From Amphiscolops sp. MND2022 (Eukaryota): a stretch of DNA of 60,000 nt. Within the stretch, counting starts at the first letter, position 1, and the number at the start of each line of letters is the position of its first letter. Shown here one piece after another: positions 1-60,000 of the stretch. Under the pieces are notes generated by a model. That model saw nothing but the letters and a program-made list of their open reading frames with translations. It did no database searches and was not told the origin of the DNA. The translations under genes and the position numbers were made by a program. The stretch covers positions 76,758,001 through 76,818,000 of the forward strand of contig OZ076409.1 in the NCBI GenBank assembly GCA_964187785.1. Reading direction: 5' to 3'.

Positions 1-120
1 TGTAAGGTATTGCAAACGTATATTGTATAGGAAGTGTGAAAATTTAGTAGAATAAATCACTCCCCAACTAGGCCCATTTAAAATGCACATTCGCAATATC
101 TTGTCACACTGCGTTATATT

Positions 121-607
121 AAACAAGCCGGGAACGGCCCAAGTCGGCGCCATATCCAAGGCTCAAAAATAGCAAAAGGACTTCAAAATTTCCAAGTCTT
201 GGTGAATTGAGACTACTTTTATGGAAATTTTTTTTCTGAAAAAAAGTCTGACAATGCCGAAAAAAACTGAAAGGGAGGACCCTTTGGGATTTTTCAACGT
301 CCATTCTGTTCCAAAACTCCAAAAAATTGAAGGGGGACCCTTTCGTGGGAATTTTTTTTAAAAAAGTCACAGAGTGCCGAAAAAATCTAAAGGGGGGACC
401 TTTTGGTCTCGTCCGGTATTGTATGCCACGCGGGAAACCTTTTTGGTTCTGTTCCTTGGGCCAAAAGGTACATTTTGGGGTCTTCTGAATTTTGTAGAAC
501 TTTTGGTAGAACTATTTTGGTCAGTTCAGGTGGTCTTAAAAAAAACACTGACGAAAAGCCATGACTATAGTCGACTCTTTTCTTAACAAAAGCGCCGACT
601 AAAAAAG
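121..607 (+). repeat. Non-autonomous interspersed repeat (possibly Helentron/HINE-like), copy 1
   Basis: Starts AAACAAGCCGGGAACGGCCCAAGTCGGCGCC and has an internal inverted motif AGTCGGCGC (~143) / GCGCCGACT (~592). A homologous copy lies in reverse orientation at ~19870-20489. The HINE assignment rests only on resemblance of the termini. Confidence 0.5.
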
Positions 608-791
608 TCGACAGCTTCAATATAAAGTCGACAGCTTCAAAATATAATACATCAATCAACACATCGAAATTGATTAGTTGAATCATAGTCATAGTCCAAG
701 ATCTCGACGGCTTTTTTGCTTAAGCGAAAAGCGTGTCTGTTCAAGTTATTAAATTCTTTCCGGGTTTCAGAAACGGTGTCAGGATGTTTCA

Positions 792-1192
792 TGTGATGCC
801 ATGATGCATGTCCTCAAAGACTCTATAAATTTGAAATACTCTGAACTCTTAACCAAACCAATTAGTAAATGTAATCTAATTTAGAAGCTAAGAAACTTCA
901 TTTAATAGATCCTGTATCAAGCTCCCCTGCTTCATCCTGTCGCTGTCACATTGTTAATTGATGTAACCTACCCTAGTTAATAGAATATATCTACTCGGAG
1001 AAATTGAGAATTCATCCTAGCAATCAGTCTTCCTCCCATACTTTAAGAACTGAGAACTCAGAAATAGATTGTACTCAGAACTAGCTAGCTACAAGATAAA
1101 AGATAAGACGACTTCGCTGTTAAAATCTTAGACTTCTTATGTCAGTACTAACACTTCTAAAAGAATCCACCACACAACTTTTTAACAGCTCA
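792..1192 (+). repeat. 5' LTR of element A
   Basis: TGTGATGCC...ACAGCTCA, 401 bp. I count 9 substitutions versus 18291-18691. Confidence 0.97.
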
Positions 1193-1194
1193 AT

Positions 1195-1208
1195 TGGTGC
1201 GACCATGA
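1195..1208 (+). promoter_or_regulatory. Primer binding site of element A
   Basis: TGGTGCGACCATGA begins 2 nt after the LTR end. Element B has TGGTGCGACTTG at the same position. The priming tRNA was not identified. Confidence 0.85.
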
Positions 1209-1339
1209 AAATTCTTTTTTCTCTCCCATTTATTTCACACATCTACAATTGTTGTACCTCTTTCCTCGACTTTCTCATACGCTATCTCTTTGTTCGACAC
1301 ACAGTTTCTCCACCTCTCAACATCGCCTATCGTTACTAA
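1205..1339 (+). CDS. Small leader ORF (44 aa) conserved between elements A and B
   Basis: SFLDFLIRYLFVRHTVSP aligns with DFLNFFNKYIIVRQTISP in ORF 37023-37343. Confidence 0.5.
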   Translation: MKILFSLPFISHIYNCCTSFLDFLIRYLFVRHTVSPPLNIAYRY

Positions 1340-1346
1340 CTTCAAC

Positions 1347-1620
1347 GTTGCAACCAATTTCTATTTGAAATTGGTCCGTGTTGCCATGGTTCTGACTGCG
1401 TTTCTCAACGTAATTCCTGTCAGTCATATTTCTTGGTTCTGACTACGTTTCTTGACGTAATTCCTGTCAGTAAATTTTTCGTTCCAACCACCACTGAGTG
1501 AATTCGTGTTGGCTTTTTCTCTTTCTTCCGTTCCAACCGCAGACGTGCGATACGTGTTGGCCCTTCTACAGTGCTATCCAGCGATACCTGCTAGTAGAAA
1601 TCTCTTTGGTTCTAGCCGCT
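1347..1620 (+). promoter_or_regulatory. Array of 6-7 bulged RNA hairpins in the 5' leader (putative packaging or protein-binding element)
   Basis: Repeated unit GTT-stem1-stem2-loop-stem2'-6-nt bulge-stem1', with different but complementary stems in each copy. Confidence 0.7.
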
Positions 1621-1875
1621 TGGATCAACTTTAAAGTTGGCACACATATTTAGCACATATTTTCTACATAACATTATTATAATACCTTTCTTATTCTCTC
1701 TTTTACAGTACAAACAGCATACAAAACTCTTTTAAAAACTAGTTTACGGATCCAAATACATAACAATTAAAATATATAACACATACCTCACATATTTCTT
1801 TATATAACTTTCATTTTTCATGACCGATATAAAACAAATTTTAATACAACCTCTTGGACACATTCTTCATTGTAC

Positions 1876-1998
1876 ATGCCGCCTTCAGTAGACACTATAG
1901 TTAAACTCATTGTCTGCTTTTGGTTCTTTGTTGCTATCATTGCTGGTCTTGCACTTTTTCTGGACAAATTTTTAATTTCATTCATACCAAAACTTTGA
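1876..1998 (+). CDS. Putative 40-aa single-pass membrane peptide
   Basis: Translates as MPPSVDTIVKLIVCFWFFVAIIAGLALFLDKFLISFIPKL. A polypyrimidine-CAG acceptor-like site precedes it at 1708. A positional counterpart lies at 38821-38934. Confidence 0.35.
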   Translation: MPPSVDTIVKLIVCFWFFVAIIAGLALFLDKFLISFIPKL

Positions 1999-2266
1999 AG
2001 CACAACCGTTTTCTTCTATGTTAACAAGTATAGTACTACCTCTTTTTGGACTACTTAGTATCTACCACACCTTCCATATACGTATTCAATATACACAAAA
2101 CCCATTCCTTCTTTTCATAAGTATTGTACTTACTATTTTCTTACAAGTGGTTTTCATAGATCAAATTTTACCATATAACTCACAATTCAATACAAAATAT
2201 CTTCTTTTCCGATACATCTATCCTTTATAGCAATCTTATTGTACTAATCAAACTTAATATCATATA

Positions 2267-5200
2267 ATGCTCCCCACTCCATTTACAGTCACTACTGACA
2301 AAAGACAAAATCGATCTCTTATACAAGATGTAACACCTTTTCTACAAAACATTATCTTTCAGTACACTAACCCACTTCCATTTGAAACAGAACCCCATAT
2401 ATTACATACTATTCCATTAGTACGAGAACATTGTGATTCTTATCTATATTATATACACTATAAAACACTTGACATTACACCATCACAAATCCCTTTTCAA
2501 GTTATTTTTAACCCTGTTAAAGGAATAAACTCTGGAACATTTTATAGAACTATACACCCAAAAAATATTACACTTTCTATACAAGATGTTTTTCACACAT
2601 ACATGCAAAAACTCATTGAATTCAATGAAAACCAAGACACACCACCTTATTGTCCTTCTCATTTACAAGAACTAAAACACAGATCTGAATATTTCGAGGT
2701 CCCAGATCTTGACACAAAAGTCCAACGACATGATAACCCTCATTATTGGTTACAACGAGATATCTTACAAATAAAACATTTTCAGTACAGATTCTTTACC
2801 AACATTATTCTTACAGATGACACTATACCTCAAGTCAAAATTTTTACACAATTCTTATTAAAGTTTCTTAGATTTAACTATCAACTAATATGGGAACAAA
2901 AAGATCAACAAGCCTATATTAACTTCCCTCAAATATTAACACATATAGAACTCTTACCATACATCATAAAAAATGAAAACAAACATTTACATTACCGAGA
3001 TCTTACTTCACTAAATGTTACACATTTTGAACAAATAACCTTAGATCACAACTTTGTACTTGAACATTCTGAAACATCAGACAAGAGACCTTTCACTACA
3101 CCTGATACTTCTCATGAAACAACTCCTGAAGAACAAACCTCTAGTGTTGAACCTTCATATACAAGACAACAATCAGACCAATCAGAACAAGAATCCCCAG
3201 AACAAGAAGCCCTTACTAATCGTTTTCAAAATCCTGATCTTCCTCAAGAACAACTATCATACCCACCATTATCACAAATCTCAGATATACAACAACCAAA
3301 TCCTTCTGAAACAAATACAATTCACAATACATCAGAACTTTCTGAAGAAACAGTACAAAATACACGAAGTTTTACAATAACCGATGATTCAAATCTTATA
3401 CTAGTTGCTACCCACAATATCACGCAAAATGAATTTACAAACCAAAATCAAGACAACACTTCAAATACAAATCCAGACAATACCTCTATTTTATCTACAT
3501 CTAATACTAACATTACACAACCCTCTCAGACACAAATAATATTTCCTCGAAATTACAATCCACCTTCTGTTCCACCCCAATTCTCAACTCAGATAAACAC
3601 CCATGACATTCCTCAACAAAGCTCATCAAATACACCCTACATTGCACAAAACAATAATATAGTTCATTTTCAAACACCAACTCCACCATTATCTTCTGAA
3701 ATACAAACTTCGAATTTTACTCCAGCTCAAACCAATTCGGTACATTATACACGAACTACCTTAAACATTAACACCATCCATTCTAACCCATCTACAGATT
3801 ATACCACTGCAAGACATCTTTCTCGACCTCCATTACAAACTATATTAACTAATCCATTATCATACAGTCTCACCAGTACTAATCCACGTCATACACAACA
3901 ATCTCAGATAAATTACAATACATCTCACCAATTAAATACTCTTTCTTCTCAACATACATCCAATACAATCACTCCTACATTACAAACTTCTCAATTTCAT
4001 ATACCAAATCCTCCTTCGACAACAATTAGAACTAACCCTCACTTTCATAGTACTTCAACTACTTCTTTACCTAATATTTCCAATAACCCCACATACAATA
4101 CAACACCTCCATCTACTATGTCTCATAACACTATGTCACACCCAACATATATTAATTCTTCTACTTCTATATCAGAACCCATTAAACCTTTTGATGGACT
4201 TGATCACAACTATACACCTGAAGAATATTTACAACATATTGAGGCACGTGTTACATTTTCCTTAGGTTTACAACCTACATCGGAACATGAATATAAATTT
4301 TGGCACGCCCGTCGCATGGCTTTTATACAATGCTCTCTAACAGGCACAGCACTAAGCTGGTACATCCGTTTAAACGACACTTATAAACATGATTGGCACG
4401 CTTTCGTACAAGCTTTCAAAAAACAATTTTCCTCACAAAAGAACGCTTACTATGCTCAAGTTGAAGCCCTTAATTTAACAAAGAAAGACAATGAAACAGT
4501 ACGTCATTTTGCACTCAAAGTTCAACAACTGGTTGAAAAAGGCTGGTGTAATGAGAATGCATCTACTATAAACCTTAAATGTAATGAAATCTTTACAAAA
4601 GGACTTCCAAAAAACCTTAAAGATTTTGCAAATAAAAGACAAGTAAAACACACCTCCACTGTCTTAGGACCTTCAATTCCTTTTCATACCTTGGTAAAAC
4701 TTGTTGACGCTGAAGATATTGCAAACGACAAAATCAGAACACACGATCTTGCACTTGAAATCAATAATATCACAAAACAATTGAACACTCAAACTCTAGA
4801 TCACCCATCTCAAGAACAACTTATGTATACACAACCCAAAGACCCAAATAACAAAAATAAACCTGCATATAAAAAATATTGCTCATACTGTCATAGAACA
4901 AATCACTTCATTTCTGCTTGTTTCAAAAAACAACGAGATGATGAAGATAAACGAGAAGCATATGCTCGATCAAAATCTCCACAAAAATCATTCGTTCAGT
5001 ACTTTCGTTCTCCTTCCAATGACAGAACAAAACACTATGATAATCGATACCGAAGTCGAAGTACTTCACGAGACAACTCTTATAACCAAAAATATTCACA
5101 AAACCGATACCGTTCTACATCTCGAGATAGAGACAGATTTCGTTATGACAAAAGTACTACTCCTCCACACTACTCCAGATCAAGATATGATACATACAAA

Positions 5201-5329
5201 CGTGATTCTCGATCTTACCGTTCTCCTTACAGATCTTCTTATAGATCCCCATATAGACAAAACTCTCGTCCTAGATACAGATCACGCTCCTATTCAAGAG
5301 ATAACAAATTCACCAAATACACAAATTGA
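2267..5329 (+). CDS. gag: Gag region of element A: unknown N-terminal domain, low-complexity linker, capsid, CCHC zinc knuckle, RS-rich tract
   Basis: Retrotransposon capsid-like IKPFDGLD...LTGTALSWY...W..FV..FKKQF; knuckle CSYCHRTNHFISAC. The TGA at 5327 is in frame with downstream pol and is probably a mutation. Confidence 0.9.
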   Translation: MLPTPFTVTTDKRQNRSLIQDVTPFLQNIIFQYTNPLPFETEPHILHTIPLVREHCDSYLYYIHYKTLDITPSQIPFQVIFNPVKGINSGTFYRTIHPKNITLSIQDVFHTYMQKLIEFNENQDTPPYCPSHLQELKHRSEYFEVPDLDTKVQRHDNPHYWLQRDILQIKHFQYRFFTNIILTDDTIPQVKIFTQFLLKFLRFNYQLIWEQKDQQAYINFPQILTHIELLPYIIKNENKHLHYRDLTSLNVTHFEQITLDHNFVLEHSETSDKRPFTTPDTSHETTPEEQTSSVEPSYTRQQSDQSEQESPEQEALTNRFQNPDLPQEQLSYPPLSQISDIQQPNPSETNTIHNTSELSEETVQNTRSFTITDDSNLILVATHNITQNEFTNQNQDNTSNTNPDNTSILSTSNTNITQPSQTQIIFPRNYNPPSVPPQFSTQINTHDIPQQSSSNTPYIAQNNNIVHFQTPTPPLSSEIQTSNFTPAQTNSVHYTRTTLNINTIHSNPSTDYTTARHLSRPPLQTILTNPLSYSLTSTNPRHTQQSQINYNTSHQLNTLSSQHTSNTITPTLQTSQFHIPNPPSTTIRTNPHFHSTSTTSLPNISNNPTYNTTPPSTMSHNTMSHPTYINSSTSISEPIKPFDGLDHNYTPEEYLQHIEARVTFSLGLQPTSEHEYKFWHARRMAFIQCSLTGTALSWYIRLNDTYKHDWHAFVQAFKKQFSSQKNAYYAQVEALNLTKKDNETVRHFALKVQQLVEKGWCNENASTINLKCNEIFTKGLPKNLKDFANKRQVKHTSTVLGPSIPFHTLVKLVDAEDIANDKIRTHDLALEINNITKQLNTQTLDHPSQEQLMYTQPKDPNNKNKPAYKKYCSYCHRTNHFISACFKKQRDDEDKREAYARSKSPQKSFVQYFRSPSNDRTKHYDNRYRSRSTSRDNSYNQKYSQNRYRSTSRDRDRFRYDKSTTPPHYSRSRYDTYKRDSRSYRSPYRSSYRSPYRQNSRPRYRSRSYSRDNKFTKYTN

Positions 5330-8300
5330 TATAGACCACCTTCAAGACCAAGAGATTCTAGATTTTCTAGATCTCGCCCACACTCAAATTCCAGAAATAA
5401 AATCAAAATGATACAACAACAAGACCAAACTGACCCTATCAAATTTGAAGTACACATGTATCACCCAACAGCAATGGCAAATGCTGTCACACCTACAAGT
5501 TGGTTTTATACTCTATATGTACACACCCCATCAAGTATAGTACAAAGAGACAACCCATCTAGATTAGAAATTGCATTCCTCCTAGATAGCGGTGCTTCCA
5601 TTTCTGTACTCAATTACCCAACATACATAACTCTTACAAAACTCCTAGATATTAGATCAAATCACACCTCTGATGTTGGACCAACTCGAAATTCCAAAAC
5701 ATTAACCATTGCAAACCAAACTGAAGTTCCTATTTTACACTACGCAAATATAATCTTGAACACCACTATTGATGAAAACTCTCGTTACTTTTCAGTACTC
5801 TTCGCAGTAGCTGATATCAAATACAACATCCTTGGCACACCATTCTTCGAAGACAATATACAAAACATAAACATACAAGACTTTACACTCGAATTTAAAC
5901 ACCAATCAAAAACACACCCAAATTATACAAAATTCACAACACTCCTATCTAAAGATTATCCATACTTCTCTTACATTTATAGAATTAACTCAAAAACTCA
6001 GATACGTCTAAAACCCAAATCTTCCAAAATTGCAAACTTTCCGATCAAAAATTATCATAACCTTCATTTTACAACCACACCACAAAACCACTTCTTTCCT
6101 TCAGTACCTCATACCTAATTTGCTACCAAATTCCGTACAAATTTCAATTTCATTGAAGTTTTTACAGACGACAAGCCAGATATATGTGCAACTATTATTC
6201 AGAACACTTCAAAACATATTGCAACCCTACCTATTGGACATATTGGATATATTGAAGTTCCAATTACTAATGAAAAACCTAAATTTTTCCAAGTTAACGA
6301 CATTAATACTTTAATACATAACGTTACCTATACTTATCATCCTGATATTACTGAACCACTTCCACAGACCAACTATATTGTACAATATGATGATCCTACA
6401 ACCCCTCCTCCTCAATTCTCTCTACATCAAATTTATATGACAAATAACGATATTCCAAATCAAACTTCTCCTTTATATAACGTTCAGCCTACTTCTCATA
6501 CTTCCGAAAAACGCATTTTCCCTTCTCTCCCATAAACTTCTGAAAATTTGAAATTTATTATTCAATTTAAGGTTTCAATTTGAAATTTGAAACCTCACAG
6601 ATTCAGAATACATTACTCTTTGCAATATGTTACTCAAATATAAAACATGTTATGCAACTCATAAAAACGATGTTGGAAAAATTTCAACACCCTTTCGTAT
6701 AAGACTTAAACCAAATGCTCAACTTATAACACAACGTCCTTCCAAAGTCCCTATTCACTACCGAGACAAACTTAACGTACTTCTCAAAGAACTCGGAAAA
6801 TATAACATTATCAAACAAATTGGTTCTTCTCCTCAAGACAAACCCGTTTATGGCACAACTTATTTAAATCCTCTTATTATAATCCCCAAGGAAGATACAA
6901 TAAAATGTGTATTAGACGCTCGACATCTTAACTCCAATACAGAACAATCTGATGAATCTTGGCCTATTGAACCTCTTGCTCCACAACTAGCACGCGCAAA
7001 TAAAAAGTACAAATCCGCTATTGACCTTATGTAAGCCTATGCACATACACCTCTTGACGAAGAAACTATAAAACTCACTAGTTTCTCCTCCGGAGACAAA
7101 CTTTTCGCATTTATCCGAGGCTTTTATGGTCTCAAAGCACTACCAAACTTCTTTACAAAACAAATGTCTACTTTCTTTAAAACTCTTATAGAACAAGGTT
7201 TCGCTCTTGTCTACATTGACGATATATTACTTTTATCTGATTCTAAAGAACACATGTTTCAACTCATAGAACAATTGCACATTATTAGTACAAAAAACAA
7301 TCTTAAACTAGCCCCTGAAAAATCCTTTTTCATGCTTCTTAAAGTCAAATTCCTTGGACATGAAATTGGTTACAATACAATTAAACCAATCCTTTCAAAA
7401 ACTGCAGCTATTCATAAGATCCCTTCTCCAACTGGCAAAGTTGCCCTAATGAGTTTCATTGGCGCACTCAATTTTTACACCAAATTTATTGAAAAACTAC
7501 ATATCAACCTCAAACCATTTTACGATCTTTTACATGAAAACACTCCTTGGAAATGGACAGACGAACACGAAAGTCTATTCCAAAAACTTAAAATGTCTCT
7601 CACTTCTGAAACAGAATTAACAATACCAAACACAAAACATCCATTTTTTATTACAGTTGACGCTTACCTTATCGGATTAGGCGCTGTCTTATTCCAATTA
7701 AATGAACAAAACAAAATGAAAGTCATATCATACAACTCTCGTATACTTAATCCACAAGAACAAAATTTCTCCACACTTGATAGAGAACTTCTTGGTATAA
7801 TACACGCACTTCAAATCTATGAATTTCTCATCATAGGTTCCCCCCATCCAATACACATTTTCACTGACCACAAACCTTTATTACATTGTTTTACAAAGAA
7901 AGGTAATCTCAGTCCTCGTTTCTATAGAGCTCAAATGCAACTGACAAAATTTTCAAAACTCAAAATAATTCACACGCCTGGAAAAAATCTCTCTGTTGCC
8001 GATATGTTGAGTCGCTCATTCACAAAAGCTGAAATACAACTAAACCAATTAAAACATAAACACCTCCCACCACAAATCGATTTTGCACTTTTACAAGATA
8101 ACACTCTTAAACCTGTACATTACTTAATAAAACATGAAGAAATTTTACCTCATCAAAAACATGACTCTCATCCAATTCTTGCTGGTTATGGTACAGATCA
8201 ATTCTCTATTCGTATCAATGATAAAGAAAATGACATTGTTGTCAAACCGTTACAATCCTTCTCATTCAAATCCATAACTCCTTTTCAAACTAAGTTCAAG

Positions 8301-10472
8301 ACACCTACCAAAAAGAACAACAAAACCCTTCATCAACCATCTCTCTTACTTAATGATACTGACGTTACAAGTGATGACGAAGATCATATTTACACCAGAA
8401 TTCCAAAATCTGACTCTTCCTTCTTACAAGACACAACATTACAAACAGAAAATTATTCTACTCTTAAGCAACCAACTCACAATACCTCACAAAAATCAGT
8501 TTCTGCAATAATTGTACAACCAAATTTACCATCTCTCACACACTGTCAACAAATCGTACCTTTTTATGATACATCAATTTTTAAGTACAAAAACTATTTT
8601 CAAGGTTTCTTCCTTCCCGATGATTACTCATTAGACATAAAAACTCTTCAACAACAACAATCTCAAGATCCGGTTCTTAGAACTGTTTATTCTTGGTTAC
8701 TAAATAATGAAAAACCCGAATTTGTAACACCTCTTATCACTGGTACTCCATTTCTACATGTATATTACAAAAGATTTTCACAACTTTTCATTGACGAATC
8801 CACAAATCTTATTAGTCTATATATTACAAACCCCACTGTTATTAACCAATCCTCTACTCCAAATTTTGTACAAGACACTATTCGTATATGCCTACCTTTC
8901 CGACTGTTTAAAACTGTCTTTAACAAACTCCATGAACACTCTCATACTGGTATGAAAATCACCTACAATACATTCAAACAATATTGCTATATCCCATTCC
9001 TTGAAAAATGGCTTTCCATTTTTATACATGATTGTATTGAATGTCAACGAAACAAACACTTTAATATGAAAATCCAAACTGCTCCCACACAATCTTTTTC
9101 AGAACATGCTCCATCTTTCAACTATCGAATTTCAATGGACACTAAAGGACCTATTAATCCTCCTTCTCGCAACAAATCCTATATACACGTGATAATTGAC
9201 GCTTTTAGTCACTTTGTTGTTACAGTACCCATCAAATCAAACAACGCAAAGACTGCTATCAAAACTCTCCTACACCATTGGATATTTAAATTTGGACCAC
9301 CCATATATCTTGTCACCGATCGTGGATCAGAATATGTTAATAAAGAAATGGCACACCTTTGCACACTTATGGGAATTCGTCATTCTCCTCGAACAGCTTA
9401 TTCTCCTTGGACAAACGGCCTTGTTGAAGTACAAAATAGAAATCTTGGTACCCATTTACGGATGTTCTTACATGACAAACCTAAAGATTGGGCATTCCAA
9501 GTCCATATGTACGCTTATGCACATAATTCACAACCACTTTCAGAACTCAACATTTCACCTCACGAAATTGTTTTCCACACTCGACCCAGAATACCCCTTA
9601 CATTTGATTTGAACCTTAACCGAGACACCTCTAAAACATGTATTTCACGATATTGCTCTCAACTTCCAGTACACTCCCATTATGATAAATCCGATTTAAA
9701 CCCATTTTTCTATAAAACACTTTCAAAACCCATTCCACATTGGTTTCTCGCTGTAGAAACTGCTATGTTACAAATTTATTCTACAGTACACGAAAACACT
9801 CTAAGAAAAATCAATTCACACGCATATATTACAAAAACTTACCATGAAGGTAAACCCCTTCCTATTGGTACCTTTGTTTTAAAACGCAATTTTACCCACG
9901 TTCACTTTTCTGACAAACTAAAACCCCTTCGGACTGGACCATATAAAATTCTTGACAGATTATCAGACGTCACATATGCACTACTTGCACAAGATGGCTC
10001 TACAGTACACGTCCACAGAAATCATTTAATTCCATATTATCCAAAAGAACCACTCTTATATCCACACCTGCGTAGTTTTATGCGCTTTTCAGACACAACT
10101 CAATTTCAAATTCCACAACCTACCAAATATGCAAACATTGATTCTTCTCCTTTTAACTCAGACGAATCGTTGTCAGAAGAAGATTCCCAAACATTTGTAA
10201 CACCATCATCATTTAGTACATCCAATCAGAATACACCATCTATAACATCCAATGACAATTCTTTGACCCCCTCAACCAATGACAACTCCTTATATAGACA
10301 TATAATTAATACCCCTCATACTATTATCTCTAGTGACAGATCAAGACACTCATCTAATAACCAAACCACTTCACTTCCTCCTCTAATTGACAGAACCACA
10401 AAAACTACCTATAAACTACGACAACAACCCAAATTAGATTATAGACTTTTCATTACACCTTCACAACTGTAA
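5330..10472 (+). pseudogene. pol: Pol of element A (aspartic protease, RT, RNase H, integrase), interrupted by stops at ~6116, ~6533, ~7032 and a frameshift at ~6560-6600
   Basis: PR FLLDSGAS; RT VLDARHLN and VYIDDILL; RH ITVDA.LIGLGAVL, RELL, FTDHKPL; IN HEHSHTG...CIEC, ISMD, VTDRG, NGLVE, and GPY module KLKPLRTGPYKI. Confidence 0.95.
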
Positions 10473-10558
10473 TCTAGTCATTCTATCTGTTGGCTCACTC
10501 AAAACTAGTCACTCCGGTTGAATGAAATATAACCCGTAACAAGTTATCTCAAAGATAA

Positions 10559-11796
10559 CCTGTTGAAAACACTTCAACAACCCTGGATCCTCCCTCTGAT
10601 ATATCTCCATCAGCTCCAAGTATTCCTTCCCCACCTGAATCTTCAGTATCTAGCACTACAAACTCTAGTAATGTAACTCCTACTACTCCTTCTAAAAGAC
10701 CAAGATCATACATCTCTGAAACTACCTCTTCCTCACTTCTTCACAGACCACCTATAACTGAAATTCCTATAAACACTCGTCCCCAACAAACTCCTATTAA
10801 CACTCCTATTATACACATACCAAACCCTGAAAGTGTTGAACAATACGTAACATACAAACATCCTACAGCTATCAAAACTGTTAGACTCCAACCTCAACTT
10901 AATCTTGTACAAATCCCTGATACTGAATATACAAAGCTACCTCCACTAAAATTACCTTCAGAACTTAGCACTACTCCTTCAAAACTTTATCCACCATTAA
11001 AACCTCTTCGAAAACCCTCTACATCACTCTCGAATCTCTTAGACAATAATACTTCAGACTACGCTCCATCACAAGACACAAGCTCACTTTTTGTACCTAA
11101 ACATAGATATAATCTTCGTGACCTTCACGTAGACTTAGTACAGACACTTCAACACTCAATTTTTCGACTCTTTCTAGCAATTCTGCATTACGACTTGTAC
11201 GACAACACGCTCAACCATTGTCCTCTGACACACCATCTTCAGAACTCTTTCAATCTCCTTGTTTTACTTCTGGTTTTGAAACCGCTTCAATACTCTCATC
11301 TAACCCACAGACTGCATTTCTATCAGAAGATCTCTTTCCACAAGTAGTAATCCCTACTCCTGTTCCTGCACATATTAGACTGCCCGAATACTATACTGCA
11401 GAACACTCTAGACCTCCAACTCCAAATTTTGCTGACTATCCACTTAGAGTCGATGGTATAACCATCTACGACCCACAAAACGATCCCCGATTTCCAATTC
11501 TTGCAGAACGTTTTATTAACAATAACGACCTCTTATCTCACAAACGCAAAGAAACAGAACTAAAACGCCTTCAGACATCAAATCTAGAACTTAAATTTGA
11601 AGTCAAAGTTATATTTCAAGGATTAAATCCACACACAATATTTCACGTTTCTAAGATAGAACATAAAACCTCTCCTGCTCCTTTCGAAGTAGTACATATT
11701 GAATTTGAACGCGATCTTAATATACCCACTATCACATATAGCAATATTGTCTTCTGTAACCCATATTCCGGTCTTAAATATACAACATCTTTTTAA
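10559..11796 (+). pseudogene. ORF-X: Pro/Ser/Thr-rich N-part with PSAP and LYPxL motifs plus conserved C-terminal domain (matrix/budding-like, unknown family); one frameshift near 11120
   Basis: An open frame from 10559 contains SPSAP (PSAP at 10607-10618), LYPPL (10985-10999) and RYNLR. The C-part (ORF 11218-11796) aligns with 47920-48444 (TSGFETAS, RFINN, LKFEV, NPYSGL.Y). Start codon not identified. Confidence 0.75.
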
Positions 11797-14446
11797 ACCC
11801 TATACAACCTTTTACATAACAACTCTAATTCTTTATTTACATTTATTTAACTCTACCTCTTCCATACCCATAACACCCTCTGACACTGACAACTATCTTC
11901 CATCGGATGACCCGAATATTACAAATCTCATGGTTTCTCATTATGACTGTGCAAAACAACACAATCTGAGACAATTTAATTTACTCAATGTAAAACAATG
12001 CACTGAAGCTCCTTCCGACATTAAACATGCAAGTGTTAAAGCCCGTGTATATGTCCGAGCAAAAGCTAAACGCATCAAAGCTTTTAAATGTGTTGCTTAT
12101 GCAAAAAAAGAAAGAAAAATATGCTTTCAAGGTTCCGTAAAACACCGTCGTGTTGATAGAACCGTATGGAATCATAATACATTACCGCTCCCTGTTACTC
12201 TTGATCCAGCAGAATGTAAAAACATTATACGACATTAAAATGGTACAAATAATAAAATACTGAATAACCTTCAATACAACAAAACCTTTACACTCTTAGA
12301 AGACCATTATTTTCAAGAACGTTTAGAACAATATCAAACTCCTTTCACTGTATATCAACTGAACAAAATGTATACAGGTACATTTACATTTATGCCTGCT
12401 GATAAAAACTGGATATATGACCCTACAAAAAACCCTTACCATAACTGTCCTGCTCATCATCAATTCGAAGTCAACTTAGTTAGTTGGCTACTAGAAGTTT
12501 CTGAAGTAGAACTTACATATGATGACACATCAAATGACATGATAATTGATGGACATACATTACCCTGCTATTTTGCAGATGGCTTCTGTAAACCCACTAC
12601 AAAAACTCCTTTTACTCTTGTTCGGTTTAATGATGATTATTGTCTAATTTTTACCCTACAAGACTTTATTGGACGTATGACTAAAATTGAAGATAGATAT
12701 TGGATTGAAACAGACTCTTTTGTACATTCTCCACATCCAATAAAATCTAAAACAGCTTCTGGCATAAAAGGTACAGAACACCCCTATGTTTATGCTCCTC
12801 ATACACAACACCCAAATAATCCAAGTCTTTCAAGGTTTGAAGTTTTCCCTACAGCACAAACCTTCTGTGGTAAACCAGACCCTCTTTATTCTACACAATA
12901 ATCAGACCTTTTTGTTACATACACTGATGGTTTCAATATGCATACAGGACAACCTAATCCTCATTCCATAATTGATGAATATATTTCTGGTAAAATAGTA
13001 TTGGACACTTCAAATAACAAATTTGTATTTCCTGCATTAAATGTATCAAACAATTTTGCTACCATTGATTATGATGCACATGTAAACACCAAAATCGATT
13101 ATACTATTAATCATGTCTTCCGATCAATGACAGTACAAGAACTAAATACTCTTCATACAATATGTGAACTAGAACGAAATCAACTCCTTACAATACTCGC
13201 AATGTCAGTACAAAACCCTCAACTTGCTGGTTTCCTTTTAACTGGTAATAGAAGTAACTTCTTATACGTTGAAGGCTCAACCGCCTGGCTTTATGACTGT
13301 CCTCATTTTTTATCTCCTTTATACAAAGCAGATAGATGCTTTGACCGTATACCCATACATTTTAAAGAAACCTTAATGTACGTTGATCCTATTACAAGAC
13401 AAACTTATGATTATGCTACACCAATTACATGCGATAATAATCCACGTAACATTATTGAACTAGATCTTGATTCAGACGATCAAGACTTTTACATTCTTGG
13501 ACCTGAACCTATCAAACGCAAACCTCCACTAATGTTTACACCCTCACAAATCAAAACTACAATACGCCCTAATACTTTTACAGCCCAAGATGCTGGTATA
13601 TATTCAAATGCAGAACTTGATCAATTTTGGAACCGTATTTTATTTTCTAAACATTCTGATTCTACACTCCAATTACTAGGCAAAGCTCTTAGTTATTCCT
13701 TCATTTCATCTAATACTCCAAATTACGATGCAGATTCCCCTCAAGATTCTGGTAATCCTTACAATACATTACGCATAGGACTCCATGATAAACTCTTGAA
13801 TTTAACTCCTCTTTTTACACCTACATGGTTTTCAGATGCTTTTATTGCACTTTTTGGATACCCTTGTTACATTCTCACACAATGTGGTATATACTTTTCT
13901 ACATTTCTTTTCGTACAAGCTACTCTTACACTCATTAAAAAACTGTACAAAACAATATCTATTAAATATAATCTCAAAAATAATATTACTTTACTTAGTT
14001 CTATAGCACATGGTTTTTTTAATGTTCTTACAGCACGAATGGTCAGTGACCTCCATGAGACTCAAAACAAAAAACCCAAAAGTACACTTTTAAAATCCAA
14101 ATCCTTAGATAATTTTATTGACACTTCTCCAAATTTAATTAACCATTCTACCGATGTTACTTCCCCTCCACCTTTCTATACTAAACGACCTAACAAAATT
14201 CAATTTCCTAAATTTAACTTCTTTCCGAAACGACACCACAATTCTCACCATAAAACGACTCCACTTCCTTTCTCTCCTGTTCAACATCCTACACTTCCTA
14301 ATTATACTCATAAAAACTTTCACTCGAATGACAATCTAACTACTCAACATGACACTTTAATTAACAATCCTGTCACTTCTACTACGGATACACCAATTAA
14401 AATTTATTCGCGGATAAACTATCCTTTTCCTCCTCCATCTTCTTGA
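11792..14446 (+). pseudogene. env: Envelope glycoprotein, class III fusion-protein-like (chuvirus G / herpes gB type), two premature stops
   Basis: ORFs 11699, 12368 and 12938 share one frame. Signal-like hydrophobic stretch, HYDC...NLLNVKQC, CELER.QL..ILAM...NP.LAG, CFDRIPI...YVDPITR...C, N-glycosylation sequons, C-terminal TM (ILTQCGIYFSTFLFVQATLTLI), long tail. Confidence 0.85.
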
Positions 14447-14705
14447 ACACTCTCTCAGTTTTTCTGTAACTCTCTTTCAGTACACTTGCCTACTATTTCT
14501 TCACAATTGCTACTCCTCCACCACTCGAAACTCTTGCAGAAGTTCATCTTCCTCAGCCCAATAATACTTTAATAATAACCGTCTTTAAAAACTCTCAACT
14601 AAAGTTGACAAATCCACTCGTTAGTGTAATTTATAGTACTTTAACTTTAAAGTGCTAAGGCCTCTTGGAATAGATAACACTGTGATTGTTGATGTTTTTA
14701 AAACA

Positions 14706-16033
14706 ATGACACAAGCACAAATTGACCTACAAACACAGCTTGAACAAGCAACCCCAACAGAACTAATAACTAGACCTCTTTCAAATGATTCTCCTGTTCT
14801 CTATATTGAGACTTCAGAACAAACACCTCCAACTTTTCTTGAACCAATGGAACACACAAAAGTTGAAAATGAAAATCCAAAACCTACTCCTTCACAAGAT
14901 GATACTGATCATACACAATCGACACCACCTCCTCCCAAAAAACGATATGAAATAATGAAAGATCCAATCTTTCTTTCATCACCAATATATCCTCCTTCAA
15001 TACCTTCAAAAATTTCACTTTGCACGAATCGCGATGATCATTTGATCTCAATTCTTTCTACTGACGATTTCGTCTTCAAAGCACAACTAACTTCTCTATA
15101 TATGCATCCTACTGACTATTCATTTCGCTTATATGACAAAAATCAAGACTTCTTCACATCCATTGCTTCCAAAATAATGGGTCCATACCAATATTGGCTC
15201 GAGAATGGAGTTAAAATTTTCTCTCTCCAATTCAATTTTCTTCGACCTTCTATATACGATCTCAAAACAGATGAATCTGATCCATCCTTTCTCTCTATAG
15301 CACAAAAAGCTACTCATCATCAGACATATACTAAATTCCTGCAATACACGAAACCACAAAATCATATTTTTGTCAATTACAAATATACATCACCGTTCAC
15401 AATGACAAATATGTACACTCTGGACCACTCCTGTATAACAGGCTACCTTCGGAACTATGACCCTATAAAACAATACTTCTGTTTACTCCCATATAACAAT
15501 ACTTCACGTCCACCTATTGTACCTCAAGAATATCTCATACATTACAATGATTTTTTGTTGCCCTGCAACATTCCTACTCAAATTGCAAAACCTCTTACTG
15601 TTATTAAACACCTCGTTTCTTCTCCACTTGACGATAAAGATAGAACGTACTATACAGTTTCTACAAGCAAACGTATTCATACAATGAATTCCTCTTTATC
15701 TCTGCCAAAACTATCTCTTTCATGGTACAAGCTGAACAAAAAACTGAACATAAATCACACGCTTCACCTATAAAAAACGCTCCTCACAAACTTTCTTCTG
15801 TATTAAACAACCGAACACTTCGCGACATAACAAATTTACTTGAACCCTATAAACGAAACTCCTCTTAAACACCTATCACAACACTCACACCTATACTACA
15901 CTGCTACGACAGAACACACAAACTCCTTCAGACACTCGATTTAGACTCTCAACGCATCACTCAATCATCCCAAGCAATCCAATCTGCTTTGGAAACTATA
16001 ACTACTCTTTTTAACTCAACTAATCTTCATTAA
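14706..16033 (+). pseudogene. ORF4: conserved accessory protein of unknown function (frameshift ~15670, stop ~15866)
   Basis: Aligns with 51038-52310 (LTS.YM.PT.Y.F, TSIASK, LRNYDP.KQ.F, RP.IVPQEYLI, YSY.E..FIS). Confidence 0.75.
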
Positions 16034-16451
16034 AATCTTCTACAGGTAATATAAAGTTCTTAATTTTTCTTCTATGGTACACCCTATGATACATCTGTGA
16101 CACATCCTTCAAGGTATTTTCATTTTTACCTACTTATTTAAGGTAAATTCTTGCTTTTGAATAAAATCTCAGGACTATTTTTCAAGTACACTAATTTTTC
16201 CTACAGTACATGTCGTAAAATTAACTATTTCTATTAAAAACACTACAATACAAGACATACAAGACAATATAGCACAACACTACATATGATACATTAAAGC
16301 ACCCAATTTTGTTGTACATCTTTGACTTGATATTGTCATTCTTCTTACACTTCCTTTGTTTTAGAAACATCCATTCTTCTTCCTCCTCCTTCCATTCTCT
16401 TTCAGAACATCTCCACTTCTCCTTTTTCGTCTTCTACAGGACTCTCTCGTC

Positions 16452-16904
16452 ATGGCCCCCAACGCTGAAATACAAGATATAATTACAATGATTTCCAGCC
16501 ACTCAAAAGTTGATAGCCTAAAAGCAGCTATTTTTCACACAATGGCCTACAAACTTTCCCTGGAAATAAACAACAATAAAATAACGCCAAAATCTCTTAT
16601 CGCCTTTCTGAAAGTCTTATATAATGTCACCCAAATCAAAAAGAAACACATTACATTTGAACAATATTCAAGGATTCATGTCGCCGGACCAAAAATTGCC
16701 ATTCGTGAAACGGCTTCTAATGTCGTTTTTGTGTTAAACTCGGCGTTCACGTCTAAAGACCAATACTTTCAAGCTGCCTTCCACGAAGCCACCAACGCAT
16801 TCAACGAGATGCTTCATAGTTTTGGATATACCCAGAAACTCGAACACTATGATCCTCACCAACATCAGGCACATCCACCTCAACAACATCCTCTATACAA
16901 CTAA
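16452..16904 (+). CDS. ORF5: 150-aa accessory protein of unknown function
   Basis: Intact ATG ORF in good context (GTCATGG) directly after a polypyrimidine tract plus CAG (16437-16439). Weak similarity ITFEQYSRIH to INFDQYLKLH at ~53030 in element B. Confidence 0.55.
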   Translation: MAPNAEIQDIITMISSHSKVDSLKAAIFHTMAYKLSLEINNNKITPKSLIAFLKVLYNVTQIKKKHITFEQYSRIHVAGPKIAIRETASNVVFVLNSAFTSKDQYFQAAFHEATNAFNEMLHSFGYTQKLEHYDPHQHQAHPPQQHPLYN

Positions 16905-17110
16905 AACAATATTCTACTTACTTTATCACTCTTCAACTCCATCTCTTCTTGAATCCGTCATTCTTCCTCAATGATGTTTGAGATGTAGCTGTCGCTCACT
17001 CCTTCAAAGAACTCCTACACATGCTGAAACTCTTCAATTCACCCATTCACGATGGTCAACAACATACATCTCCATTTTGGGTTCATCGACGTTGCCAAAC
17101 TTTGTCCTCG

Positions 17111-17225
17111 TCACTGGTCTTCACACTCCACGATGACTTCTTGACTGGTCTTCACACTTCAAATGCTGACTTCTTGACTGGTCTTCACACTTCAACTGCT
17201 GACTTCTTGACTGGTCTTCATACTC
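17111..17225 (+). repeat. 33-bp tandem repeat (~3.5 copies) in the 3' region of element A
   Basis: GACTTCTTGACTGGTCTTCACACTTCAACTGCT repeated. Confidence 0.9.
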
Positions 17226-18290
17226 CAATGGCCAATACAAATTTCAAACTGAACTGTATAATCAAATTTAACAAATATACCTTGTAACTCCTTGTAACCT
17301 ATCAAATTCTAACTTCCATATAGTATAGTGCTATATACTCTTATCTAATCTTTAGTGCTATATACTCTTATTTAATCTTAATCTCCTCTAATCGTAGTAT
17401 AATTACCCCTCCATTAAAAATAATCCTTCCCAAATTCTACCTATAATTATCCTTGTAACCACAATAGTATCTACTTCCATTGTATTGTGTATAGTACATT
17501 GACATTATCTTACCTAATTATAAACTCCAAAAATAAATCTCTAATCCCCATCTTTTACAGAACACAAGTCCTACCTACAGTACAAGAAATTTTCTAAGAT
17601 TTTTGAACAAAAATTTTTCTTTAACAAAACATGTTCTACACTTTTGTTTTAATCCCCAAAAGCATTCCCAAACAATTTTCCAAATTTTTCTTTAAAACTC
17701 TTAACAACTGTCACTTCTAGTTTTCCAATGTTTGAAACTTGAAATAGCCAAAGTTTTTTTCAACTCTTGCTTCTGCTCTACTATTCACTTTTGTTGAAAA
17801 TGAACTCTCACTCGAACCTTGACTTTTCGAAACTTCTTCACTTTTGGTTCACATACCCGCCAATGTTGGTTCACAACTCATTGACAACTTCACGCTTTAA
17901 TTCTTCAACTTGAAAAGTTTTCAATGCTGACTAACTCATGTTGATGAAGAATTTTTTCAAACAAGCCGATGGCTGATACGAAAAAGAAACATGAAATGAT
18001 AAATAGTTGTCAACAATAACTTCAAAGAACTTGTCAGTCAAAGAAACTGAAAGAACTTGAACCTTGCTTGAACCTTTTTGCACCAATTGAATCGTCTATG
18101 ACGTAATGACGTAAGAAGTCAAATCGTTTTAGGTTGTTCTCACTCCTTAAGTATGGTACTCTACAAAACAAAACTCATGCAACTCTAGTACAACACAAAT
18201 GAAACAAACCCATGCATATAACAAAAACTTCTAGAACTCCTCGAACCCAAACTGCATATATGTAATTTAATTTTTAAATTCCCGGTTGAT

Positions 18291-18691
18291 TGTGATGCCA
18301 TGATGCATGTCCTCAAAGATTCTATAAATTTGAAATACTCTGAACTCCTAACCAAACCAATTAGTAAATGTAATCTAATTTAGAATCTAAGAAACTTCAT
18401 TTAATAGATCCTGTATCAAGCTCCCCTGCTTCATCCTGTTGCTGTCACATTGTTAATTGATGTAATCTACCCTAGTTAATAGAATATATCTACTCGGAGA
18501 AATTGAGAATTCATCCTAGCAACCAGTCTTCCTCCCATACTTCAAGAACTGAGATCTCAGAAATAGATTGTACTCAGAACTAGCTAGCTACAAGATAAAA
18601 GATAAGACGACTTCGCTGTTAAAATCTTAGACTTCTTATGTCAGTACTAACACTTCTAAAAGAAACCACCACACAACTTTTTAACAGCTCA
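18291..18691 (+). repeat. 3' LTR of element A
   Basis: Direct repeat of 792-1192, followed by TSD TTCA. Confidence 0.97.
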
Positions 18692-19869
18692 TTCATCCTA
18701 TGCAATTTCAACCTATGCAATTTCAACCTAGGCAATTTCAACCGTTGCCATTTCAACTGCTCACAATTTCAACCTATTGCATTTTCAACCGTCCGCCAAT
18801 TCGACCTAAACTAATTTTGGCTAATGGATATTAATTAGTTGATAATTGTTTTAATGGTTTCAACTTTCATACATTTCTACTTTCAAAGGTGCTGATTATT
18901 ACGCCAGTTTTGATGTGTTTTGGCTTCTTCATGAATAATTACCAACAATTAAGGCTGTTTGATTCATTAGTAATTATTATACTGAAATAATAGCTCAACC
19001 GAATTAAAACTAAATAGCCGAAATTAGTTTAGGTCGAAATTGAGGACGGCTGAAAATTCAATAGGTTGAAATTGTGAGCGGTTGAAATCGCAACGGTTGA
19101 AATTGCATAGGTTGAAAGCGTATTGGACGAAATGTCATGTAACCTCAGAAACAAATATTTTCCACAGTATATACTGATTAACAAAAACCTTGAGCAAGAG
19201 AAACGCAGCGCAAAACGTCGGAGTCTTCATTATGTTCGGGAAAATTTCACTACCGAGACTCGTAATATTGGATGTCTGAACTAAAAATAAGCTTTTAGAA
19301 AAAATCAATGTCAAAATGGAAGAATGCTTTCAACGAGTTGAGAGATGGATTAAGTCATCGTGTATTGAAAGATTTCATACCGCAAAAGTTTCATTCATAT
19401 AGTTTTTATCCATTTTTCTATACAGGATAAAGCATACCAAAAACTTTGCTGTGCGAAAGTGCCGCAACTTCAAAGCTGTAACTTTGAAAGAACGAAACTT
19501 TCGCACTGCAAAATATTTTTACTCTGTGAATTTTCCAATTTCTCCTGAACGAACTCGCTGGTAATTTCCCGCAGAAATGAATCCCCTCCGGACAATTGGG
19601 AGGCAAAGAAACTTACATTCCGCCATTTTGCCACCACCTGTTGAAATATATCGATGATTCCGTCCTCACGCATTCTCGGGTTTTTTGCTCACGAGAAATC
19701 AAAAAAGTAAAAGATAATATACCCCATGTTTGTATTATGAATTTTCATGAAAATATGTCTGGTTGAAGTCGTTCAACATAATTTTTAATGAGCTCCACAG
19801 ATGCTTTAGTTAGGCTAGCCAAACTGTTTTAGTTTCGCACACCTTGATACAGGAGTCCCTTGGAATTGC

Positions 19870-20489
19870 ATTTTTAGTCGGCGCATTTTCCTTTAAGAAA
19901 AAAAGCCCGACTATTACAGTGGCTAGTTTTTTTTTCTTTTTTTTTCGTCAGACCACAGAGCTCATCGCGTATGTACCACTTTTTACAGAAACTGATAAGT
20001 TCACTCAGGCCAAGTTCGACCAAAGCAAACTTACTGCAAAGGGTCCCCCCTTTCGTTTTTTACCTTTTTTACGTAACCTACAAAACCGGAAGACTCCCTT
20101 TCAATTTTTTTCGGCACTGTGCGAATTTTTTTTCGAAAATTTTTAATTTTTCCAAAGAATCCCCCCTTCGGATTTTTTGATATTTTGCAACAGAAAGTAT
20201 GTTAATGAATCCCAAAGGGTCCCCCCTTTTCATTTTTCGGCACTATGCGACGTTTTCGTAGTTTTTTTCAAAAAAAATTTTCCAAAAATTTTTCAAAAAA
20301 TTTTCAAAGTTTTTTTGTTTCCAGTCGGGAAAAGTGATTTTCCAGTCATATCGAGCATGAAAGGCACACTTTGGGTGTCTCGAAAGTGTTTTCAAAGCTT
20401 TTCATGAATACATCCTGGGCATATTTAGAAAACTTTGAGCTTTTTGAGCCTTAGATATAGCGCCGACTTTAGACGTTCCCGTCTTGTTT
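19870..20489 (-). repeat. Second, inverted copy of the 121-607 repeat family
   Basis: The reverse complement of the right end reads AAACAAGACGGGAACGTCTAAAGTCGGCGCTATATCTAAGGCTCAAAAA. It shares the AAGGGGGGACCCTT internal motifs and AGTCGGCGC at the other end. Confidence 0.65.
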
Positions 20490-20490
20490 A

Positions 20491-20560
20491 GTATGGTGTA
20501 GTAGTTAGAGCATACGGCTCGCACTGGGATGGTATCAGGTTCGATTCTCTCTCAACTCAC
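20491..20560 (+). repeat. tRNA-derived (SINE-like) head
   Basis: A-box-like TGGTGTAGTAG and B-box GGTTCGATTC (20538-20547); no complete cloverleaf. Confidence 0.45.
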
Positions 20561-20965
20561 TATTGTTGGGCTTTAAGCAAGTCCTTCATTCATAGCCCAG
20601 TTGTGTATGGTCAATGACAAAAAATAACGCATGGCGGAGAAAAGCAAAAGAAAAAGAGCAACGGTGATCAGTCAGACCTTTGTGACGTTGAGCTAGTTCA
20701 AGTCATCCATTGCTTGACCATTTATTTGGCTGCAAATATGGAACCATAGTATTCGAATGGGCGCCGATTTAGAAAAGCAGCACTGCTTATTCGTTGTCCA
20801 CCCAACGGAATTGGACAAATTAACTTCTCTTTTTCCCTCTTTGAGCTTTGAGATGATTTTTGAATTATATTGCACCATTATGTTACCCCGCTATCCACGA
20901 TATCGATTACATACCTCAGAAAACACAGTTCTAACTACAACTTGACTTCTACAAACTGTTAAAAC

Positions 20966-21427
20966 GATTACCAGAAAACTCAATACAAGAAAACTCAACA
21001 CAAGAAAACTCAACACAGAAAACTCAACACAAGAAAACTCAACACAGAAAACTCAACACAAGAAAACTCAACACAGAAAACTCAACACAAGAAAACTCAA
21101 CACACGAAAACTCAACACAGAAAACGCAACACATTTTAAGCATTTAATAGTCGGGATATATCTTTCACATGTAAATTCCTTGTTCTTACTGCTCCTATTT
21201 TATGCATTTGACACAATCTTTAGAGGTAAAGGAAATTATACGGCTTTATATGTGTTTGAAATGACTCGCAATTGTCACGAAGTGTAAACAGAAATTAGAC
21301 GGGTTTAACAATTAGTTAGATTTCGGAAATTAAACTCAAATGAGGTGTTAACTAAAATTTAATAAATGTGTTCAAATGTGTTGAGTTTTCTCTGTCAAGT
21401 TTCCTTGTGTCGAATTTTCCGTACCCC
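20966..21427. mobile_element. Foldback/MITE-type element with tandem-repeat TIRs
   Basis: (AGAAAACTCAACACA)n at 20972-21133 mirrored by TGTGTTGAGTTTTC-type units at 21377-21427; flanking direct repeat GTTAAAAC (20958-20965, 21428-21435). Confidence 0.75.
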
Positions 21428-22221
21428 GTTAAAACGCTGGTCTCATGTAATAGAGTATCAAATACAATAGTGTAAGAAAAGAACTGAACCCTTATTTGTA
21501 AAAAATGATTTGGACTGCGTGTAAACAAAGCTAGCATTTTACATGGTGATTTTTTTAAGCTTTTTTACACACGAATTTAAGGGACTGGAAAAACAAATCG
21601 AATGTTTAAGATGATGGGTACAATCGTCTCAATCAGCAGATTCTCCTGATTTTGATTTTTTTCAGTGAAAAATGTAACACCGAAAACATAATCCCCAATC
21701 ATTGCAAAAAATAGCTGTGTCTCACGTATCGTATGAAGATAGTAAAAAAAATGAAATAATAGAAAACCCCTTTCAAAAGCTACATAACACCAATCATCTT
21801 GATGTAAAAGATTTGAATGGCTTCAGTAAATGAAGAAGTACCTGCCAAATAAACAAAAGTTCCAAATTAGGTGCCAAATGTTACAAAATTGTGCAAAATG
21901 ATGTCCCATATGCCAATTCAGTAGTAAATACGATTAATGAAAATTGAAGTTAGAAAGTTTCTTCAATAATAGCAAACCTACATTTCAAGTGCCCAAGAAA
22001 ATTTTAAAATGTTTGTTTATTTGAATGTCAAACAACTTGGATGATAGTTGAAATCAGAGCTGGTTTTGTTTTAGTCCAATTCTTTTTTTACAAATAAATG
22101 TTCAGTTTATTTCTTACACTATTGTACTTTCCGAGCCTCAGTTAGGTAGGGCAATGCTGAAGGTATTTTTATGTCACCGCTAAATAGAGTTCACAAAGAA
22201 AGCCACTGAAAGAAGATTGTT

Positions 22222-23064
22222 CCCAGTGTAAAATATCTTGAAACTCTTGCCAAGATCTTGGATTTTCCGGCAAATTCCCGTTACCTCCTGAAAGCCTTGA
22301 TAAGATCTTGAATTATCTTGGAAAGATAAAAAAATCTTGAAATTCTTCAGAAGAATCTTGGCAAGATTCTTGTCAAGAAATCCGGGAAGTGAAAACTGCA
22401 TTTAGCATTTTATTCATGATAATTCTGTGATAATTTATGCATTTCATCAATTACCAACCAGGAGCGTTTGCATGGAACAAATTTTGTTTATAATAAAATT
22501 TCCAGCTAAAATCCGGAAAAATATCAAATATGAAATCAGGGAAACTTTCCAAAAGTATTTTGGGACCAAATTGTTGAATCAGATTTATAACGTTGTAATA
22601 ATACAAAACAAAGTTTAGTACCAATTGACATATCGTCTCTTTTAGACGCGGAACTGCAGTATACTAACACAGTATACTAATTTCAGTTCCCCAATTCTCT
22701 ATGTAAGTCGTGCTTAACAGCATTACTTTTACCAAAATAAATGAAAAATTGAGGCCTTTGCATGCAATTCCATGATCACCTATTAGTCTCCTTCTTTTTG
22801 CCGCTTATTCCTGGATGTTCCCGGATTTCTTGCCACGATTCTTGGGTTTTCTTGGATTTCTCGAAGATTCTTGGAATTTCTTGGATTTCTTGACAAGATT
22901 CTTGGTTTTTCCTGAGGAGTTTTGTTGTACCAAAAACCCTTTGTGTGGGCTTTCTCAGTCGAACAAATTGGGTATTTTTCTTGAAGTTCTTGTCAAGATT
23001 CTTACCAAGGGTTTCAGGAAATGCTAAGATTCTTGGTAAGAGTTTCAAGATATGTTACACTGGG
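22222..23064. mobile_element. Non-autonomous DNA transposon, CCC...GGG termini, 2-bp TSD (CMC/EnSpm-like)
   Basis: TIR CCCAGTGTAAAATATCTTGAAACTCTT / AAGAGTTTCAAGATATGTTACACTGGG; TT on both sides; subterminal CAAGA(T)TCTTG repeats. Confidence 0.8.
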
Positions 23065-23768
23065 TTAGCAAACAAACTTCATCCGTAGCTGCTAACATAC
23101 AGTGCTGTGATGAAGAAATGAAACATAAGGCTGTGGTAAAGGAATTGCACCCAAACTCGCCAGATCTCAATATTATTGAAAATTTGTGTCCCAAAAGGCA
23201 AAGCGACACCCCCAAAACTTTGGAGGACGTGGAAACATATGCTCTTGAAGAATACCACGCACAAAACTTTTCAGGTCGATAAAAAAATCGGTTGATTCTT
23301 ACTGAAATTAGGCAAGTGGCTGAGACAAGGCTGAGGTTTTCAGCTTCGAAGTTTTACATAGTTTGATAATATTTTTCAAGATTTTATTGAGGTTATCCAA
23401 TTGAAAGTTCTTATTGTACGTGTTTCAGTGTTGTGTTAATGTTGTTGTAGACAAGATTGTTAAGTATACGCAATGTTTTCAAATCAGAATAAAATTACGT
23501 CGTGAATTGTTCGAAACTATCTAATATGGAACTCGTCTGGCTGCAAGTTCAGCGACAAGCTGCTATTAGCAGCGAAAGCCACTGAACACATTCGACACTC
23601 AATATTCAAGATCGCTTGCCAACAGAACAGGTGTGAAAACGCACCAGAAAAGTCTAAAAAGATGACTGATAGCAATAGAAACGGGCTGGATGGCAAAACT
23701 AGACTTCTCAGAAACGAAAAGGGACAATTCACTAACGAACTCCTGCTACCAACGGATTCCGGCAACGA

Positions 23769-25867
23769 CCCGGGTCGACCCTCCATGGATATCTTAGTAG
23801 GATTTTGACAAGATCTTAGCTAAGATCTTGCCAAGAATTGCAAGATGTCATGGTAAGATCTTATCAAGAGAGCCATGTTCCCAAGAAAATTTTTATTGCA
23901 AAATCTTATTTGGTAAGAAAAAAATCTGAAAGGAAGTCAACAACAATCCAAATTTTTGCAGATTTATATTATTAGACATTTAAAATTTCTGTTACCAAGG
24001 TATAAAATTTGATTGAAGACACCTTATGCTACTTATTTAGCATTAAATTGTTCTATCAATTGCAACCAATTGCTGAAACAGGCTGAAAGAAAGACGGACA
24101 AATGAATTTACAAAAAATTCCGGATTTCTTAGTGTCCCAGAAATGAGCTTTCATTTGGTACATTCGCATTTCTCAGTCTTAAACAGATGAGGCGTTATTA
24201 AGATTCTCGACAGAACTTCGCAAGCCAGAATACGTTATCGTAATTTTTCGCACATTTTTGCATGCAAATTTATTTCAGCGGGTTGAAACATTTTGATAAT
24301 GGAAACGAGTAGAAATAGTCGTTGTTGGGTGAAATGAGCCTTTGGGTTGAGTCTCGGCTGCTTGTGCCGAAGGTATAGTGTTTTTTATAATCTTAGAATT
24401 TTGCCCATCGAAACAAGACACGATCTTGGAAAAATGTAGGTCGTGATCTTCATCACTTGATTAGTGGTCCATTTCTTTTAGGAACCCAGAACTTTGACTG
24501 GCCAATGTGTTTTGAATACTGGGAAGAATCCTCTCGTTGATTGCGGAATTTATTGATTCCATGATCTGAGAATTTAAATCGCTTTTCAATTTATCCATTC
24601 TTTTAGAGACTTCTGCGTTCACCAATCTCACTGTTTCTAAAGCGTTGACAATCTTTTCTCCGCTATTTGAATTTAATAGTGATCTGAAATCTTCACTATT
24701 TTGAACTACGTCTTGTCTAGGTCTGTCGGACCCGTAGCCACTTCATCATTTCTATCTCCTGAATTACTTTCTAACTCATTTCTTGAGTATGATCCTAACA
24801 TCACGTCTGCGAAACGCGTCTTTCCATCACGTCTTTCCAAATCTGACATTAGGTCCGCTTGTCTAGAGCGTCTTTCTTTTGTTTTTTCCTTTCTGGTTGA
24901 AGGCATAAGGAAAATCTTTGCCCAGTGAATGGTAAACTGATGAGCTTGTATTTGCTAACAAAAGGTAAGTGTAAATTGTATATTGGTCAAAGTACGTTTC
25001 ACGCAAGAAAGAACTCAAATTTGAATAATCACGGTAGCTTCAATGAGAGATTTATCAGTTGTGTGTTCTCTGAAGCCTGAGTCCCACTCATTTATAGTTT
25101 GAGCACCGTGACAATCAAAATGTTGGTGGTAATGCCTTTAAATATAGTTATTGGTCTGGGCATATAGCCCTCGAGATTAAACGTCATTCTCACATCACGA
25201 TAAAAATAGCAACACTTCATGATCTAACTCTAAAATTAGACTAAGGAGGGGCAAGGCGGCACGAATTCTAAGTCTGAAGCATCATAACTTACATTTGGAA
25301 TTATATTTAGTTACATGCGCACTGAATAATGTAAATATTACATGTACTTCATATTAAGGACCAGCGGCCCCAATAACTAATGGCATTGAAGAGAATCAGC
25401 ACATAAATAGCACAAGTGAATGGAGGATTACTAAGCTCTGATTGGTTGAAGTAGGAAACAGTAGGAAACCATTTTAACAGTAGGTCGCATTTAAACAAAC
25501 GGACCAGTGGTCCTTAAGTTTATAGAAGTGTATAAGTATTCAGTTTCTAACAGCCAAGAGCTCATAAAAGTTGGACCAACCGTCCACGTAGCCTATAGCG
25601 GCAAAACTGGAGGCACTGTGGAGCTAGAGTTATCGTTAGCTGTCACATGATAAAAGTTTCCATCACAGGCGGACGCCTGTGACAATGTATTATCTTAGTA
25701 AGATCTTTTTAGGAATTTTGCCATGGGATCCATGGTCGCCAAGATGTTCCATGGTATTATCTTAGTAAGATCTTTTTAGGAATTTTGCCATGGGATCCAT
25801 GGTCGCCAAAGAATTTGGTAAGATCTTTCCAAGATAGCCAAGATGCTAGAAAGAGGGTCAACCCGGG
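23769..25867. mobile_element. Non-autonomous DNA transposon, CCC...GGG termini, 2-bp TSD GA, with internal inserted fragment
   Basis: TIR CCCGGGTCGACCCTC / GAGGGTCAACCCGGG; GA on both sides; AAGATCTT subrepeats; ~56-bp duplication at 25688-25810. Confidence 0.75.
24400..24906 (-). pseudogene. Degenerate basic-N-terminus/coiled-coil ORF of a repeat family (probably retroelement-associated)
   Basis: MPSTRKEKTKERRSRQADLMSDLE... continues with frameshifts. ORFs of similar style occur at 34371-34827 (-) and 56965-57290 (+). Confidence 0.35.
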
Positions 25868-28619
25868 GAGCAGGGAAACAAACACAGCCCAGTCAGCCAT
25901 GGCTAATCCGACTACTACAAAAAAGTGACAGAAAACTAGTCCGAAAGACGAATTGAAGTGACATACATCTGGTGAAAAAATAGAAAAGTTAACCCCCAAC
26001 TAATTTTTAGAGAAAAATTCAAACAACTATTTCACTGGTCCAAACTCTTACCGTACGTAAAACAATCCGAGAAATCAGATATATCGCTTTCGGAACCAGC
26101 AATAAAAGACAAAATTTTTCCTTGTTACTGCAAAAACTAATGCGAACGACCAAACCAATAAAAACAGGCTGCAAAACAAAATCGGCTGAAAAACAACAAA
26201 AACTTCAGATGTAGAAACTACACACCGGGGGAATGTCATGTCACCTCCTAATAGAGTCCAAAGACATGGCCACTAGTGACAATTTGTTGACAGACAAACT
26301 TTATCCGAAGCAGCTATCATAATAGTTTCAGAGTTGTGTTCATAATTTTTTGCAAATCATTGTTTGCTATACGCATTTTCCAGGCCAGAAAGACCAAAAT
26401 TTCCGAGTCTTTGAAAATAAATAAATAATGCGAATCTCGTTCGGCATCAGATTCAGGAAAAGGCTGCAATTAACAGTAAATGGCACTGAGCACATCGTGC
26501 AAAGGGATGAAAACCAAATTCTGCACCATGAAGTAATATCCAACCCCGTCATTTCTCAGAAGTCAGGCTCAGAGCCAAAGAAAAAGGGTAATGATGCCAA
26601 GCAAGCGAGACACACTCATGCCAACAGCTCCTTCGCCCATGAAACTGACGGAAAAAAACGCACAAGGAGTGTCCAACACCATGCATGACAGCAGCAGCGA
26701 TCGGGTCGTCGGGCAAAACCGTTGTTTTCTTCTGTTGGAGGCAATCTGTGAAATACTTGGCTGATAATGATAATGAATGAAATTTGTTAAAAGATTTTCT
26801 ATCTTCAAGGTGAATTTTTGAAAAAAGGAGAGCGTTTTGAAATTCCGGAAAGTTTTTTTTTTACTTTTTGTTGTAAATATTCAGTGTTTGCTGTAATTAA
26901 GTGAATTGTATTGGTATAAGGAACTCATTTATGGAAAAACTTCAACTTTTTTGTTTGATATTTGTTCAAGGTGTCGAGAATAAGTTCAGGAGTAGATTTT
27001 GTATGGACTATAAGTAATACCCAAAGAAATACCCAAATTACATGAACCGTGATTATTTTTTTCCGCTGATTATCAAAATTTCTATGCAATCGTCCTTTGA
27101 TATCAATTCAGCACATGACTCAATATGAAATCAAATCTAAGTTCCGAGTATTACCAAGTAAATATTGCCAAAAGATACCCTTTTGAATAATTTAAATCTG
27201 TTCTTGTCAGGAGAAACTTCGAGCTATTTTAAGCTAGCTCAGATCGATGAATTCAATTTTAGTTTGAACCTTTCTTCTTCATCGGATCTCCATTTGTCAT
27301 TGCTGTCAATTTATTTTTAAACTAACTCATCAATAACGCAATCTAATTTTCCATTCTTGTCTTTTTCGTATCAATGCTATACAAAGACGTTGGTTTGTCA
27401 ATACTGTTCCATATTTGATGACAAAAGTCATGAACAACTTGTTTCACAGCGGTTATCGAAAAATCCTCAAGCGAAGTTCCTGAGTTTCTGCTGACCCACA
27501 AAACTACTATCAAAAATTGTATTTGTCAAAAAATTGTTTGAAATTAACTTTCCGAAACAATACAAATAACCCGTTTTGAAGAAAAGAACAACCTTAATGT
27601 GTTAATTAATTAGGAAAACAATTGTAATTCGATAATTATCGTATTTCAATTGTTTTTTTGTTTTCTTGAACTTGGCTCATGATCCAGTTGAAAAAAGTTA
27701 TAAAAGAAGCTATAGTACATTTTCATGAAAGGCTGCATAAAAATAAAATGACTGTCTAAATATTTGAAGAATACAATTAAATTTTAAATTTGGAGGCTGA
27801 ACTACTTTAATGATTGACTTTATTCTATTTATTTGATTTTAAATCAATAATATCAATCCAACAATTTAAAGCCGAATTAGTTAATTTCAGTTTCTCTTTT
27901 CAGTGGATTCCAGCAAATGGAAGTTATTTTCATTGATAATTTCTACTGAAGGAAGTCATTCAAAGTTTTTGATTTGGAGATTTAGATGTCCGCATTTGCT
28001 GATAAATGCCATTCGGGAATTAATGTAGTATGAGGATAACTAGAGTAAACTCAGTTCTTGTAAAATTAATGCTAAACTCTGTTTCTGATACAAGACGGAA
28101 GACAATACTATTATTCAAGAAAGACCATATGGCGATTGATGTGACCTCTAATTTAGTGGTCAATGCTTTTACAGCTATTTACTATAACATAATTGTCAAT
28201 AATAATTTCACTAGCGTAGAGCCACTGTTTTTAACTATCACTCAAATATCAATGTTAAATTTTAACTGTTTTCGCTGACTTTCTTTTGTTGAGCCCTGTC
28301 ACACTCCCCCTTTGATACTTGGCGTGCCCTTCTTCTGATGCATGGTAACATAAACACTTGTTGGCAGTTGCTTGAATTCTTTAGCTGTCCTCGGTTGATG
28401 AAGTCACGAGGATATCAGGTTGTTCTATTACACAAGAGGTTGCCGGATTAACAAAGAAGTGAGGTGCTTACTGTTCTCTTTTTAGTCTGTCGGAAGTCAC
28501 GCTTGCTTGATCACTTTCTTCTGAGTTTGGCTGATTTTTCGGTGTTGCTTCTCTTTTTCCCACGATACCGTTGCTTGTATTTTTCTTTTTGTTGTTTCAT
28601 CGCCATTCTTCCCTTTGGG

Positions 28620-29319
28620 TGTTAAATATTGTACTGCAATATATTGTGACTCTACAATTAATAATTGCAGTTATTTTATTTCTAAAAGCAGTTAGTTTTC
28701 AGACAAATAATTTATTGTATAGAAAAAACAATAAAAATAATTCCTTTTGGTTCTTAAACATTTTTTCACCAGACAATTCTTTCCATTAATTGCGATTCCC
28801 AATCAAAAAAATCTGTGATTCAAAGTTCACTGGAGTCACCGATTTACGATAGTCCGTTAACACAAATCCCGCACGACTAAAAAGCCGTTCAGCAATATTG
28901 GATGTCGAGGTAATCCATCCAAGTTCTAATAACCCTGGGTCACACTTTCGTCGTGATTACTATATCCTTTGCTCCTGCTCACTCACGGCTGAACTATGTA
29001 AAAACCACCGCTGTTACACAAAACTTGCATCCTATTGGTAATTTTGGGCGGCAAGTTTGACGTTGCTTGCATGCTTGCTCGCTTGCCTACATGCTTGCTT
29101 GCTCGCCTGCATGCTTGCCCAATTTGGTGCTAAATGACAGTCAGTGCAGTGCCTAAAGATTTAGAGAATGAGTTATTCCACTCCACAACTATTAGGCATT
29201 GGAAACAACTAATTGTTATCAAAAACAATTATTGTTTCATAAAGTTCTGGAACAACCAATAATTTAATTTATCTTGTTGCAATTAATTGGGTATACAATA
29301 AGTTTTTTTACCACCCCTG
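28620..29319 (-). mobile_element. hAT-like transposon remnant nested in the old gypsy element
   Basis: Minus-strand translation of ~28925-28780 gives WITSTSNIAERL(fs)SRAGFVLTDYRKSVTPVNFESQIFL..NR, resembling the hAT C-terminal dimerisation domain. CAGGGGTGG terminus at 29319; left boundary uncertain. Confidence 0.5.
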
Positions 29320-32300
29320 ATTCTTCCTCCTCTTCTTCGCCGTTTGTGTTGCGAGTTGTTGCTAGTTTTTGGGTCTTAGAAAGTCTCATGGTACCGTTCT
29401 ATTTGGTTTTCGTTTTGGTTCGGCTGTTTTGTTTGGTTTGACCTACTTTGCTTTTCTGGTAGTTGGCATCATGTTGTCTTTTTTATTCTGCGTTGATTTT
29501 GCCACATCACGTTTGCTATATGTTGTGGGAGTTGTTCTTCTGTTTTCGCTCAGCGTTAATGTGTGGTCCGACTTGTCGAGCCATTTTCTTCTTTTCTTCT
29601 TGTTTAGGCCTTCCAATTTAATTTTCCGTGCTCTTTCCCGTACTAGAATCTCTGAATACTGCTCTGGTGGAAAGGCTGACCTTTCCAGCTTGAATTCTTG
29701 GTCGTTATTTGAAACATTTTAGCGTTTTCGTGATTCAGTAGTTGTAATACATTTTACCGTAGATAATTTTTGATTGATTTGTAGTTCTGCCGGAGAAAGT
29801 TCATTCATTGCTCGGAGTTCTAAGTGCGTACAGTAACTGTGATAGTCTTGTCACTCAAACCTTATTCCATGATTCTTCTTTCAATTGCACTTAGTCTTTC
29901 ATTTAACGAACTTACTAGACACTCCACTTTTCCATTTCCACTGTGTTCTGGATTGGACACTACATGTTTTAACAAATATTAACTCAAAAACTTTTTTGTT
30001 TTCACCAGTGATTGCTGTACAGAGTTCTACTCGACTTTGCGTCAGTATTCTGCTGTCCGCTGTAAATCGCTGGAAAACATCGATTACGTCACTCGTGGTT
30101 GGTGCTCTTAAGAACTTGGCATCATGCCATCAAGTTTTACTGCCTGATCATTGAGCTTCAATCCGTTTTATCGATTGCGTTTTCATTGTCTGTTGCTTCT
30201 GGTTTTGCGATTTTTGAACAATTGTGTTTGAGTTTCATCGGTTTATTCGACTTACCGGCTTTCTGGCATTCTCGGCGACTTTCGTAAGAAAAGGTATGTC
30301 TCGGTGTGTTTTGCCACCATATACCGCTATTCTGAGGTAGCATTTGATCCCTTCCAGGATGGCCTCAATGTCATGAGTTTTATTTGGTCTTTGTAATTTT
30401 TTGAGATCACGAGCCGTTCATCCAAATGTATCGAATTATTCTCATCTAGAGATATAAATCTCTATTCCCATGGTCATTCGTGAATCGTTTTCCCCCTTTG
30501 TTGGATTTTTCTACAAATTGATGTTTTTTTGCAAAAATTCATCATCCAAATAGCTTGCGGCTACGAAGATTTCCACAATTCGATTGACTATTATTGATTC
30601 AGGTCTATATGTATCTGAACTTGAAGGCGGAAAAGGAATGGCGACTTTGAAGTACCTGTCAGTTTGCTTTTTGAGTTCGCTTGACTCATTTCAGTGTGAA
30701 CTGTGATCACGCGTTGATATGCTTTTTGACCTAATGTAGGCAAATGTGTGCTTTAACTACTTTTGTCGTTTCTGTTTAGTTTGACCTACCACCGTCTTCT
30801 GATTGGTCCACTGAATTCAGCTGCTAATTCGCTCTTCACGTAATTTACACGATTCACTGTGATTCGTGTATTCTATGATTCCGTTGCGTTTATACTCTCT
30901 TTCTATAGGTGATGGGTGCCTCGGTAAGTAGTCCAATTAACTAACCGTTCTTCTGGGTGCATGGAAAATTTCAAAATCAAACAGAAGTAGTCTGTCTGCA
31001 CAACGCGTTAATCTAAACGAGTATCTTTCATTATTTTTTATTCTCTTATACTGTTGCAAATTTTTTGTGGTCCGAGACTATCTGAAATTTTGTCCCACAT
31101 AAGTGATATGTAATTTGTTCATCCAAACGACTGTAAGTAGTTCCGATTCTTTTATCGAGTACTTTCCGTCCAGCGGTGTAAGGAATCTCGATGCAAAATT
31201 TACAGGTCACCAGCATGTTTCGACGTGTTGTTGCAGTACCGTCTCTGTCCTGACTTACTTGCATCGCATATAATTCGGATGTCACAACTTCGTTTAAAAT
31301 GCCCCAAATCTGTGATTTTTTCCCTCGTTCATTGTTTGTTTGGAACGCTTTGCTTTATTGTCTTCCCACTTCCACGGTCAGTCCATTTTTAACAAAGGTC
31401 TGAAATGGGGGTATATTTGAGTCAAGTTCATTATGAATCTATTCATTTGAATTACGGCCCCCAAACACCATCTTAATACCTTCAAATTCTTTGGCGTTCT
31501 TTTTTTCGTTGTGGTTTGTACTTTGAATCTATTGAATTTATCCGGGGTTGGGAGTGTTTGTACCCGAGTCATTGAACTTAACTTGTTGCAAACGTTCTTT
31601 TTTAACATTTCAGCTTTTTGTTTATTTTGAAGCTTTCGAGCATCTGTTTCACAGCTTTGAAAGATTTTCTTGTGACCGGCTTGTCATAATTAATATTTTG
31701 ACTATAAACACGTATGTTTGGATTTTCCGCTAACTCTTGATCTTTGGATTTAGAATTACGTCGGCGTAATGATCAATCCAAAAACACCGTTTGGATTGTA
31801 TATGTTCCGATGGCTTTCCCACCTTTTGTTTGAGAGTTACAATGCTTACCTGTATGTTTGTTCAATGATATCTGGCCATATGCGTAACGCGTATCTAATG
31901 ACGTATACAGTGCTTGACCTCCTTTGATATCTATTTGTTCAGCCACCACTCCAATCAAATGTTCTAAATTCGGAGTTTGGTATTTGTCTTTCACTGTTTC
32001 ATTATTGGATGGACGCGCGTCTAGTGCTGAATTCACGCTATTGTCCTTCTTCACACTGATAACAACTGGTTGAATGAATTATTTATCTGTTACTTCGTAC
32101 ACTAGTTCGGTGTGCTCTTCGCCTAATAATCAATACATCTCCCCTTGTATTGCCTCTAGCAGTTGCGTTGTTTGTGTTATTATAGCGTTTTGTGTAAATT
32201 CATTTTTAACCTTAAGGCCAGCTCTGTTTTTCCTTGTTATCGTTATTATTTAGTTCTTCAAAATTGTCCACTTCACATTGTTAATTACATTGTTTGGTTT

Positions 32301-32919
32301 GCCGCTTTGTTTAATTATTCAGTAAATGACGTGATTACCTTCTTTCTGGTTGGGCGAGATGAATTTGTAGTTGAAGGCATCGAGTCAGTCCGCCTAATGA
32401 CGTTGCTCCTGTTTCTGCGATGAGAATTCTTGCCTTCTGCAGTGTGCTGTCTCCCGCTTCTAATTGGCAAAACACGTACCTCAGTAAGTCTTTGTTCCGT
32501 TTCTTGAAGTCAACGTATTTTAAATCTCCGAGCAGTTGTCGAATGTACAATGGTTTTCATTTCACGAATCGTTTCATTTCATCATTTTCATATATCGTAT
32601 TTGGCGACCCTGAGTCGACCATGGTTTTGAAGGAGTTCCCACTTATTTTCCAGTCAGAGGTAAAGGTTCAATCTAGTCTACTGCAGATTCAGTGCTACAC
32701 ACCTCCATTCAGCTTTTCGTTGAAATCGTGGGGCTGGTGGTTTTATTATTTTCCGCTCACACAAATCCGGGAGGGAAATCTTGATCTGTGTCGCGTTTTT
32801 TTTCAAAATTCAGCTATAACTCCACTTCATCTGCACTCCACTTAGTTACTTGACTATTGTTTAGTTACCTGACTATTTTATTAGTAAGTATACTACTAGT
32901 TACTATAATATTCAAAGAA

Positions 32920-32990
32920 TTAAAATAGCGCAGTTGGTAGTGCGCGTGCCTGCTAGGCAAGAGGTCATGGGTTCGAACCCAGCCTGAAGC
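32920..32990 (+). repeat. tRNA-derived sequence (SINE head or tRNA pseudogene) inserted in the old gypsy element
   Basis: A-box TAGCGCAGTTGG, B-box GGTTCGAACCC, anticodon-like arm CCTGCTAGG; the acceptor stem does not pair. Confidence 0.6.
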
Positions 32991-34169
32991 GTTTTATTTT
33001 TAGCGAAAAGTATTCCGGTGCTTAGCTGTCGTCTTGTTACTTTTCTACTCTTTGCATTAATTCCGACTCCCCTTGGTCAACAGCATTTTGCCAAATGCTT
33101 TTTGTCTCCACATTTCATGCATGTTACTCTGATAGCTATACTTCTTTTTAAACGCTGTGGGTTGAGAATTGCTTCACATCTGATACAAATTTTGCTTGAT
33201 CACCATAGTTTGTTTTTCAAAATTATTGTTATTCACTTTACGTAGTTTTGCCTTTGAAATTAGTTAGGTTTGTCCACTTTGTCGTATGATTGCTGTCCGA
33301 TTGCTCCTTCCTCGTAAAAGATAGCAAACTGAAAAATTTCATCTACTGTGTATTTTGGCTCAGAACATAATTCTTGCTGAACTTCTTTGTTTGACATGTT
33401 CACAATGTCCTTCACCACACTTCGTGTAACTCCTCCAAAGTCATGTTTTGCCGCCATGCGTTCAAAAATTTACGCAATCTTTGACTTTCTCTTTTCGGCT
33501 CAAAAACTTAAGCCCATCTAATGTCTTGTACTTTTGTTTTTCGAAGCAGTTCTTGCAAGTCTTCATCGGATCTGGTACACCGATTCTTCCGTTGTTTACC
33601 GTGGGAAATTTATCAGCAATTACATTTCTTGCCACAATTCCCAAAGCCAAGTACTAATCTACAAAAATTGCCTTCTTTGTTGCTGTAGCTTCCTCGATGT
33701 CCCTCCGTGAGACATTCTTCTTTCGTGTCTGTAGTTTTTGTCAGCTCTGTGACCGATATACTGTTGTGGCCATTTATGCTACTTCAATTATATCTGTTCA
33801 CTTCTTCCATCCTAACTGTTAAGCTTTTCCAGCATTAGCCCAATAAATCGGTAATCGAGCTATTAACCTGGGCTGGTTCTTCAGCCGTTTCCACTCGCAG
33901 CGCCATGCAATAATATAAGGATTACTTGTGTAATCTCTGTTCAGACACAAGACTGAAGACAATACTATATTTCAAGGAAGACCAAAAGGTGACTGATGTG
34001 AATTCTATATTAGTGGTCAAAACCTTCAGAGGTATTTTTTAGTAAATATATGTAAATGAGTGATTCATTAGCGTAGGGATAATTTTGTTAGCTGTTACTC
34101 GAATGGTAATGGTAAATTTAGGTTGTTTCTCTCTTTTGTTGAGCTCAACCACAAGCATTTTACCGAAGT

Positions 34170-34827
34170 AAAACGTTCATAACTAAGAAGGTTGAGAAAC
34201 TGACTTTCCTGACACTCGTCAAACCATTTCACATAATCTTCCTGATTTTTTGACCTCACTCATTGTGATAATCCTCCTCTATGTCAGACTCTTCGTCTGA
34301 ATCTATAGTTACATCTACGTCAGATCTGGTCTGGATTAGTGGTTTCGCAGGATGTTTTAGGTCCTTCATTTTAGATGCTCTGAGAGGATTCGTTTTCAAA
34401 ATCTGAGTTTTCGTTATTAGATGCGTAAACTCCTATAGACTGGGCTGTTTTGGATCCCGAAGGTTGCAAATCTTGTATTTCGTTGAAATCTGACCTTGGG
34501 TTTGTCATTGTAGATGCAGTTTTATTTGATTTAACTTCTCTCAAAATTTCTTCAAGTTTACTATCCATTTCTTCTCTCATTTTCTCGATTTTGCTATCAT
34601 TCTTTTGTTCCATTATTTGGGTATACTTGTATTTCACTGTTGAGTAAACTGGGTTCAGTTAATTGATTTAAAGAGCTGTTTTCACCTAAACCTTCTTGAA
34701 CATTAACATTAGAATTAGTTAAAGTCTCATTACCCGGATTAGGTGTTTCTACCTGTGTTTCGTTCAATTCCCTGTCCGGAGATTGTGATGCCAGTCTCCT
34801 GGACCTTCTGTTTCTCTTATTTCCCAT
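34170..34827 (-). pseudogene. Degenerate basic/coiled-coil ORF of a repeat family
   Basis: MGNKRNRRSRRLASQSPDRE... joined by a frameshift to EQKNDSKIEKMREEMDSKLEEILREVK. Confidence 0.4.
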
Positions 34828-36704
34828 CTTGATCAAGCGAAAAGGTGTATTTTGGTTGTTGGGGAAGAATTTGAATTGTCTTGAAGTATTCCAAATTCCA
34901 AAAGATATTCCAAAGACACGGTACAAATGATGAAAGAAACTGCTTTTACAATTTAGTTAGAGTGGCGATTATAGCAACTGATCACGATGAGGGTCAAAAT
35001 TGGAGTGAATATCAATGCTAAAGTTATTTTACTTCAGAAAATTGGGAGCATGACACTCCTTTTTAGAGGAATCACGCTAGCCTGGGAAACAAAAACAGAA
35101 TAGCGTCATCATTACGTCAGGGTATTTATATCACATTCAAAACTGATGAATAGGTCCAATAAAACCCTGGAAAATTGTATTAGAAACTGTCAAGCGCGTA
35201 CTCGGAAATATAATTGAAATGTGTAACGTCACAGCTCATTGTGAATGGTTATCATGCTAAAAGCGCATACTAACGAGTATACGTTACTTATCAAACCGTG
35301 GGATACCGCATAGTGGTAGTCCGTATAGTGACGAGTAATCATCAGGCATCGAACCGTAGGATGCCGCAAAGTTCAATTATAAAAAACGCATGATTGTGAT
35401 TATTCAACAAAGCTCAAAACGTATAATGACGCATAGTCATCAGCACAAATGTTCATTTAATGGTGTTGAGTTCAAGAATTGATATCGTTACGTAATCTAT
35501 TAGTCATGCAACGATCTTTTTAGGTAAATTGTCTCAAGTTTTAATGCACTTTAGCCCTCCTTTGATGCATAGAGCAAACCTGTTACAAAAAGGGTTGTTT
35601 AAGACATTTGTTTAGCATCTTTCAAAATGACAAATCAAATAAATAACCCTCAATTAAAATGTTTTTACAAGTTTTCAAGAAAGAATTGGGTGGTTAGTGT
35701 CAGTTTTAATCGCCTGGGTGAGAGCTTTTTCTGTTCTTCTTCAATCACTGCTGCACTTCGGACCCAGCACAGCTGACAGGCTGAGACACTCATACCAGTG
35801 TAGAAATTCGTGGAAATTGTATCAGGACGCTTGCATTTCCGTGAGAACGTTGACCCGAATCTCGGCGCGATTCCTATTAAGCGCAGCCAGAATTCGTATG
35901 ATCAAATAAAGTCTTGATAAGAGATTCAAGAGAAATTATATAAAAAATTTGAATCAAAAACAACAAAAACTATTGGCAACCACTGCTTGATCAGCGATTA
36001 AAGCCGAACAATCTCCTATTTTCTTTTTTGTCTTGGAGCCAGAAGTTTTACACAACGAAACATTGATGATGCTACACTTACAGGTGATGAATAAGTCAAT
36101 GAATCTTTGCGAATATATGAAAACTAAACAGAGTACGTCAGAATGGAATCAGCTATGAAACACTTACACGTTGCACACCTCTAATAGAAACATACGTTAC
36201 TATTAGGATCTATCAATGTAATACCGGACGTGAGTTTATGGCCTGCCTCAAAATTGCGAAACTTATACAACTGTGCAAAAAGGGCGATCATGGCGATCCT
36301 GGGAACAACCGATCAAAAGTCTACTGAGTTCAATCAGCAAGATTCGCGAAATAATTCTTTTGAAACAAAACTGAATTTTTGAAAGATTTTCAATTGATCT
36401 GACTAAATACATATTTCTCTCAATCTGAACTTTATATATCAGCCATGTGAACGCAACTGGGACGTCAAAATTTTATTCGCAATTAAAAAGAGTTTTTATT
36501 TTTTTGAAAAGAATGAAAAATGCAGGCTTTCTCCTAAGTTTTACAAAAAAACTGAGGACAAATATGTCAAAAATGCTTTCCTATCTGACGACTCCATGGC
36601 ATAAGCTTTATTTCACATAATATGCTATGATTATTTTGCATTGAGGTCTTTCACTGACAGAAAACAGAAGAAAAATCTAACTTTTTCGTCGTCGAGTTTG
36701 GCTG

Positions 36705-36982
36705 TGTACTGACCTACATTAATAACCAATAGTATTTAGATGTTCGTAGAATGTTCTAGAATGTACATTTATTTATTTTTGAATGACTGTAAAACTCTTC
36801 TCCTTCAGAGAGAGAAAACTAATAACCAGTATTTGGTCGACTTCCTTTTTGCTCTACTTCTACCATCTCATAGCTAGCTAGCCAGACCTCGACGCAGCCT
36901 TTCTTAGTAAGCCTTTAAGTAGCCACCTCCACCTTTCAATAAAATAAAAGGCAAACACCCAACAACTATTTATGGCAGCACA
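36705..36982 (+). repeat. 5' LTR of element B
   Basis: TGTACT...GGCAGCACA, 278 bp; about 10 substitutions plus 1 indel versus 54030-54308; AATAAA near the 3' end. Confidence 0.97.
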
Positions 36983-36985
36983 ATT

Positions 36986-36998
36986 TGGTGCGACTTGT
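36986..36998 (+). promoter_or_regulatory. Primer binding site of element B
   Basis: TGGTGCGACTTGT begins 3 nt after the LTR end. Confidence 0.85.
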
Positions 36999-37022
36999 AA
37001 AAATTTTTCTTTTCACAACTGA

Positions 37023-37343
37023 ATGCTTTCTCTTCTCTCAACAATAATACAACTACCACTCCTCATTTTTGAAATTCTTTGGGATTGCAGTGAAAATTTT
37101 CTGAATTTCCTTGAAGACTTGACCTGTGACTTTCTGAATTTCTTCAATAAATACATCATTGTTCGACAAACAATTTCTCCAATACAAACATCACTTGAAA
37201 TATACCAAATTTCTTCACCGCCGGTTTATCACGTTCTCCAACATGTTGACACGGTTCTTCTTCTTCTGCTTCTCTTGCCTTGCCGGTTTATCACGTTTTC
37301 TAACACGTTGACACGGTTCTTCTTCAGACTGAATTATCCGTAG
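37023..37343 (+). CDS. Leader ORF homologous to 1205-1339
   Basis: Shared FL(D/N)F..(R/K)Y..VR.T(V/I)SP motif; the 3' half overlaps the hairpin array. Confidence 0.45.
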   Translation: MLSLLSTIIQLPLLIFEILWDCSENFLNFLEDLTCDFLNFFNKYIIVRQTISPIQTSLEIYQISSPPVYHVLQHVDTVLLLLLLLPCRFITFSNTLTRFFFRLNYP

Positions 37344-37546
37344 TGACACAGTTCTGCTTCTCTCTTCAGACTGATTTATCCTCAGTGACACAGTTCTGCT
37401 CTCTATACCGATTTATCACAGCTATCCGGAAGCTCGTTGACACAGTGATTCCTTTCTCTTTGTCTGGTTTATCAAGAACATCTAACACCTTTGACACAGC
37501 AAATTTTGTCTGGTTTATCAAGGTTTTCTAACACCTTTGACACAAC
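37218..37546 (+). promoter_or_regulatory. Array of 7 internal-loop RNA hairpins in the 5' leader
   Basis: Unit (CCG/CTG)-RWTTA-TC(A)...(T)GA-CA-(CGG/CAG) repeated with variable apical stems. Confidence 0.7.
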
Positions 37547-38820
37547 AATCTTCTTCAATCCTGCTATCTTGAACGTCAGGTGGACTCCTGATGTATTAGT
37601 TGACTGAGTGCATGTCAGACTCCGCTCACCTATAAGCACATACGTTTCAAGATCAACTTCGTGTTGGCAGAAAACCTGAATTTTCTATTTTTACGTTTTG
37701 GATCCATTTTCTACAAAAATCTTATATAACTTAGCTTTCAGAATTAGACTCTGAAATTCAAAACAACGAACCAAGAAACTCAATCAAATCAACCAAGTTT
37801 TATCCTACTTCATTTTCCATTATGTCGTCGACAACGATACAAAAATTTTCCACATAAAAATATAAACATTTCCAACACACTCTATCGTTTTAAAAATTAT
37901 TAACAACACAATTTCAACTCTTTCCCTAATTTCAACTCATTTACACTTTACAAAACATTTATTTTAACAAAAACACACATATAAATTGAACGCTCTTCTT
38001 TTGCCCTAAAATCTAAAATAAGGCATGCAAATAAAACACACACTGTAAAGGTAGTTTTCTACTTTCAGGCACCCACAATTCCTATTCCCTCCCGTAAGAC
38101 TTAGACAATCAGACAGCTTTAATAGCTATATCTGATTCTAAGACTGACGAAAACCTTAGTTAAGTTTAAACGTCAGTAAGGAGAACCTAGAGGACACCGA
38201 ACTACGTTCGAATGTTCGAAATTTTCAAGAAATAAAAGTAAAAGTAAAAGGTACAAAGATCAAAACTTTGATCTTGATCAGTATTGATCAGACTTTGGAT
38301 AGTGGACGTTGATTGTTCAGAGTTCCGTTCCCTTAGTCTTAAAACACACAAACTCCTTAAAATTAAAACACTTGTAGCCTTTCTGGATGTGACAGTAACC
38401 TTATGTTAGACACTTTACAGTAATCCAAACTTAAAATCACAATTAGTTTCTTTTAGCAATCCTTTGAGGTTGAATACAGATTCTACTGCATCCGCTTCTT
38501 TTCTCTATCCCAAAACATACAAATAATTTAAACAACTTCAAATCCACTCTATATTATACAATAAATGAATTCAAACACACACCACCAAAAATCAGATAAT
38601 ACATTTTTTATACTCCTATAACATCTGCTTCTCTACCCTCAATTATAAACCAAATTAACTCCCTTCAAAACCCCACCACTGAAAATTTTGAAAGCATAAT
38701 CCAACAATTTCAACAATATATTTCCCACATTATAGAACAACAAAGATTTTATCCAAGATCTCCAACTTGAAATTTTTCACATCAAACTTCACTTTAAACA
38801 TTGAACCTTCACATCATAAT

Positions 38821-38934
38821 ATGTGGGAAAAAGTTACCACAGTAGTATTCATCACCACATACACATTTTGTGTTTTATTTATAGTTTGCATCCCGTTAGA
38901 AAAGATACTTACCACAATCCGAGATACCATCTAG
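38821..38934 (+). CDS. Putative 37-aa membrane peptide immediately upstream of gag
   Basis: MWEKVTTVVFITTYTFCVLFIVCIPLEKILTTIRDTI; the stop is 1 nt before the gag ATG. Confidence 0.35.
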   Translation: MWEKVTTVVFITTYTFCVLFIVCIPLEKILTTIRDTI

Positions 38935-38935
38935 A

Positions 38936-41900
38936 ATGAATCTCTCAACAGCTCCCCTTTCCCCCTTCCAAATACCTTACTTTAAAAATGCAAAGGTAGT
39001 AAAACGTGAAATAACACCATTCTTACAAAATATTATATACAATTACACACAACCACTCTCATTTGAAAATGAGTCTTTTACAATTGAAACAATTCCTCTT
39101 ATTAGAGGACACTTAGATACCAATCTTTTCTGTATTAGATATAGAAATACAACTATTCCTACAGAATACCCAACTTTTCAAATTTCCTTTCCTCAACAAG
39201 GATCCTATTCGCATCAAATATATAGAAGAACAATAAACCCAATAAACCTTCTAACTCCTATAAAAGAAGTTTTCCAAACCTTTCTAAATCACGTAAAAGA
39301 ACACAATTTAACAAATGAAACCCCAAAATTCAGTCCAAATGCACTTGAAGAACTTGATCAACATGTAGGTAACTTCGAAGTAGAAGTTATAGAAAGACTA
39401 GTTGATCCTCAAAACAATCCCCATCTTTGGTTACAAGCCGATACCTTAGGTATACAAAACTTCCTATATCATTATTTCAAAGACCTTACATTGAATAACC
39501 AAACAATACCTCAAGTTCAAGTAATCTCTTTATTCCTTCGAAAATATTTCCGATTCAACTATCAACTATTATGGTCACCACAAGTTCAACCTGCTTTCAC
39601 AGCATTTTCAACTTATTTTACACCAGATGAATGTTTACCATTGATCATAAGTGAACAAAATGACCATCCCTACTTCTTTAGACTAGATTCAATTATACAA
39701 CATAATATCGACCGTATAAACCATGATCCTCATTTGATAACGAACAATAACTTACTTGATGTTAATAGACCTTATCACTACCAACGAAACACTCCAGTTC
39801 AACAAGATCTACTTATCAACTTTGACAAAAATGATAGAGATAATGAAACAAATAATGCAGACCTACTTCAACAACAAGGAGTTAATAATGAAAATATACC
39901 TCAACAACAACATGAAAATGAAAAGTATAACGAAGACAATCAATTAAACGAAAACAATACAAGTGAGTATAATACTCAAGAATCTACAACTTCTGCACAA
40001 AATGCATCACAAGCTGGAACATCGACAAATACCCAATCTTTCAGAATTCCAACTAGAAGTGTTAGTCCAAGACAAAATACACTTCATCCTCAATCTAATT
40101 TAGACATATTTCAAAACCGAAATATTACTTTTAATTTTCCACCTCACCCAGATGAAACCACACAAAATGAAATTCAATGTACAATACAAGAAGATACTCA
40201 ACATATAAATTCTATCCGTAATACCTCTGTCAATGTTTCATCACCTACAAGAACTACTTTTATTAATCCAAGATACATGACTCGATCAAGATATGATCCT
40301 CCATCAATTCCTTCTGCTTTTCAATCAAACAGATCAATTCAATTAAACGATAATCACAATGATAATCAACCTACTTCTAGTCGTTACTATGATCCTTTTA
40401 ATTATTCCTTTTTTCCATCGTCAGATACAAATACTAATGCAAATAATAATCCAAATTTTTCTCAACCAAATCTTAACTTAAGAACACAAAACCCACTTAC
40501 AAATACACAACCATTAACTTTTTCAAGAAATGAATTTAATTCTCAAAGTCAAGCAACCTCTTATACAACTTCTTACTCACATACAACACAACCTTTTCAA
40601 AGGAGACATCAAAATCCTCCACTCACACATATACCTGCTGATCCTTTATATCAAATAAATCAAAATATAAATCATAACCCTAGTACAAATCAACTACCAA
40701 TAAATACCATGCAACCTGTAACTCTTCCACACACACAATCTGTAACTACTCCACTCCAATATATACCAGTACAACATGATACAGAATATGTCTGCCTCAA
40801 TACCAGAACCTATGAAACCTTTTGACGGTTTAGATCATTCCTATACCCCAGAGGAATACTTACAGCAAGTTGAAGCAAGATTCACCTTCGCCATAGGTGA
40901 AGAACCTCTGAATAATCCTATCAAATATAGATCTTGGCATAATAGACGCATGGCATATATACAATGTTCTTTAACTGGAACCGCCCTTGATTGGTATACA
41001 AACCTCCATATATCATATAAACAACAATGGAATTCATTTGTACAACTATTCAAGAAACAATTTTCATCTCAAAAAACAGCTTACGACGTACAAGTAGAAG
41101 CTATGTCACTCATGAAAAAAGACAACGAAACAGTACGTCACTTTGCACTTAGAGTACAACAACTAGTTAATAAGGGATGGTGCAATGAAAATGCAGCCAC
41201 CATAAACCTCAAAAACATAGAAAATTTTCAAAAAAGGACTACCTAAAAAAACTAAAAGACTTTGCTCACAAAAGACAAGTTAAACATGTATCAACGCTAC
41301 TTGAACCATCAATACATTTCCATACACTTGTTCGACATGTTGATTCCGAAGACATCGCTAATGAAAAAATACCAACAAATGATTTAGCTTTAGAAATGAC
41401 CACTTGAAGTATCACTTGAAGATGAAACAAATACCAAAGTATTAGAACACGAAGAACATATAATGGTTACCCAATCGGGAGACCCAATTAACAAAAGCAA
41501 ACCAGCTTATAAAAAATATTGTTCATACTGTCATAAAAACAATCAAACAATCATAGTATTTCAAATTGTTATCAAAAACAACGTGATGATGAATACCAAA
41601 GATATCAAAACCAAAGATCAAGAATTCCTCAACTATCTTTTGTACAATACTTTCGTAATAAACCCAATACTTCACAAGAAACTCGAAATGAAAACACAAA
41701 TACTTACTCTTCTAATGACAATGATCGTAGTAAATATAACCAAAATTGTTACAATGATAAATACAGAAATAACGATAGATATCGCAGTAACAGTAGAGAT
41801 TATTCCCAAAATAGTCATAGATCTAACTCTCGACAGAGATATTACAATAGCTCTCGAAGTCCATATAGATCTCGATACGAAAATTATTACAAACGAAGAA

Positions 41901-44900
41901 CTCCATCTCGATCTCCATATAGATCTCCATACAGAAATAACTCTAATTAGAGATACAATTCACGATCCCGATACAAATCTCGTTCTCAACCACAAGGAAT
42001 TTCCTTTAAACGATACACTTTACCATATAGATCTCCATCTAGACCAAGCGATTTCAGATCACGATCTAGAACACCTTCACAAAACAGACAACAAAATAGA
42101 ATAAACCAAGTAGATGTTAAACCTAAAAATGACAAAGATAGTACCAAATTTGAAATCCATACATGTCAAATAACTGAAATTGCAAACACAATTACTCCTT
42201 ATAGATGGTTTTACCCACTATATGTTCATACCTCTGAAACGAAAGACAACTTATTACCTTCAAAATTAGAAATTCTATTTCTTCTAGACACTGGAGCCTC
42301 CATATCTGTTTTGAACTTACCGACATTCCATGTAATTTCTAAACAACTAAACCTCAATGTTCCAACGAATATCGAAAATAAAAGAGCTAAAACTCTTACA
42401 GTTGCAAATCAAACTCAAGTACCAATAATACATTATTTTTCAATGACATGTTTCACTGAAACAAACCATCAAAATCGATCGTTTAATATTGACTTTGCCG
42501 TTGCAAACATTAAATACAACATTCTTGAACACCTTTCTTCAAAAGGCATATTCAAAATATCGATTTTCAACAAAATATTATGACTTATAAAGAACAACAT
42601 TCAAAACATCCTACAAAAACACACTTCTCCACATTTACAGAAAAGGACTATCCATATGTTTCATACAATTATACTATTAAATGTAAAGAACCAATTCACT
42701 TTAAACCAAGATCAGGCAAAACCATACATTTCCCAATCAAAAATTATTTGAACTTACATTTTTAACTGGAAGATAATACAAAATTCTACCCATCAACTCC
42801 ATACACATATTTCTTGCAAAAATATAAAGATATTTTTCATTTTCTAGACATGATAGTTAATGACAAAAACAAAGACTCATGTGCAACAATAATTCAAATT
42901 TTTACATCTCACCCAGCTACATTACCACGAGGAATAATTGGTTACATAGAAAATCCTATACCTCAAACAACTCCTCCTCACTATAGAGTGCACGATGTAA
43001 ACTCTCTCATTCATTTTGTAATACATGCTTATCATCCTGATACCACTATTCCAATTAAACAAAATGAATATACCGATATGAATTTATGTACTCGAGTATT
43101 CCCAAATCATTATTAGAAATCAACAAAATAGAAATAATTGATAAAACACTTCAATTACCAAAACCTTCTGTTACTGGAAATCTTCGACCTTCCGATAAAA
43201 TAAGAAAAAACGTTTCCTCCATTACCATATTCTACAGAAAACCAGCAATTTATAAAGAAATTCAACTTTGAATACTCAGATTTAACTGATACTGAATATC
43301 TAAACCTCTGCAATATCCTCATTAACAATCAAAATTGTTACGCAAAGCACAAAAACGACGTAGCACAAAAATTTCTACTCCCTTCAGAATTAGAAATAAA
43401 GAAAACTGTATACTTCAAACACAAAGACCTTCTAAAGTACCAACACATTACAGAGATCGACTCAATAAACTCTTATTAGAACTCGAAAAATATAATATAA
43501 TAAAACAAATTGGTTCCACACCAGATGAAATATATACAATTGGAACAACATTCCTAAATCCTTTAATCATTATTCCCAAAGGAGACGCGATAAAAGTCGT
43601 CCTAGATGCTAGACATCTTGACTCAAATACAAACCAAGAACTTGAATCTTGGCCTATTGAACCTCTAGCTCCTCAATTAGCTAGAGCTAACAAAAAATAC
43701 AAATCAACCATTGACCTAATGTACGCATATTGATGATATACTACTATTAGCAGACGAAAAGCAAGAAATGTTTGAACTTATCAAAGAACTTCATATAATA
43801 GCAACCAGAGAAAACCCCAAACTTGCACCTGAAAAATCACTTTACATGTTACTCAAAGTAAAATTCCTTGGACATGAAGTAGGGAGTAACACAATAAAAC
43901 CAATTCCATCAAAAATTGAAGCCATCAAAAAAATTCCCTCACCAAAAGAAAAGAAAGACGTTATGCAATTTTTAGGCAGTGTTAACTTTTTTTCAAAATT
44001 CATGGAAAAACTTCATATAAACCTTAAACCACTGTGTACCTTATTACATGAAGATATTAAATTTCAATGGACACCCGAACTAGAAAAAATATTTCAAGAC
44101 GTCAAAAACGCAATGAAAGCAGATACTGAATTAACAATACCTAATCAAAACATCCATTTTTAATAACAGTAGACGCTTCAATAGTTGGTTTAGGCGCAGT
44201 CTTTTTCCAAATGAATGAAACAAACAAAACGAAAGTTATTTTTTACAATTCAAGAGTTCCTAATACACAAGAACAAAAACTTTCAACTTTAGACAGAGAA
44301 CTCCTCGCAGTAGTCTAAGCATTACAAATATACGAATTTCTCATAATTGGATCTCCTCATCCAATATACATCTTTACAGATCACAAACCGCTACTACATT
44401 GTTTCGCAAAAAAAGGAAACCTTAGTCCTAGATTTTATAGAGCACAAATGCAATTAACAAAATTTTCCAAACTGAAAATTATCCATACTCCTGGAAAAAA
44501 TATAACTGTAGCAGATATGCTTTCAAGAACTTTTACAAAAGAACAACTTCAAGTACATCAATTACGACACAAACAATTACCACCCCAAATAGACTTCTCG
44601 ATAATGAAGGATAACCAACTTGAACCAGTACAATATTTAGTGAAACACGAAGAAACCGAATGTAATCAGAAAAATGATTGCCATAAAATTCTTGCTGATT
44701 ATGGAGACGATCAATTCTCCTGAGGTATAAACAACAAAGGAGAAGACATTCATATAAAACACTTTGACTCATTCTCTTTTCAATCGATTGTTTCCTTTGA
44801 ATCCAGATATAAAAGACCTACAAAGAATCAAACAAAATCACTCTTACAACAATCAACTATTCTTAATGACACTGATATTCTTAGTGATGACGATGAACCA

Positions 44901-46860
44901 ACATAACCACAAGATGTTAAGAATCAAAATTCAAACGTTGGCAATACAATATCCCACTTAATCTGATTACTGTAATCAACAAGTTCCATTTTTTGATCCC
45001 TCCTTCTTCAAATATAAAAGATACTCTCATTACTTTTTCTTACCAGAAAACACACAAATGACAATTGAAACAATAAAAACTTAACAAAAACAAGACCCTG
45101 TTTTACAAAAAGTTTTTCATTGGTTAACGACTAATGACAAACCCTTACAAACAGACCCAATAATAGCAAGTATTTCTTTCCTTTTAGTATACTACAAATT
45201 CTTCAACCAATTATATAATAATCATGAAACAAAAATCATTCATATAGATTACCCTAATCTTCATGATTCAAATCCAAGCCAAAGAGACAAAACATGCTTT
45301 CCATTTAAACTATTTCATGCAGCTTTCAACCAACTTCACGCACATGGACATTCAAGAATTAAAATATCCATCAAAGCTTTTAACCAATTTTCTTTCATAC
45401 CATATTTAAACAAATGGATGTCGATATTTATCCATGATTGCATTGAATGTCAACAGAACAAACACATTAATCAAAAAATTCAAACTGCACAATACAAACA
45501 TTTTCTGAAAAAGCCTCATATTTTAACTATCGAATATCAATGGACACAAAAGGACCTATAAACCCACCATCAAATCAAAACTCCTACATCCTTGTTATAG
45601 TAGACGCCTTCAGTCACTTTGTAGTAACAGTACCCATAAAACAAAATATTGCGCAAAACGCTGTTAACTCTTTACTACACCATTGGATTACCAACTTTGG
45701 ACCCCCTGTATACATAGTAACAGACCGTGGTTCAGGGTACATTATTTCTAAATTTGCAAATCTTTGTACTACAATGGGAATTAGACATTCACCCAGAACT
45801 CCTTACGCACCATGGACAAATGGTTTAGTAGAAAATCAAAACAGAAACCTTGGAACTCATTTCAGACTTTGCTTACACAATACCCCAGAAAATTGGTCTA
45901 CTCAAGTCCATATGTACGCTTATGCACATAATTCACAACCACTTTCCGAATTAAATCTTTCACCTTATGAAATAGTATTTCATACTATACCAAGAATTCC
46001 AATCAATTTTGAACTCAATCTTCAAAGAGATACATATAGAAATTGTACATCTCAATATTGTAAGAATTACCACTTCGTACACATTATGACAAATCCAATT
46101 TAAACCCTTTCTTCCATAAAATTTTATCAAAACCAATTTTACAATGGATTTTAGCTACTGAAACTGCTATGATGCAAATATACCATACAGTTTATGAAAA
46201 CACAAAAAGAAAAAACAATTTATTTGCTTATTTTAACAAGACCTACCATAATCCAAGATCCTTAGACATTGGTACTTTCGTACTAAAGAGAAATTTTCTT
46301 CATGTTCACTTTTCAGACAAATTGAAACCTCTCAGAATTGGACCATTCAAAATTATAAATAAAATTTCTGATATAACATATGAAATTGTTAATCAAGATG
46401 GTTACACGTCTCATATTCATAGAAATCATTTAGTTCCTTATTATCCAAAAGAACCAATCAATTTTCCTTTTTTACAACAATAAAATCCTCATTCAATTAA
46501 CGACAATTATAATGACTCGGATCTAAATGACCCACTACAATCTTTTGACTTCTTATCCGACGAAGAACAATCAATTTACGACGACCAGTTCACACATTCA
46601 AATTCTAATAAGAAAACGGATACACCATCCACAATTGATTTCCAATCAGAACCTTTTAGTCAATATTCTTCATTTCCGTACCAACAAAATACACCAAAAA
46701 CCAATAACACTAAATCAGAAAATCAAACTGATTTTCACGATTACGATAATTTTATTAATCCCCGAAGACACTCCTACAATAAATATAATTTCCCCCCACA
46801 ACCACGAAAAGACTATCGACTTTTCCTCAATGAAAAGGATATAATTTCACTTTCTCAAAA
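38936..46860 (+). pseudogene. gag-pol: gag-pol of element B, many frameshifts and stops, deletion in the RT core
   Basis: Fragments homologous to element A throughout (PFDGLDHSYTPEEYL, CSYCH, LLDTGAS, VLDARHL, MDTKGP, VTDRG, KLKPLRIGPF). Confidence 0.95.
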
Positions 46861-47084
46861 ATCCTGCTGAAAGAAAGAATGTTTTGATTTCGAAACCGAA
46901 TGTTGAAAGAAAGAAAGTTTTGAAACTGAACGTGAAAGTGAATAAAGAAACAGTACAAAACAAAACAAAATCTGAAATAAATAATACAAGATAAACACAT
47001 TTCAAAATTGACCGAAATAAACACTCCTCTTCATCTAGCTCAACATATTCACTCCAAACATTATCTTAATACACAACATTTTTA

Positions 47085-48444
47085 AACTCAGATACTGACA
47101 TACTGGATTCCTCGTCCTCAAACCCCAGCCCATCTGCTCCATATTCTCCTGATAGAGCACCAGCTACACCCACTAATACACCTATACTTCAAACTCAAAC
47201 TTCAGTAATAACAACTCAACCACAAGCAATTCCACAAAAGTTGTTATTCTTAGACACAGGTTCACCAACCAGTGACTCGTGTGATGAATCAAATACAACA
47301 CAAAATACTGTACAAGATACCTCAAGTATCCTAATTAGACCCCCTCTTCCTCCAATTCCTACCACCTGTACTGTTCATATCCCTGATCCAAGTTCTGTTC
47401 TTCAATTTATTACTCCTTGTCCACATAAAATACCAACAGCAACCAAAACACAAAGAAAAACTCCTTTGCCTACACTACCAAAAAATCTTACTTTTCCATC
47501 AACAAGTCAAACTCTAATAACTACTATACCAAAACATACAATTAAATCACCAATAAAGAAATTACCAGAACTCCCAATTAACTCACCATCAGAACTGAGT
47601 TCATTCACATTTTCTCAATTATATCCAAGATTAGAACTACAACGTGTACAATCAACAACTACTTCTTCTTTACCAGACTTATATTACAAAGATAAAGACT
47701 CTGATTCAACTGCTAGTACTAGAGTACCACAACATAGTTACAATCTAAGATCTCAATCTAGACGAAATTCTCAAGAATTACAATCTTTAACTAGTTCTAG
47801 TACTAACTCTAGACTAGTTAGACAACAAGCACAACCACGATTAGATACTCCTTCTCTTTCCTCATCTCACCCTACAATACCATTGTCTTTATCAATACCA
47901 TTTCAAGTAACATCAGGATTTGAAACAGCATCTCTTCTTTCTGAAGATCCACAAACTATATCAGATAGTGAAGCTAACTTTTCACAAGTTTATTCACCTA
48001 GTTCAAAACAATCTAACTCATCTGTACAGTTACCTGAATATTTCTTGGAAGATTATTCAAGACCTCCTACACAAAAATCCACACGAATACCCTATCCGTG
48101 TTAACTCAAGAATTTTTCGTAGTTTTAACGAACACCCTCGATATACTGTACTACCCATTAGATTTATAAACAATAGCGCTCTTTCAAATCCAAGAAAACA
48201 AAGAGAATTACAAAGGTTACAAGAAGACCAATTAATATTAAAATTTGAAGTTGAAGTTACTTTCATCTCATTTAGACCTCATCCAATTTCTCTTTCAACA
48301 AGGGTAGCACATAAAACAACTACCTCACCATTTTTAGTCACATCTATATCCTATCTTTGTGACCCAGATTTACCAGAAATTAGATCAGGGCATATAAATT
48401 TCTCTAATCCTTATTCAGGACTTAATTATAGAACAATATTTTAA
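47085..48444 (+). pseudogene. ORF-X of element B
   Basis: PSAP (47130-47141), LYPRL (47619-47633), SYNLR, TSGFETAS and the conserved C-terminal domain; frameshift near 48080. Confidence 0.75.
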
Positions 48445-48446
48445 CG

Positions 48447-50500
48447 ATGAATAACAAAAATTTTAACTAATACATTGTATACAAAATACATGCCGTTAAA
48501 TACGCATTCATAGTACACTTAGTTCATTCCTCATCTGTTCCTAAAGTTCAAAAACGAGTTCAAAAACCTTTTAGAGTAACACAATTAAACACTTGGCATA
48601 TTAGAACATTTGTACTCGATGAAAATTATTCTGATTGGATAGTTAATTTTACAAAAAATTCATACTCAAGATGTAGGAGTGACCGAGAACATTTAATTAC
48701 CCGACAAAGTGGGGAACTTAGAATAGTTAATACTATAATAGACTACGATGATAAAAACAATTATATGATTCATGATGGACATATATTACCATGTTACCAT
48801 TCAGGCGGATTTTGTAAACCAACAACAAAGACTCCATATACATTACCATGGTTTGATGAAAAGTTTGGCCTCATATTTCAAATACAAGAATTCATTAGAA
48901 GAATGACAAGAATTGAAGATCGGTATTGGATAGAAACAGACACCTTTATCGACGCCTCAAATATTACACAAAAATTTCAAACTGAAGGAAAACAAGGAAC
49001 AAAAGTTCCAAATGTTAAAACACCGCAATCACCTGTAGACAATCCAAGCCTTTCCAGATTTGAAATATATCCAATTGCTCAAACGTTTTGTGGAAAACCA
49101 GATCCAGTATACTCAACACAATATGAAGACATCTTTGTTACATACTTAGATGGTTCTGATATGAACACTGGACAACCAAGACCACACTCAATGATAGATC
49201 AAAGAATTAGTGGACAGATACAATATGACAATACAAATAAAAAGTATATATTCCCTGCACTGAATATATCAAACAATTTCGTCACTCTAGACTATGATGC
49301 TCACATTAAAACAAAAATTTACTTCACCATAAATCATGTATTTAAATCCATGTCAGTACAAGAATTAAACAAACTTCATACAATATGTGAACTAGAAAGA
49401 ACTCAATTGTTAACAATCTTAGCTATATCAGTTAAGAATCCTCAATTAGCTGGTTTTCTTTTAACTGGAAATCTTAGTAATTTCCTCTATGTTGAAGGAT
49501 CTACAGCATGGCTGTATGATTGTCCTCATTTTATATCACCACCATATAAGACAGATAAATGCTTTGATAGAATTCCCATACACTATAGAGAAACTATAAT
49601 GTATGTTGACCCTATAACAAGACAAACTTTTAACTATGCAACACCAATTGAATGTGGAAACAACCCACAAAATATAATCGAATTAGACCCTGATTCAGAT
49701 GACGAAGATTTTTATGTGTTAACACCAGAACCACTTAAAAGGGAAGCACCACAAATGTTTAAACCTACTCAAATTAAAACCACAATAACTCCCAGTACCT
49801 TTACCGCCCAAGAAGCTCGTATATATTCAAATGCAGAATTAGATCAAATCTGGAATAGAGTATTAGTTGCAAAACACTCAGACACCACTCTCCAATTACT
49901 TGGAAAATCATTAAGTTTTGATTTCATTACTGTACATAATGAACGTCACTCCCATTCAGGACCCAATCTTTATAATCATTTAAGAATTGGAATACATGAC
50001 CACCTATTAAACTTTTTACCACTTTTTAACCCTGACTGGTTTAGTCAAGCTTTTATTAACTTCTTTGGATATCCATGTTTTGTTTTAACACAATGTGGAA
50101 TTTGTTTTTCAACATTTCTTTTCATCAGAGAAGTTTTAACATTTTTACTTAAATTTTACAGAACAATTAGTATAAAATACAATCTCCAAAGTAACATTTC
50201 TATTTTGAGTTCAAAAGCTCATGGATTTTTTAAAATAGTAACATCGGAAATGGTAACTGATTTAAACAATACAGGAAAGCGAAAACGGATGTATACTAAA
50301 CACAAAATTACCACTAGCGAAAACGACAATATCCTATTGCCGAAAAAAGGAACACAAAAAAAATGAGAAGATACTCTGATAGCGACTCCCCTTATTTGCC
50401 GCCCAAATATACAAGTAAAAATTCAACACTTCAATCACCAAAAAAGACACACCCAAACAATAATACTGATATTAATTCACAGGACTATGACCCCATAGTA
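48447..50500 (+). pseudogene. env: env of element B, N-terminal ectodomain deletion and tail frameshift
   Basis: ORF 48765-50366 closely matches 12540-14060 of element A (GFCKPTTKTP, CELER, CFDRIPIH, TM segment). Confidence 0.85.
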
Positions 50501-51037
50501 TAAAATGTTATAGCTTTACCGGAAAGCCCCGCTAAAGTCTTTATAAAATTTAATCCCTCCTAACCAAAAAGCAATCACCAAATAAAACAAATTAACTCAA
50601 AAAGTTCACAAAATTAAAAATAAATTCCCCACCGATTTTACTTTCATTCAAACTCAAATTCTCATTTGGACAAGTTGCCAACTTCAACTCAACACAAGTT
50701 GCCCACATCAATTTAACCAAAGGAACTTAGAAGTTCTTCTTCTTATTTCAAGAATTTGGCCTAATTCAACTCAGCCAAACAATCTTCAACTTGACCCTCA
50801 GTCCCTGTAAACAGACTGAAATTACAGAAGTTTCTATTCCGGGAATAGATACCACTGTGATTGTTGATGTTTTAACCCTCAACTAACTCAAAGTATTTCA
50901 ATACTGTAAGTACAATTTAAACCCTATTTTCAATAATAACTTTAAACTAATGGACCAAAAGTATATAACAAAAACATTAATCTTTGTTAAAAGGTATAAT
51001 TACTGTTTTAGCGCTACAAAACACACGCGTTTAAATA

Positions 51038-52310
51038 ATGGAATACTTGCCCGATGTTGATGTAGTTAATTCTAGCCCTTCTGAATTGCATACATCCCCT
51101 TTAAACATAACTATTCAACAAAATGTTAACGAAGATAATAATTCATCTTCAAATTCTCAAGATAGTATGGAAGTTATTCCAGTTGATCAAATTGATCATA
51201 TAAACACAAGAACTCAAAAACGAAAATACCCAGATATAACTGCTGACAAACCTTTTATGGAATCTGGCGCTTGCCCTCCTTTCATAAAACCAGTAAAACA
51301 AGATGAAAACAGAGACAGTGAATTAACTCCTATTTTATCATCAAAACAATTTCCATTTCAATTTCATTTAACCTCAATATACATGATACCAACCAAATAC
51401 AAATTCATCATCAGAGAATTCAAAAATGATTATCATACTTCAATTGCTTCAAAACTAATCACCCCTATGACTGGTGGTTAAGCAATAAAGTGAAAATTTT
51501 CTCAGACCATCTCTATACGACCTCAGAACTGAAGAAAATGACACAAATTTTTTACCATATCAAATAAAGAAATCTCATCATGTCTCTTACCAAAAGTTTC
51601 TTCAATACAAAGAACCTGAAAATTACTTGTTCTTCAATCCGAAATGTACATCACCCTTCACTTTCAACTCAGAATATCTGAGAAATCATACTAAAACAAA
51701 GGGAAAACTCCGAAATTACGATCCTTTAAAACAAAGTTTCCTTTTCCTTCCAAATGATAACCCGAAAAGACCAATTATTGTTCCACAAGAATATCTCATT
51801 TTAATTGACGATTCGCTACTACAGGAAAATAAACCTCAAAAAATATCAGATCCTTTTCCTCCACTTCAACACATAGCCTCTCAACCCCTTGGAGACAGCG
51901 AAAAATCTTATTACTACGCTATGACCAAAAAGGGATATTCATATATTGAATTAATATTCATTAGTTCTCATCTGCTTTCACTTCTTATAAAAGGAAATAA
52001 TAAAGAACACAAAAAGACAAAACACGACTCTCCAAAGAAAACAAAAACGGACATTCCTCAACCACAAGGTTTCCTCCTAACTGAAGAATTACAAATATAC
52101 AAAGAAATATTGGATGTCAAAAAACCGTATCATCATTCAAAAAGAGATATCATCGTCACTATTGCCGAAATCGTAAACACCCTCGAACAAGCTCGAAATT
52201 TAATACAAAGTATCGTATTTGATACGACGAGAGTGAGCCAATCAGCTTCATGTATACGCACATCCTTAGATGATTTCAGCTACATATTTGAAAAAATGCA
52301 AAGATCTTAA
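51038..52310 (+). pseudogene. ORF4 of element B (frameshifted)
   Basis: Homologous to 14706-16033. Confidence 0.75.
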
Positions 52311-52716
52311 CTGGTAATTATGGGATAATAGCTTTATAATTGTTAACATTTATCACTTAAACTCTTAACAACCTGTCAAAATGAATTGAGTCTACCCGTA
52401 TAAGCTTGCTATGCATGACTGTACTCTATATTAAATAATAAAATACACTCCATACTAAAAGAATGAAATTATTTTCATTAGCGACATGAAAAATTTTAAC
52501 AAAATTCTTCAAATGCTCCTCCTTTTATTGAACCGATTTTAACCAATAAGATCTTAAGTGAAAGATATTTAAATACCCTACAAAAGACTTCCAAAATACA
52601 CTAACTTGATTCTTAAATATAAAAAAAAATAACACATTAAAGTACATAAGAAAAATGTCAACTATAAAAATCCATTTTTAAAAGAAATTCAATGTGAACA
52701 AACCAATCTATTTCAG

Positions 52717-53182
52717 GTGAATTTCGCCAAAACTTCTTCTTCTACATTTCTTCTTCATCTCAAGACATTGATCCACTGGCTCTGAGCGACAATTCCCAAT
52801 TATTCAGTCATTTCCTTCAAATTCTTCTAAAGATGACATTACTGGATTCAACTAAAGAAGAATCTCCAATTGCCCCTCTGCTTTCAGTTCCTTCAACTCG
52901 ACTCCGATCCCTCATCCTGAAAAACATTTACCAACATTCTATACACAACTTACAAAAGAAAAAAGAGCTGACCCTCACTTACCCAGATTAATTCTTCTAA
53001 ATATGTTTCAAATCTTCCAAGTAACGAAGATCAATTTTGACCAATACCTCAAACTTCACAAACATCCGGATACATATATTATCCAATGCGACGCTACCAC
53101 ACAAACTGAATATACTACCATACGCCCAAAGCCTTTTTCGAGAACTTTATCCAATAAGTCTCGTACAGAATTCGAAAAATAA
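52717..53182 (+). pseudogene. Possible degenerate ORF5 of element B
   Basis: Follows a TTTCAG acceptor-like site at 52716. The frame ...QVTKINFDQYLKLH... weakly resembles ORF5 of A. Confidence 0.3.
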
Positions 53183-54029
53183 AATCTTACATCATATTGG
53201 CCCCCAGATGAATGTGACACCACTGACGAAGAACTTCAAAAAGACCCCCCTGAAGCTTCTATCGACCACAATTCTGTGTAAATATCGTATACTTACGTTT
53301 CCTTTTGATGAACATCTTCAACAAATTCAATCAGTCAACATCCCAGATGACATCATTCCACAATGACAGCAACATCTCTCATATGAATCGCCCAGATGAA
53401 CAGAATGCATTGACGACTTCAAAAAGATCATCCTCCATCCTCACCCATCATCGACTCAAGCCACCCAAGATAATCCAATCAATCAACAGATGATATGCAG
53501 ATAATATGAATAACAATAAATAATCGACAGCAGAAAAACAAAAAAACATTGTACTTGATTATGAGTAAAACTTTAGAAACACTTATTTGAAATGTACTTG
53601 CGATTAAATTTATCTTAAAATATACAATAATAATTCCCACCCATATTTATTTGCCCTCATATTACTCTCATCTTGTGCCCATACCGATATTTATATGCAT
53701 ATTTTCAATGAATAATTCAGTAATATTATTTTTCAGTGCTATTCAATCCTAATAATTCAAAATGTTAACAAAATTCTTTTCAAAATTTCAACAAAAATGA
53801 GTTCAAAAATTAGATCAAGCACACTGCTAAATCTCAATTTGAATAATGAGAAACCCAATTTCTCAAAGATTTTAACATTTCTTACATAACAAACCCGCCA
53901 AAGTTGAAAACAACCTGAAATCTTTAATAAGGTTTAAATATTATAATTTATGAAATCTTTAATAATCTTTAAACAACCTGAAATCTGAAAATAATGTAAA
54001 AAATTAATTTCTTTAAAAACCAGGATGGA

Positions 54030-54308
54030 TGTACTAACCTACATTAATAACCAATAGTATTTAGATGTTTGTAGAATGTTCTAGAATGTACATTTATTTA
54101 ATATTGAATGACTGTAAAACTCTACTCCTTCAGAGAGAGAAAACTAATAATCAGTATTTGGTCGACTTCCTTTTTGCTCTACTTCTACCATCTCATAGCT
54201 AGCTAGCCAGACCTCGAAGCAGCCTTTCTTAGTAAGCCTTTAAGTAGCCACCACCACCTTTCAATAAAAGAAAAAGGCAAACACCCAACAACTATTTAAG
54301 GCAGCACA
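54030..54308 (+). repeat. 3' LTR of element B
   Basis: Direct repeat of 36705-36982, followed by TSD GCTG. Confidence 0.97.
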
Positions 54309-55768
54309 GCTGCTGAAAATCATGAAACTTGAGACGCTCAGAGCAGCCTTGTACATCATGGTTCATGGGCTACAGCTGAGTCAAGAAAATGTTTCAAAAA
54401 GGTTTTCGTTTCGTTCATAAACATGACGGGAGACTTGAGAAATACTGAAGATGTCTTGGAAAGTTGATTTTCATCTCATGCATTTTCCTGGGGCAGTTTG
54501 AAATGATGCTGCGTGCGAAATACTCGAGAGCATTGTGCTAAGCGTTTTACCGCATGCGTTTCTTCAATTTTTGGGAGTTACGAAAATATCATTTCAGGCT
54601 GAAGGCCACCTTTCGTTTCGTTTTCGCGTGAGTATTTGCGTCTAAAAAGTGTAAAACGTTTGAATCTTTTGAAAATGAACTATGAAAGTAAGTCATACGA
54701 TTAATCCAAGTATAAAATACTGGTTTTCGATATACCGTATAAAGCGATAATAAATGCACTTTATCCAATATGATGAAATGATATCCTATTAATCCTGGTT
54801 CTTGCCAGGTTGAGAAAGAAAATGGTTCCTCTGAATCATTCGGAGTCATATTTGCATAAACTAACTTTCCGGTCTGTAGAAGTTTCGAAATATTCCTAAT
54901 ATTTTCTCCAAAGTCATAATAGAATATATTCGTCAAAGAATTTCAACCTTATCAAAATAATAATTTCTGTTGAAACATGCAATATTTAGTTTTGGTGTAT
55001 ACTGGGGGGGGGTTTGTTAAAATGTTCGCGCTTACTCTGAAGGGGGGGGGGGGTGTCACGACCCGCTCCCGGTCGTAATTTCACCTGCTGTTCTGGGATA
55101 CCCGGGTACGGAAGGGGACGAGACAACGGCTTTTGCAAGTATTACTAAACTAGCTTAATTTTAACTCAATCAAATGTTTCACTTACATAACAGCTGAATT
55201 ATCTGTAGAGAGTTTTCCAAATCAAAATTTAACGCAAGCGCCACGGAATATTTTCAGAAATGATTTAGGACTAGCCAAAATTTCCGGTTTAATGTTTTCA
55301 AGCGTAACGCTATTTTCATTTCCGGTATCGTCTTCTAAATTTTGTCATACTATTCTAAATATTAAAACAGAAACATTTTCTAATTGGGATCATTCTTCTT
55401 CTGTTCCACACTAAAGAGAAAACATCAAAAATAATATTTAACTCCGAGATCCCAACGGAGTGCATGCGATCTAAAATGAAAAAACATACAGAATATAGGG
55501 GAGTTATTTCTCCAGTATTAGAGTAGTTGTCAATATTCACTTGAAGCCTCAGTCAAGTGATTTAAGCAAATGTTTACAACGTTATGACAGCGTCACTCAA
55601 CGGAGCTAATACTAGGTGTTTCTATTTTTACGGACCAATAGCGTCACTCCTCAACTGAACTATTTAGGCTTGCGCCGATAGAATTAAGCTCGGTTGCCCC
55701 TAGCAACGCCAATTAGCTAAGAGAAAGAGAATGAATTCGCATAGGCGCTCCGCTTTCCTCCGCCGCTC

Positions 55769-55888
55769 AGCTATAACTAATCTTAATACGTACGGAGCGG
55801 CTACGGAGTGGATTGTAAAGTTGTATTCCGCTGGTTAGCTATAACTTCTCTTAATACGTACGGAGCGGTTACGGAGCGGATTGTAAAA
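55769..55888. repeat. ~50-bp direct duplication
   Basis: AGCTATAACT..TCTTAATACGTACGGAGCGG.TACGGAG.GGATTGTAAA occurs twice. Confidence 0.8.
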
Positions 55889-58800
55889 CTGTAGATATGA
55901 AGTATTGGTACAAAAGGAATTATGACAAAGTCGCCTTTTTGAATCGACGCATTTAAGTGATCTTTGGAATAGGATTTCACATGAAGAAAAGTTGTACTGT
56001 AAGAAAAACCGAAGTATTAATTTGATGCTGCCAAATGTGAAATACGGTTGACTTACGTTGCAATTTACTCATCAACAAAAAGGTTTCGATTGAATAGCTT
56101 CATTTTATGGAAGATGCATTGTGGCAATGAAATAGAAAAATGCAGCGTAAGATTAACGCACTTTCCAAATGCCTTCTTATAATTTCCTGTGTTTGTGACA
56201 CTACCATAATCATGAGTTGCTACTTATTTGATACCAGCCTGTTGTCTGTTTTGATAGGTGGAAACTTTTAACACTATTCTCCTAATTTCTATGGAAATGA
56301 TGTTTTGTACAAACGGGTTGTTCCCGTTGTAACTGTTAATGTTTGTGTTTAATCCATACTAGTGCTAGAGGTATGGTGAATGTTTGTTTAAGTTGTCTAC
56401 TGCAATATGCCTTTTCAGCATCGTTTGTTCCTTTCCACTATTTAGGTATTTCTCATTTTTGAATTCCTTCACTCCTTTTTATTTCCGTCAAAATTTTTGA
56501 GCGTCATACTTTTGCTTCGAACATTGATTTCCTAACTTGGGAAGTGACTAATTGATCACGCCGGCGTGTCTTCGTCGATGAAAATTTCAGCTAAACCTTT
56601 ATTTTACCGCAATTTTGAGACTTAAACAGGACATGGAATTGCCTGAACAGAAATGATTTCAACAAGTATTACGGAATACCGACGCAACTAGGAATTTTGA
56701 TACCTAATTTTATGACGCGGGGCTGAAATAATTTGAATCGTAAGCTCTTTTTGATGAACAAACCTGATTTTTAAGATACCTAGAAACTTTTAGGTGAGGA
56801 ACAAATGATGCTGGAAAGGTATAAATATGTAAGACTTTCATGTAAAGTTAGTTAGTTTTTGTGATATCATACTGTTTAAACTGTTCCGTTAATCTGTTTA
56901 AACTGTTTAAACTTTCTTCGAAGAATTTACCTTTACTGAAGACTTTGAATTTTCAATCTGAAAAATGACAACTAGAAGCTAAAAGAGGAAAGCTCTAGCT
57001 GAGGTAGTTTCTGGAGATTTTGAAACCCCTGTAAACGAGAATGTCCCGTCTGAGGATTTAATCGCAGGTCCTAGTAAAACTCTCAGGATTGAGCCAGAAA
57101 ACTTAGACGAAATAAAACGTCTTTGAGGAAAGAAATCCTATCTGACCTGTCAAAAATATTAGTTGAGAACCAAAAGGAAATGCTTAAATTGATAACACCT
57201 TTGAGTAAAAAATGCCCCATCTGCACCAATGACCAGGAATCTGATTCTGAACCTGAAAACATCTCTGTTGCGAGAACGTCATTCCAATATCGAGACGATC
57301 GTTCAATGACCTTCAACTACATGGTTTACATGTTCACTACACGTAAGGGGTACTTTTCCGTCCTCTTGGGGCGCAATACATAGCGAATCGTCTCTGCTGA
57401 CTGAATTGCATATATTATCACCTAAAGAACCTGATTTACATGTTTTAATGTAAGTTCTTCCATACGTTCCGGTGGTACATCAAAAATGACCTTGAGGTCC
57501 TTCCGTGACCTTTAAGTTATTCGTCCTCATCCAAAGTTGCTGCATGCCACGTTATTTGGTCCTAGTATTAATGGTCTTCGAGTTACATGATATGCGTATC
57601 GTTTGTTTACTTAAGGCGGTTACCCCGCATGGGTTATGAATACGGTTTCATTCTTGTTAGTAATCGACTACATTCATCATTCCGGTTCGTTCGAGATATT
57701 ACAAGCCAAAGTCAAATGTCAACCGGTCCGGTCCGGTGTGCCTTAAACAAACAATACTTTGCGCGTGGTGGACCGATTACTGTATCTTTCATGTATATTA
57801 CTTAGGGTTAGTAGGCGAACATCTTAGGTAAACTTCATGCTCCTCGGGTCATCCGTTGGCTATTTACATAACAATCGATCGGGGTTTGTTTACATAGGGT
57901 CGATACTCCTCCTACACGTGTCTTAGGCTTCCGAAAATATTCGCAAACGGCCCAATATCATATGGGCTACCAATTCCAAATACTATATGACTTATTCCGT
58001 GTTTCGCCGATGAGTTCGTAGGGGGGTCGACCTAGGTCACTTCCGGTGCTAATTGCCCGGGGCTGGGGGGTCACGGCTCGGTTCCGTTTTTATAAGCGCG
58101 TAGCATATCAGCTCAGGTAAACGCGTGCCAACTTTCAGGTCTCTACAATTAATACTCTTTGAGAAAAACCGTTTGGGGGAGGGTTTTCCGATTTTTCCCC
58201 CTCTGTCTCCAAATATCGTGTCTTAGAATATTTTCGCTCTTAAGTGGGCAAAATTCGCTCTCAGAGATCAACAACGTCATTCCACAACTTTTGCCTAAGA
58301 CGTTTCGTTTACTTAAAGTAAACACTTAGGTTGCCAAGTAAGCCATATCGAAGCATGCTATTGTCAGCCTTCTCAGCTGTTTTACTGACTTACGCAATGT
58401 GGAATGTCTGAAATGTAGTTCGATGTATATTCTGTGCTTCGCGCAAAAGTGATGGGATTTTTCTAAAACGCCAAAAATTCAAAAATTCCACACCAAGCTT
58501 CAAAACGAACAGTGGATTAAAAACTGACAGAAAAAACATTTCTCATAAAGTTACCAACTGAAACTAAATTTGGAAACTTCAACAAGAACCTCGTTGAATA
58601 AAAGAAGAATATGGACCGAGGACATTTTCTTCAGATGGCAAGCTTGGTATGAAGCTTGGTATAGCTTGGCCAGCGTTCAATTTTTCCGACGATAAGGTTT
58701 TTTCAACCACGAAATGGCTTTTTTAGAAACACCGGAATCTCAGAGATGTTGAATGAATCAGACATTTTTGACGGATAACCGAACTTAAAGAAGGATGTAG

Positions 58801-59040
58801 GAACTGTTCTTGAGGCCTATCCAGAGTGCCTGTCTCTGGTTGAGAAACTAATTTAACAACTTTCGAAAACCAGAGGCCCAAAAAATTCACTACGCAAGGA
58901 CAAAAAAATAGTCGTTTGCTTGAAAAATCAAGAATAGCGAGACCAAGTTACTAACTGCACTGGAGCAATTTAGTAAAAAACCAGTGGTAGCAATATGCGC
59001 AACAAATATAAACAAGTTTGTTTATCAAAGAGTATTCCTT

Positions 59041-59490
59041 CCCAACGTTCGACATCTTGAATATCTTGCGAAGATCTTAGAAAAAACTTCAATTCTTGAA
59101 TATATTGGAAAGATCTTAGGTTTTGTCTTGACATCTTGAATTTCTTGGTAAGATCTTGGATTCCACCTTGAGAAGATCTTGGATCTTGGAAATCTTGGTA
59201 AGATCTTGGATCTTGAATATCTTGGCAAGGTCTTGGATTTTGTCTTGACATCTTGAATATCTGAGTCCTATCACGTGTGTTACATAACTAAACATCAGGA
59301 GAGAGCCTCCACCTCAGAATAAGGACACTGTTCAGTTTCTCAAAGCGTTGCTCGCAGAAGAACTACATGTTCGACAAACATATTCTTGAAATCTATATTG
59401 GATTTCTTCGAAGATCATCCGAGAACTTGCAAGATCTTGGCAAGATCTTGGCGAGATCTTGGCAAGATATTCAAGATGTCGAACGCTGGG
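59041..59490. mobile_element. Non-autonomous DNA transposon, CCC...GGG termini, 2-bp TSD TT
   Basis: TIR CCCAACGTTCGACATCTTGAATATCTTGC / GCAAGATATTCAAGATGTCGAACGCTGGG; AAGATCTTGG subrepeats. Confidence 0.8.
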
Positions 59491-59923
59491 TTGAGTAGAT
59501 TACTCACGAGCAACGGAACCATAGAACGAATCTGTAGATAAAAGCATATTTTTTAATGGTTTAAACTTGCCTTTCCAGCTGACAGATCACTAATTATTGT
59601 ATTCGAAGCAGGTATAAACAGACACGGAGAAGTCTGCAACCGTTTTCAAAGTCTTAAACAAAAGCGTAACCAACAGTGAATGGGGCAAAATTGCAGACGC
59701 CACGACGAAAAAACTGGAGACCAAGACCGTCATATTGAAATTTTGATACTTCGCAGAAAAATTGAAGCAACCTCTTTCAGACACACACAGAAGACGAGCT
59801 AAAAAGTTATATGGAGGATGGAATATTTGTGCTTTTATTGAGAGGGTCACTTGAAAAATATTGTTACAAATGGAAATGCAGTCAGGAAACCGCCAAATAC
59901 AAGAATACAGGGTGTGTGTTAAA

Positions 59924-60000
59924 GGGTTCTCAGACAAAAAAGCCCCAGACAAAAGCGCCCCAGACAAAAGCGCCCCAGACAAAAGCGCCCCAGACAAAAG
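59924..60000. repeat. 15-bp tandem repeat, likely the left arm of another foldback-type element (truncated by window end)
   Basis: GGGTTCT followed by (CAGACAAAAGCGCCC)n. Confidence 0.7.

Follow-up and report, generated by a model that had tools for sequence, protein, structure and literature searches.

Envelope-carrying Ty3/gypsy elements of about 18 kb with several accessory genes and a putative CUG-initiated adaptor protein

The path from retrotransposon to enveloped virus is usually told as the gain of an envelope gene. Two long elements in a 60,000-nucleotide stretch of the Amphiscolops sp. MND2022 genome (contig OZ076409.1, positions 76,758,001 to 76,818,000; hereafter the window) raise the question of what the genes around pol and env may add to that account. 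With a probability of about 0.55, they belong to a clade of Ty3/gypsy elements, ~18 kb long and recently mobile, that carry an envelope gene and several accessory genes; one of the latter, ORF-X, would be a CUG-started adaptor carrying late-domain motifs. Such elements would probably serve soma-to-germline or cell-to-cell spread within the host.

Two elements and their genomic copies

Both elements are LTR-type insertions and display the marks of Metaviridae, namely TG...CA LTRs, a short target duplication and a primer site after the 5' LTR (Table 1). The LTR pair of element A is identical at 392 of 401 positions (98%) and is flanked by the 4-bp duplication TTCA at 788-791 and 18692-18695, while that of element B matches at 268 of 279 positions (96%), with GCTG as its 4-bp duplication. 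These termini, together with the shared primer site, establish the two insertions described in the earlier note, and its report of unrelated LTRs with the same gene order also holds: blastn finds no match between the LTRs of A and B, and the internal regions are collinear, with 67-82% identity in longer blocks and one 32-bp block at 97%. Searches identified no tRNA for the primer-site core and no Rfam match in the window. Both copies are defective. In element A, gag-pol, ORF-X, env and ORF4 are interrupted by stops or frameshifts, and the env start codon is gone; element B has many breaks and has lost ~170 bp of the reverse transcriptase (RT), ~450 bp of env and ~330 bp close to the 3' end.

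Table 1. Features of elements A and B (positions within the window)
Feature	Position	Strand	Description
Element A	792-18691	+	LTR retroelement, Ty3/gypsy-type, ~18 kb
A 5' LTR	792..1192	+	401 bp, TG...CA ends
A uORF0	1139..1339	+	66 aa, spans U5/PBS
A primer-binding-site core	1195..1203	+	TGGTGCGAC, common to all lineages
A sTM1	1876..1998	+	small one-pass membrane ORF, 40 aa; homologues in A', C, D
A sTM3	2018..2230	+	small membrane ORF, 70 aa (A', C, D: 78-79 aa)
A gag-pol	2267..10472	+	broken here; one frame, ~2,730 codons in other copies
A ORF-X	10583..11796	+	~410 aa, no Met; proposed CUG start 10583 (ACC CTG G); one frameshift near 11122
A env	11738..14446	+	~900 aa, class III fusion glycoprotein PF24664; two stops here
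A ORF4	14706..16033	+	~445 aa, soluble, no Pfam family; frameshift near 15770
Donor-like G/GTAA	16045..16051	+	directly after ORF4 stop; 33/37 copies examined
A ORF5	16452..16904	+	150 aa, open; homologous in A, A', C only
A 3' LTR	18291..18691	+	pairs with 5' LTR
Element B	36705-54308	+	LTR retroelement
B 5' LTR	36705..36982	+	278 bp, TG...CA
B primer-site core	36986-36994	+	TGGTGCGAC, behind 5' LTR
B uORF0	37023..37343	+	106 aa in B; 59-60 aa in other copies
B sTM2	38821..38934	+	small membrane ORF, 37 aa; homologue in D
B gag-pol	38936..46870	+	heavily broken; RT deletion near 43728
B ORF-X	47103..48444	+	no Met; proposed CUG start 47103 (ATA CTG G); one frameshift
B env	48447..50563	+	PF24664 E 3e-14; deletion near 48550
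B ORF4	51038..52310	+	~40% identity to A ORF4; broken
B ORF5	52833..53308	+	~158 aa, broken; no significant similarity to A ORF5
B 3' LTR	54030..54308	+	pairs with 5' LTR

Thirty-nine further genomic copies from several lineages have one layout: small membrane ORFs, gag-pol (~2,700 codons in one frame), ORF-X, env, ORF4 and ORF5. The layout is the same across lineages A, A', C, B, B' and D, whose RTs are 72-94% identical and whose LTRs span 237-419 bp. LTRs are 100% identical in 9 of the 39 copies, a sample biased to top hits, and the family has been active recently. The clade is abundant in the genome: first-look searches return thousands of candidate matches (candidates rather than copy numbers), and one of 20 evenly chosen 10-kb genome stretches lies inside it, too small a sample for a firm genome share.

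Comparisons between lineages show that ORF-X, ORF4, ORF5 and some of the small membrane ORFs are under purifying selection at the protein level. In the closer lineage pairs, dN/dS is 0.17, 0.22 and 0.10 for ORF-X, 0.15, 0.20 and 0.07 for ORF4, and 0.15 and 0.22 for ORF5. Env gives 0.06-0.13, RT 0.04 and an out-of-frame control 1.31; ORF-X rises to 0.41 in the most distant pair (A' vs B'), and several pairs have dS close to saturation. The earlier note had taken ratios near 1 in the extra ORFs as a sign that they lack function, and the range of 0.07–0.22 in closer pairs speaks for functional genes.

Gag-Pol and a class III envelope gene

Gag and Pol form one fused frame. It opens with a ~275-aa domain without known family and a low-complexity linker; gag also comprises a capsid (PF03732), a CCHC knuckle assigned by motif alone and an RS-rich stretch. 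Pol carries a protease motif, DSGA (also assigned by motif alone), then RT (YIDD), RNase H, integrase and a C-terminal YxLR. Pfam places PF03732, RVT_1, RT_RNaseH, Integrase_H2C2 and rve above cut-off in that order and the integrase SH3 below it, with one RNase H followed by ~320 aa up to the integrase; Retroviridae have a connection domain plus a second RNase H, and the errantiviruses of PMC13524379 have, after RNase H, a 'mini' domain (ancient group) or a pseudo-RNase H (insect group). The best PDB sequence match of the RT is Ty3 (1e-37), then the 8r0s enzymatic polyprotein (6e-28), foamy virus (9e-19) and weaker others. The domain order PR-RT-RH-IN and this best match support a Ty3/gypsy-type pol. 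An alternative frame of 200 codons across the RS-rich part of gag was rejected as a gene (dN/dS 1.31).

By its sequence profile, env is a class III fusion gene. It matches PF24664 (Monjiviricetes_fusion) at 79-93 bits against a cut-off of 27 in three lineages, and this match, with conserved cysteines, upholds the proposed envelope gene. The protein also has a hydrophobic N-terminus and a moderately hydrophobic membrane segment, whose hydrophobicity falls below 1.6 in C and D. The furin-type site R-x-[KR]-R is absent in 4/4 lineages. A PDB sequence search with env gave no match, and two peptide patterns each, run against contigs of JGI metagenomes and of IMG/VR, turned up no relative; nor did a search among longer proteins, a length class ill suited to env. 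The clade combines a Ty3/gypsy pol with a class III env, in keeping with the operational definition of errantiviruses in PMC13524379 (Ty3/gypsy pol plus F-type or HSV/gB-type env), and is errantivirus-like in that sense.

The start codon and possible role of ORF-X

What is new in this clade is ORF-X, with its lack of Met, fixed CUG context, AUG depletion and late motifs. Methionine is absent from all 407-490 codons in 3/3 lineages counted, compared with 3-29 in each of the other ORFs, and lineage D likewise has none. The string A-nn-CTG-G stands at the ORF-X start in 39/39 copies, even though CTG makes up only 1.2-2.6% of Leu codons, and protein similarity between lineages begins at the CUG. 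From there to env, 2, 3, 1 and 0 AUGs are observed where 7.9, 11.5, 7.6 and 7.4 would be expected; P is <=0.01 under a Markov model and 0.054, 0.016, 0.0015 and <0.0005 by codon shuffling. The depletion affects all three frames and leaves an AUG-free stretch of 1,163 nt in B; the gag low-complexity linker, by comparison, carries 7-22 AUGs per ~1 kb. Because the context is fixed and AUGs are depleted, the data suggest CUG initiation with leaky scanning to env. The two AUGs in A open uORFs of 1 and 2 codons inside ORF-X; C and B' retain uORFs of 11-17 codons there, which counts against leaky scanning.

ORF-X is most probably translated from the conserved CUG, whose Kozak context is good, and the message would be a subgenomic X-env RNA. 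On this RNA, ribosomes would begin ORF-X at the weak CUG, and those missing it would scan ~1.2-1.4 kb of nearly AUG-free sequence before initiating env, which would couple the output of the two proteins. A search upstream of the CUG found no conserved acceptor or promoter, which counts against this account. A route without a CUG start, with splicing joining ORF-X as a second exon to Gag or a leader ORF, or with ribosomes entering it from pol by frameshift or readthrough, would also explain the absence of Met, and donor- and acceptor-like signals do occur around ORF4 and ORF5. This route is unlikely, since it leaves the three-frame AUG depletion and the fixed A-nn-CTG-G unexplained. No conserved AG precedes the conserved part of ORF-X, and a candidate acceptor in A and B, AAG/ATAA, was dropped, being missing in C, B' and D. 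In A, moreover, ORF-X is read in another frame than pol and is closely preceded by an in-frame stop. The putative CUG initiation, together with AUG avoidance on a kilobase scale, makes the clade a clear comparative case among LTR elements.

The N-terminal part of ORF-X is S/T/P-rich and carries PSAP, LYPxL and HRYNLR (A) or HSYNLR (B). LYPxL and YNLR occupy aligned positions in 4/4 lineages and PSAP occurs in 3/4, being absent in D, while neither late motif, LYPxL or PSAP, is conserved in Gag; the env tail carries PPxY in 4/4 lineages. Each motif arises by chance in 2-7% of ORF-X shuffles and 5-15% of env-tail shuffles; the lineages, moreover, are not independent of one another. The C-terminal domain of ~125 aa is modelled with pLDDT 85 and pTM 0.67. 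Its best match among known folds reaches Z 2.9 (rmsd 2.4, 37 aligned), and Foldseek returns none at E<=0.001. A homodimer model scores 0.34 against 0.02 for the best control, one of three runs giving 0.19; the mark of 0.32 is reached by 21/30 solved pairs and 0/23 single chains, and contact agreement is at least 55% and pLDDT at least 48. The pass is marginal, given the low run and an uncertain partner fold. Pfam has no family for ORF-X, ORF4 or ORF5, and the Atlas gave no usable match for ORF-X or the Gag N-terminal domain.

There is an even chance that ORF-X is a matrix-like adaptor. Its disordered part would recruit ESCRT, LYPxL through ALIX and PSAP through TSG101, aided by the env-tail PPxY, while the C-terminal domain would dimerise. 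ORF-X would then supply the late-domain function missing from Gag, letting capsids bud as env-coated particles, and YNLR may tether cores to nucleosomes. Budding, particles and infectivity are themselves inferred. The dedicated budding protein of the earlier note accordingly stays plausible, resting on short motifs and sharing its sequence with a chromatin-binding one. In rhabdoviruses and bornaviruses, a late-domain protein directly precedes a class III glycoprotein. The ORF-X-env layout resembles this M-G pair by analogy, as comparison of the ORF-X domain found no structural similarity to any matrix protein, such as rhabdovirus M, VP40 or bornavirus M.

It is doubtful, though less so than the splice route, that the CUG-initiated ORF-X works chiefly by tethering to chromatin or as a regulator in the nucleus, with YNLR on the H2A-H2B acidic patch and incidental late motifs. 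YNLR recurs in the distant homologues P0253, P0298 and P0303 and matches the core of GGYNLRPR, the peptide by which foamy-virus Gag binds chromatin (accessible part of PMC12125541); in A' and D, Pol finishes with a comparable YxLR, and searches of ORF-X found no hydrophobic or membrane anchor, a lack that also weighs against the adaptor. LYPxL is as conserved as YNLR, however, and the proposed coupling of translation to env and the PPxY tail better fit an envelope-linked role. Purely intracellular copying, with env and accessory genes serving cell-cell fusion or anti-silencing without budded particles, is more improbable still. The place of the small membrane ORFs, before gag, is reminiscent of that of sORF2 in MDG1, which lacks env (PMC11952523, in the part accessible), but at 37-79 aa these ORFs fall short of the ~110 aa of sORF2, and an initial MG is found in none of them. 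Selection on the env ectodomain (dN/dS 0.06) is also nearly as strong as on RT and integrase (0.04-0.05). Returning to the adaptor, a class III fusogen acquired from another source must also be linked to capsid budding, and how gB-type errantiviruses achieve this is an open question (PMC13524379, discussion), to which the clade would offer a concrete answer: a separate late-domain protein whose translation is tied to env. A more ambitious reading stays tentative, namely an independently evolved, complex enveloped lineage within Ty3/gypsy that resembles a retrovirus, in which budding and chromatin motifs would have moved from Gag to a CUG-initiated matrix-like protein whose fold is unrecognised. 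Leaky scanning would yield this protein together with the class III fusogen, as an M-G module like that of negative-strand viruses, next to spliced regulators and small membrane proteins.

Relatives of ORF4 and ORF-X are ENA-only among the matches listed (120 of 277; 120 of 418; 10 of 246 checked) and probably belong largely to the same host or close kin. The distant ORF-X homologue P0304 has no match in G000 at E<=1e-40 with the query used, a hint of other hosts.

Known elements and the outer ORFs

Giant size and an envelope outside insects each have precedents: env-carrying Ty3/gypsy elements outside insects, gB-type included, are described in PMC13524379, and giant gypsy elements in the accessible part of PMC6431247. 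The combined architecture was not found in the literature searched, which lay outside Repbase, GyDB, bioRxiv supplements and subscription papers. Ancient errantiviruses with HSV/gB-type env (Chary and Hayashi 2026, PMC13524379) share the Ty3/gypsy pol, LTRs, a class III-type env after pol and young multi-copy invertebrate families, yet are described as gag-pol-env, and word searches of the main text found no accessory or extra ORFs and no non-AUG starts. Prefilters in that study admit regions up to 10 kb and, for most non-insects, pol-env gaps up to 1 kb, and would tend to miss the present elements because gag-pol spans 8.2 kb and the gap 1.3 kb. Its element table does not contain the primer-site string GTCGCACCA. 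The clade thus exemplifies an element type that size-filtered surveys would overlook.

Other large elements differ in architecture, as far as the accessible parts of their sources describe them. Planarian Burro/GYPSM1 and plant Ogre share giant gypsy size and extra coding capacity. Burro has an env-like region, but this forms part of a single ~4,900-aa polyprotein, where gag precedes it and pol follows in the same frame (PMC6431247); here env has an ORF of its own behind pol and ORF-X. Ogre owes its size largely to its LTRs (PMC6431247), whereas the LTRs here measure 237-419 bp and four separate ORFs follow pol. At up to 17 kb, foamy viruses and foamy-like fish ERVs are alike in size and post-env accessory ORFs (PMC6431247, PMC12125541), and foamy viruses have a YNLR-type motif (PMC12125541). 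In the present clade, however, the RT is much nearer Ty3 than foamy RT, env belongs to class III, Gag is fused to Pol, and YNLR and the late motifs sit on a separate protein. The class I env with furin-cleaved SU/TM of Retroviridae differs from this class III profile without R-x-[KR]-R. Bdelloid rotifer LTR elements also carry captured ORF3s, but these are recognisable enzymes or paramyxovirus-type env (PMC5408684), whereas ORF-X, ORF4 and ORF5 fall in no Pfam family. Drosophila MDG1/412 likewise has small membrane ORFs upstream of gag, sORF1-sORF2, and MDG1 lacks env (PMC11952523).

At least three domains of the clade have no known family: the Gag N-terminal domain, the ORF-X C-terminal domain and the ORF4 core. 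ORF4 is modelled at low confidence (pLDDT 38.6) as a small SH3/KOW/PWWP-like barrel with a C-terminal helix, and the barrel has a generic structural match (Z 5.8). An acceptor-like pyrimidine tract and CAG precede ORF5 in A, and splicing might give rise to the RNAs for ORF4 and ORF5, whose products might regulate expression or counter silencing. ORF5 had been listed as a conserved module; its position is kept and its sequence is not, as A and B compare at E=0.11, with a best stretch of 23-29 aa at E~1e-3, while in lineage D an unrelated ORF of ~300 aa takes this place. The site may be a replaceable slot. A putative ORF6 behind ORF5 (17021-17287) has no counterpart preserved in C, B' or D and is left out of the gene count.

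The single leader ORF proposed earlier proves to be a set of small upstream ORFs whose membership depends on lineage. A strict splice donor was sought in the leaders and found in B' only, once. The C-terminal motif VR[HQ]T[VI]SP of A uORF0 also occurs in B-type lineages; uORF0 gives dN/dS 0.21 in A'/C, a sign of selection, against 0.89 in B/B', where none is seen. In A'/C, sTM1 (0.53) and sTM3 (0.42) have wide intervals and weak or no sign of selection, and sTM2 stands at 0.11 in B/B'.

Distribution and standing of the clade

The window contains two full-length Ty3/gypsy-type LTR retroelements of ~18 kb, A and B, each with paired LTRs and a target duplication, at the places where the earlier note had put them. 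Its description of their LTRs as unrelated also holds, as the two LTR types fail to align; the interiors are collinear at ~70% identity. Both elements have the primer-site core TGGTGCGAC and a strong negative GC skew that ends at the element boundaries. Both copies are defective: in A, gag-pol, ORF-X, env and ORF4 are interrupted by stops or frameshifts and the env start is missing, whereas B is broken at many points and bears three deletions. No canonical polypurine tract was found before the 3' LTRs; a conserved T-run, A-run and CCGG motif lies just 5' of the 3' LTR in lineages A, B, C and D. At the priming site, the A' and C versions resemble the complement of a tRNA-Arg end, with two extra bases after TGG; that end is given in supplement 1 of PMC13524379.

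Positions of features in the window
Feature	Positions	Details
Element A	792-18691	LTRs 401 bp, identity 392/401; target duplication TTCA
Element B	36705-54308	LTRs 278/279 bp, identity 268/279; target duplication GCTG
Priming site	1195-1208	
RS/RY-rich stretch	5000-5400 (A); 41700-42100 (B)	
Protease-RT segment	5750-6550	~300 aa
Proposed CUG start of ORF-X	10583 (A); 47103 (B)	
28-nt env-ORF4 motif	14667-14694 (A); 50842-50869 (B)	GGAATAGAT..CACTGTGA.TGTTGATG
Sequence before 3' LTRs	18271-18290; 54010-54029	no canonical polypurine tract
Repeat flanking A	116-608; 19867-20793	parts mutually inverted
Palindromic MITE-like element	18692-19138	~450 bp; 137-nt arms of 15-bp units
Tandem array, inverted copy, inverted repeat pair	20944-21147; 21377-21422; 21460-22129	15/29-bp array; 57-nt pair
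Direct repeats	28073-28294; 33931-34144	222 bp; 72% alike
AT-skewed region	28500-35000	~6.5 kb

LTR and protein searches reveal many dispersed copies in the same genome (1.07 Gb), and of 20 stretches of 10 kb sampled at even intervals, one lay within the clade. The 39 copies examined, drawn from top hits and biased to young copies, represent lineages A, A', C, B, B' and D, with RT regions 72-94% identical between lineages. As the earlier note proposed from A and B, the lineages have a common gene order of small leader ORFs, gag-pol, ORF-X, env, ORF4 and ORF5, a few rearranged or partial copies among the 39 excepted. LTR pairs are 100% identical in nine of the 39, so the clade moved very recently; it is recently active and protein-coding throughout. 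A random stretch, L084, holds a distant pol of another LTR lineage (25% identity over 503 aa).

According to the accessible parts of published work, animals widely carry env-bearing Ty3/gypsy elements, gB-type among them (PMC13524379). Accessory ORFs go unmentioned in the available text of that survey, whose available tables lack entries for Xenacoelomorpha, Chaetognatha and Gastrotricha, and an element of this layout would tend to be screened out by the size filters applied there. Other accounts describe Burro and Ogre as giant gypsy elements and foamy-like ERVs of 17 kb with accessory ORFs (PMC6431247), ORF3 capture as an accessory gene in rotifer elements (PMC5408684), and sORF2 as an accessory gene in MDG1 elements (PMC11952523). 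By these descriptions, so far as available, the present gene set is absent from all of them, gB-type env elements included. The literature searched, which lay outside Repbase, GyDB, subscription papers and bioRxiv supplements, yielded no description of this architecture, which is apparently undescribed, within a known kind of element. Convergence on complex retroviruses, as suggested earlier, stands for the layout, which is like that of a complex enveloped retrovirus, but not for affinity: the elements are Ty3/gypsy-type, and their env does not pass the test for Retroviridae.

Coding capacity and selection

Gag-pol is a single frame of ~2,600-2,730 codons in which Pfam places a retrotransposon-type Gag followed by RT, RNase H and integrase, the order known from gypsy; the nearest solved RT is that of Ty3 (1e-37), with foamy virus behind (9e-19). 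The N-terminal Gag domain (~275 aa) is 38-66% identical between lineages and has no match in Pfam or Atlas. Past the Gag zinc knuckle lies a long RS/RY-rich stretch, likely an RNA-binding region. The segment between protease and RT is conserved, has no Pfam match and presumably resembles a degenerate dUTPase-like linker; A'/C dN/dS for the wider region is 0.12. Env scores 79-93 bits (cut-off 27) against PF24664, the Monjiviricetes fusion glycoprotein profile, a group that we take to be class III fusion glycoproteins. Its cysteines are kept across lineages, PPxY occurs in its tail in all four lineages compared, and no furin motif was found in env of four lineages.

Nei-Gojobori dN/dS, computed on natural open frames with one copy per lineage, is well below 1 in ORF-X, ORF4 and ORF5, the check that the earlier note had called for. 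Values for A'/C, within B' and D/D' are 0.17, 0.22 and 0.10 in ORF-X and 0.15, 0.20 and 0.07 in ORF4; ORF5 gives 0.15 within B' and 0.22 in D/D', whereas its dS is saturated for A/A' and for A'/C. In A'/B', the pair farthest apart, ORF-X has 0.41 and ORF4 0.30. For reference, env lies at 0.06-0.13 and RT at 0.04, and an overlapping non-coding frame, the control, at 1.31. Judged by substitution pattern, the extra ORFs are genes. Small membrane ORFs range from 0.02-0.18 (D/D') and 0.11 (B/B') to 0.42-0.53 with wide intervals (A'/C). A mitochondrial COX1 present in the assembly follows NCBI table 5, AGR, ATA and AAA falling at positions that are presumably Ser, Met and Lys. Should its contig belong to the host, that host would be some invertebrate outside the cnidarians, sponges, echinoderms, rhabditophoran flatworms and tunicates.

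Proposed start, motifs and possible role of ORF-X

ORF-X exceeds 400 codons and lacks Met in every lineage. In all 39 copies its protein similarity starts at Leu-Asp, the codons being CTG GAT and position -3 an A, although CTG makes up 1.2-2.6% of the elements' Leu codons. Between this CTG and the env AUG, 2 (A'), 3 (C), 1 (B') and 0 (D) AUGs are observed versus 7.4-11.5 expected from dinucleotide composition (P<=0.01); a stricter codon shuffle gives P of 0.054, 0.016, 0.0015 and <0.0005, respectively. The AUG-free stretch of lineage D spans 1.57-1.67 kb in four of five copies. Internal AUGs open one- and two-codon uORFs in A and 11-17-codon uORFs in C and B'. The sequence 5' of the CUG showed neither a conserved acceptor nor a conserved promoter. 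The simplest reading of these sequence patterns is that ORF-X would initiate at CUG on a putative bicistronic ORF-X/env RNA, and that ribosomes passing the CUG by leaky scanning would reach the env AUG. This signal is the best-supported new feature of the clade.

Whether ORF-X is a matrix or budding adaptor, or instead a chromatin tether or something else, stands at about even odds. Ser/Thr/Pro form 43-46% of its N-terminal 270 residues, with conserved islands. LYPxL and YNLR occur in four of four lineages and again in P0253, P0298 and P0303, which are distant homologues; PSAP occurs in three of four lineages. Gag has no late motif conserved across lineages. In the accessible parts of published accounts, P(S/T)AP, YPx(1-3)L and PPxY are late motifs for TSG101, ALIX and NEDD4, respectively (PMC2958808, PMC6874086), and a foamy-virus Gag peptide, whose core YNLR matches, binds the nucleosome acidic patch (PMC12125541). 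Since 2-7% of shuffles contain a given motif by chance, the evidence is conservation rather than presence, counted over lineages of shared ancestry. For the C-terminal 126 residues the model is good (pLDDT 85, pTM 0.67). A two-copy prediction passes marginally, at 0.34 versus 0.02 for the best control, with one paired strand, contact agreement of at least 55% and pLDDT of at least 48; of the benchmark chains, 21 of 30 solved pairs but none of 23 single chains attain the mark of 0.32. A matrix or budding adaptor would be expected to have this kind of make-up: a globular domain that dimerizes, a tail bearing late motifs, and a gene immediately ahead of that for a class III glycoprotein, with translation of the two coupled. 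A budding role and infectivity of the element, both proposed in the earlier note, are still inferences.

The region after env and the surroundings

ORF4 is soluble, 32-70% identical across lineages, and modeled with moderate confidence only for a small SH3-like barrel. Of 37 copies examined, 33 have a donor-like G|GTAA after the ORF4 stop, and in A and D the ORF5 AUG has acceptor-like tracts on its 5' side; together these signals suggest that ORF4 and ORF5 may be expressed from subgenomic RNAs made by splicing. Their position prompts the guess that both are regulatory or anti-silencing genes. ORF5 names a slot, not a single gene: the conserved module of the earlier note gives way to three different proteins (A/A'/C, B/B' and D), those of B/B' and A/A'/C sharing a short motif at most. 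Lineage D ORF5 is unrelated to that of A or B and has no Pfam match. It encodes ~300 aa (7392-8285 of L070, another genome stretch), rich in Ser/Thr/Pro, with a Cys/His cluster near the end.

A, A', B and B' share an almost unchanged copy of the 28-nt env-ORF4 motif against a background of ~70% overall identity, whereas C and D yielded none; the motif is a possible cis signal. Around A lies a common repeat, possibly a non-autonomous DNA transposon, whose parts also hit 6-7 of 20 unrelated stretches of the genome. The palindromic element adjoins the 3' LTR of A. The tandem array has an inverted copy nearby, and there is also an inverted repeat pair. The region of strong negative AT skew, bounded by the two direct repeats, may be what is left of an old minus-strand element.

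Follow-up and report, generated by a model that had tools for sequence, protein, structure and literature searches.

A selected array of bulged hairpins in the leader of an env-carrying Ty3/gypsy element of Amphiscolops: a candidate genome-selection signal

Introduction

In the MS2/PP7 coat-operator and HBV epsilon-P systems, a bulged hairpin near the 5' end of the RNA is read by the virus's own protein, packaging is coupled to translational shut-off, and recognition is orthogonal between relatives. These signals are single-copy, and epsilon also primes reverse transcription.

In HIV-1 as well as HIV-2, the packaging signal (psi) is a structured leader between the primer site and gag with several Gag-binding stem-loops, placed downstream of the major splice donor in HIV-1 but not in HIV-2, as described in the available part of PMC9142903; the packaging signal of MMTV is likewise a structured leader region with Gag-binding stem-loops (PMC8096270, available part). 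According to the accessible portion of PMC4974528, the self-selection of RNA by LTR retrotransposons is poorly defined, even for Ty1 and Ty3. The env-carrying Ty3/gypsy elements with an HSV/gB-type Env have been surveyed as 'ancient errantiviruses' (PMC13524379); the accessible text states that the survey retained regions of at most 10 kb and LTR distances no greater than 14 kb, and the supplements list 1512 elements, which may include relatives of the element described here.

We analysed a window of 60,000 nucleotides from Amphiscolops sp. MND2022 (contig OZ076409.1, positions 76,758,001 to 76,818,000); all coordinates below are those of the window, on its forward strand. The leader of one LTR element in it, element A, carries a real, selected array of RNA motifs, a variant of the retroelement leader signal that has no earlier match. 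We found no description of such leader arrays in the literature searched, most subscription journals and Repbase lying outside its coverage.

The host element

Element A spans 17.9 kb (792–18691). Its 401-bp LTRs (792–1192 and 18291–18691) are 97% alike, have TG..CA ends and are bordered by a 4-bp target-site duplication (788–791 and 18692–18695). Judged from the sequence, it is an env-carrying Ty3/gypsy element, as indicated by the LTR termini, the 4-bp duplication, gag, the order RT-RNase H-integrase, and env downstream. Troyka, which has CG..CG termini and a 3-bp duplication according to the available part of PMC12440569, was rejected as its identity on account of the TG..CA termini and the 4-bp duplication.

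Families A, B, and D–H have the primer-binding site (1195–1203) in common. The gag frame (2267–5329) encodes 1020 aa, with a 270-aa N-terminal domain (2267–3076), a low-complexity linker, a capsid domain (PF03732), one CCHC knuckle (4880–4921), and an RS-rich basic tail. Stops interrupt both pro-pol (RT, RNase H, and integrase; 5330–10472) and env (11693–14446) in this copy, the latter matching the Monjiviricetes fusion glycoprotein family PF24664 (E 5e-21). Three further ORFs were found. The pol-env ORF (11122–11796), between pol and env, is 38% identical to its family D counterpart and had no Pfam match. ORF4 (14706–15773), shortened near its 3' end in this copy, is common to families A, B, and D (41–51%) and gave neither a Pfam match nor a usable ESM Atlas match. 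ORF5 (150 aa; 16452–16904) lies downstream of a GT-AG intron (16046–16364), had no match at the Pfam cut-off, and was not detected in families B or D. The 3' non-coding region contains four tandem repeats of 31–33 nt (17103–17232).

Element A has the gag, pol, env order of the 'ancient errantiviruses', with the integrase after RT/RNase H and a chuvirus/gB-like Env (PF24664), as these are described in the accessible part of PMC13524379. It differs from them in the Gag N-terminal domain, the upstream peptides, ORF4/ORF5, and the leader array, and at 17.9 kb it exceeds the size limits given there. The main text of that survey contained, for the terms searched, no passage on leader RNA structure.

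A related element, element B, lies at about 36705–54274. Searches of the 1.07-Gb assembly with primer-site patterns gave 1828 A-type matches and 1168 B-type matches, the B-type figure including some double counts; other primer-site variants yielded just decayed A/B copies or chance matches. At several loci, copies of the leader follow one another at intervals of about 2 kb (e.g., G000:C13:49375638-49380704, with L008, L026, and L029). The window also contains several MITE-like elements with long inverted ends and 14–15-nt internal tandem repeats (116–406, 18692–19138, 20094–20494, 20944–21422, 22222–23064, and 59041–59490).

Anatomy of the array

A sequence-only reading of this DNA had described an array of bulged hairpins in the leader of element A, and the units were found where it had placed them. 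Six units, five full and a sixth degenerate, were parsed at 1347–1594, between the primer site (1195) and gag (2267), which are approximately 1070 nt apart. The array begins 155 nt past the end of the LTR and ends 670 nt before gag. It does not extend to 1620, as had been supposed: it stops at 1594, and 1595–1642 is a separate conserved block. A small hairpin at 1623–1642 closes the region, with the same arms in family B and subfamily C; it was not found in family D. Upstream of the array, a conserved block at 1290–1299 is exact in family B and has two mismatches in subfamily C.

Each unit consists of GTT, a 5-bp stem1, stem2 with its loop, a 6-nt bulge on the 3' side, and the closing strand of stem1. 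The five full units were parsed at 1347–1384, 1389–1423, 1436–1470, 1481–1512, and 1530–1560. Unit 1 (1346–1384) has a long stem2. Units 2 (1388–1423) and 3 (1435–1470) have a CTGAC-type stem1, unit 2 with G at position -4 and C at bulge position 5. Units 4 (1480–1512) and 5 (1529–1560) are of the CCAAC type; unit 4 has C at -4, G at bulge position 5, a 3-bp stem2, and one extra A, and unit 5 has a GACG loop and an inner hairpin that is kept across subfamilies. Unit 6 (1571–1594), with one mismatch in stem1 and a 1-bp stem2, is degenerate yet conserved across subfamilies, and its 3' arm has an alternative partner, CTAGC, shortly downstream. The units start 41–49 nt apart and are joined by linkers that are 87% pyrimidine. 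The bulge consensus proposed earlier, RTHCST, needs correcting at the first position: the G of unit 1 is private to this copy and absent from 29 of 29 other copies, and the other five units begin the bulge with A.

The sequence UACUAAC precedes unit 1 (1334–1340), and UACUAAU is found inside every family D unit (L236 array); both resemble the branch-point or STAR-protein motif.

A TAR-type element sits at the very 5' end of the transcript. A TATA-like box, recognized from the sequence, as is the presumed start site, lies at about 823–829, and the array is approximately 500 nt downstream of it; the TAR-like role suggested earlier therefore fits poorly.

The resemblance to psi of HIV-1/HIV-2 and MMTV consists in a structured leader from the primer site to gag with several stem-loops. 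The known psi elements, however, combine different stem-loops with exposed purines, whereas in element A one unit recurs 5–7 times, the loops vary freely, conservation falls on a pyrimidine-rich bulge or junction, and a major donor was not found upstream. In contrast to the HIV-1 sites covered in the available part of PMC9142903, the motif leaves few guanosines exposed.

Chance, folding energy, and database matches

When 1340–1600 was scanned for structure only, with no motif supplied, five units were recovered, a number reached by 0 of 1000 dinucleotide shuffles (maximum three). Across the whole genome, the unit pattern gave 9042 matches versus 7 for the reversed control. The folding energy of the whole region was modest (z = -1.58). 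With the pair span limited to at most 60 nt, units 2, 3, and 5 folded as drawn (p 0.80–0.89), and units 1, 4, and 6 did so at p ≤0.05. Without this limit, in a 527-nt context, cross-pairing between the repeats won and every unit had p ≤0.28 for the drawn form; unit 1 of a sister copy, folded alone, adopted it at p 0.97. The repeats would have to be kept in register by a protein or by tertiary contacts. The Rfam 15 covariance models gave no match at the gathering score: the best E values were 7.8 for A and 1.2 for D, and B, C, and one A subfamily had no match at E ≤1.

Selection on the motif across copies

Since copies decay at random after insertion, changes private to one copy served as a neutral control, and changes common to several copies were taken to have passed through replication. 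The A-clade sample comprised 116 distinct arrays, 73 of them of the window's length, of which the 61 with at least 84% identity were analysed; an allele was regarded as shared when it occurred in three or more copies, and the core was defined as flank, stem1, and bulge. Split into shared and singleton alleles, the core gave 3/40, stem2 gave 7/29, and loops together with linkers gave 29/29 (Fisher p=3e-6), and two of the three shared core changes hit the variable third bulge position. In family B (27 of 41 distinct arrays, kept by length), the core had 1/42 versus 35/47 (p=3e-7); both p-values are indicative, because shared alleles are not independent of subfamily structure. These results support purifying selection on the repeated motif.

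A functionless hairpin that was duplicated in tandem under neutrality would account for the ready change in unit number (3–9 per array in the A-clade, as parsed) and for the two-copy tandem duplications that are also present in the leaders of families E and F. This explanation is largely refuted by the finding that inherited variants avoid the core while private ones strike it at an ordinary rate, and we give it next to no credence.

Subfamilies that are 70–85% identical in the leader keep the same corner of flank, stem1, and bulge, with loops that differ in length and sequence, as does subfamily C, in which the Gag N-terminal domain is just 57% identical. The corner is the same in 45 recurrent variants despite 37 different inner hairpins, and of 30 copies sampled solely by their primer site, 29 had 4–6 strictly matching units. 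In the 26 variants seen in at least three loci, all 208 scored pairs were Watson-Crick or G-U, compared with 88 broken pairs of 1456 in the 182 singletons. The covariation of the stems claimed earlier appears real but shallow: judged by the 45 recurrent variants, compensatory change in A goes back to few independent events (three stem1 types and four stem2 types), and the two bulge-adjacent stem1 pairs are invariant. Conservation at the level of structure, as expected of a retroviral-type psi, is thus found, with compensation from few independent events.

The claim of selection on RNA structure holds insofar as the repeated motif is selected, as judged by inherited versus private variants, by the motif's persistence in diverged subfamilies, and by the variation in unit number (3–9); the variant test itself is blind to whether the function resides in DNA or RNA. 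The leader of Drosophila gypsy carries Su(Hw) repeats, and the array, at the same leader position and with several arms that are short palindromes, could likewise be a set of transcription-factor or insulator sites acting at the DNA level. Against this, the conserved halves are split by inserts of 12–19 nt that have nothing but self-complementarity in common; sense-strand G-U variants recur in both A and D (the recurrent A pairs include four G-U and no A-C, a thin indication of strand); and the three-way junctions of D show compensatory change. We consider a DNA-level role highly improbable.

Potential pairing between flank and bulge

In 494 of 516 units (C-G in 293 and G-C in 201) and in 43 of 45 recurrent variants, bulge position 5 and the base 4 nt before stem1 were complements of each other. 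An invariant G and C adjoin this pair, so that a 2-bp pseudoknot, with the GUU flank laid along stem1, might form in A units. The pseudoknot is put forward as a hypothesis because the swap at -4/bulge-5 falls exactly where the two unit types part, i.e., is one evolutionary event, and because no compensated double change occurred in genome-wide units with a changed bulge position among the variants listed (100 of 131; 84/84).

Such a 2-bp pairing of the 5' flank beside a 5-bp stem would be similar to PK1 of the flavivirus subclass 1a xrRNAs (PMC8571300, accessible part), with which the array also shares the occurrence in tandem copies; 1–2 bp between the 5' flank and a junction strand beside a 5-bp first helix would be a further, putative likeness. 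Tandem compact pseudoknots could accordingly block 5'-3' decay and leave decapped, leader-truncated RNAs. The A units, however, are two-way bulges with freely varying loops, located in a retroelement 5' leader; they have no third helix, three-way junction, or loop-to-downstream pseudoknot (PK2), the loss of which abolishes xrRNA resistance according to the available part of PMC8571300. Units of B and D lack this topology, and the single-event swap with no compensated double change among the variants listed also counts against decay resistance, which strikes us as a very remote prospect.

Sister families and the Gag N-terminal domain

Two points go beyond the sequence-only reading: at this position sister families have arrays of other shapes, and the list of candidate binders gains the long N-terminal domain of Gag. 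The array of element B (37221–37546), at the homologous leader position and flanked by the same two conserved blocks as that of element A, has seven units, each with a 3-bp outer stem, an asymmetric internal loop, and a variable inner hairpin. Family D was found via a Pol 61% identical to that of A; in 12 of 12 copies, 4–6 units directly follow the primer site. Sixty-one of the 62 D units fold as three-way junctions; 24 carry one third-stem sequence and 38 its double compensatory swap, and a G-U variant is present in 11 of the 62.

The more distant families E–H share the primer site and env with A, but their Gags are short (367–464 aa). No array was seen in their leaders, in which any 11-mer occurred at most twice and one of which is only 39 nt long (a crude measure, on one copy per family). 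The env of E–H (L249, L250, L251, and L252) is also gB/chuvirus-like. In E and H, env is followed by other, unassigned ORFs; in F and G, small ORFs lie in the interval from pol to env. In the leaders of H (L230/L231) and E (L220/L221), several long hairpins are present, either non-repeated or repeated twice.

The Gag tree, rooted at its midpoint, groups A, B, and D in a single clade (100/100). The N-terminal domain of approximately 270 aa is found in these three families only (36–41% identical) and is absent from E–H. ORF4 and the pol-env ORF were likewise not detected in the examined stretches of E–H, the pol-env ORF having been compared for A and D only. The co-occurrence of array and N-terminal domain is a single evolutionary event, and the same is true of ORF4 and the pol-env ORF; hence it offers no choice between Gag and ORF4.

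The N-terminal domain is not basic (23 K+R versus 29 D+E). Its predicted model (pLDDT 77.6, pTM 0.74) had no Foldseek match at E ≤0.001 in PDB or BFVD, and the ESM Atlas gave no usable match; the best VIA match had Z 5.2 (rmsd 4.3, 114 aligned), mostly over residues 103–239. By this model, the domain appears to lack a clear fold match, from which neither a new nor a known fold follows. Among cluster representatives, 585 relatives were found at E ≤0.001, some apparently from other genomes. Two distant proteins with this domain, P0293 and P0270, have best matches of 36–55% in this genome, i.e., no close match, and therefore other genomes hold relatives; no relative with DNA context was confirmed in metagenome and viral contigs.

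Splicing, upstream ORFs, and alternative roles of the leader

One genomic copy (L149, G000:C13) lacks exactly the GT-AG interval 16046–16364, and this precise intron loss shows that sense transcripts of the family are made, spliced, and reverse-transcribed. Other strong sites resembling donors are present at 16143, 9850, and 7903. Scanning 792–2270 of this copy revealed no splice donor scoring ≥5.5, and candidate donors were present in the LTR of five of the seven other A-clade copies scanned. No strong donor thus precedes the array in this copy, so that a restriction of the array to unspliced RNA would be conjectural. We rejected the deletions in L009 and L146 as splice events, and no clear non-autonomous derivatives that would delimit a minimal cis region were found among 148 loci.

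In an element that splices, the array could be an RRE/RxRE-like element on which ORF4, the pol-env ORF, or ORF5 oligomerizes to export, stabilize, or localize the intron-containing genomic RNA. It shares with Rev/RRE and Rex/RxRE a multi-site structured RNA and accessory ORFs in a spliced retroelement, and Rev works by cooperative multi-site binding (PMC9142903, available part). ORF4 and the pol-env ORF go with the array-bearing families, and natural ORF4 copies end in a stretch that reads as helical and coiled-coil-like. The known RRE, however, is situated in env and forms a single branched structure with a single high-affinity site, as described in the same portion of PMC9142903, whereas the array adjoins the primer site and no Rev-like arginine-rich protein was identified in element A. 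No arginine-rich motif is evident in ORF4 (44 K+R versus 46 D+E) or ORF5, the pol-env ORF is not notably basic, and ORF5 was not found in B or D. The predicted model of ORF4 (pLDDT 35.7) was unusable. We regard an export role as unlikely.

The leader also contains small upstream ORFs. The first of them (1876–1998) encodes a 40-aa hydrophobic peptide with homologues in A subfamilies and a look-alike in family D, with which it has an LDKF motif in common. Two or three such hydrophobic ORFs precede gag in A (1876–1998 and from 2018), D (leaders of L236 and L243), and F (L225), and one in B (about 38821–38934). These peptides could be small accessory proteins of the membrane.

The two or three upstream ORFs in A and D, the ~1070 nt from primer site to gag, and the pyrimidine-rich linkers would suit a translation-control element bound by host factors, through which ribosomes reach gag past the upstream ORFs by internal entry or shunting. 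Yet 670 nt separate the end of the array from gag, family F lacks an array despite its two upstream ORFs, and three unrelated shapes in sister families would be easier to reconcile with an element protein that co-evolves fast than with a conserved host factor. A role in translation is in our view distinctly unlikely.

A proposed genome-selection signal

The array is most likely a multivalent protein-binding site, as the sequence-only reading also proposed. That this site is a family-specific, Gag-binding genome-selection signal is a proposal to which we give even chances. The array would act in cis in the genomic RNA of the element, as 5–7 copies of one small fold held approximately 45 nt apart on pyrimidine linkers, so that several copies of an element-encoded protein bind together. 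This partner would most likely be Gag, through the family-specific N-terminal domain and/or the CCHC-RS nucleocapsid, which, bound cooperatively, would nucleate the assembly of capsids on RNA of its own family and probably withdraw that RNA from translation. The feature recognized would be the invariant corner, i.e., the GUU flank, the two bulge-adjacent stem1 pairs, and the AUHCSU bulge, perhaps with the 2-bp pseudoknot, and loops and linkers would be spacers.

The corner is fixed and the loops are free, the spacing is regular, the copy number varies, and each sister family has its own shape; this anatomy appears to fit an element protein that co-evolves fast and binds by avidity better than it fits a host factor or a DNA site. 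We rank Gag-led genome selection above the export role because the array (1347–1594) lies, as does a retroviral-type psi, in the leader between the primer site and gag. Several observations speak against the proposal: the N-terminal domain is not basic, folding is energetically weak and in long context loses out to cross-pairing of the repeats, independent compensatory changes are few, array and domain are linked by a single event in which ORF4 and the pol-env ORF share equally, this copy has no strong donor upstream of the array, and few guanosines are exposed. By analogy, the array would be psi-like in its working, and we call it a candidate psi only. It differs from HBV epsilon in that element A has a tRNA primer site and the array is multi-copy.

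It is also conceivable, although we would sooner doubt than assert it, that the co-resident giant families are kept apart by an orthogonal code, in which the Gag N-terminal domain reads a family-specific fold in a multi-copy array (a bulge pseudoknot in A, an internal loop in B, and a three-way junction in D).

Implications

With splicing, accessory ORFs, and putative small membrane peptides, these elements resemble complex retroviruses. The candidate signal is modular, with less than 40 nt per unit, and exists in three natural alternatives with matching protein variants, so its specificity is accessible to a simple cross-binding matrix. If the orthogonal code were true, it would comprise an RNA-binding domain and a mini-pseudoknot motif, both new, together with a natural set of protein-RNA pairs that exclude one another. 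Orthogonality of these pairs would explain how several abundant families persist in one genome without cross-packaging, and could yield pairs for RNA tagging.

Follow-up and report, generated by a model that had tools for sequence, protein, structure and literature searches.

Late motifs for virus budding normally lie in Gag, and the locus described here raises the question of how cores are enveloped and released in invertebrate retrotransposons that carry env. In a window of 60,000 nt from Amphiscolops sp. MND2022 (contig OZ076409.1), the initial annotation had described a stand-alone ORF, here called X, which lies between pol and env of two elements and contains such motifs. Our analysis offers a testable answer to the question, namely that the late motifs may be carried by a dedicated protein coupled to Env, and not by Gag.

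The window contains two full-length LTR elements of 17.5–17.9 kb, A (792-18691) and B (36705-54308), with LTRs of 401 nt and 278 nt, respectively (Table 1). Their Pfam domains follow the Ty3/gypsy order (PF03732, PF19259, RVT_1, RNase H, Integrase_H2C2, rve), and env corresponds to PF24664, Monjiviricetes_fusion (E 5e-21 in A, 3e-14 in B and 2e-27 in a third family, C), with no match for Env among PDB sequences. Judged by sequence, A and B are Ty3/gypsy (Metaviridae)-type elements with a gB/chuvirus-type (class III) env. Copies elsewhere in the genome have five ORFs: gag-pol (>2,600 aa), X, env (~920 aa), ORF4 and ORF5. In families A, B and C, the gene after env is ORF4, with 436-551 aa and 36-42% identity between families (window 14637-15773 and 51035-52310; loci L062, L066 and L178), and its conserved core, which resembles SH3/Tudor domains by eye, ends in G.LRNYDP.KQ.F...VPQE; it has no Pfam match, and the ESM Atlas returned nothing for it. 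ORF5 varies by family, with ~150 aa in A and B and ~300 P/S-rich aa in C (window 16365-16904 and 52698-53366; L178), little similarity across families and no Pfam match.

Table 1. Features of elements A and B, numbered from the first nucleotide of the window
Feature	Positions	Strand	Remarks
5' LTR of A	792..1192	+	97.8% identity with 3' LTR; 4-bp target-site duplication
gag-pol of A (capsid, protease, RT, RNase H, integrase)	2267..10472	+	broken here; single frame in other copies
CTG, proposed start codon of ORF X in A (ACC-CTG-G)	10583..10585	+	
ORF X of A	10583..11796	+	405 aa from CTG in most family-A copies; frameshifted near 11,120 here
PSAP (TSG101-type late motif) in A	10607..10618	+	residues 9-12 from CTG
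LYPPL (ALIX-type late motif) in A	10985..10999	+	
YNLR in A	11108..11119	+	Y-x-x-R spacing as in the foamy virus Gag chromatin-binding motif
Conserved islands RQHAQ and TSGFET of A	11200..11283	+	
Folded C-terminal domain of X in A	11404..11793	+	predicted beta-hairpin, two helices, five-stranded sheet; without known family
env frame of A (PF24664)	11693..14446	+	start broken, internal stops in this copy
PPFY (PPxY), Env cytoplasmic tail of A	14168..14179	+	
ORF4 (truncated here) and ORF5 of A	14637..16904	+	without Pfam family
3' LTR of A	18291..18691	+	
5' LTR of B	36705..36982	+	96.1% identity with 3' LTR; 4-bp target-site duplication
ORF X of B, from CTG (ATA-CTG-G)	47103..48444	+	frameshifted near 48,075-48,100 here
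PSAP in B	47130..47141	+	
LYPRL in B	47619..47633	+	
YNLR in B	47739..47750	+	
env of B	48447..50410	+	ATG 2 nt past X stop; broken here; PPKY at 50399-50410
ORF4 and ORF5 remnants of B	51035..53366	+	
3' LTR of B	54030..54308	+	

The proposal of a stand-alone ORF stood as regards a separate gene under purifying selection, although both copies in the window are frameshifted. When the 1.07-Gb genome was searched with the X domain, first-look candidates numbered in the thousands; each search scored 150 of them, and at least four families of X were recognized: A, B, C and a degraded D. In many genomic copies X is a single open frame from stop to stop, with 413/418 codons in A, 482-490 in B and 453-478 in C, and the protein would have 405-450 aa, about two-thirds of them disordered. 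Between subfamilies, dN/dS is 0.16 (A), 0.23 (B) and 0.09 (C), with 0.12-0.27 in the N-terminal P/S/T-rich part and 0.04-0.15 in the C-terminal domain. Identities for A-B, A-C and B-C are 79/74/71 in RT, 68/57/57 in env and 48/42/40 in X; since X, env, capsid and RT all place A closest to B, X appears to be an old resident of the lineage. Altogether, these comparisons between copies show that X is protein-coding, under purifying selection and inherited with pol and env. The end of the gene is also constant, as X terminates in Phe and a stop, written TTT-TAA in nearly all copies of families A, B and C (window 11791-11796 and 48439-48444), which suggests that a C-terminal Phe is needed or that this ending acts as a signal for coupling to env. 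A +1 frameshift at this shared TTT-TAA, fusing X to Env, was considered and rejected because env starts at an AUG of its own and the offset between the two frames varies from family to family.

Where does X begin? According to the initial annotation, the X of element A lacks a start codon. Indeed, this copy has no in-frame Met, but the absence is a family trait and not damage. When X is compared between families, similarity sets in at a CTG, located at 10583 in A and at 47103 in B. The start was analysed in 174 loci, restricted to frames that run to the natural stop and span 395 codons or more, which provided 86 distinct copies with an anchor and 6 without; the copies sampled were the top matches with open frames, and not a random draw. 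CTG with A at -3 is found in 86/86 anchored full-length copies (34 from A, 21 from B and 31 from C), the G at +4 being forced by the anchor, in which Asp is the second residue. Of the six full-length frames missing the anchor, three retain the CTG context and one shows TCG, with two left unmatched; the CTG context recurs in 2/3 degraded family-D copies among those listed. CTG accounts for 1.7% (A), 0.2% (B) and 0.3% (C) of the other Leu codons of X. Moreover, the codons of PSAP and LYPxL vary synonymously between families, whereas the CTG start does not. The region following the CUG forms no stable hairpin (z -1.0 to +1.3), and short AUG frames lie ~60 nt upstream of the CTG in family A.

An alternative origin for X would be a fusion, produced by readthrough or frameshifting from Pol or by splicing to an upstream exon with an AUG, and not initiated at CUG. 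The short distance from the pol stop to the CTG in A (only ~110 nt) would suit such a fusion, as would the frame of family B, which is open for 36-70 codons upstream of the CTG in 20/21 copies. Nevertheless, in-frame stops are located 2-8 codons upstream of the CTG in 25/34 copies of family A (2 codons away in 4/34, 8 codons away in 19/34), and the spacing from the CTG to its landmark (29 nt in 23 copies, 30 nt in 9) differs by 1 nt between subfamilies and breaks the frame. The gaps from pol to CTG, 110-350 nt, also differ among families, no shared splice acceptor was found before the CUG, and a fusion would leave the invariant and rare CTG unexplained. We therefore consider this origin highly improbable. 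In family B, an in-frame ATT in strong context is conserved upstream of the CTG (20/21 copies; window 47007; dN/dS 0.4 over 36 codons), and translation may also begin at this ATT, without AUG, to give an extended X.

The sequence downstream of the CTG is strikingly poor in ATG. Counting all frames, X has 0.7-2.4 ATG per kb, versus 13-24 in pol, env, ORF4 and ORF5, and 25/31 copies of X in family C contain no ATG at all over ~1,340 nt. Compared with dinucleotide shuffles, X has 2, 1 and 1 ATG where 8.5, 7.4 and 7.5 are expected (P up to 0.002), whereas the counts in pol, env, ORF4 and ORF5 are at or above the shuffle expectation. The depletion is weaker in family A under a codon shuffle (P 0.084), does not reach significance in the C-terminal domain alone (P 0.15-0.28), and the P/S/T-rich stretch of family A Gag is also AUG-poor (5 versus 7.6 expected, P 0.15). 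The commonest AUGs left in X open miniframes of 1-2 codons in A and of 15-16 codons in B. As for env, its AUG is placed just before the X stop in A, and mostly 1-34 nt past it in B and C. A comparable arrangement has been described for RTBV, in which passages of the published account report an AUU start with leaky scanning across 900 AUG-free nt (PMC5902531).

Because X is nearly AUG-free, ribosomes that pass the CUG would reach the AUG of env. From the conserved CTG, the AUG depletion and the position of the env AUG at the X stop, we infer CUG initiation with leaky scanning to env. Thus, the start of X is very probably a CUG in favourable context, and the ribosomes that skip it would scan ~1.2-1.3 kb to the AUG of env, so that a single mRNA would yield X and Env at a fixed ratio; this mRNA may arise by splicing, from an internal promoter or through reinitiation after pol. 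One sequencing run of unspecified kind, uninformative as to expression, provided three contigs without a splice joint, one of which, of 9.9 kb, extends from 9,498 through the 3' LTR. With CUG present in every anchored copy of three families and AUG purged over >1 kb, the trace that non-AUG initiation would leave in evolution is unusually clean here.

The late motifs themselves are located where the initial annotation had placed them (Table 1), and PSELS is present upstream of LYPxL in both window copies. Their retention in further members was confirmed for LYPxL, in four families and one outside homologue, but not for PSAP, which is missing from family C. LYPxL is found in 31/34 copies of A, 16/21 of B (20/21 for YPxL) and 29/31 of C, while IYPRL occurs in one of the two family-D copies aligned. 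LYPRL is also present in the outside homologue P0073, whose best match in the Amphiscolops sp. MND2022 genome is only 52% identical, and the motif occurs in 45/54 database proteins that cover this stretch. In the most distant lineage (P0137) there is no YP at the aligned place, and four further distant fragments end short of it. PSAP is carried by 31/34 copies of A, 21/21 of B, 1/3 of the degraded D and 0/31 of C. A conserved late motif in the disordered region of X is therefore found as LYPxL in A, B, C, D and P0073, and as PSAP in A, B and one D copy; the 130 residues before the C-terminal domain are predicted to be disordered. A reading of PSAP as a disguised splice acceptor was rejected because its codons vary synonymously.

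It could be argued that the late motifs are no more than chance words of a P/S/T-rich linker, passed down from a shared ancestor, and that only the C-terminal domain and other conserved islands are functional. The linker region is 43-46% P/S/T, composition shuffles within each family generate P(S/T)AP in 2-3% of trials and [LI]YPxL in 0.7-1.7%, and PSAP is absent from family C, all of which is compatible with chance. Since the families share ancestry, the evidence provided by the motifs is their retention in place despite synonymous codon changes. In this regard, only 22/270 residues are identical across five lineages, and three of them are the Y, P and L of L/I-Y-P-x-L, with the x position left free. 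A chance origin for the motifs is, in our view, very unlikely.

The other structural proteins distribute their motifs differently. Neither P(S/T)AP nor YPx(1-3)L was seen when Gag, minus its first residues, was scanned in a single copy from each of A, B and C; the complete Gag of window A has YPPL at 3260, which is not in the other A copy scanned. PPxY is present in the Env tail of 8/8 Env frames examined, plus window B, and would arise by chance in 5-19% of shuffled Env tails, depending on the family. Exons for the ALIX V-domain (PF13949) and the UEV-domain (PF05743) are found in the host genome above the Pfam cut-off.

With these data, our preferred explanation, to which we assign a probability of about 0.5-0.6, is that X is a separately encoded adaptor for assembly and budding that would recruit ESCRT. 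Initiation at the CUG of the env mRNA would supply small amounts of X, whose N-terminal 270-300 disordered residues would recruit ALIX through LYPxL and, in most families, TSG101 through PSAP. The folded C-terminal domain would anchor X at the budding site via the Env tail, the capsid or a membrane, thereby bringing ALIX and TSG101 to the sites where cores meet Env, and the Env tail would add a PPxY route. In MLV, the corresponding motifs are PSAP, LYPAL and PPPY (PMC4848597, in the part of the text available). The three types of late motif that MLV has in Gag would in these elements be split between X and Env.

The late motifs had also been presented as conserved islands within a divergent region, which is correct as to their conservation, but they are not the only islands. 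Among the first 270 residues of X, 56 are identical in A, B and C, grouped in approximately seven islands that include H.YNLR, L.R.HAQ and TSG..TA, and YNLR, RQHAQ and TSG..T are conserved at least as well as the late motifs. YNLR is present in 32/34 copies of A, 19/21 of B and 31/31 of C, and YNL- or YSLR-like words occur in distant fragments without a visible LYPxL. The letters of the foamy virus motif are likewise YNLR, and foamy Gag also has PSAP. The chromatin-binding motif of foamy virus Gag, which shares the Y-x-x-R spacing with X, anchors to the acidic patch through Y537/R540 (PMC6042332, in the passages available); there it is part of Gag, and in X it is a putative binding motif. At the end of the integrase tail, a Y-x-L/F-R-like motif followed by DYR echoes the YNLR of X (window 10410-10421 and 46784-46792), and such a motif is also seen in families C and D; as Y.LR it is present in the integrase tail of A, C and D.

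It is tempting to ask whether X acts chiefly in the nucleus or in the early phase, as an accessory protein, either a chromatin tether of the MLV p12/foamy Gag type or an RNA-export factor of the Cer1 CERV type, whose dose is kept low by the CUG and whose late motifs are secondary. The conservation of YNLR, the presence of YNL- or YSLR-like words where LYPxL is not seen and the basic motif TPSKRPRS in the X of family A all favour this possibility, and there is a precedent in CERV, an accessory protein of a Ty3/gypsy-type element reported, in the part of the source available, as needed for RNA export (PMC10309623). Such a role would nonetheless leave unexplained the retention of LYPxL in five lineages, the PSAP placed 9-12 residues from the start and the tight coupling to env; moreover, a Y.LR is already available in the integrase tail of A, C and D. 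A mainly nuclear X is the main rival of the budding adaptor, but an unlikely one. Returning to the budding adaptor, YNLR may provide it with a second, p12-like role as a tether of the incoming core to nucleosomes, and X may combine the adaptor function with tethering or export, as for MLV p12.

The C-terminal domain of X was described initially as a conserved globular domain of ~120 aa; it is conserved, but its size is nearer to 130-140 aa. In its AlphaFold model (pLDDT 77, pTM 0.49), a beta-hairpin and two helices accompany a five-stranded sheet, and the domain has a pI of 8.0-9.4. Neither Pfam nor PDB sequences gave a match for the domain or for X. A search of 1.84 billion representatives with the X domain returned 136 matches, and among those listed (at least 125 aa) we found apparent copies of the X family, plus one spurious repeat protein. 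Unnamed phage-like clusters of the ESM Atlas (0.91-0.93) showed low recognition and were set aside as noise. The comparison with viral matrix proteins that had been suggested for this domain was carried out by fold searches (Foldseek and VIA-align against PDB; BFVD) with two models of pTM 0.49 and 0.39, and nothing was found at E 0.001 or Z 5. The best matches obtained with these low-pTM models, Z 4.1 (rmsd 4.1, 65 aligned) and Z 4.0 (rmsd 3.9, 69 aligned), were tied with unrelated beta proteins and were no better than background. At this model quality, the searches speak neither against a matrix fold nor for a new one. The C-terminal domain represents a conserved family without a known relative.

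The initial annotation had proposed that X could be a matrix protein captured together with the glycoprotein. In that case, X would derive from the matrix gene of a negative-strand RNA virus, acquired with the glycoprotein gene as an M-G block. X does sit directly before a Monjiviricetes-type fusion gene, its late motifs are N-terminal and followed by a small alpha/beta domain, and X and env diverge in the same order. The five-stranded sheet with two helices predicted for X recalls the core of rhabdovirus M, and the matrix gene of rhabdoviruses and filoviruses adjoins the glycoprotein gene. However, with no sequence match for the C-terminal domain and no fold match for its low-pTM models, the capture of a viral matrix gene is not supported. 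X lacks both a transmembrane segment (its best 19-residue hydropathy is 0.65-0.79) and a Gly2 for myristoylation, and Gag has its own N-terminal domain, a conserved stretch of ~200 aa without annotation that precedes a long P/S/T/N-rich linker and the capsid (2267 to ~2900 and 38936 to ~39700), and that could be the matrix equivalent. Short-pattern searches of IMG/VR, which find close relatives only, identified no relative of X or env, and metagenome contigs gave the same result. At 405-450 aa, two-thirds of them disordered, X also differs from the late-motif-bearing matrix proteins of rhabdoviruses and filoviruses, described in part in PMC8402826, with which it shares the placement of late motifs in a protein apart from the capsid, but which are much shorter. 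In addition, the gB-type env of Ty3/gypsy elements is reported to be ancient and to co-diverge with pol (PMC13524379). Overall, capture as an M-G block seems distinctly unlikely.

A broader proposal can be formulated only tentatively, and we consider it possible at best: these elements would form a retrovirus-like lineage in which budding has moved out of Gag, and a CUG-initiated, matrix-like protein with an undescribed fold would recruit ESCRT, share its translation with a class III Env through leaky scanning and also serve as a chromatin tether, resulting in a hybrid of retroviral and negative-strand-virus assembly.

Ty3/gypsy elements with a gB-type env have been published (PMC13524379), and they resemble A and B in their LTRs, gag, PR-RT-RH-IN order, class III-type env after pol and many near-identical copies. 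Those elements are described as gag-pol-env, whereas A and B have in addition X, ORF4 and ORF5, and neither 'late domain' nor 'matrix' appears in the main text of that survey. Its screen admitted up to 1,000 nt between pol and env in 10 kb regions; the gap in our elements, which contains X, is widened by it to ~1.3-1.6 kb, so this layout falls outside those limits. As X is also invisible to AUG-based annotation, similar genes may be overlooked elsewhere. We found no description of ORF X, its start or the five-ORF layout in the open-access literature; thus, the type of element is known, while the X gene, its CUG start and the layout are apparently new.

Several other systems share individual traits with these elements. 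Anakin, from BEL/Pao, has a chuvirus-like fusion protein but belongs to another superfamily, and the passages available show no separate late-domain ORF (PMC7642597, PMC12440569). The MA-p12 region of MLV Gag has PSAP, LYPxL and PPxY, and p12 tethers to nucleosomes (PMC4848597, PMC6021111, each in part); there all three motifs are in Gag, whereas here they are found in a separate ORF and the Env tail. RTBV shares a non-AUG first ORF, ~1 kb without AUG, a downstream AUG ORF and tolerated short internal frames, yet it is a non-enveloped plant pararetrovirus that uses AUU and has these ORFs upstream of the polyprotein (PMC5902531, same passages). Cer1 CERV, the sORF2 of the MDG1 group and the bdelloid ORF3s are also extra proteins beyond gag, pol and env, with roles in RNA export or cell-cell fusion or as enzymes, and their abstracts mention neither a CUG start nor late domains (PMC10309623, PMC11952523, PMC5408684).

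Finally, some features of the surroundings deserve mention. At locus L176 (4744-10000), the X stop of one family-C copy is followed ~3.3 kb later by the start of another family-C gag-pol, and the interval contains no ORF4 or ORF5 frame of at least 140 aa, which makes the arrangement tandem or nested. The leaders of A and B (1.1-2 kb) contain short direct repeats of 44-45 nt at 1387-1651 and 37220-37548, and a tandem array of 14-15 nt units lies between the two elements at 20944-21147.

Follow-up and report, generated by a model that had tools for sequence, protein, structure and literature searches.

ORF4, a gene located directly after env in LTR retroelements of Amphiscolops sp. MND2022, represents a new accessory-protein family, carried by an element of an already known type. 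It is a genuine gene of the element, and in the lineage that spreads, purifying selection acts on it. As for its role, the balance tips slightly towards a nuclear regulator of its own element's expression, acting either by activation of transcription or by RNA export.

Gene order of the host elements

The window, i.e. the whole stretch of DNA that was analysed, is 60,000 nucleotides long (assembly GCA_964187785.1, contig OZ076409.1, positions 76,758,001 to 76,818,000 of the forward strand). It contains two elements, A and B, both of which are env-carrying Ty3/gypsy LTR retroelements, roughly 17.7 kb in length (17.9 kb for A). Their main features are the following:

792..18691, + strand: element A, a Ty3/gypsy-type LTR retroelement
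2267..10472, + strand: gag-pro-pol of element A (Retrotrans_gag, RT, RNase H, integrase), disrupted by stops in the window copy
10559..11796, + strand: extra Ser/Pro-rich ORF in the pol-env interval, in two frames in the window copy
11693..14446, + strand: env of element A (Monjiviricetes_fusion, PF24664, E 5e-21), with two stops in the window copy
14706..16033, + strand: ORF4 of element A, whose open sister copies have 442 codons; the window copy is broken
16455..16904, + strand: ORF5, 149-150 aa, no family; the copy of lineage A3 is 59% identical
36705..54308, + strand: element B, with the gene order of A, 96% identity between its LTRs and a target-site duplication of 4 bp
51038..52310, + strand: ORF4 homolog in element B, whose open sister copies have 430 codons; the window copy is broken

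The LTRs of element A (792-1192 and 18291-18691) are 401 bp long each and 97.8% identical. The element is flanked by a 4-bp target-site duplication and has a primer-binding site downstream of the 5' LTR. Gag, RT, RNase H and integrase were matched by Pfam in Ty3/gypsy order, and the protease was called from an Asp-Ser-Gly motif, without a Pfam match. Downstream of pol, env is of the herpes-gB/Monjiviricetes fusion glycoprotein type, which is matched by PF24664 in element B as well (E 3e-14). ORF4 is not the sole extra gene, as one more ORF is found in the pol-env interval, and ORF5 lies downstream. The order LTR, gag-pol, extra ORF, env, ORF4, another ORF, LTR is common to five further elements of the genome; together with A and B, seven elements from five lineages, 16-18 kb in size, were mapped.

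Several other parts of these elements deserve mention. The start of Gag (window 2267-3100) forms a conserved domain of ~280 aa that has no Pfam match and lies far 5' of the capsid domain. The extra ORF between pol and env (10559-11796) is a single frame of 413-453 aa in three other elements; it belongs to no Pfam family, its N-terminus is Ser/Pro-rich, and its C-terminal part is 37-69% identical across lineages. ORF5 is kept in A, A3 and A4, and the ORFs found at the same place in B, C and D were not linked to it by tblastn. Tandem arrays are located 3' of ORF5 (33 nt x 3.6 in A, window 17113-17228; 25 nt x 7.4 in A3, loci L119 and L120). A 137-nt inverted repeat (84%) abuts the 3' LTR of A (window 18692-19138) and is probably a separate small DNA element.

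Env-carrying Ty3/gypsy elements with an HSV/gB-type env are known as 'ancient errantiviruses' (PMC13524379). The passages of that paper that describe them agree with the elements presented here in the LTRs, the gag-pol-env organisation, the PR-RT-RH-IN order, the PF24664 env and the many near-identical copies; the present elements add the pol-env ORF, ORF4 and ORF5. A term search of the text of the same paper returned no accessory ORF 3' of env. LTR elements with extra ORFs 3' of env are, however, already on record, and foamy-like fish elements reach 17 kb through their accessory ORFs, according to another source (PMC6431247); the arrangement seen here is thus not new in itself.

ORF4 is a selected gene of the element

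The original prediction described a conserved protein of ~440 aa at 14706..16033. The gene, 442 codons long and placed directly after env, is there, but its window copy is not intact: the frame shifts near 15657, and an in-frame stop follows at 15866-15868. The window copy in element B is likewise broken by frameshifts and one deletion. Sister copies of ORF4 have open frames of 430-510 aa, and the homology between A and B that had been read from the window holds between natural open copies (39.5% identity over 425 aligned positions, E 1e-99). All of the motifs singled out earlier (FLRPS.YDL.T.E.D, HH..Y.KFLQY, TSPFT, G.LRNYDP.KQ.F and RP.IVPQEYLI) were found and are kept across lineages.

ORF4 follows env in seven of the seven mapped elements, i.e. 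in all five lineages. Among 30 loci chosen by similarity to ORF4, a choice that favours intact copies, 24 have an ATG frame of at least 441 aa. To avoid selecting on ORF4, 30 loci were chosen by similarity to the env tail. ORF4 is next to env in every one of them, over more than 900 nt in 29 and over 192 nt in one, and it is open across ~410 codons in eight of the 29 covered loci and broken in the other 21. A genome search with ORF4 gave 7213 candidate places, a figure not equal to copy number; 150 of them were scored and all are 98-100% identical. In loci L009 and L039 and in protein P0447, env-ORF4 tandem duplications or ORF4-env fusions are seen, of which template switching is the probable source.

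Selection was estimated from 45 open frames. In six moderately diverged subfamily pairs dN/dS is 0.10-0.16 overall, 0.03-0.08 across residues 161-290 and 0.18-0.44 in the N-terminus; deep-lineage estimates were set aside because synonymous sites are saturated there. Variants were also compared among the env-selected copies. Those private to one copy (84 synonymous, 171 non-synonymous) have a dN/dS of 0.64, and variants common to several copies (37 synonymous, 10 non-synonymous) have a dN/dS of 0.08 (Fisher p 7e-9). This contrast indicates that copies decay once inserted, whereas the lineage that spreads preserves the protein.

These data bear on the notion that ORF4 is a passenger, a captured fragment of a host gene that is functionless in the element. 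Both window copies and 21 of the 29 env-selected copies are broken, as such a passenger would be, but the breaks and private changes resemble post-insertion decay and the shared changes are mostly synonymous. Furthermore, ORF4 co-diverges with gag, pro and env, and the matches listed include no named host homolog. A host-gene fragment free of purifying selection is what would have spoken against the original prediction; the dN/dS values and the variant test show constraint instead, so the selection half of that objection fails. They largely refute the passenger reading, which we regard as highly improbable. Selection, the position after env and the searches described below, which returned no family, together bear out the proposal of an accessory gene outside recognised families.

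Descent and database searches

Other ORF4 lineages, A3/A4, C and D, were found in the same genome. Identity to the ORF4 of lineage A is 80% for A3, 49% for B, 44% for C and 39% for D, and capsid, protease and env rank in the same order, which implies that ORF4 is old in this clade and was inherited vertically. Four further proteins, P0139, P0269, P0220 and P0448, have best matches in the genome that are just 35-50% identical, and they probably come from other assemblies. P0448 (a cluster of 7 members) is the most distant relative. It is 600 aa long and consists of the ORF4 core with extra inserts; its core is acidic and the long C-terminal helix is absent.

A search of 1.84 billion representatives produced 452 matches, of which the best 150 came without names, and the listed database matches with a source shown are all unnamed ENA proteins. 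No named host homolog is among the matches listed, and a single host ancestor could hide behind thousands of element copies. Relatives in viral contigs, metagenome contigs or phages were not confirmed. ORF4 was also compared with the element's other ORFs and with the C-terminus of integrase, and origin as a duplicate of one of them found no support (best profile probability 6.4%, helix against capsid).

Pfam and NCBIfam gave no significant family for ORF4, and profile searches found neither an RNA-binding nor a catalytic family in it. The sole matches among PDB sequences are designed coiled coils. The ESM Atlas returned no match, a blank that speaks for neither novelty nor absence. The PHROG family phrog_19870 matched 6 of 65 ORF4 members (best E 1.7e-4). 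Identity as a sulfatase on this basis was rejected, as members of that family have CxPxR and ORF4 is without it (hhalign probability 0.1). Literature searches in openly available sources, a scope outside which subscription journals, Repbase/Dfam and bioRxiv supplements fall, brought up no account of the ORF4 family.

Protein anatomy

The anatomy was derived from 15 seed proteins, which are partly non-independent and 14 of which are full-length. In the coordinates of element A, the protein is divided as follows:

14706..14936, + strand: N-terminus (residues 1-77), acidic, Ser/Thr/Pro-rich and fast-evolving, no confident structure
14937..14945, + strand: basic cluster (residues 78-80), candidate nuclear localisation signal
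14946..15383, + strand: conserved region (residues 81-226) with 14 of the 26 invariant residues, pLDDT mostly below 50
15384..15551, + strand: predicted SH3-like small beta-barrel (residues 227-282), five strands, local pLDDT 53-67
15591..15747, + strand: three predicted helices (residues 296-347); the window copy has its frameshift here
15874..16023, + strand: C-terminal long helix (residues 390-439) with a heptad pattern, candidate coiled coil

The N-terminus varies from 49 to 216 residues across the seeds, is 25-49% Ser/Thr/Pro and is net acidic in all 14 full-length proteins. In 11 of these 14 the basic cluster sits where the N-terminus ends or close by, and three lack it. Residues 79-348 have a pI of 7.8-9.5 in 14 of the 15 seeds, and the 26 invariant residues of the core include many polar ones (His, Lys, Arg, Asn, Asp, Gln, Glu). 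No conserved Cys is present among the columns common to at least 13 of the 15 seeds. The absence of a transmembrane segment, noted earlier for the window copy, extends to all 15 proteins (maximum 19-residue hydropathy 0.56-1.61), and no signal segment was found in the seeds. The C-terminus had been called helical, in agreement with the long helix predicted in the full-length model. Hydrophobic positions 408/411, 418, 425/429 and 432/436 make a heptad pattern over residues 408-436 in an analysis that left out three seeds without the helix. Confidence in the predicted coiled coil, as in the predicted barrel, is low to moderate.

Predicted fold of the core

An SH3-like barrel was suspected from the ORF4 sequence ahead of modelling. 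The full-length model (mean pLDDT 39) is usable for the C-terminal helix alone, and generic helices are its sole matches in the fold search. The core model, built from 65 sequences, has a pLDDT of 50.5 and a pTM of 0.36. Its best Foldseek rows are the Tudor domains of PHF19 and PHF1 (E 0.08-0.35) and NusG/Spt5 KOW, none of them at E <=0.001, the threshold at which the viral fold library (BFVD) also yielded no match. VIA-align puts YfhH and R67 DHFR at the top (Z 6.4), followed by Hpy99I and Spt5 KOW (6.2), with Tudor, chromo and PWWP rows within one Z unit of the best, all on a low-confidence model. The superpositions cover ~50-56 residues of the barrel with an rmsd of 1.3-2.5 A, Z of 5.5-6.5 and 2-16% identity; overall, the KOW, Tudor, PWWP and R67 folds are tied over Z 5-6.5. 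Sm/LSm folds are absent from the fold rows listed. Because these matches are tied at Z below 7 and include an enzyme, R67 DHFR, the model points to a generic SH3-like barrel at most and does not name a function. The structure prediction and Foldseek search proposed along with the original prediction thus gave a low-confidence barrel and no family name. Any likeness to Spt5/NusG KOW, PHF1/PHF19 Tudor, PWWP and R67 DHFR would be confined to the predicted barrel, and the rest of ORF4 matches none of them. KOW and NGN profiles gave no Pfam match, and when ORF4 was compared by hhalign with shallow profiles of E. coli-type NusG and of seven KOW frames from the host, the probability was at most 0.2.

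The leading Tudor rows, and the succession of a barrel and helices that is reminiscent of PWWP, suggest a chromatin reader, or an anti-silencing factor that would shield copies from heterochromatin in the manner of VANC. VANC proteins are anti-silencing proteins of plant VANDAL DNA transposons that act on DNA methylation (PMC5735166); within what this source says of them, they are, like ORF4, accessory proteins encoded by a transposon whose non-coding DNA contains tandem repeats. Leader tandem repeats of 42-58 nt, which were called in four of the seven elements and are lineage-specific, resemble VANC targets as that source gives them. However, no homology to VANC was found, VANC comes from plant DNA transposons, and the element copies carry no methylation footprint: among private changes, 13 C/G transitions fall on 116 CpG sites (0.112 per site) and 142 on 1065 other C/G sites (0.133), so no excess of CpG hypermutation is seen. 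Pfam Tudor, PWWP and chromo families matched none of the 43 + 13 ORF4 proteins. The presumed Tudor cage positions, placed on the weak model by hand, are occupied by variable or non-aromatic residues, which leans against a conserved aromatic cage. A chromatin reader is quite unlikely, and of the anti-silencing role proposed earlier, the version that involves DNA methylation is disfavoured by the lack of CpG hypermutation.

Non-coding DNA around ORF4

Directly 5' of ORF4 there is a short block of unusual conservation:

14667..14700, + strand: 34-nt block, candidate cis-element or short exon

It is 30-32/34 identical among lineages A, A3 and B despite saturated synonymous sites, occurs once per element and is absent from the LTRs; it was not found in C or D. 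The env-ORF4 gap (window ~14503-14625) further holds an ATG-less segment of ~40 codons, whose frame and stop position are kept in 69 of 72 A-group loci, some of which overlap. Changes in this segment are conservative, and its peptide resembles the one that results from translating through the 34-nt block; it may be a short spliced exon. In B-type copies (window 50842-51037), a donor-like site lies ~30 nt past the conserved block and an acceptor-like site right before the ORF4 start. They would delimit a putative intron of ~130 nt 5' of ORF4, which is absent from A. Contigs of run X1 contain no joints and one extends beyond the 3' LTR, so they have no bearing on splicing.

These features bring to mind a post-transcriptional factor akin to Rev or CERV, in which ORF4 would oligomerise on unspliced element RNA and export it from the nucleus. 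At least five ORFs on one strand imply subgenomic RNAs, and several downstream genes together with splice signals in the element would require such a factor. The GT...AG pair that recurs in B-lineage copies, from the conserved block to the ORF4 start, and the basic core and heptad helix of the protein would suit it as well, and binding to nascent RNA would also account for selection in cis. The precedent is CERV of the C. elegans element Cer1, a nuclear protein with a predicted coiled-coil linker that is required for genomic RNA export (PMC10309623). As portrayed in sections of that paper, CERV (517 aa) is comparable to ORF4 in size, in its host, an invertebrate LTR retrotransposon, in having no outside homologs, and in its helical oligomerisation part and basic cluster. 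The same sections describe CERV as spliced from gag-frame exons and as having two domains, one a Cys-rich ring and the other G-protein-like. Unlike CERV, ORF4 is a separate ORF after env, has a predicted SH3-like barrel and none of CERV's conserved cysteines. Moreover, ORF4 has no known RNA-binding family, Rfam matched no RNA element, the acidic tail is left unexplained, and the splicing itself is predicted from sequence. We consider RNA export, taken by itself, rather unlikely, but it ranks closely after the activator reading given below.

ORF4 had also been proposed as a ligand for hairpins in the leader. The leaders and LTRs of the main lineages have short matches only and are nearly unalignable, whereas the polar residues of the core are invariant. 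The proposal has no direct support, and a conserved partner fits better than a lineage-specific site. Such a partner might be a host protein or ligand. ORF4 would then counteract host defence, work as a small enzyme, or serve in the virion as an accessory that aids passage of the enveloped particle to the germ line. Many polar residues invariant across lineages with unalignable non-coding DNA, and the constant adjacency to env, are consistent with this idea; an SH3-like barrel can also be an oligomeric enzyme, as R67 DHFR, tied for the top match, illustrates. On the other hand, there is no catalytic family (the match to the sulfatase profile is spurious) and no signal or transmembrane segment, and the core is strongly constrained, where an arms race would predict rapid change. 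A host target of this kind is unlikely.

A putative activator of element transcription

The single reading that we favour, tentatively, is that ORF4 is a nuclear and probably oligomeric activator of its own element's transcription. An acidic tail, a basic cluster, a basic core with a small barrel and a heptad helix are the usual layout of a transcription activator. The transactivator idea put forward originally fits this anatomy, and the Spt5/NusG KOW and Tudor matches of the predicted barrel and the precedent of Tas count in its favour. The foamy virus Tas/Bel1 gene, like ORF4, is an accessory gene located after env. The Tas protein is a nuclear transactivator of the acidic class that acts on an internal promoter (PMC517496); it resembles ORF4 in being soluble and in having an acidic region and a candidate cis-element just 5' of its gene. 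The acidic region is C-terminal in Tas and N-terminal in ORF4. Tas belongs to Retroviridae and ORF4 to Ty3/gypsy, and no Tas/Bel1 homolog is among the Pfam, PDB or BFVD matches listed for ORF4.

As an activator, ORF4 would be made from a subgenomic RNA, either spliced or internally started, and its basic cluster would mediate entry into the nucleus. The heptad helix may allow oligomerisation, and the basic core and barrel may contact the DNA of the provirus, its nascent RNA or a conserved part of the host's transcription machinery. Recruitment of co-activators would then fall to the acidic tail rich in Ser/Thr/Pro, and more of the 17-kb transcript would be made.

Several points count against an activator. 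The models are weak and the barrel matches are tied among unrelated folds. Acidic tails of low complexity occur widely and are not a diagnostic trait, the basic cluster is missing from three seeds, and P0448 has an acidic core and no long helix. Nearly unalignable LTRs and leaders, set against 26 invariant core residues, are a poor fit to a lineage-specific DNA binder. A freely diffusing activator should, furthermore, complement defective copies, so strong selection on ORF4 demands either cis-preference or a bottleneck. A bolder version is improbable to a still greater degree. In it, an invertebrate Ty3/gypsy lineage would independently have become similar to complex retroviruses, with a KOW-like elongation factor that is loaded onto RNA polymerase II and takes transcription across a 17-kb provirus, as well as more accessory ORFs and short spliced exons.

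Significance

Accessory regulators in invertebrate LTR retrotransposons have rarely been characterised, and CERV is the sole one that we found. ORF4 adds a large family without known relatives, which five or more lineages have kept in a genome of 1 Gb with thousands of matching candidate places. Through it, the way in which giant elements with an env express their long RNA and spread becomes open to experiment. If its barrel engages polymerase or chromatin, ORF4 would represent a type of regulator that is new among those encoded by such elements.

Follow-up and report, generated by a model that had tools for sequence, protein, structure and literature searches.

What is the function of a row of seven short hairpin-like units in the 5' leader of an LTR retrotransposon, and why does a related element carry a different row at the same place? 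The first-pass annotation of this locus proposed that the two rows are family-specific RNA barcodes read by a co-evolving element protein. The window, the whole 60-kb stretch of Amphiscolops sp. MND2022 DNA that we analysed, holds two LTR elements, A (792–18691) and B (36705–54308), each with a 4-bp target duplication. All coordinates refer to the window, and the parts of A and B given here lie on its plus strand. Element B, 17.6 kb long, has LTRs at 36705–36982 (TG...CA ends, target duplication GCTG) and 54030–54308. The core of its primer-binding site (36986–36994) is common to clades A, B and D and matches the 3' end of a host tRNA-Met(CAT). In copies L227 and L066/L286 the complement reaches further into this tRNA, which identifies tRNA-Met(CAT) as the primer. 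The coding layout was taken from copies elsewhere in the genome, in which one gag-pol frame of ~2,650 aa is followed by an ATG-less ORF-X, env, ORF4 and ORF5. In the window copy of B, we find the Gag N-terminal domain at the start of gag-pol (38936–39718), a frame that is broken in this copy, the conserved C-terminal domain of ORF-X between pol and env (48076–48441), part of env (48519–50231), the conserved core of ORF4 (51296–51893) and, in pieces, an ORF5 of the B type (52833–53305).

Both elements encode Ty3-type gag, RT, RNase H, integrase and an env with the Monjiviricetes fusion glycoprotein PF24664 (E 1e-27 in a clade D copy). The best match of the RT among solved structures is Ty3 (E 3e-38). 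TG...CA LTRs, the 4-bp target duplication, the tRNA primer site, the pol order RT–RNase H–integrase and the Ty3-type gag and RT place the elements in Ty3/gypsy (Metaviridae). Members of the lineage measure 17–19 kb and combine the Monjiviricetes-type env with three accessory ORFs and small leader ORFs, which makes the element unusual in its own right. We take the backbone of Anakin, whose envelope is chuvirus-derived, to be BEL/Pao. As far as the available parts of PMC12440569 and PMC7642597 describe them, Anakin and the errantiviruses are likewise LTR elements with a captured viral envelope gene; compared with these, the elements here have a Ty3-closest RT, a 4-bp target duplication, the ~2,650-aa gag-pol and three extra ORFs.

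Searches with the Gag N-terminal domain divide the family into three clades, with mutual identity of 40–48% in that domain. A first look at the 1.07-Gb genome gave 1,285 leader candidates for B and 2,361 for A, 40 of which were scored in each case, and a search for the A-type LTR/primer junction gave 2,088 matches, a control search 7. The two LTRs of a copy are about 95% to 100% identical in all three clades, indicating that the clades were recently active, side by side. The stretch between the two elements of the window contains an inverted repeat of 137 nt and a 14/15-nt tandem array that has an inverted partner (18700–19138 and 20944–21147).

The seven predicted hairpin units of B are present as first described, spanning 37221–37545 in the 5' leader. 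Units 1 (37221–37254) and 2 (37283–37316) have a lower stem of the C-G type, unit 1 with an apical part of 17 nt. Units 3 (37329–37351) and 4 (37371–37393) are of the U-A type with a 6-nt loop; unit 5 (37408–37445) has a long apical stem; unit 6 (37464–37499) is of the U-A type with a 19-nt apical part, and unit 7 (37510–37545) is of the same type as unit 6. Unit 5 carries a C·A mismatch in its lower stem that is private to the window copy (1 C-A versus 26 U-A among B1 units of that type). The linkers between the units are pyrimidine-rich. A simple anchor pattern matches seven times in the array and, in the rest of the 60 kb, once on each strand. A covariance model built from B units recovers all seven at 29–50 bits, although part of these are its own training set, and finds nothing else above 14 bits in the 60-kb window. 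Pattern matches and model together indicate that the seven units are real.

Do these units fold? The folding energy of the B array is no help (z +1.69; 97 of 100 shuffles fold as well), and single units range from z -1.10 to +0.77. Folding energy was therefore discarded as support for the B hairpins, and the case for structure in B rests on comparison. By contrast, z is about -2 to -2.7 for two of the three A units scored and for one D unit in the correct frame. For the comparison we used four B subfamilies (30, 20, 18 and 20 loci), with Gag N-terminal identity down to about 60%. In 58 B1–B3 leaders with an intact primer site, columns that differ among B1, B2 and B3 number 0 of 112 in the motif, 21 of 102 in the linkers, 9 of 105 in the apical parts and, for the free position that faces the A, 2 of 7. 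The difference between motif and linker columns has a Fisher p of 5e-8 if columns are treated as independent; the B motif is under strong constraint, by purifying selection.

The pattern of pairing is informative in one place. The third lower pair, scored in 524 anchored units, is U-A in 356, C-G in 152, U-G in 7 and something else in 9, so that 508 carry U-A or C-G; these tallies count copies, not events. The switch recurs inside one unit type: in subfamily E this type has C-G nine times and U-A three times, while in B1–B3 it has U-A in 114 of 115. All three inner pairs are intact in 491 of the 524 units and at 24 of 81 control anchors, which include some true arrays and for which, as for the units, the anchor fixes one letter of the innermost pair. 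In a set of 28 distinct, hand-picked B units, the named structure is 92% paired, compared with 88% for shuffles and 28–38% for controls slid along the sequence; only one of its eight pairs changes on both sides. Hence the co-varying closing stems of the first-pass annotation come down to a single pair that switches between C-G and U-A, the other seven being without two-sided change, and that single pair may stem from few events. The constant asymmetric internal loop needs correction too. Its core letters are invariant, but the 5x2 loop is one of three possible registers, and RNAalifold prefers a 2x2 loop in another register (-1.16 kcal/mol). The free position opposite the A is C in 393, A in 112, U in 17 and G in 2 of the 524 units, a variability that fits a 3-nt bulge and an A·N mismatch.

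Invariant core letters and poor folding energy are also what one would expect of DNA sites, either an enhancer or insulator array or the DNA target of an element protein. The halves of the B unit resemble GATA, Hox/Pbx and TALE sites. A precedent is VANDAL/VANC of Arabidopsis, in which, according to PMC5735166, an element protein and family-specific tandem target motifs in DNA diverge together; that system is a DNA transposon with DNA targets and a known reader, while the covariation here speaks for structured RNA, for which there are candidate readers. A DNA-site reading is nevertheless very unlikely. The apical parts of 6, 7, 17, 19, 21 and 22 nt make the spacing of the half-sites variable, and duplex recognition does not explain the C-G/U-A switch, G-U wobbles on the plus strand, or the permuted units of A and swapped stems of D described below. 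About as improbable is that the units are neutral tandem duplications, or act in the RNA in some other way, for instance by blocking nucleases or in dimerisation. Unit number does vary among copies, but frozen motif columns beside drifting linkers disfavour neutrality, and in three clades an array arose at the same position.

Structural support for B is the weakest of the three clades, and covariation is stronger in A and D. In the window, the A array (1341–1643) has five bulged hairpins; a circularly permuted unit and a three-way junction complete it. Each A unit is a stem, a 6-nt bulge and a stem, and the first two of the four bases that precede it covary with the bulge. These 5'/bulge dinucleotides are GG/CC in 235 and CG/CG in 147 of 392 units from 85 loci, which suggests a 2-bp pseudoknot; a further stem type, with CG/CG, is present in 67 of 86 leaders. 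About 75 A units are circularly permuted, which makes sense only for a folded strand. In D and F the array is built from three-way junctions, whose stems show swaps and U-G wobbles (136 units, 37 loci). Bulged hairpins in B, hairpins with a 6-nt bulge in A and three-way junctions in D/F are the three array types, and 40 further loci reached by distant queries (38 A, 2 F) held no fourth. The B-unit model, run on 94 kb from ten loci, matches none of the complete A or D elements. These surveys bear out the view of the first annotation that the array motif is family-specific, and the third clade carries a third motif. An Rfam search of four leaders gave a single chance-level match outside the arrays (E 0.14).

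The three leaders are not entirely different. The junction, in which one unpaired U lies between the closing pairs C-G, A-U and C-G, stands as one copy immediately behind the array in most leaders of A (77 of 87) and of B (56 of 73). It is present in 3–6 copies in 19 of 19 D leaders and in 1–7 copies in 15 of 18 F leaders, against a background of 2 matches in 108 kb. In both window elements it lies within the minimum-energy fold (A, 1571–1643; B, 37561–37670). By this comparison, D appears to have multiplied a common junction, and A and B to have multiplied private motifs. The A and B motifs were originally called unrelated; this is true of the array units, but the leaders are partly common through the junction and the same primer site, and so they are not purely private barcodes. 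The long arm of the B junction (37575–37660) holds further conserved hairpins where A has the permuted unit; 10 of 154 columns differ in this region of B.

Position is the next clue. The B array lies ~235 bases 3' of the primer site, directly behind uORF1 and 1.4 kb ahead of gag. The claim that position and copy number match those in A stands for the place; copy number is similar but not fixed, since A leaders have 1–7 units, with six in 42 of 86. The uORF1 of B has 106 codons in the window copy (37023–37343) and 60 in most B copies, where it ends just before unit 1 (37023–37205). The frame for a similar peptide in A (66 codons, 1139–1339) starts within the LTR and reads through the primer site; 75 of 85 copies keep its ATG in frame. 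Between A and B, uORF1 is thus conserved at the peptide level although the DNA does not align. Small, mostly hydrophobic ORFs lie between array and gag (leaders L032, L208, L123, L139 and L240), and one small leader ORF is apparently common to A and D.

This arrangement raises the question whether array and junction control translation, so that gag, 1–1.9 kb downstream, is reached through host factors by re-initiation after uORF1, shunting or internal entry. Conservation of uORF1 in both A and B, with its stop only a few bases ahead of the first unit, would suit such a role, as would the hydrophobic leader ORFs and the pyrimidine-rich linkers; PMC8206606 considers this role for the repeats that follow a uORF in coronaviruses. 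However, clade D has an array and no uORF1-like ATG frame of at least 35 codons ahead of it, and the host machinery would presumably need no three motifs in one genome. We regard translational control as improbable.

Retroviral packaging signals lie between the primer site and gag, and in all clades the array is found in this interval. Together with the frozen motif columns, the recurrent pair switch, the 92% pairing and the stronger RNA evidence in A and D, this leads us to propose, with a probability of roughly 0.4, that the array is a multivalent, clade-specific packaging signal for the full-length RNA, putatively bound by Gag. The broader statement, that it is a selection signal for genomic RNA read either by Gag or by an accessory protein, packaging and export being taken jointly, is probably correct. 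As a packaging signal, each unit would display a small bulge core of invariant sequence on a stem with a free apical part. Because the B units fold weakly, we infer that a bound protein would stabilise them. Tandem copies could then nucleate the assembly of Gag on its own full-length RNA. The reading surface would lie in the divergent N-terminal domain of Gag or its R/S/Y-rich tail, and not in the zinc knuckle, which is conserved; the single junction may be an older determinant common to all clades, later multiplied in D.

Copies that lack the array are also in line with the packaging reading. A search for A copies with an unusual sequence junction right after the primer site gave six matches, four of them without the array and each with a different junction; the junction of one more array-less A copy differs likewise. 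Array-less copies were found only as singletons, which fits a needed cis element, in a test that covers junctions adjoining the primer site. An amplified deletion family that keeps the array, sought as a positive control, was not found; a supposed amplified deletion family in D was rejected, as nine of nine copies are colinear with the full element over 10 kb apart from one ~90-base gap.

Retroviral psi, RRE and CTE are structured cis-elements of the leader or genomic RNA whose readers are Gag, an export protein of the virus or a factor of the host. They form one folded domain or two to three repeats, unlike the arrays here. A closer likeness is offered by coronaviruses, where repeated motifs that differ between lineages are established or proposed packaging signals and one has been tested as such in MHV. 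According to PMC8206606 and PMC12911879, the coronavirus repeats (SL5; the Embecovirus packaging signal) are 2–8 copies of a short structured motif, follow a uORF in the 5' UTR or lie in regions unique to gRNA, and have covarying stems and a fixed displayed loop or bulge. The arrays described here are likewise short, repeated, lineage-specific motifs with covarying stems, in B with one covarying pair and weak energy; a crude scan for splice donors and acceptors gave no conserved leader donor that could be placed relative to the array. Unlike the coronavirus repeats, they belong to an LTR retroelement, come in three types in one genome, consist of separate hairpins with pyrimidine linkers and are known from sequence.

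Which protein would read the array? Across clades, identity is 63–76% for capsid, 77–79% for RT, 69–77% for integrase and 54–75% for env, and lower for the ORF4 core (44–55%), the ORF-X domain (40–49%) and Gag-N (40–48%). The nucleocapsid region is 43–63% identical, and its zinc knuckle is near-identical, making the knuckle an unlikely discriminator. ORF5 is the only protein region tested without a cross-clade tblastn match; ten others are 40–91% identical. That ORF5 and not Gag is the most divergent protein, and that the knuckle hardly changes, argues against the packaging reading, as do the folding of the B units, no better than that of shuffles, and their single covarying pair.

The divergence of ORF5 would suit instead a response element for ORF5, ORF4 or ORF-X that exports or licenses the unspliced genomic RNA, similar to Rev/RRE or CERV. 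Among 20 3' regions, several of which lack the end of the element, an A-type ORF5 is present in four of four A regions and a B-type ORF5 in two of four E regions, the other two having no B-type match; a D-type ORF5 is present in one D2 and one F region, and four F regions have none at E 0.001. Thus ORF5 type follows clade in A and in half of the E regions. D and F, both with a junction array, have weakly similar ORF5s (profile comparison, E 0.013), and an ATG-less ORF-X with three ORFs downstream would imply splicing. A nematode precedent is Cer1/CERV of C. elegans, an LTR retrotransposon with a novel accessory protein, made from a spliced mRNA and needed for gRNA export; the available text of PMC10309623 does not contain the terms 'stem-loop', 'response element', 'RRE' or 'leader'. 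ORF4 adds a predicted small beta-barrel (best Z 7.0, rmsd 2.2, 49 residues), which at low confidence may be KOW/Tudor/SH3-like, in a model whose mean pLDDT is 40, about 55 at the barrel, and with Z values up to 7.0 being common to many unrelated barrels.

Several points weaken the export reading. The profile comparison also hints at a link between A and B (E 0.0015, probability 17%), with none across the pairs A–B and D–F; the A and B ORF5s may be distant homologs although their arrays differ. At L231, an F-type start is followed 10–20 kb on by a B-type 3' end, a nested insertion or a recombinant. Any fast-evolving accessory gene would look the same: ORF5 diverges along the lines of the arrays, as the proposed co-evolution of motif and protein predicts, but there are three clades only and the match is confounded with their phylogeny. 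We consider an export element unlikely, if less so than translational control.

Other searches for the reader's identity gave little. The accessory proteins have no Pfam match above the cut-off and nothing convincing among the sequences of solved structures, the ORF4 core and ORF5 have no Atlas match, and no fold could be assigned to the ORF-X domain (best Z 3.5). ORF-X has a YNLR motif in all clades (11108 and 47739 in the window), which to us recalls the chromatin-binding sequence of foamy virus Gag. Relatives of Gag-N (P0310, P0324, P0334 and P0264) are 33–48% identical, without a close match in this genome; for P0310, P0334 and P0264 no Gag-N match exceeds 47% here. This suggests that the lineage is present in other species too; among metagenome and viral contigs no relative was confirmed.

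The boldest version of the barcode idea is that, in this complex, retrovirus-like Ty3/gypsy lineage, each clade has its own orthogonal RNA–protein pair, a different small RNA fold amplified into an MS2-like array and read only by its own ORF5 or Gag-N. We find this rather doubtful, as we do a strict self/non-self reading of the arrays, which is made less sure by the junction common to all clades. If orthogonal pairs do exist, thousands of co-resident copies in three clades would neither package nor activate one another.

Our literature search, which covered main texts and few subscription papers, found no description of such arrays in LTR retrotransposons. The design as such is known from coronaviruses. 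The motifs by which an LTR retrotransposon tells its own RNA from that of close relatives are poorly defined. With three clades side by side in one genome, this family supplies three repeated RNA motifs small enough to be synthesised, together with a few candidate readers. If motif and reader prove cognate, the pairs would add new orthogonal RNA tags of eukaryotic origin and would show clearly how a recognition code can switch through repeat amplification.
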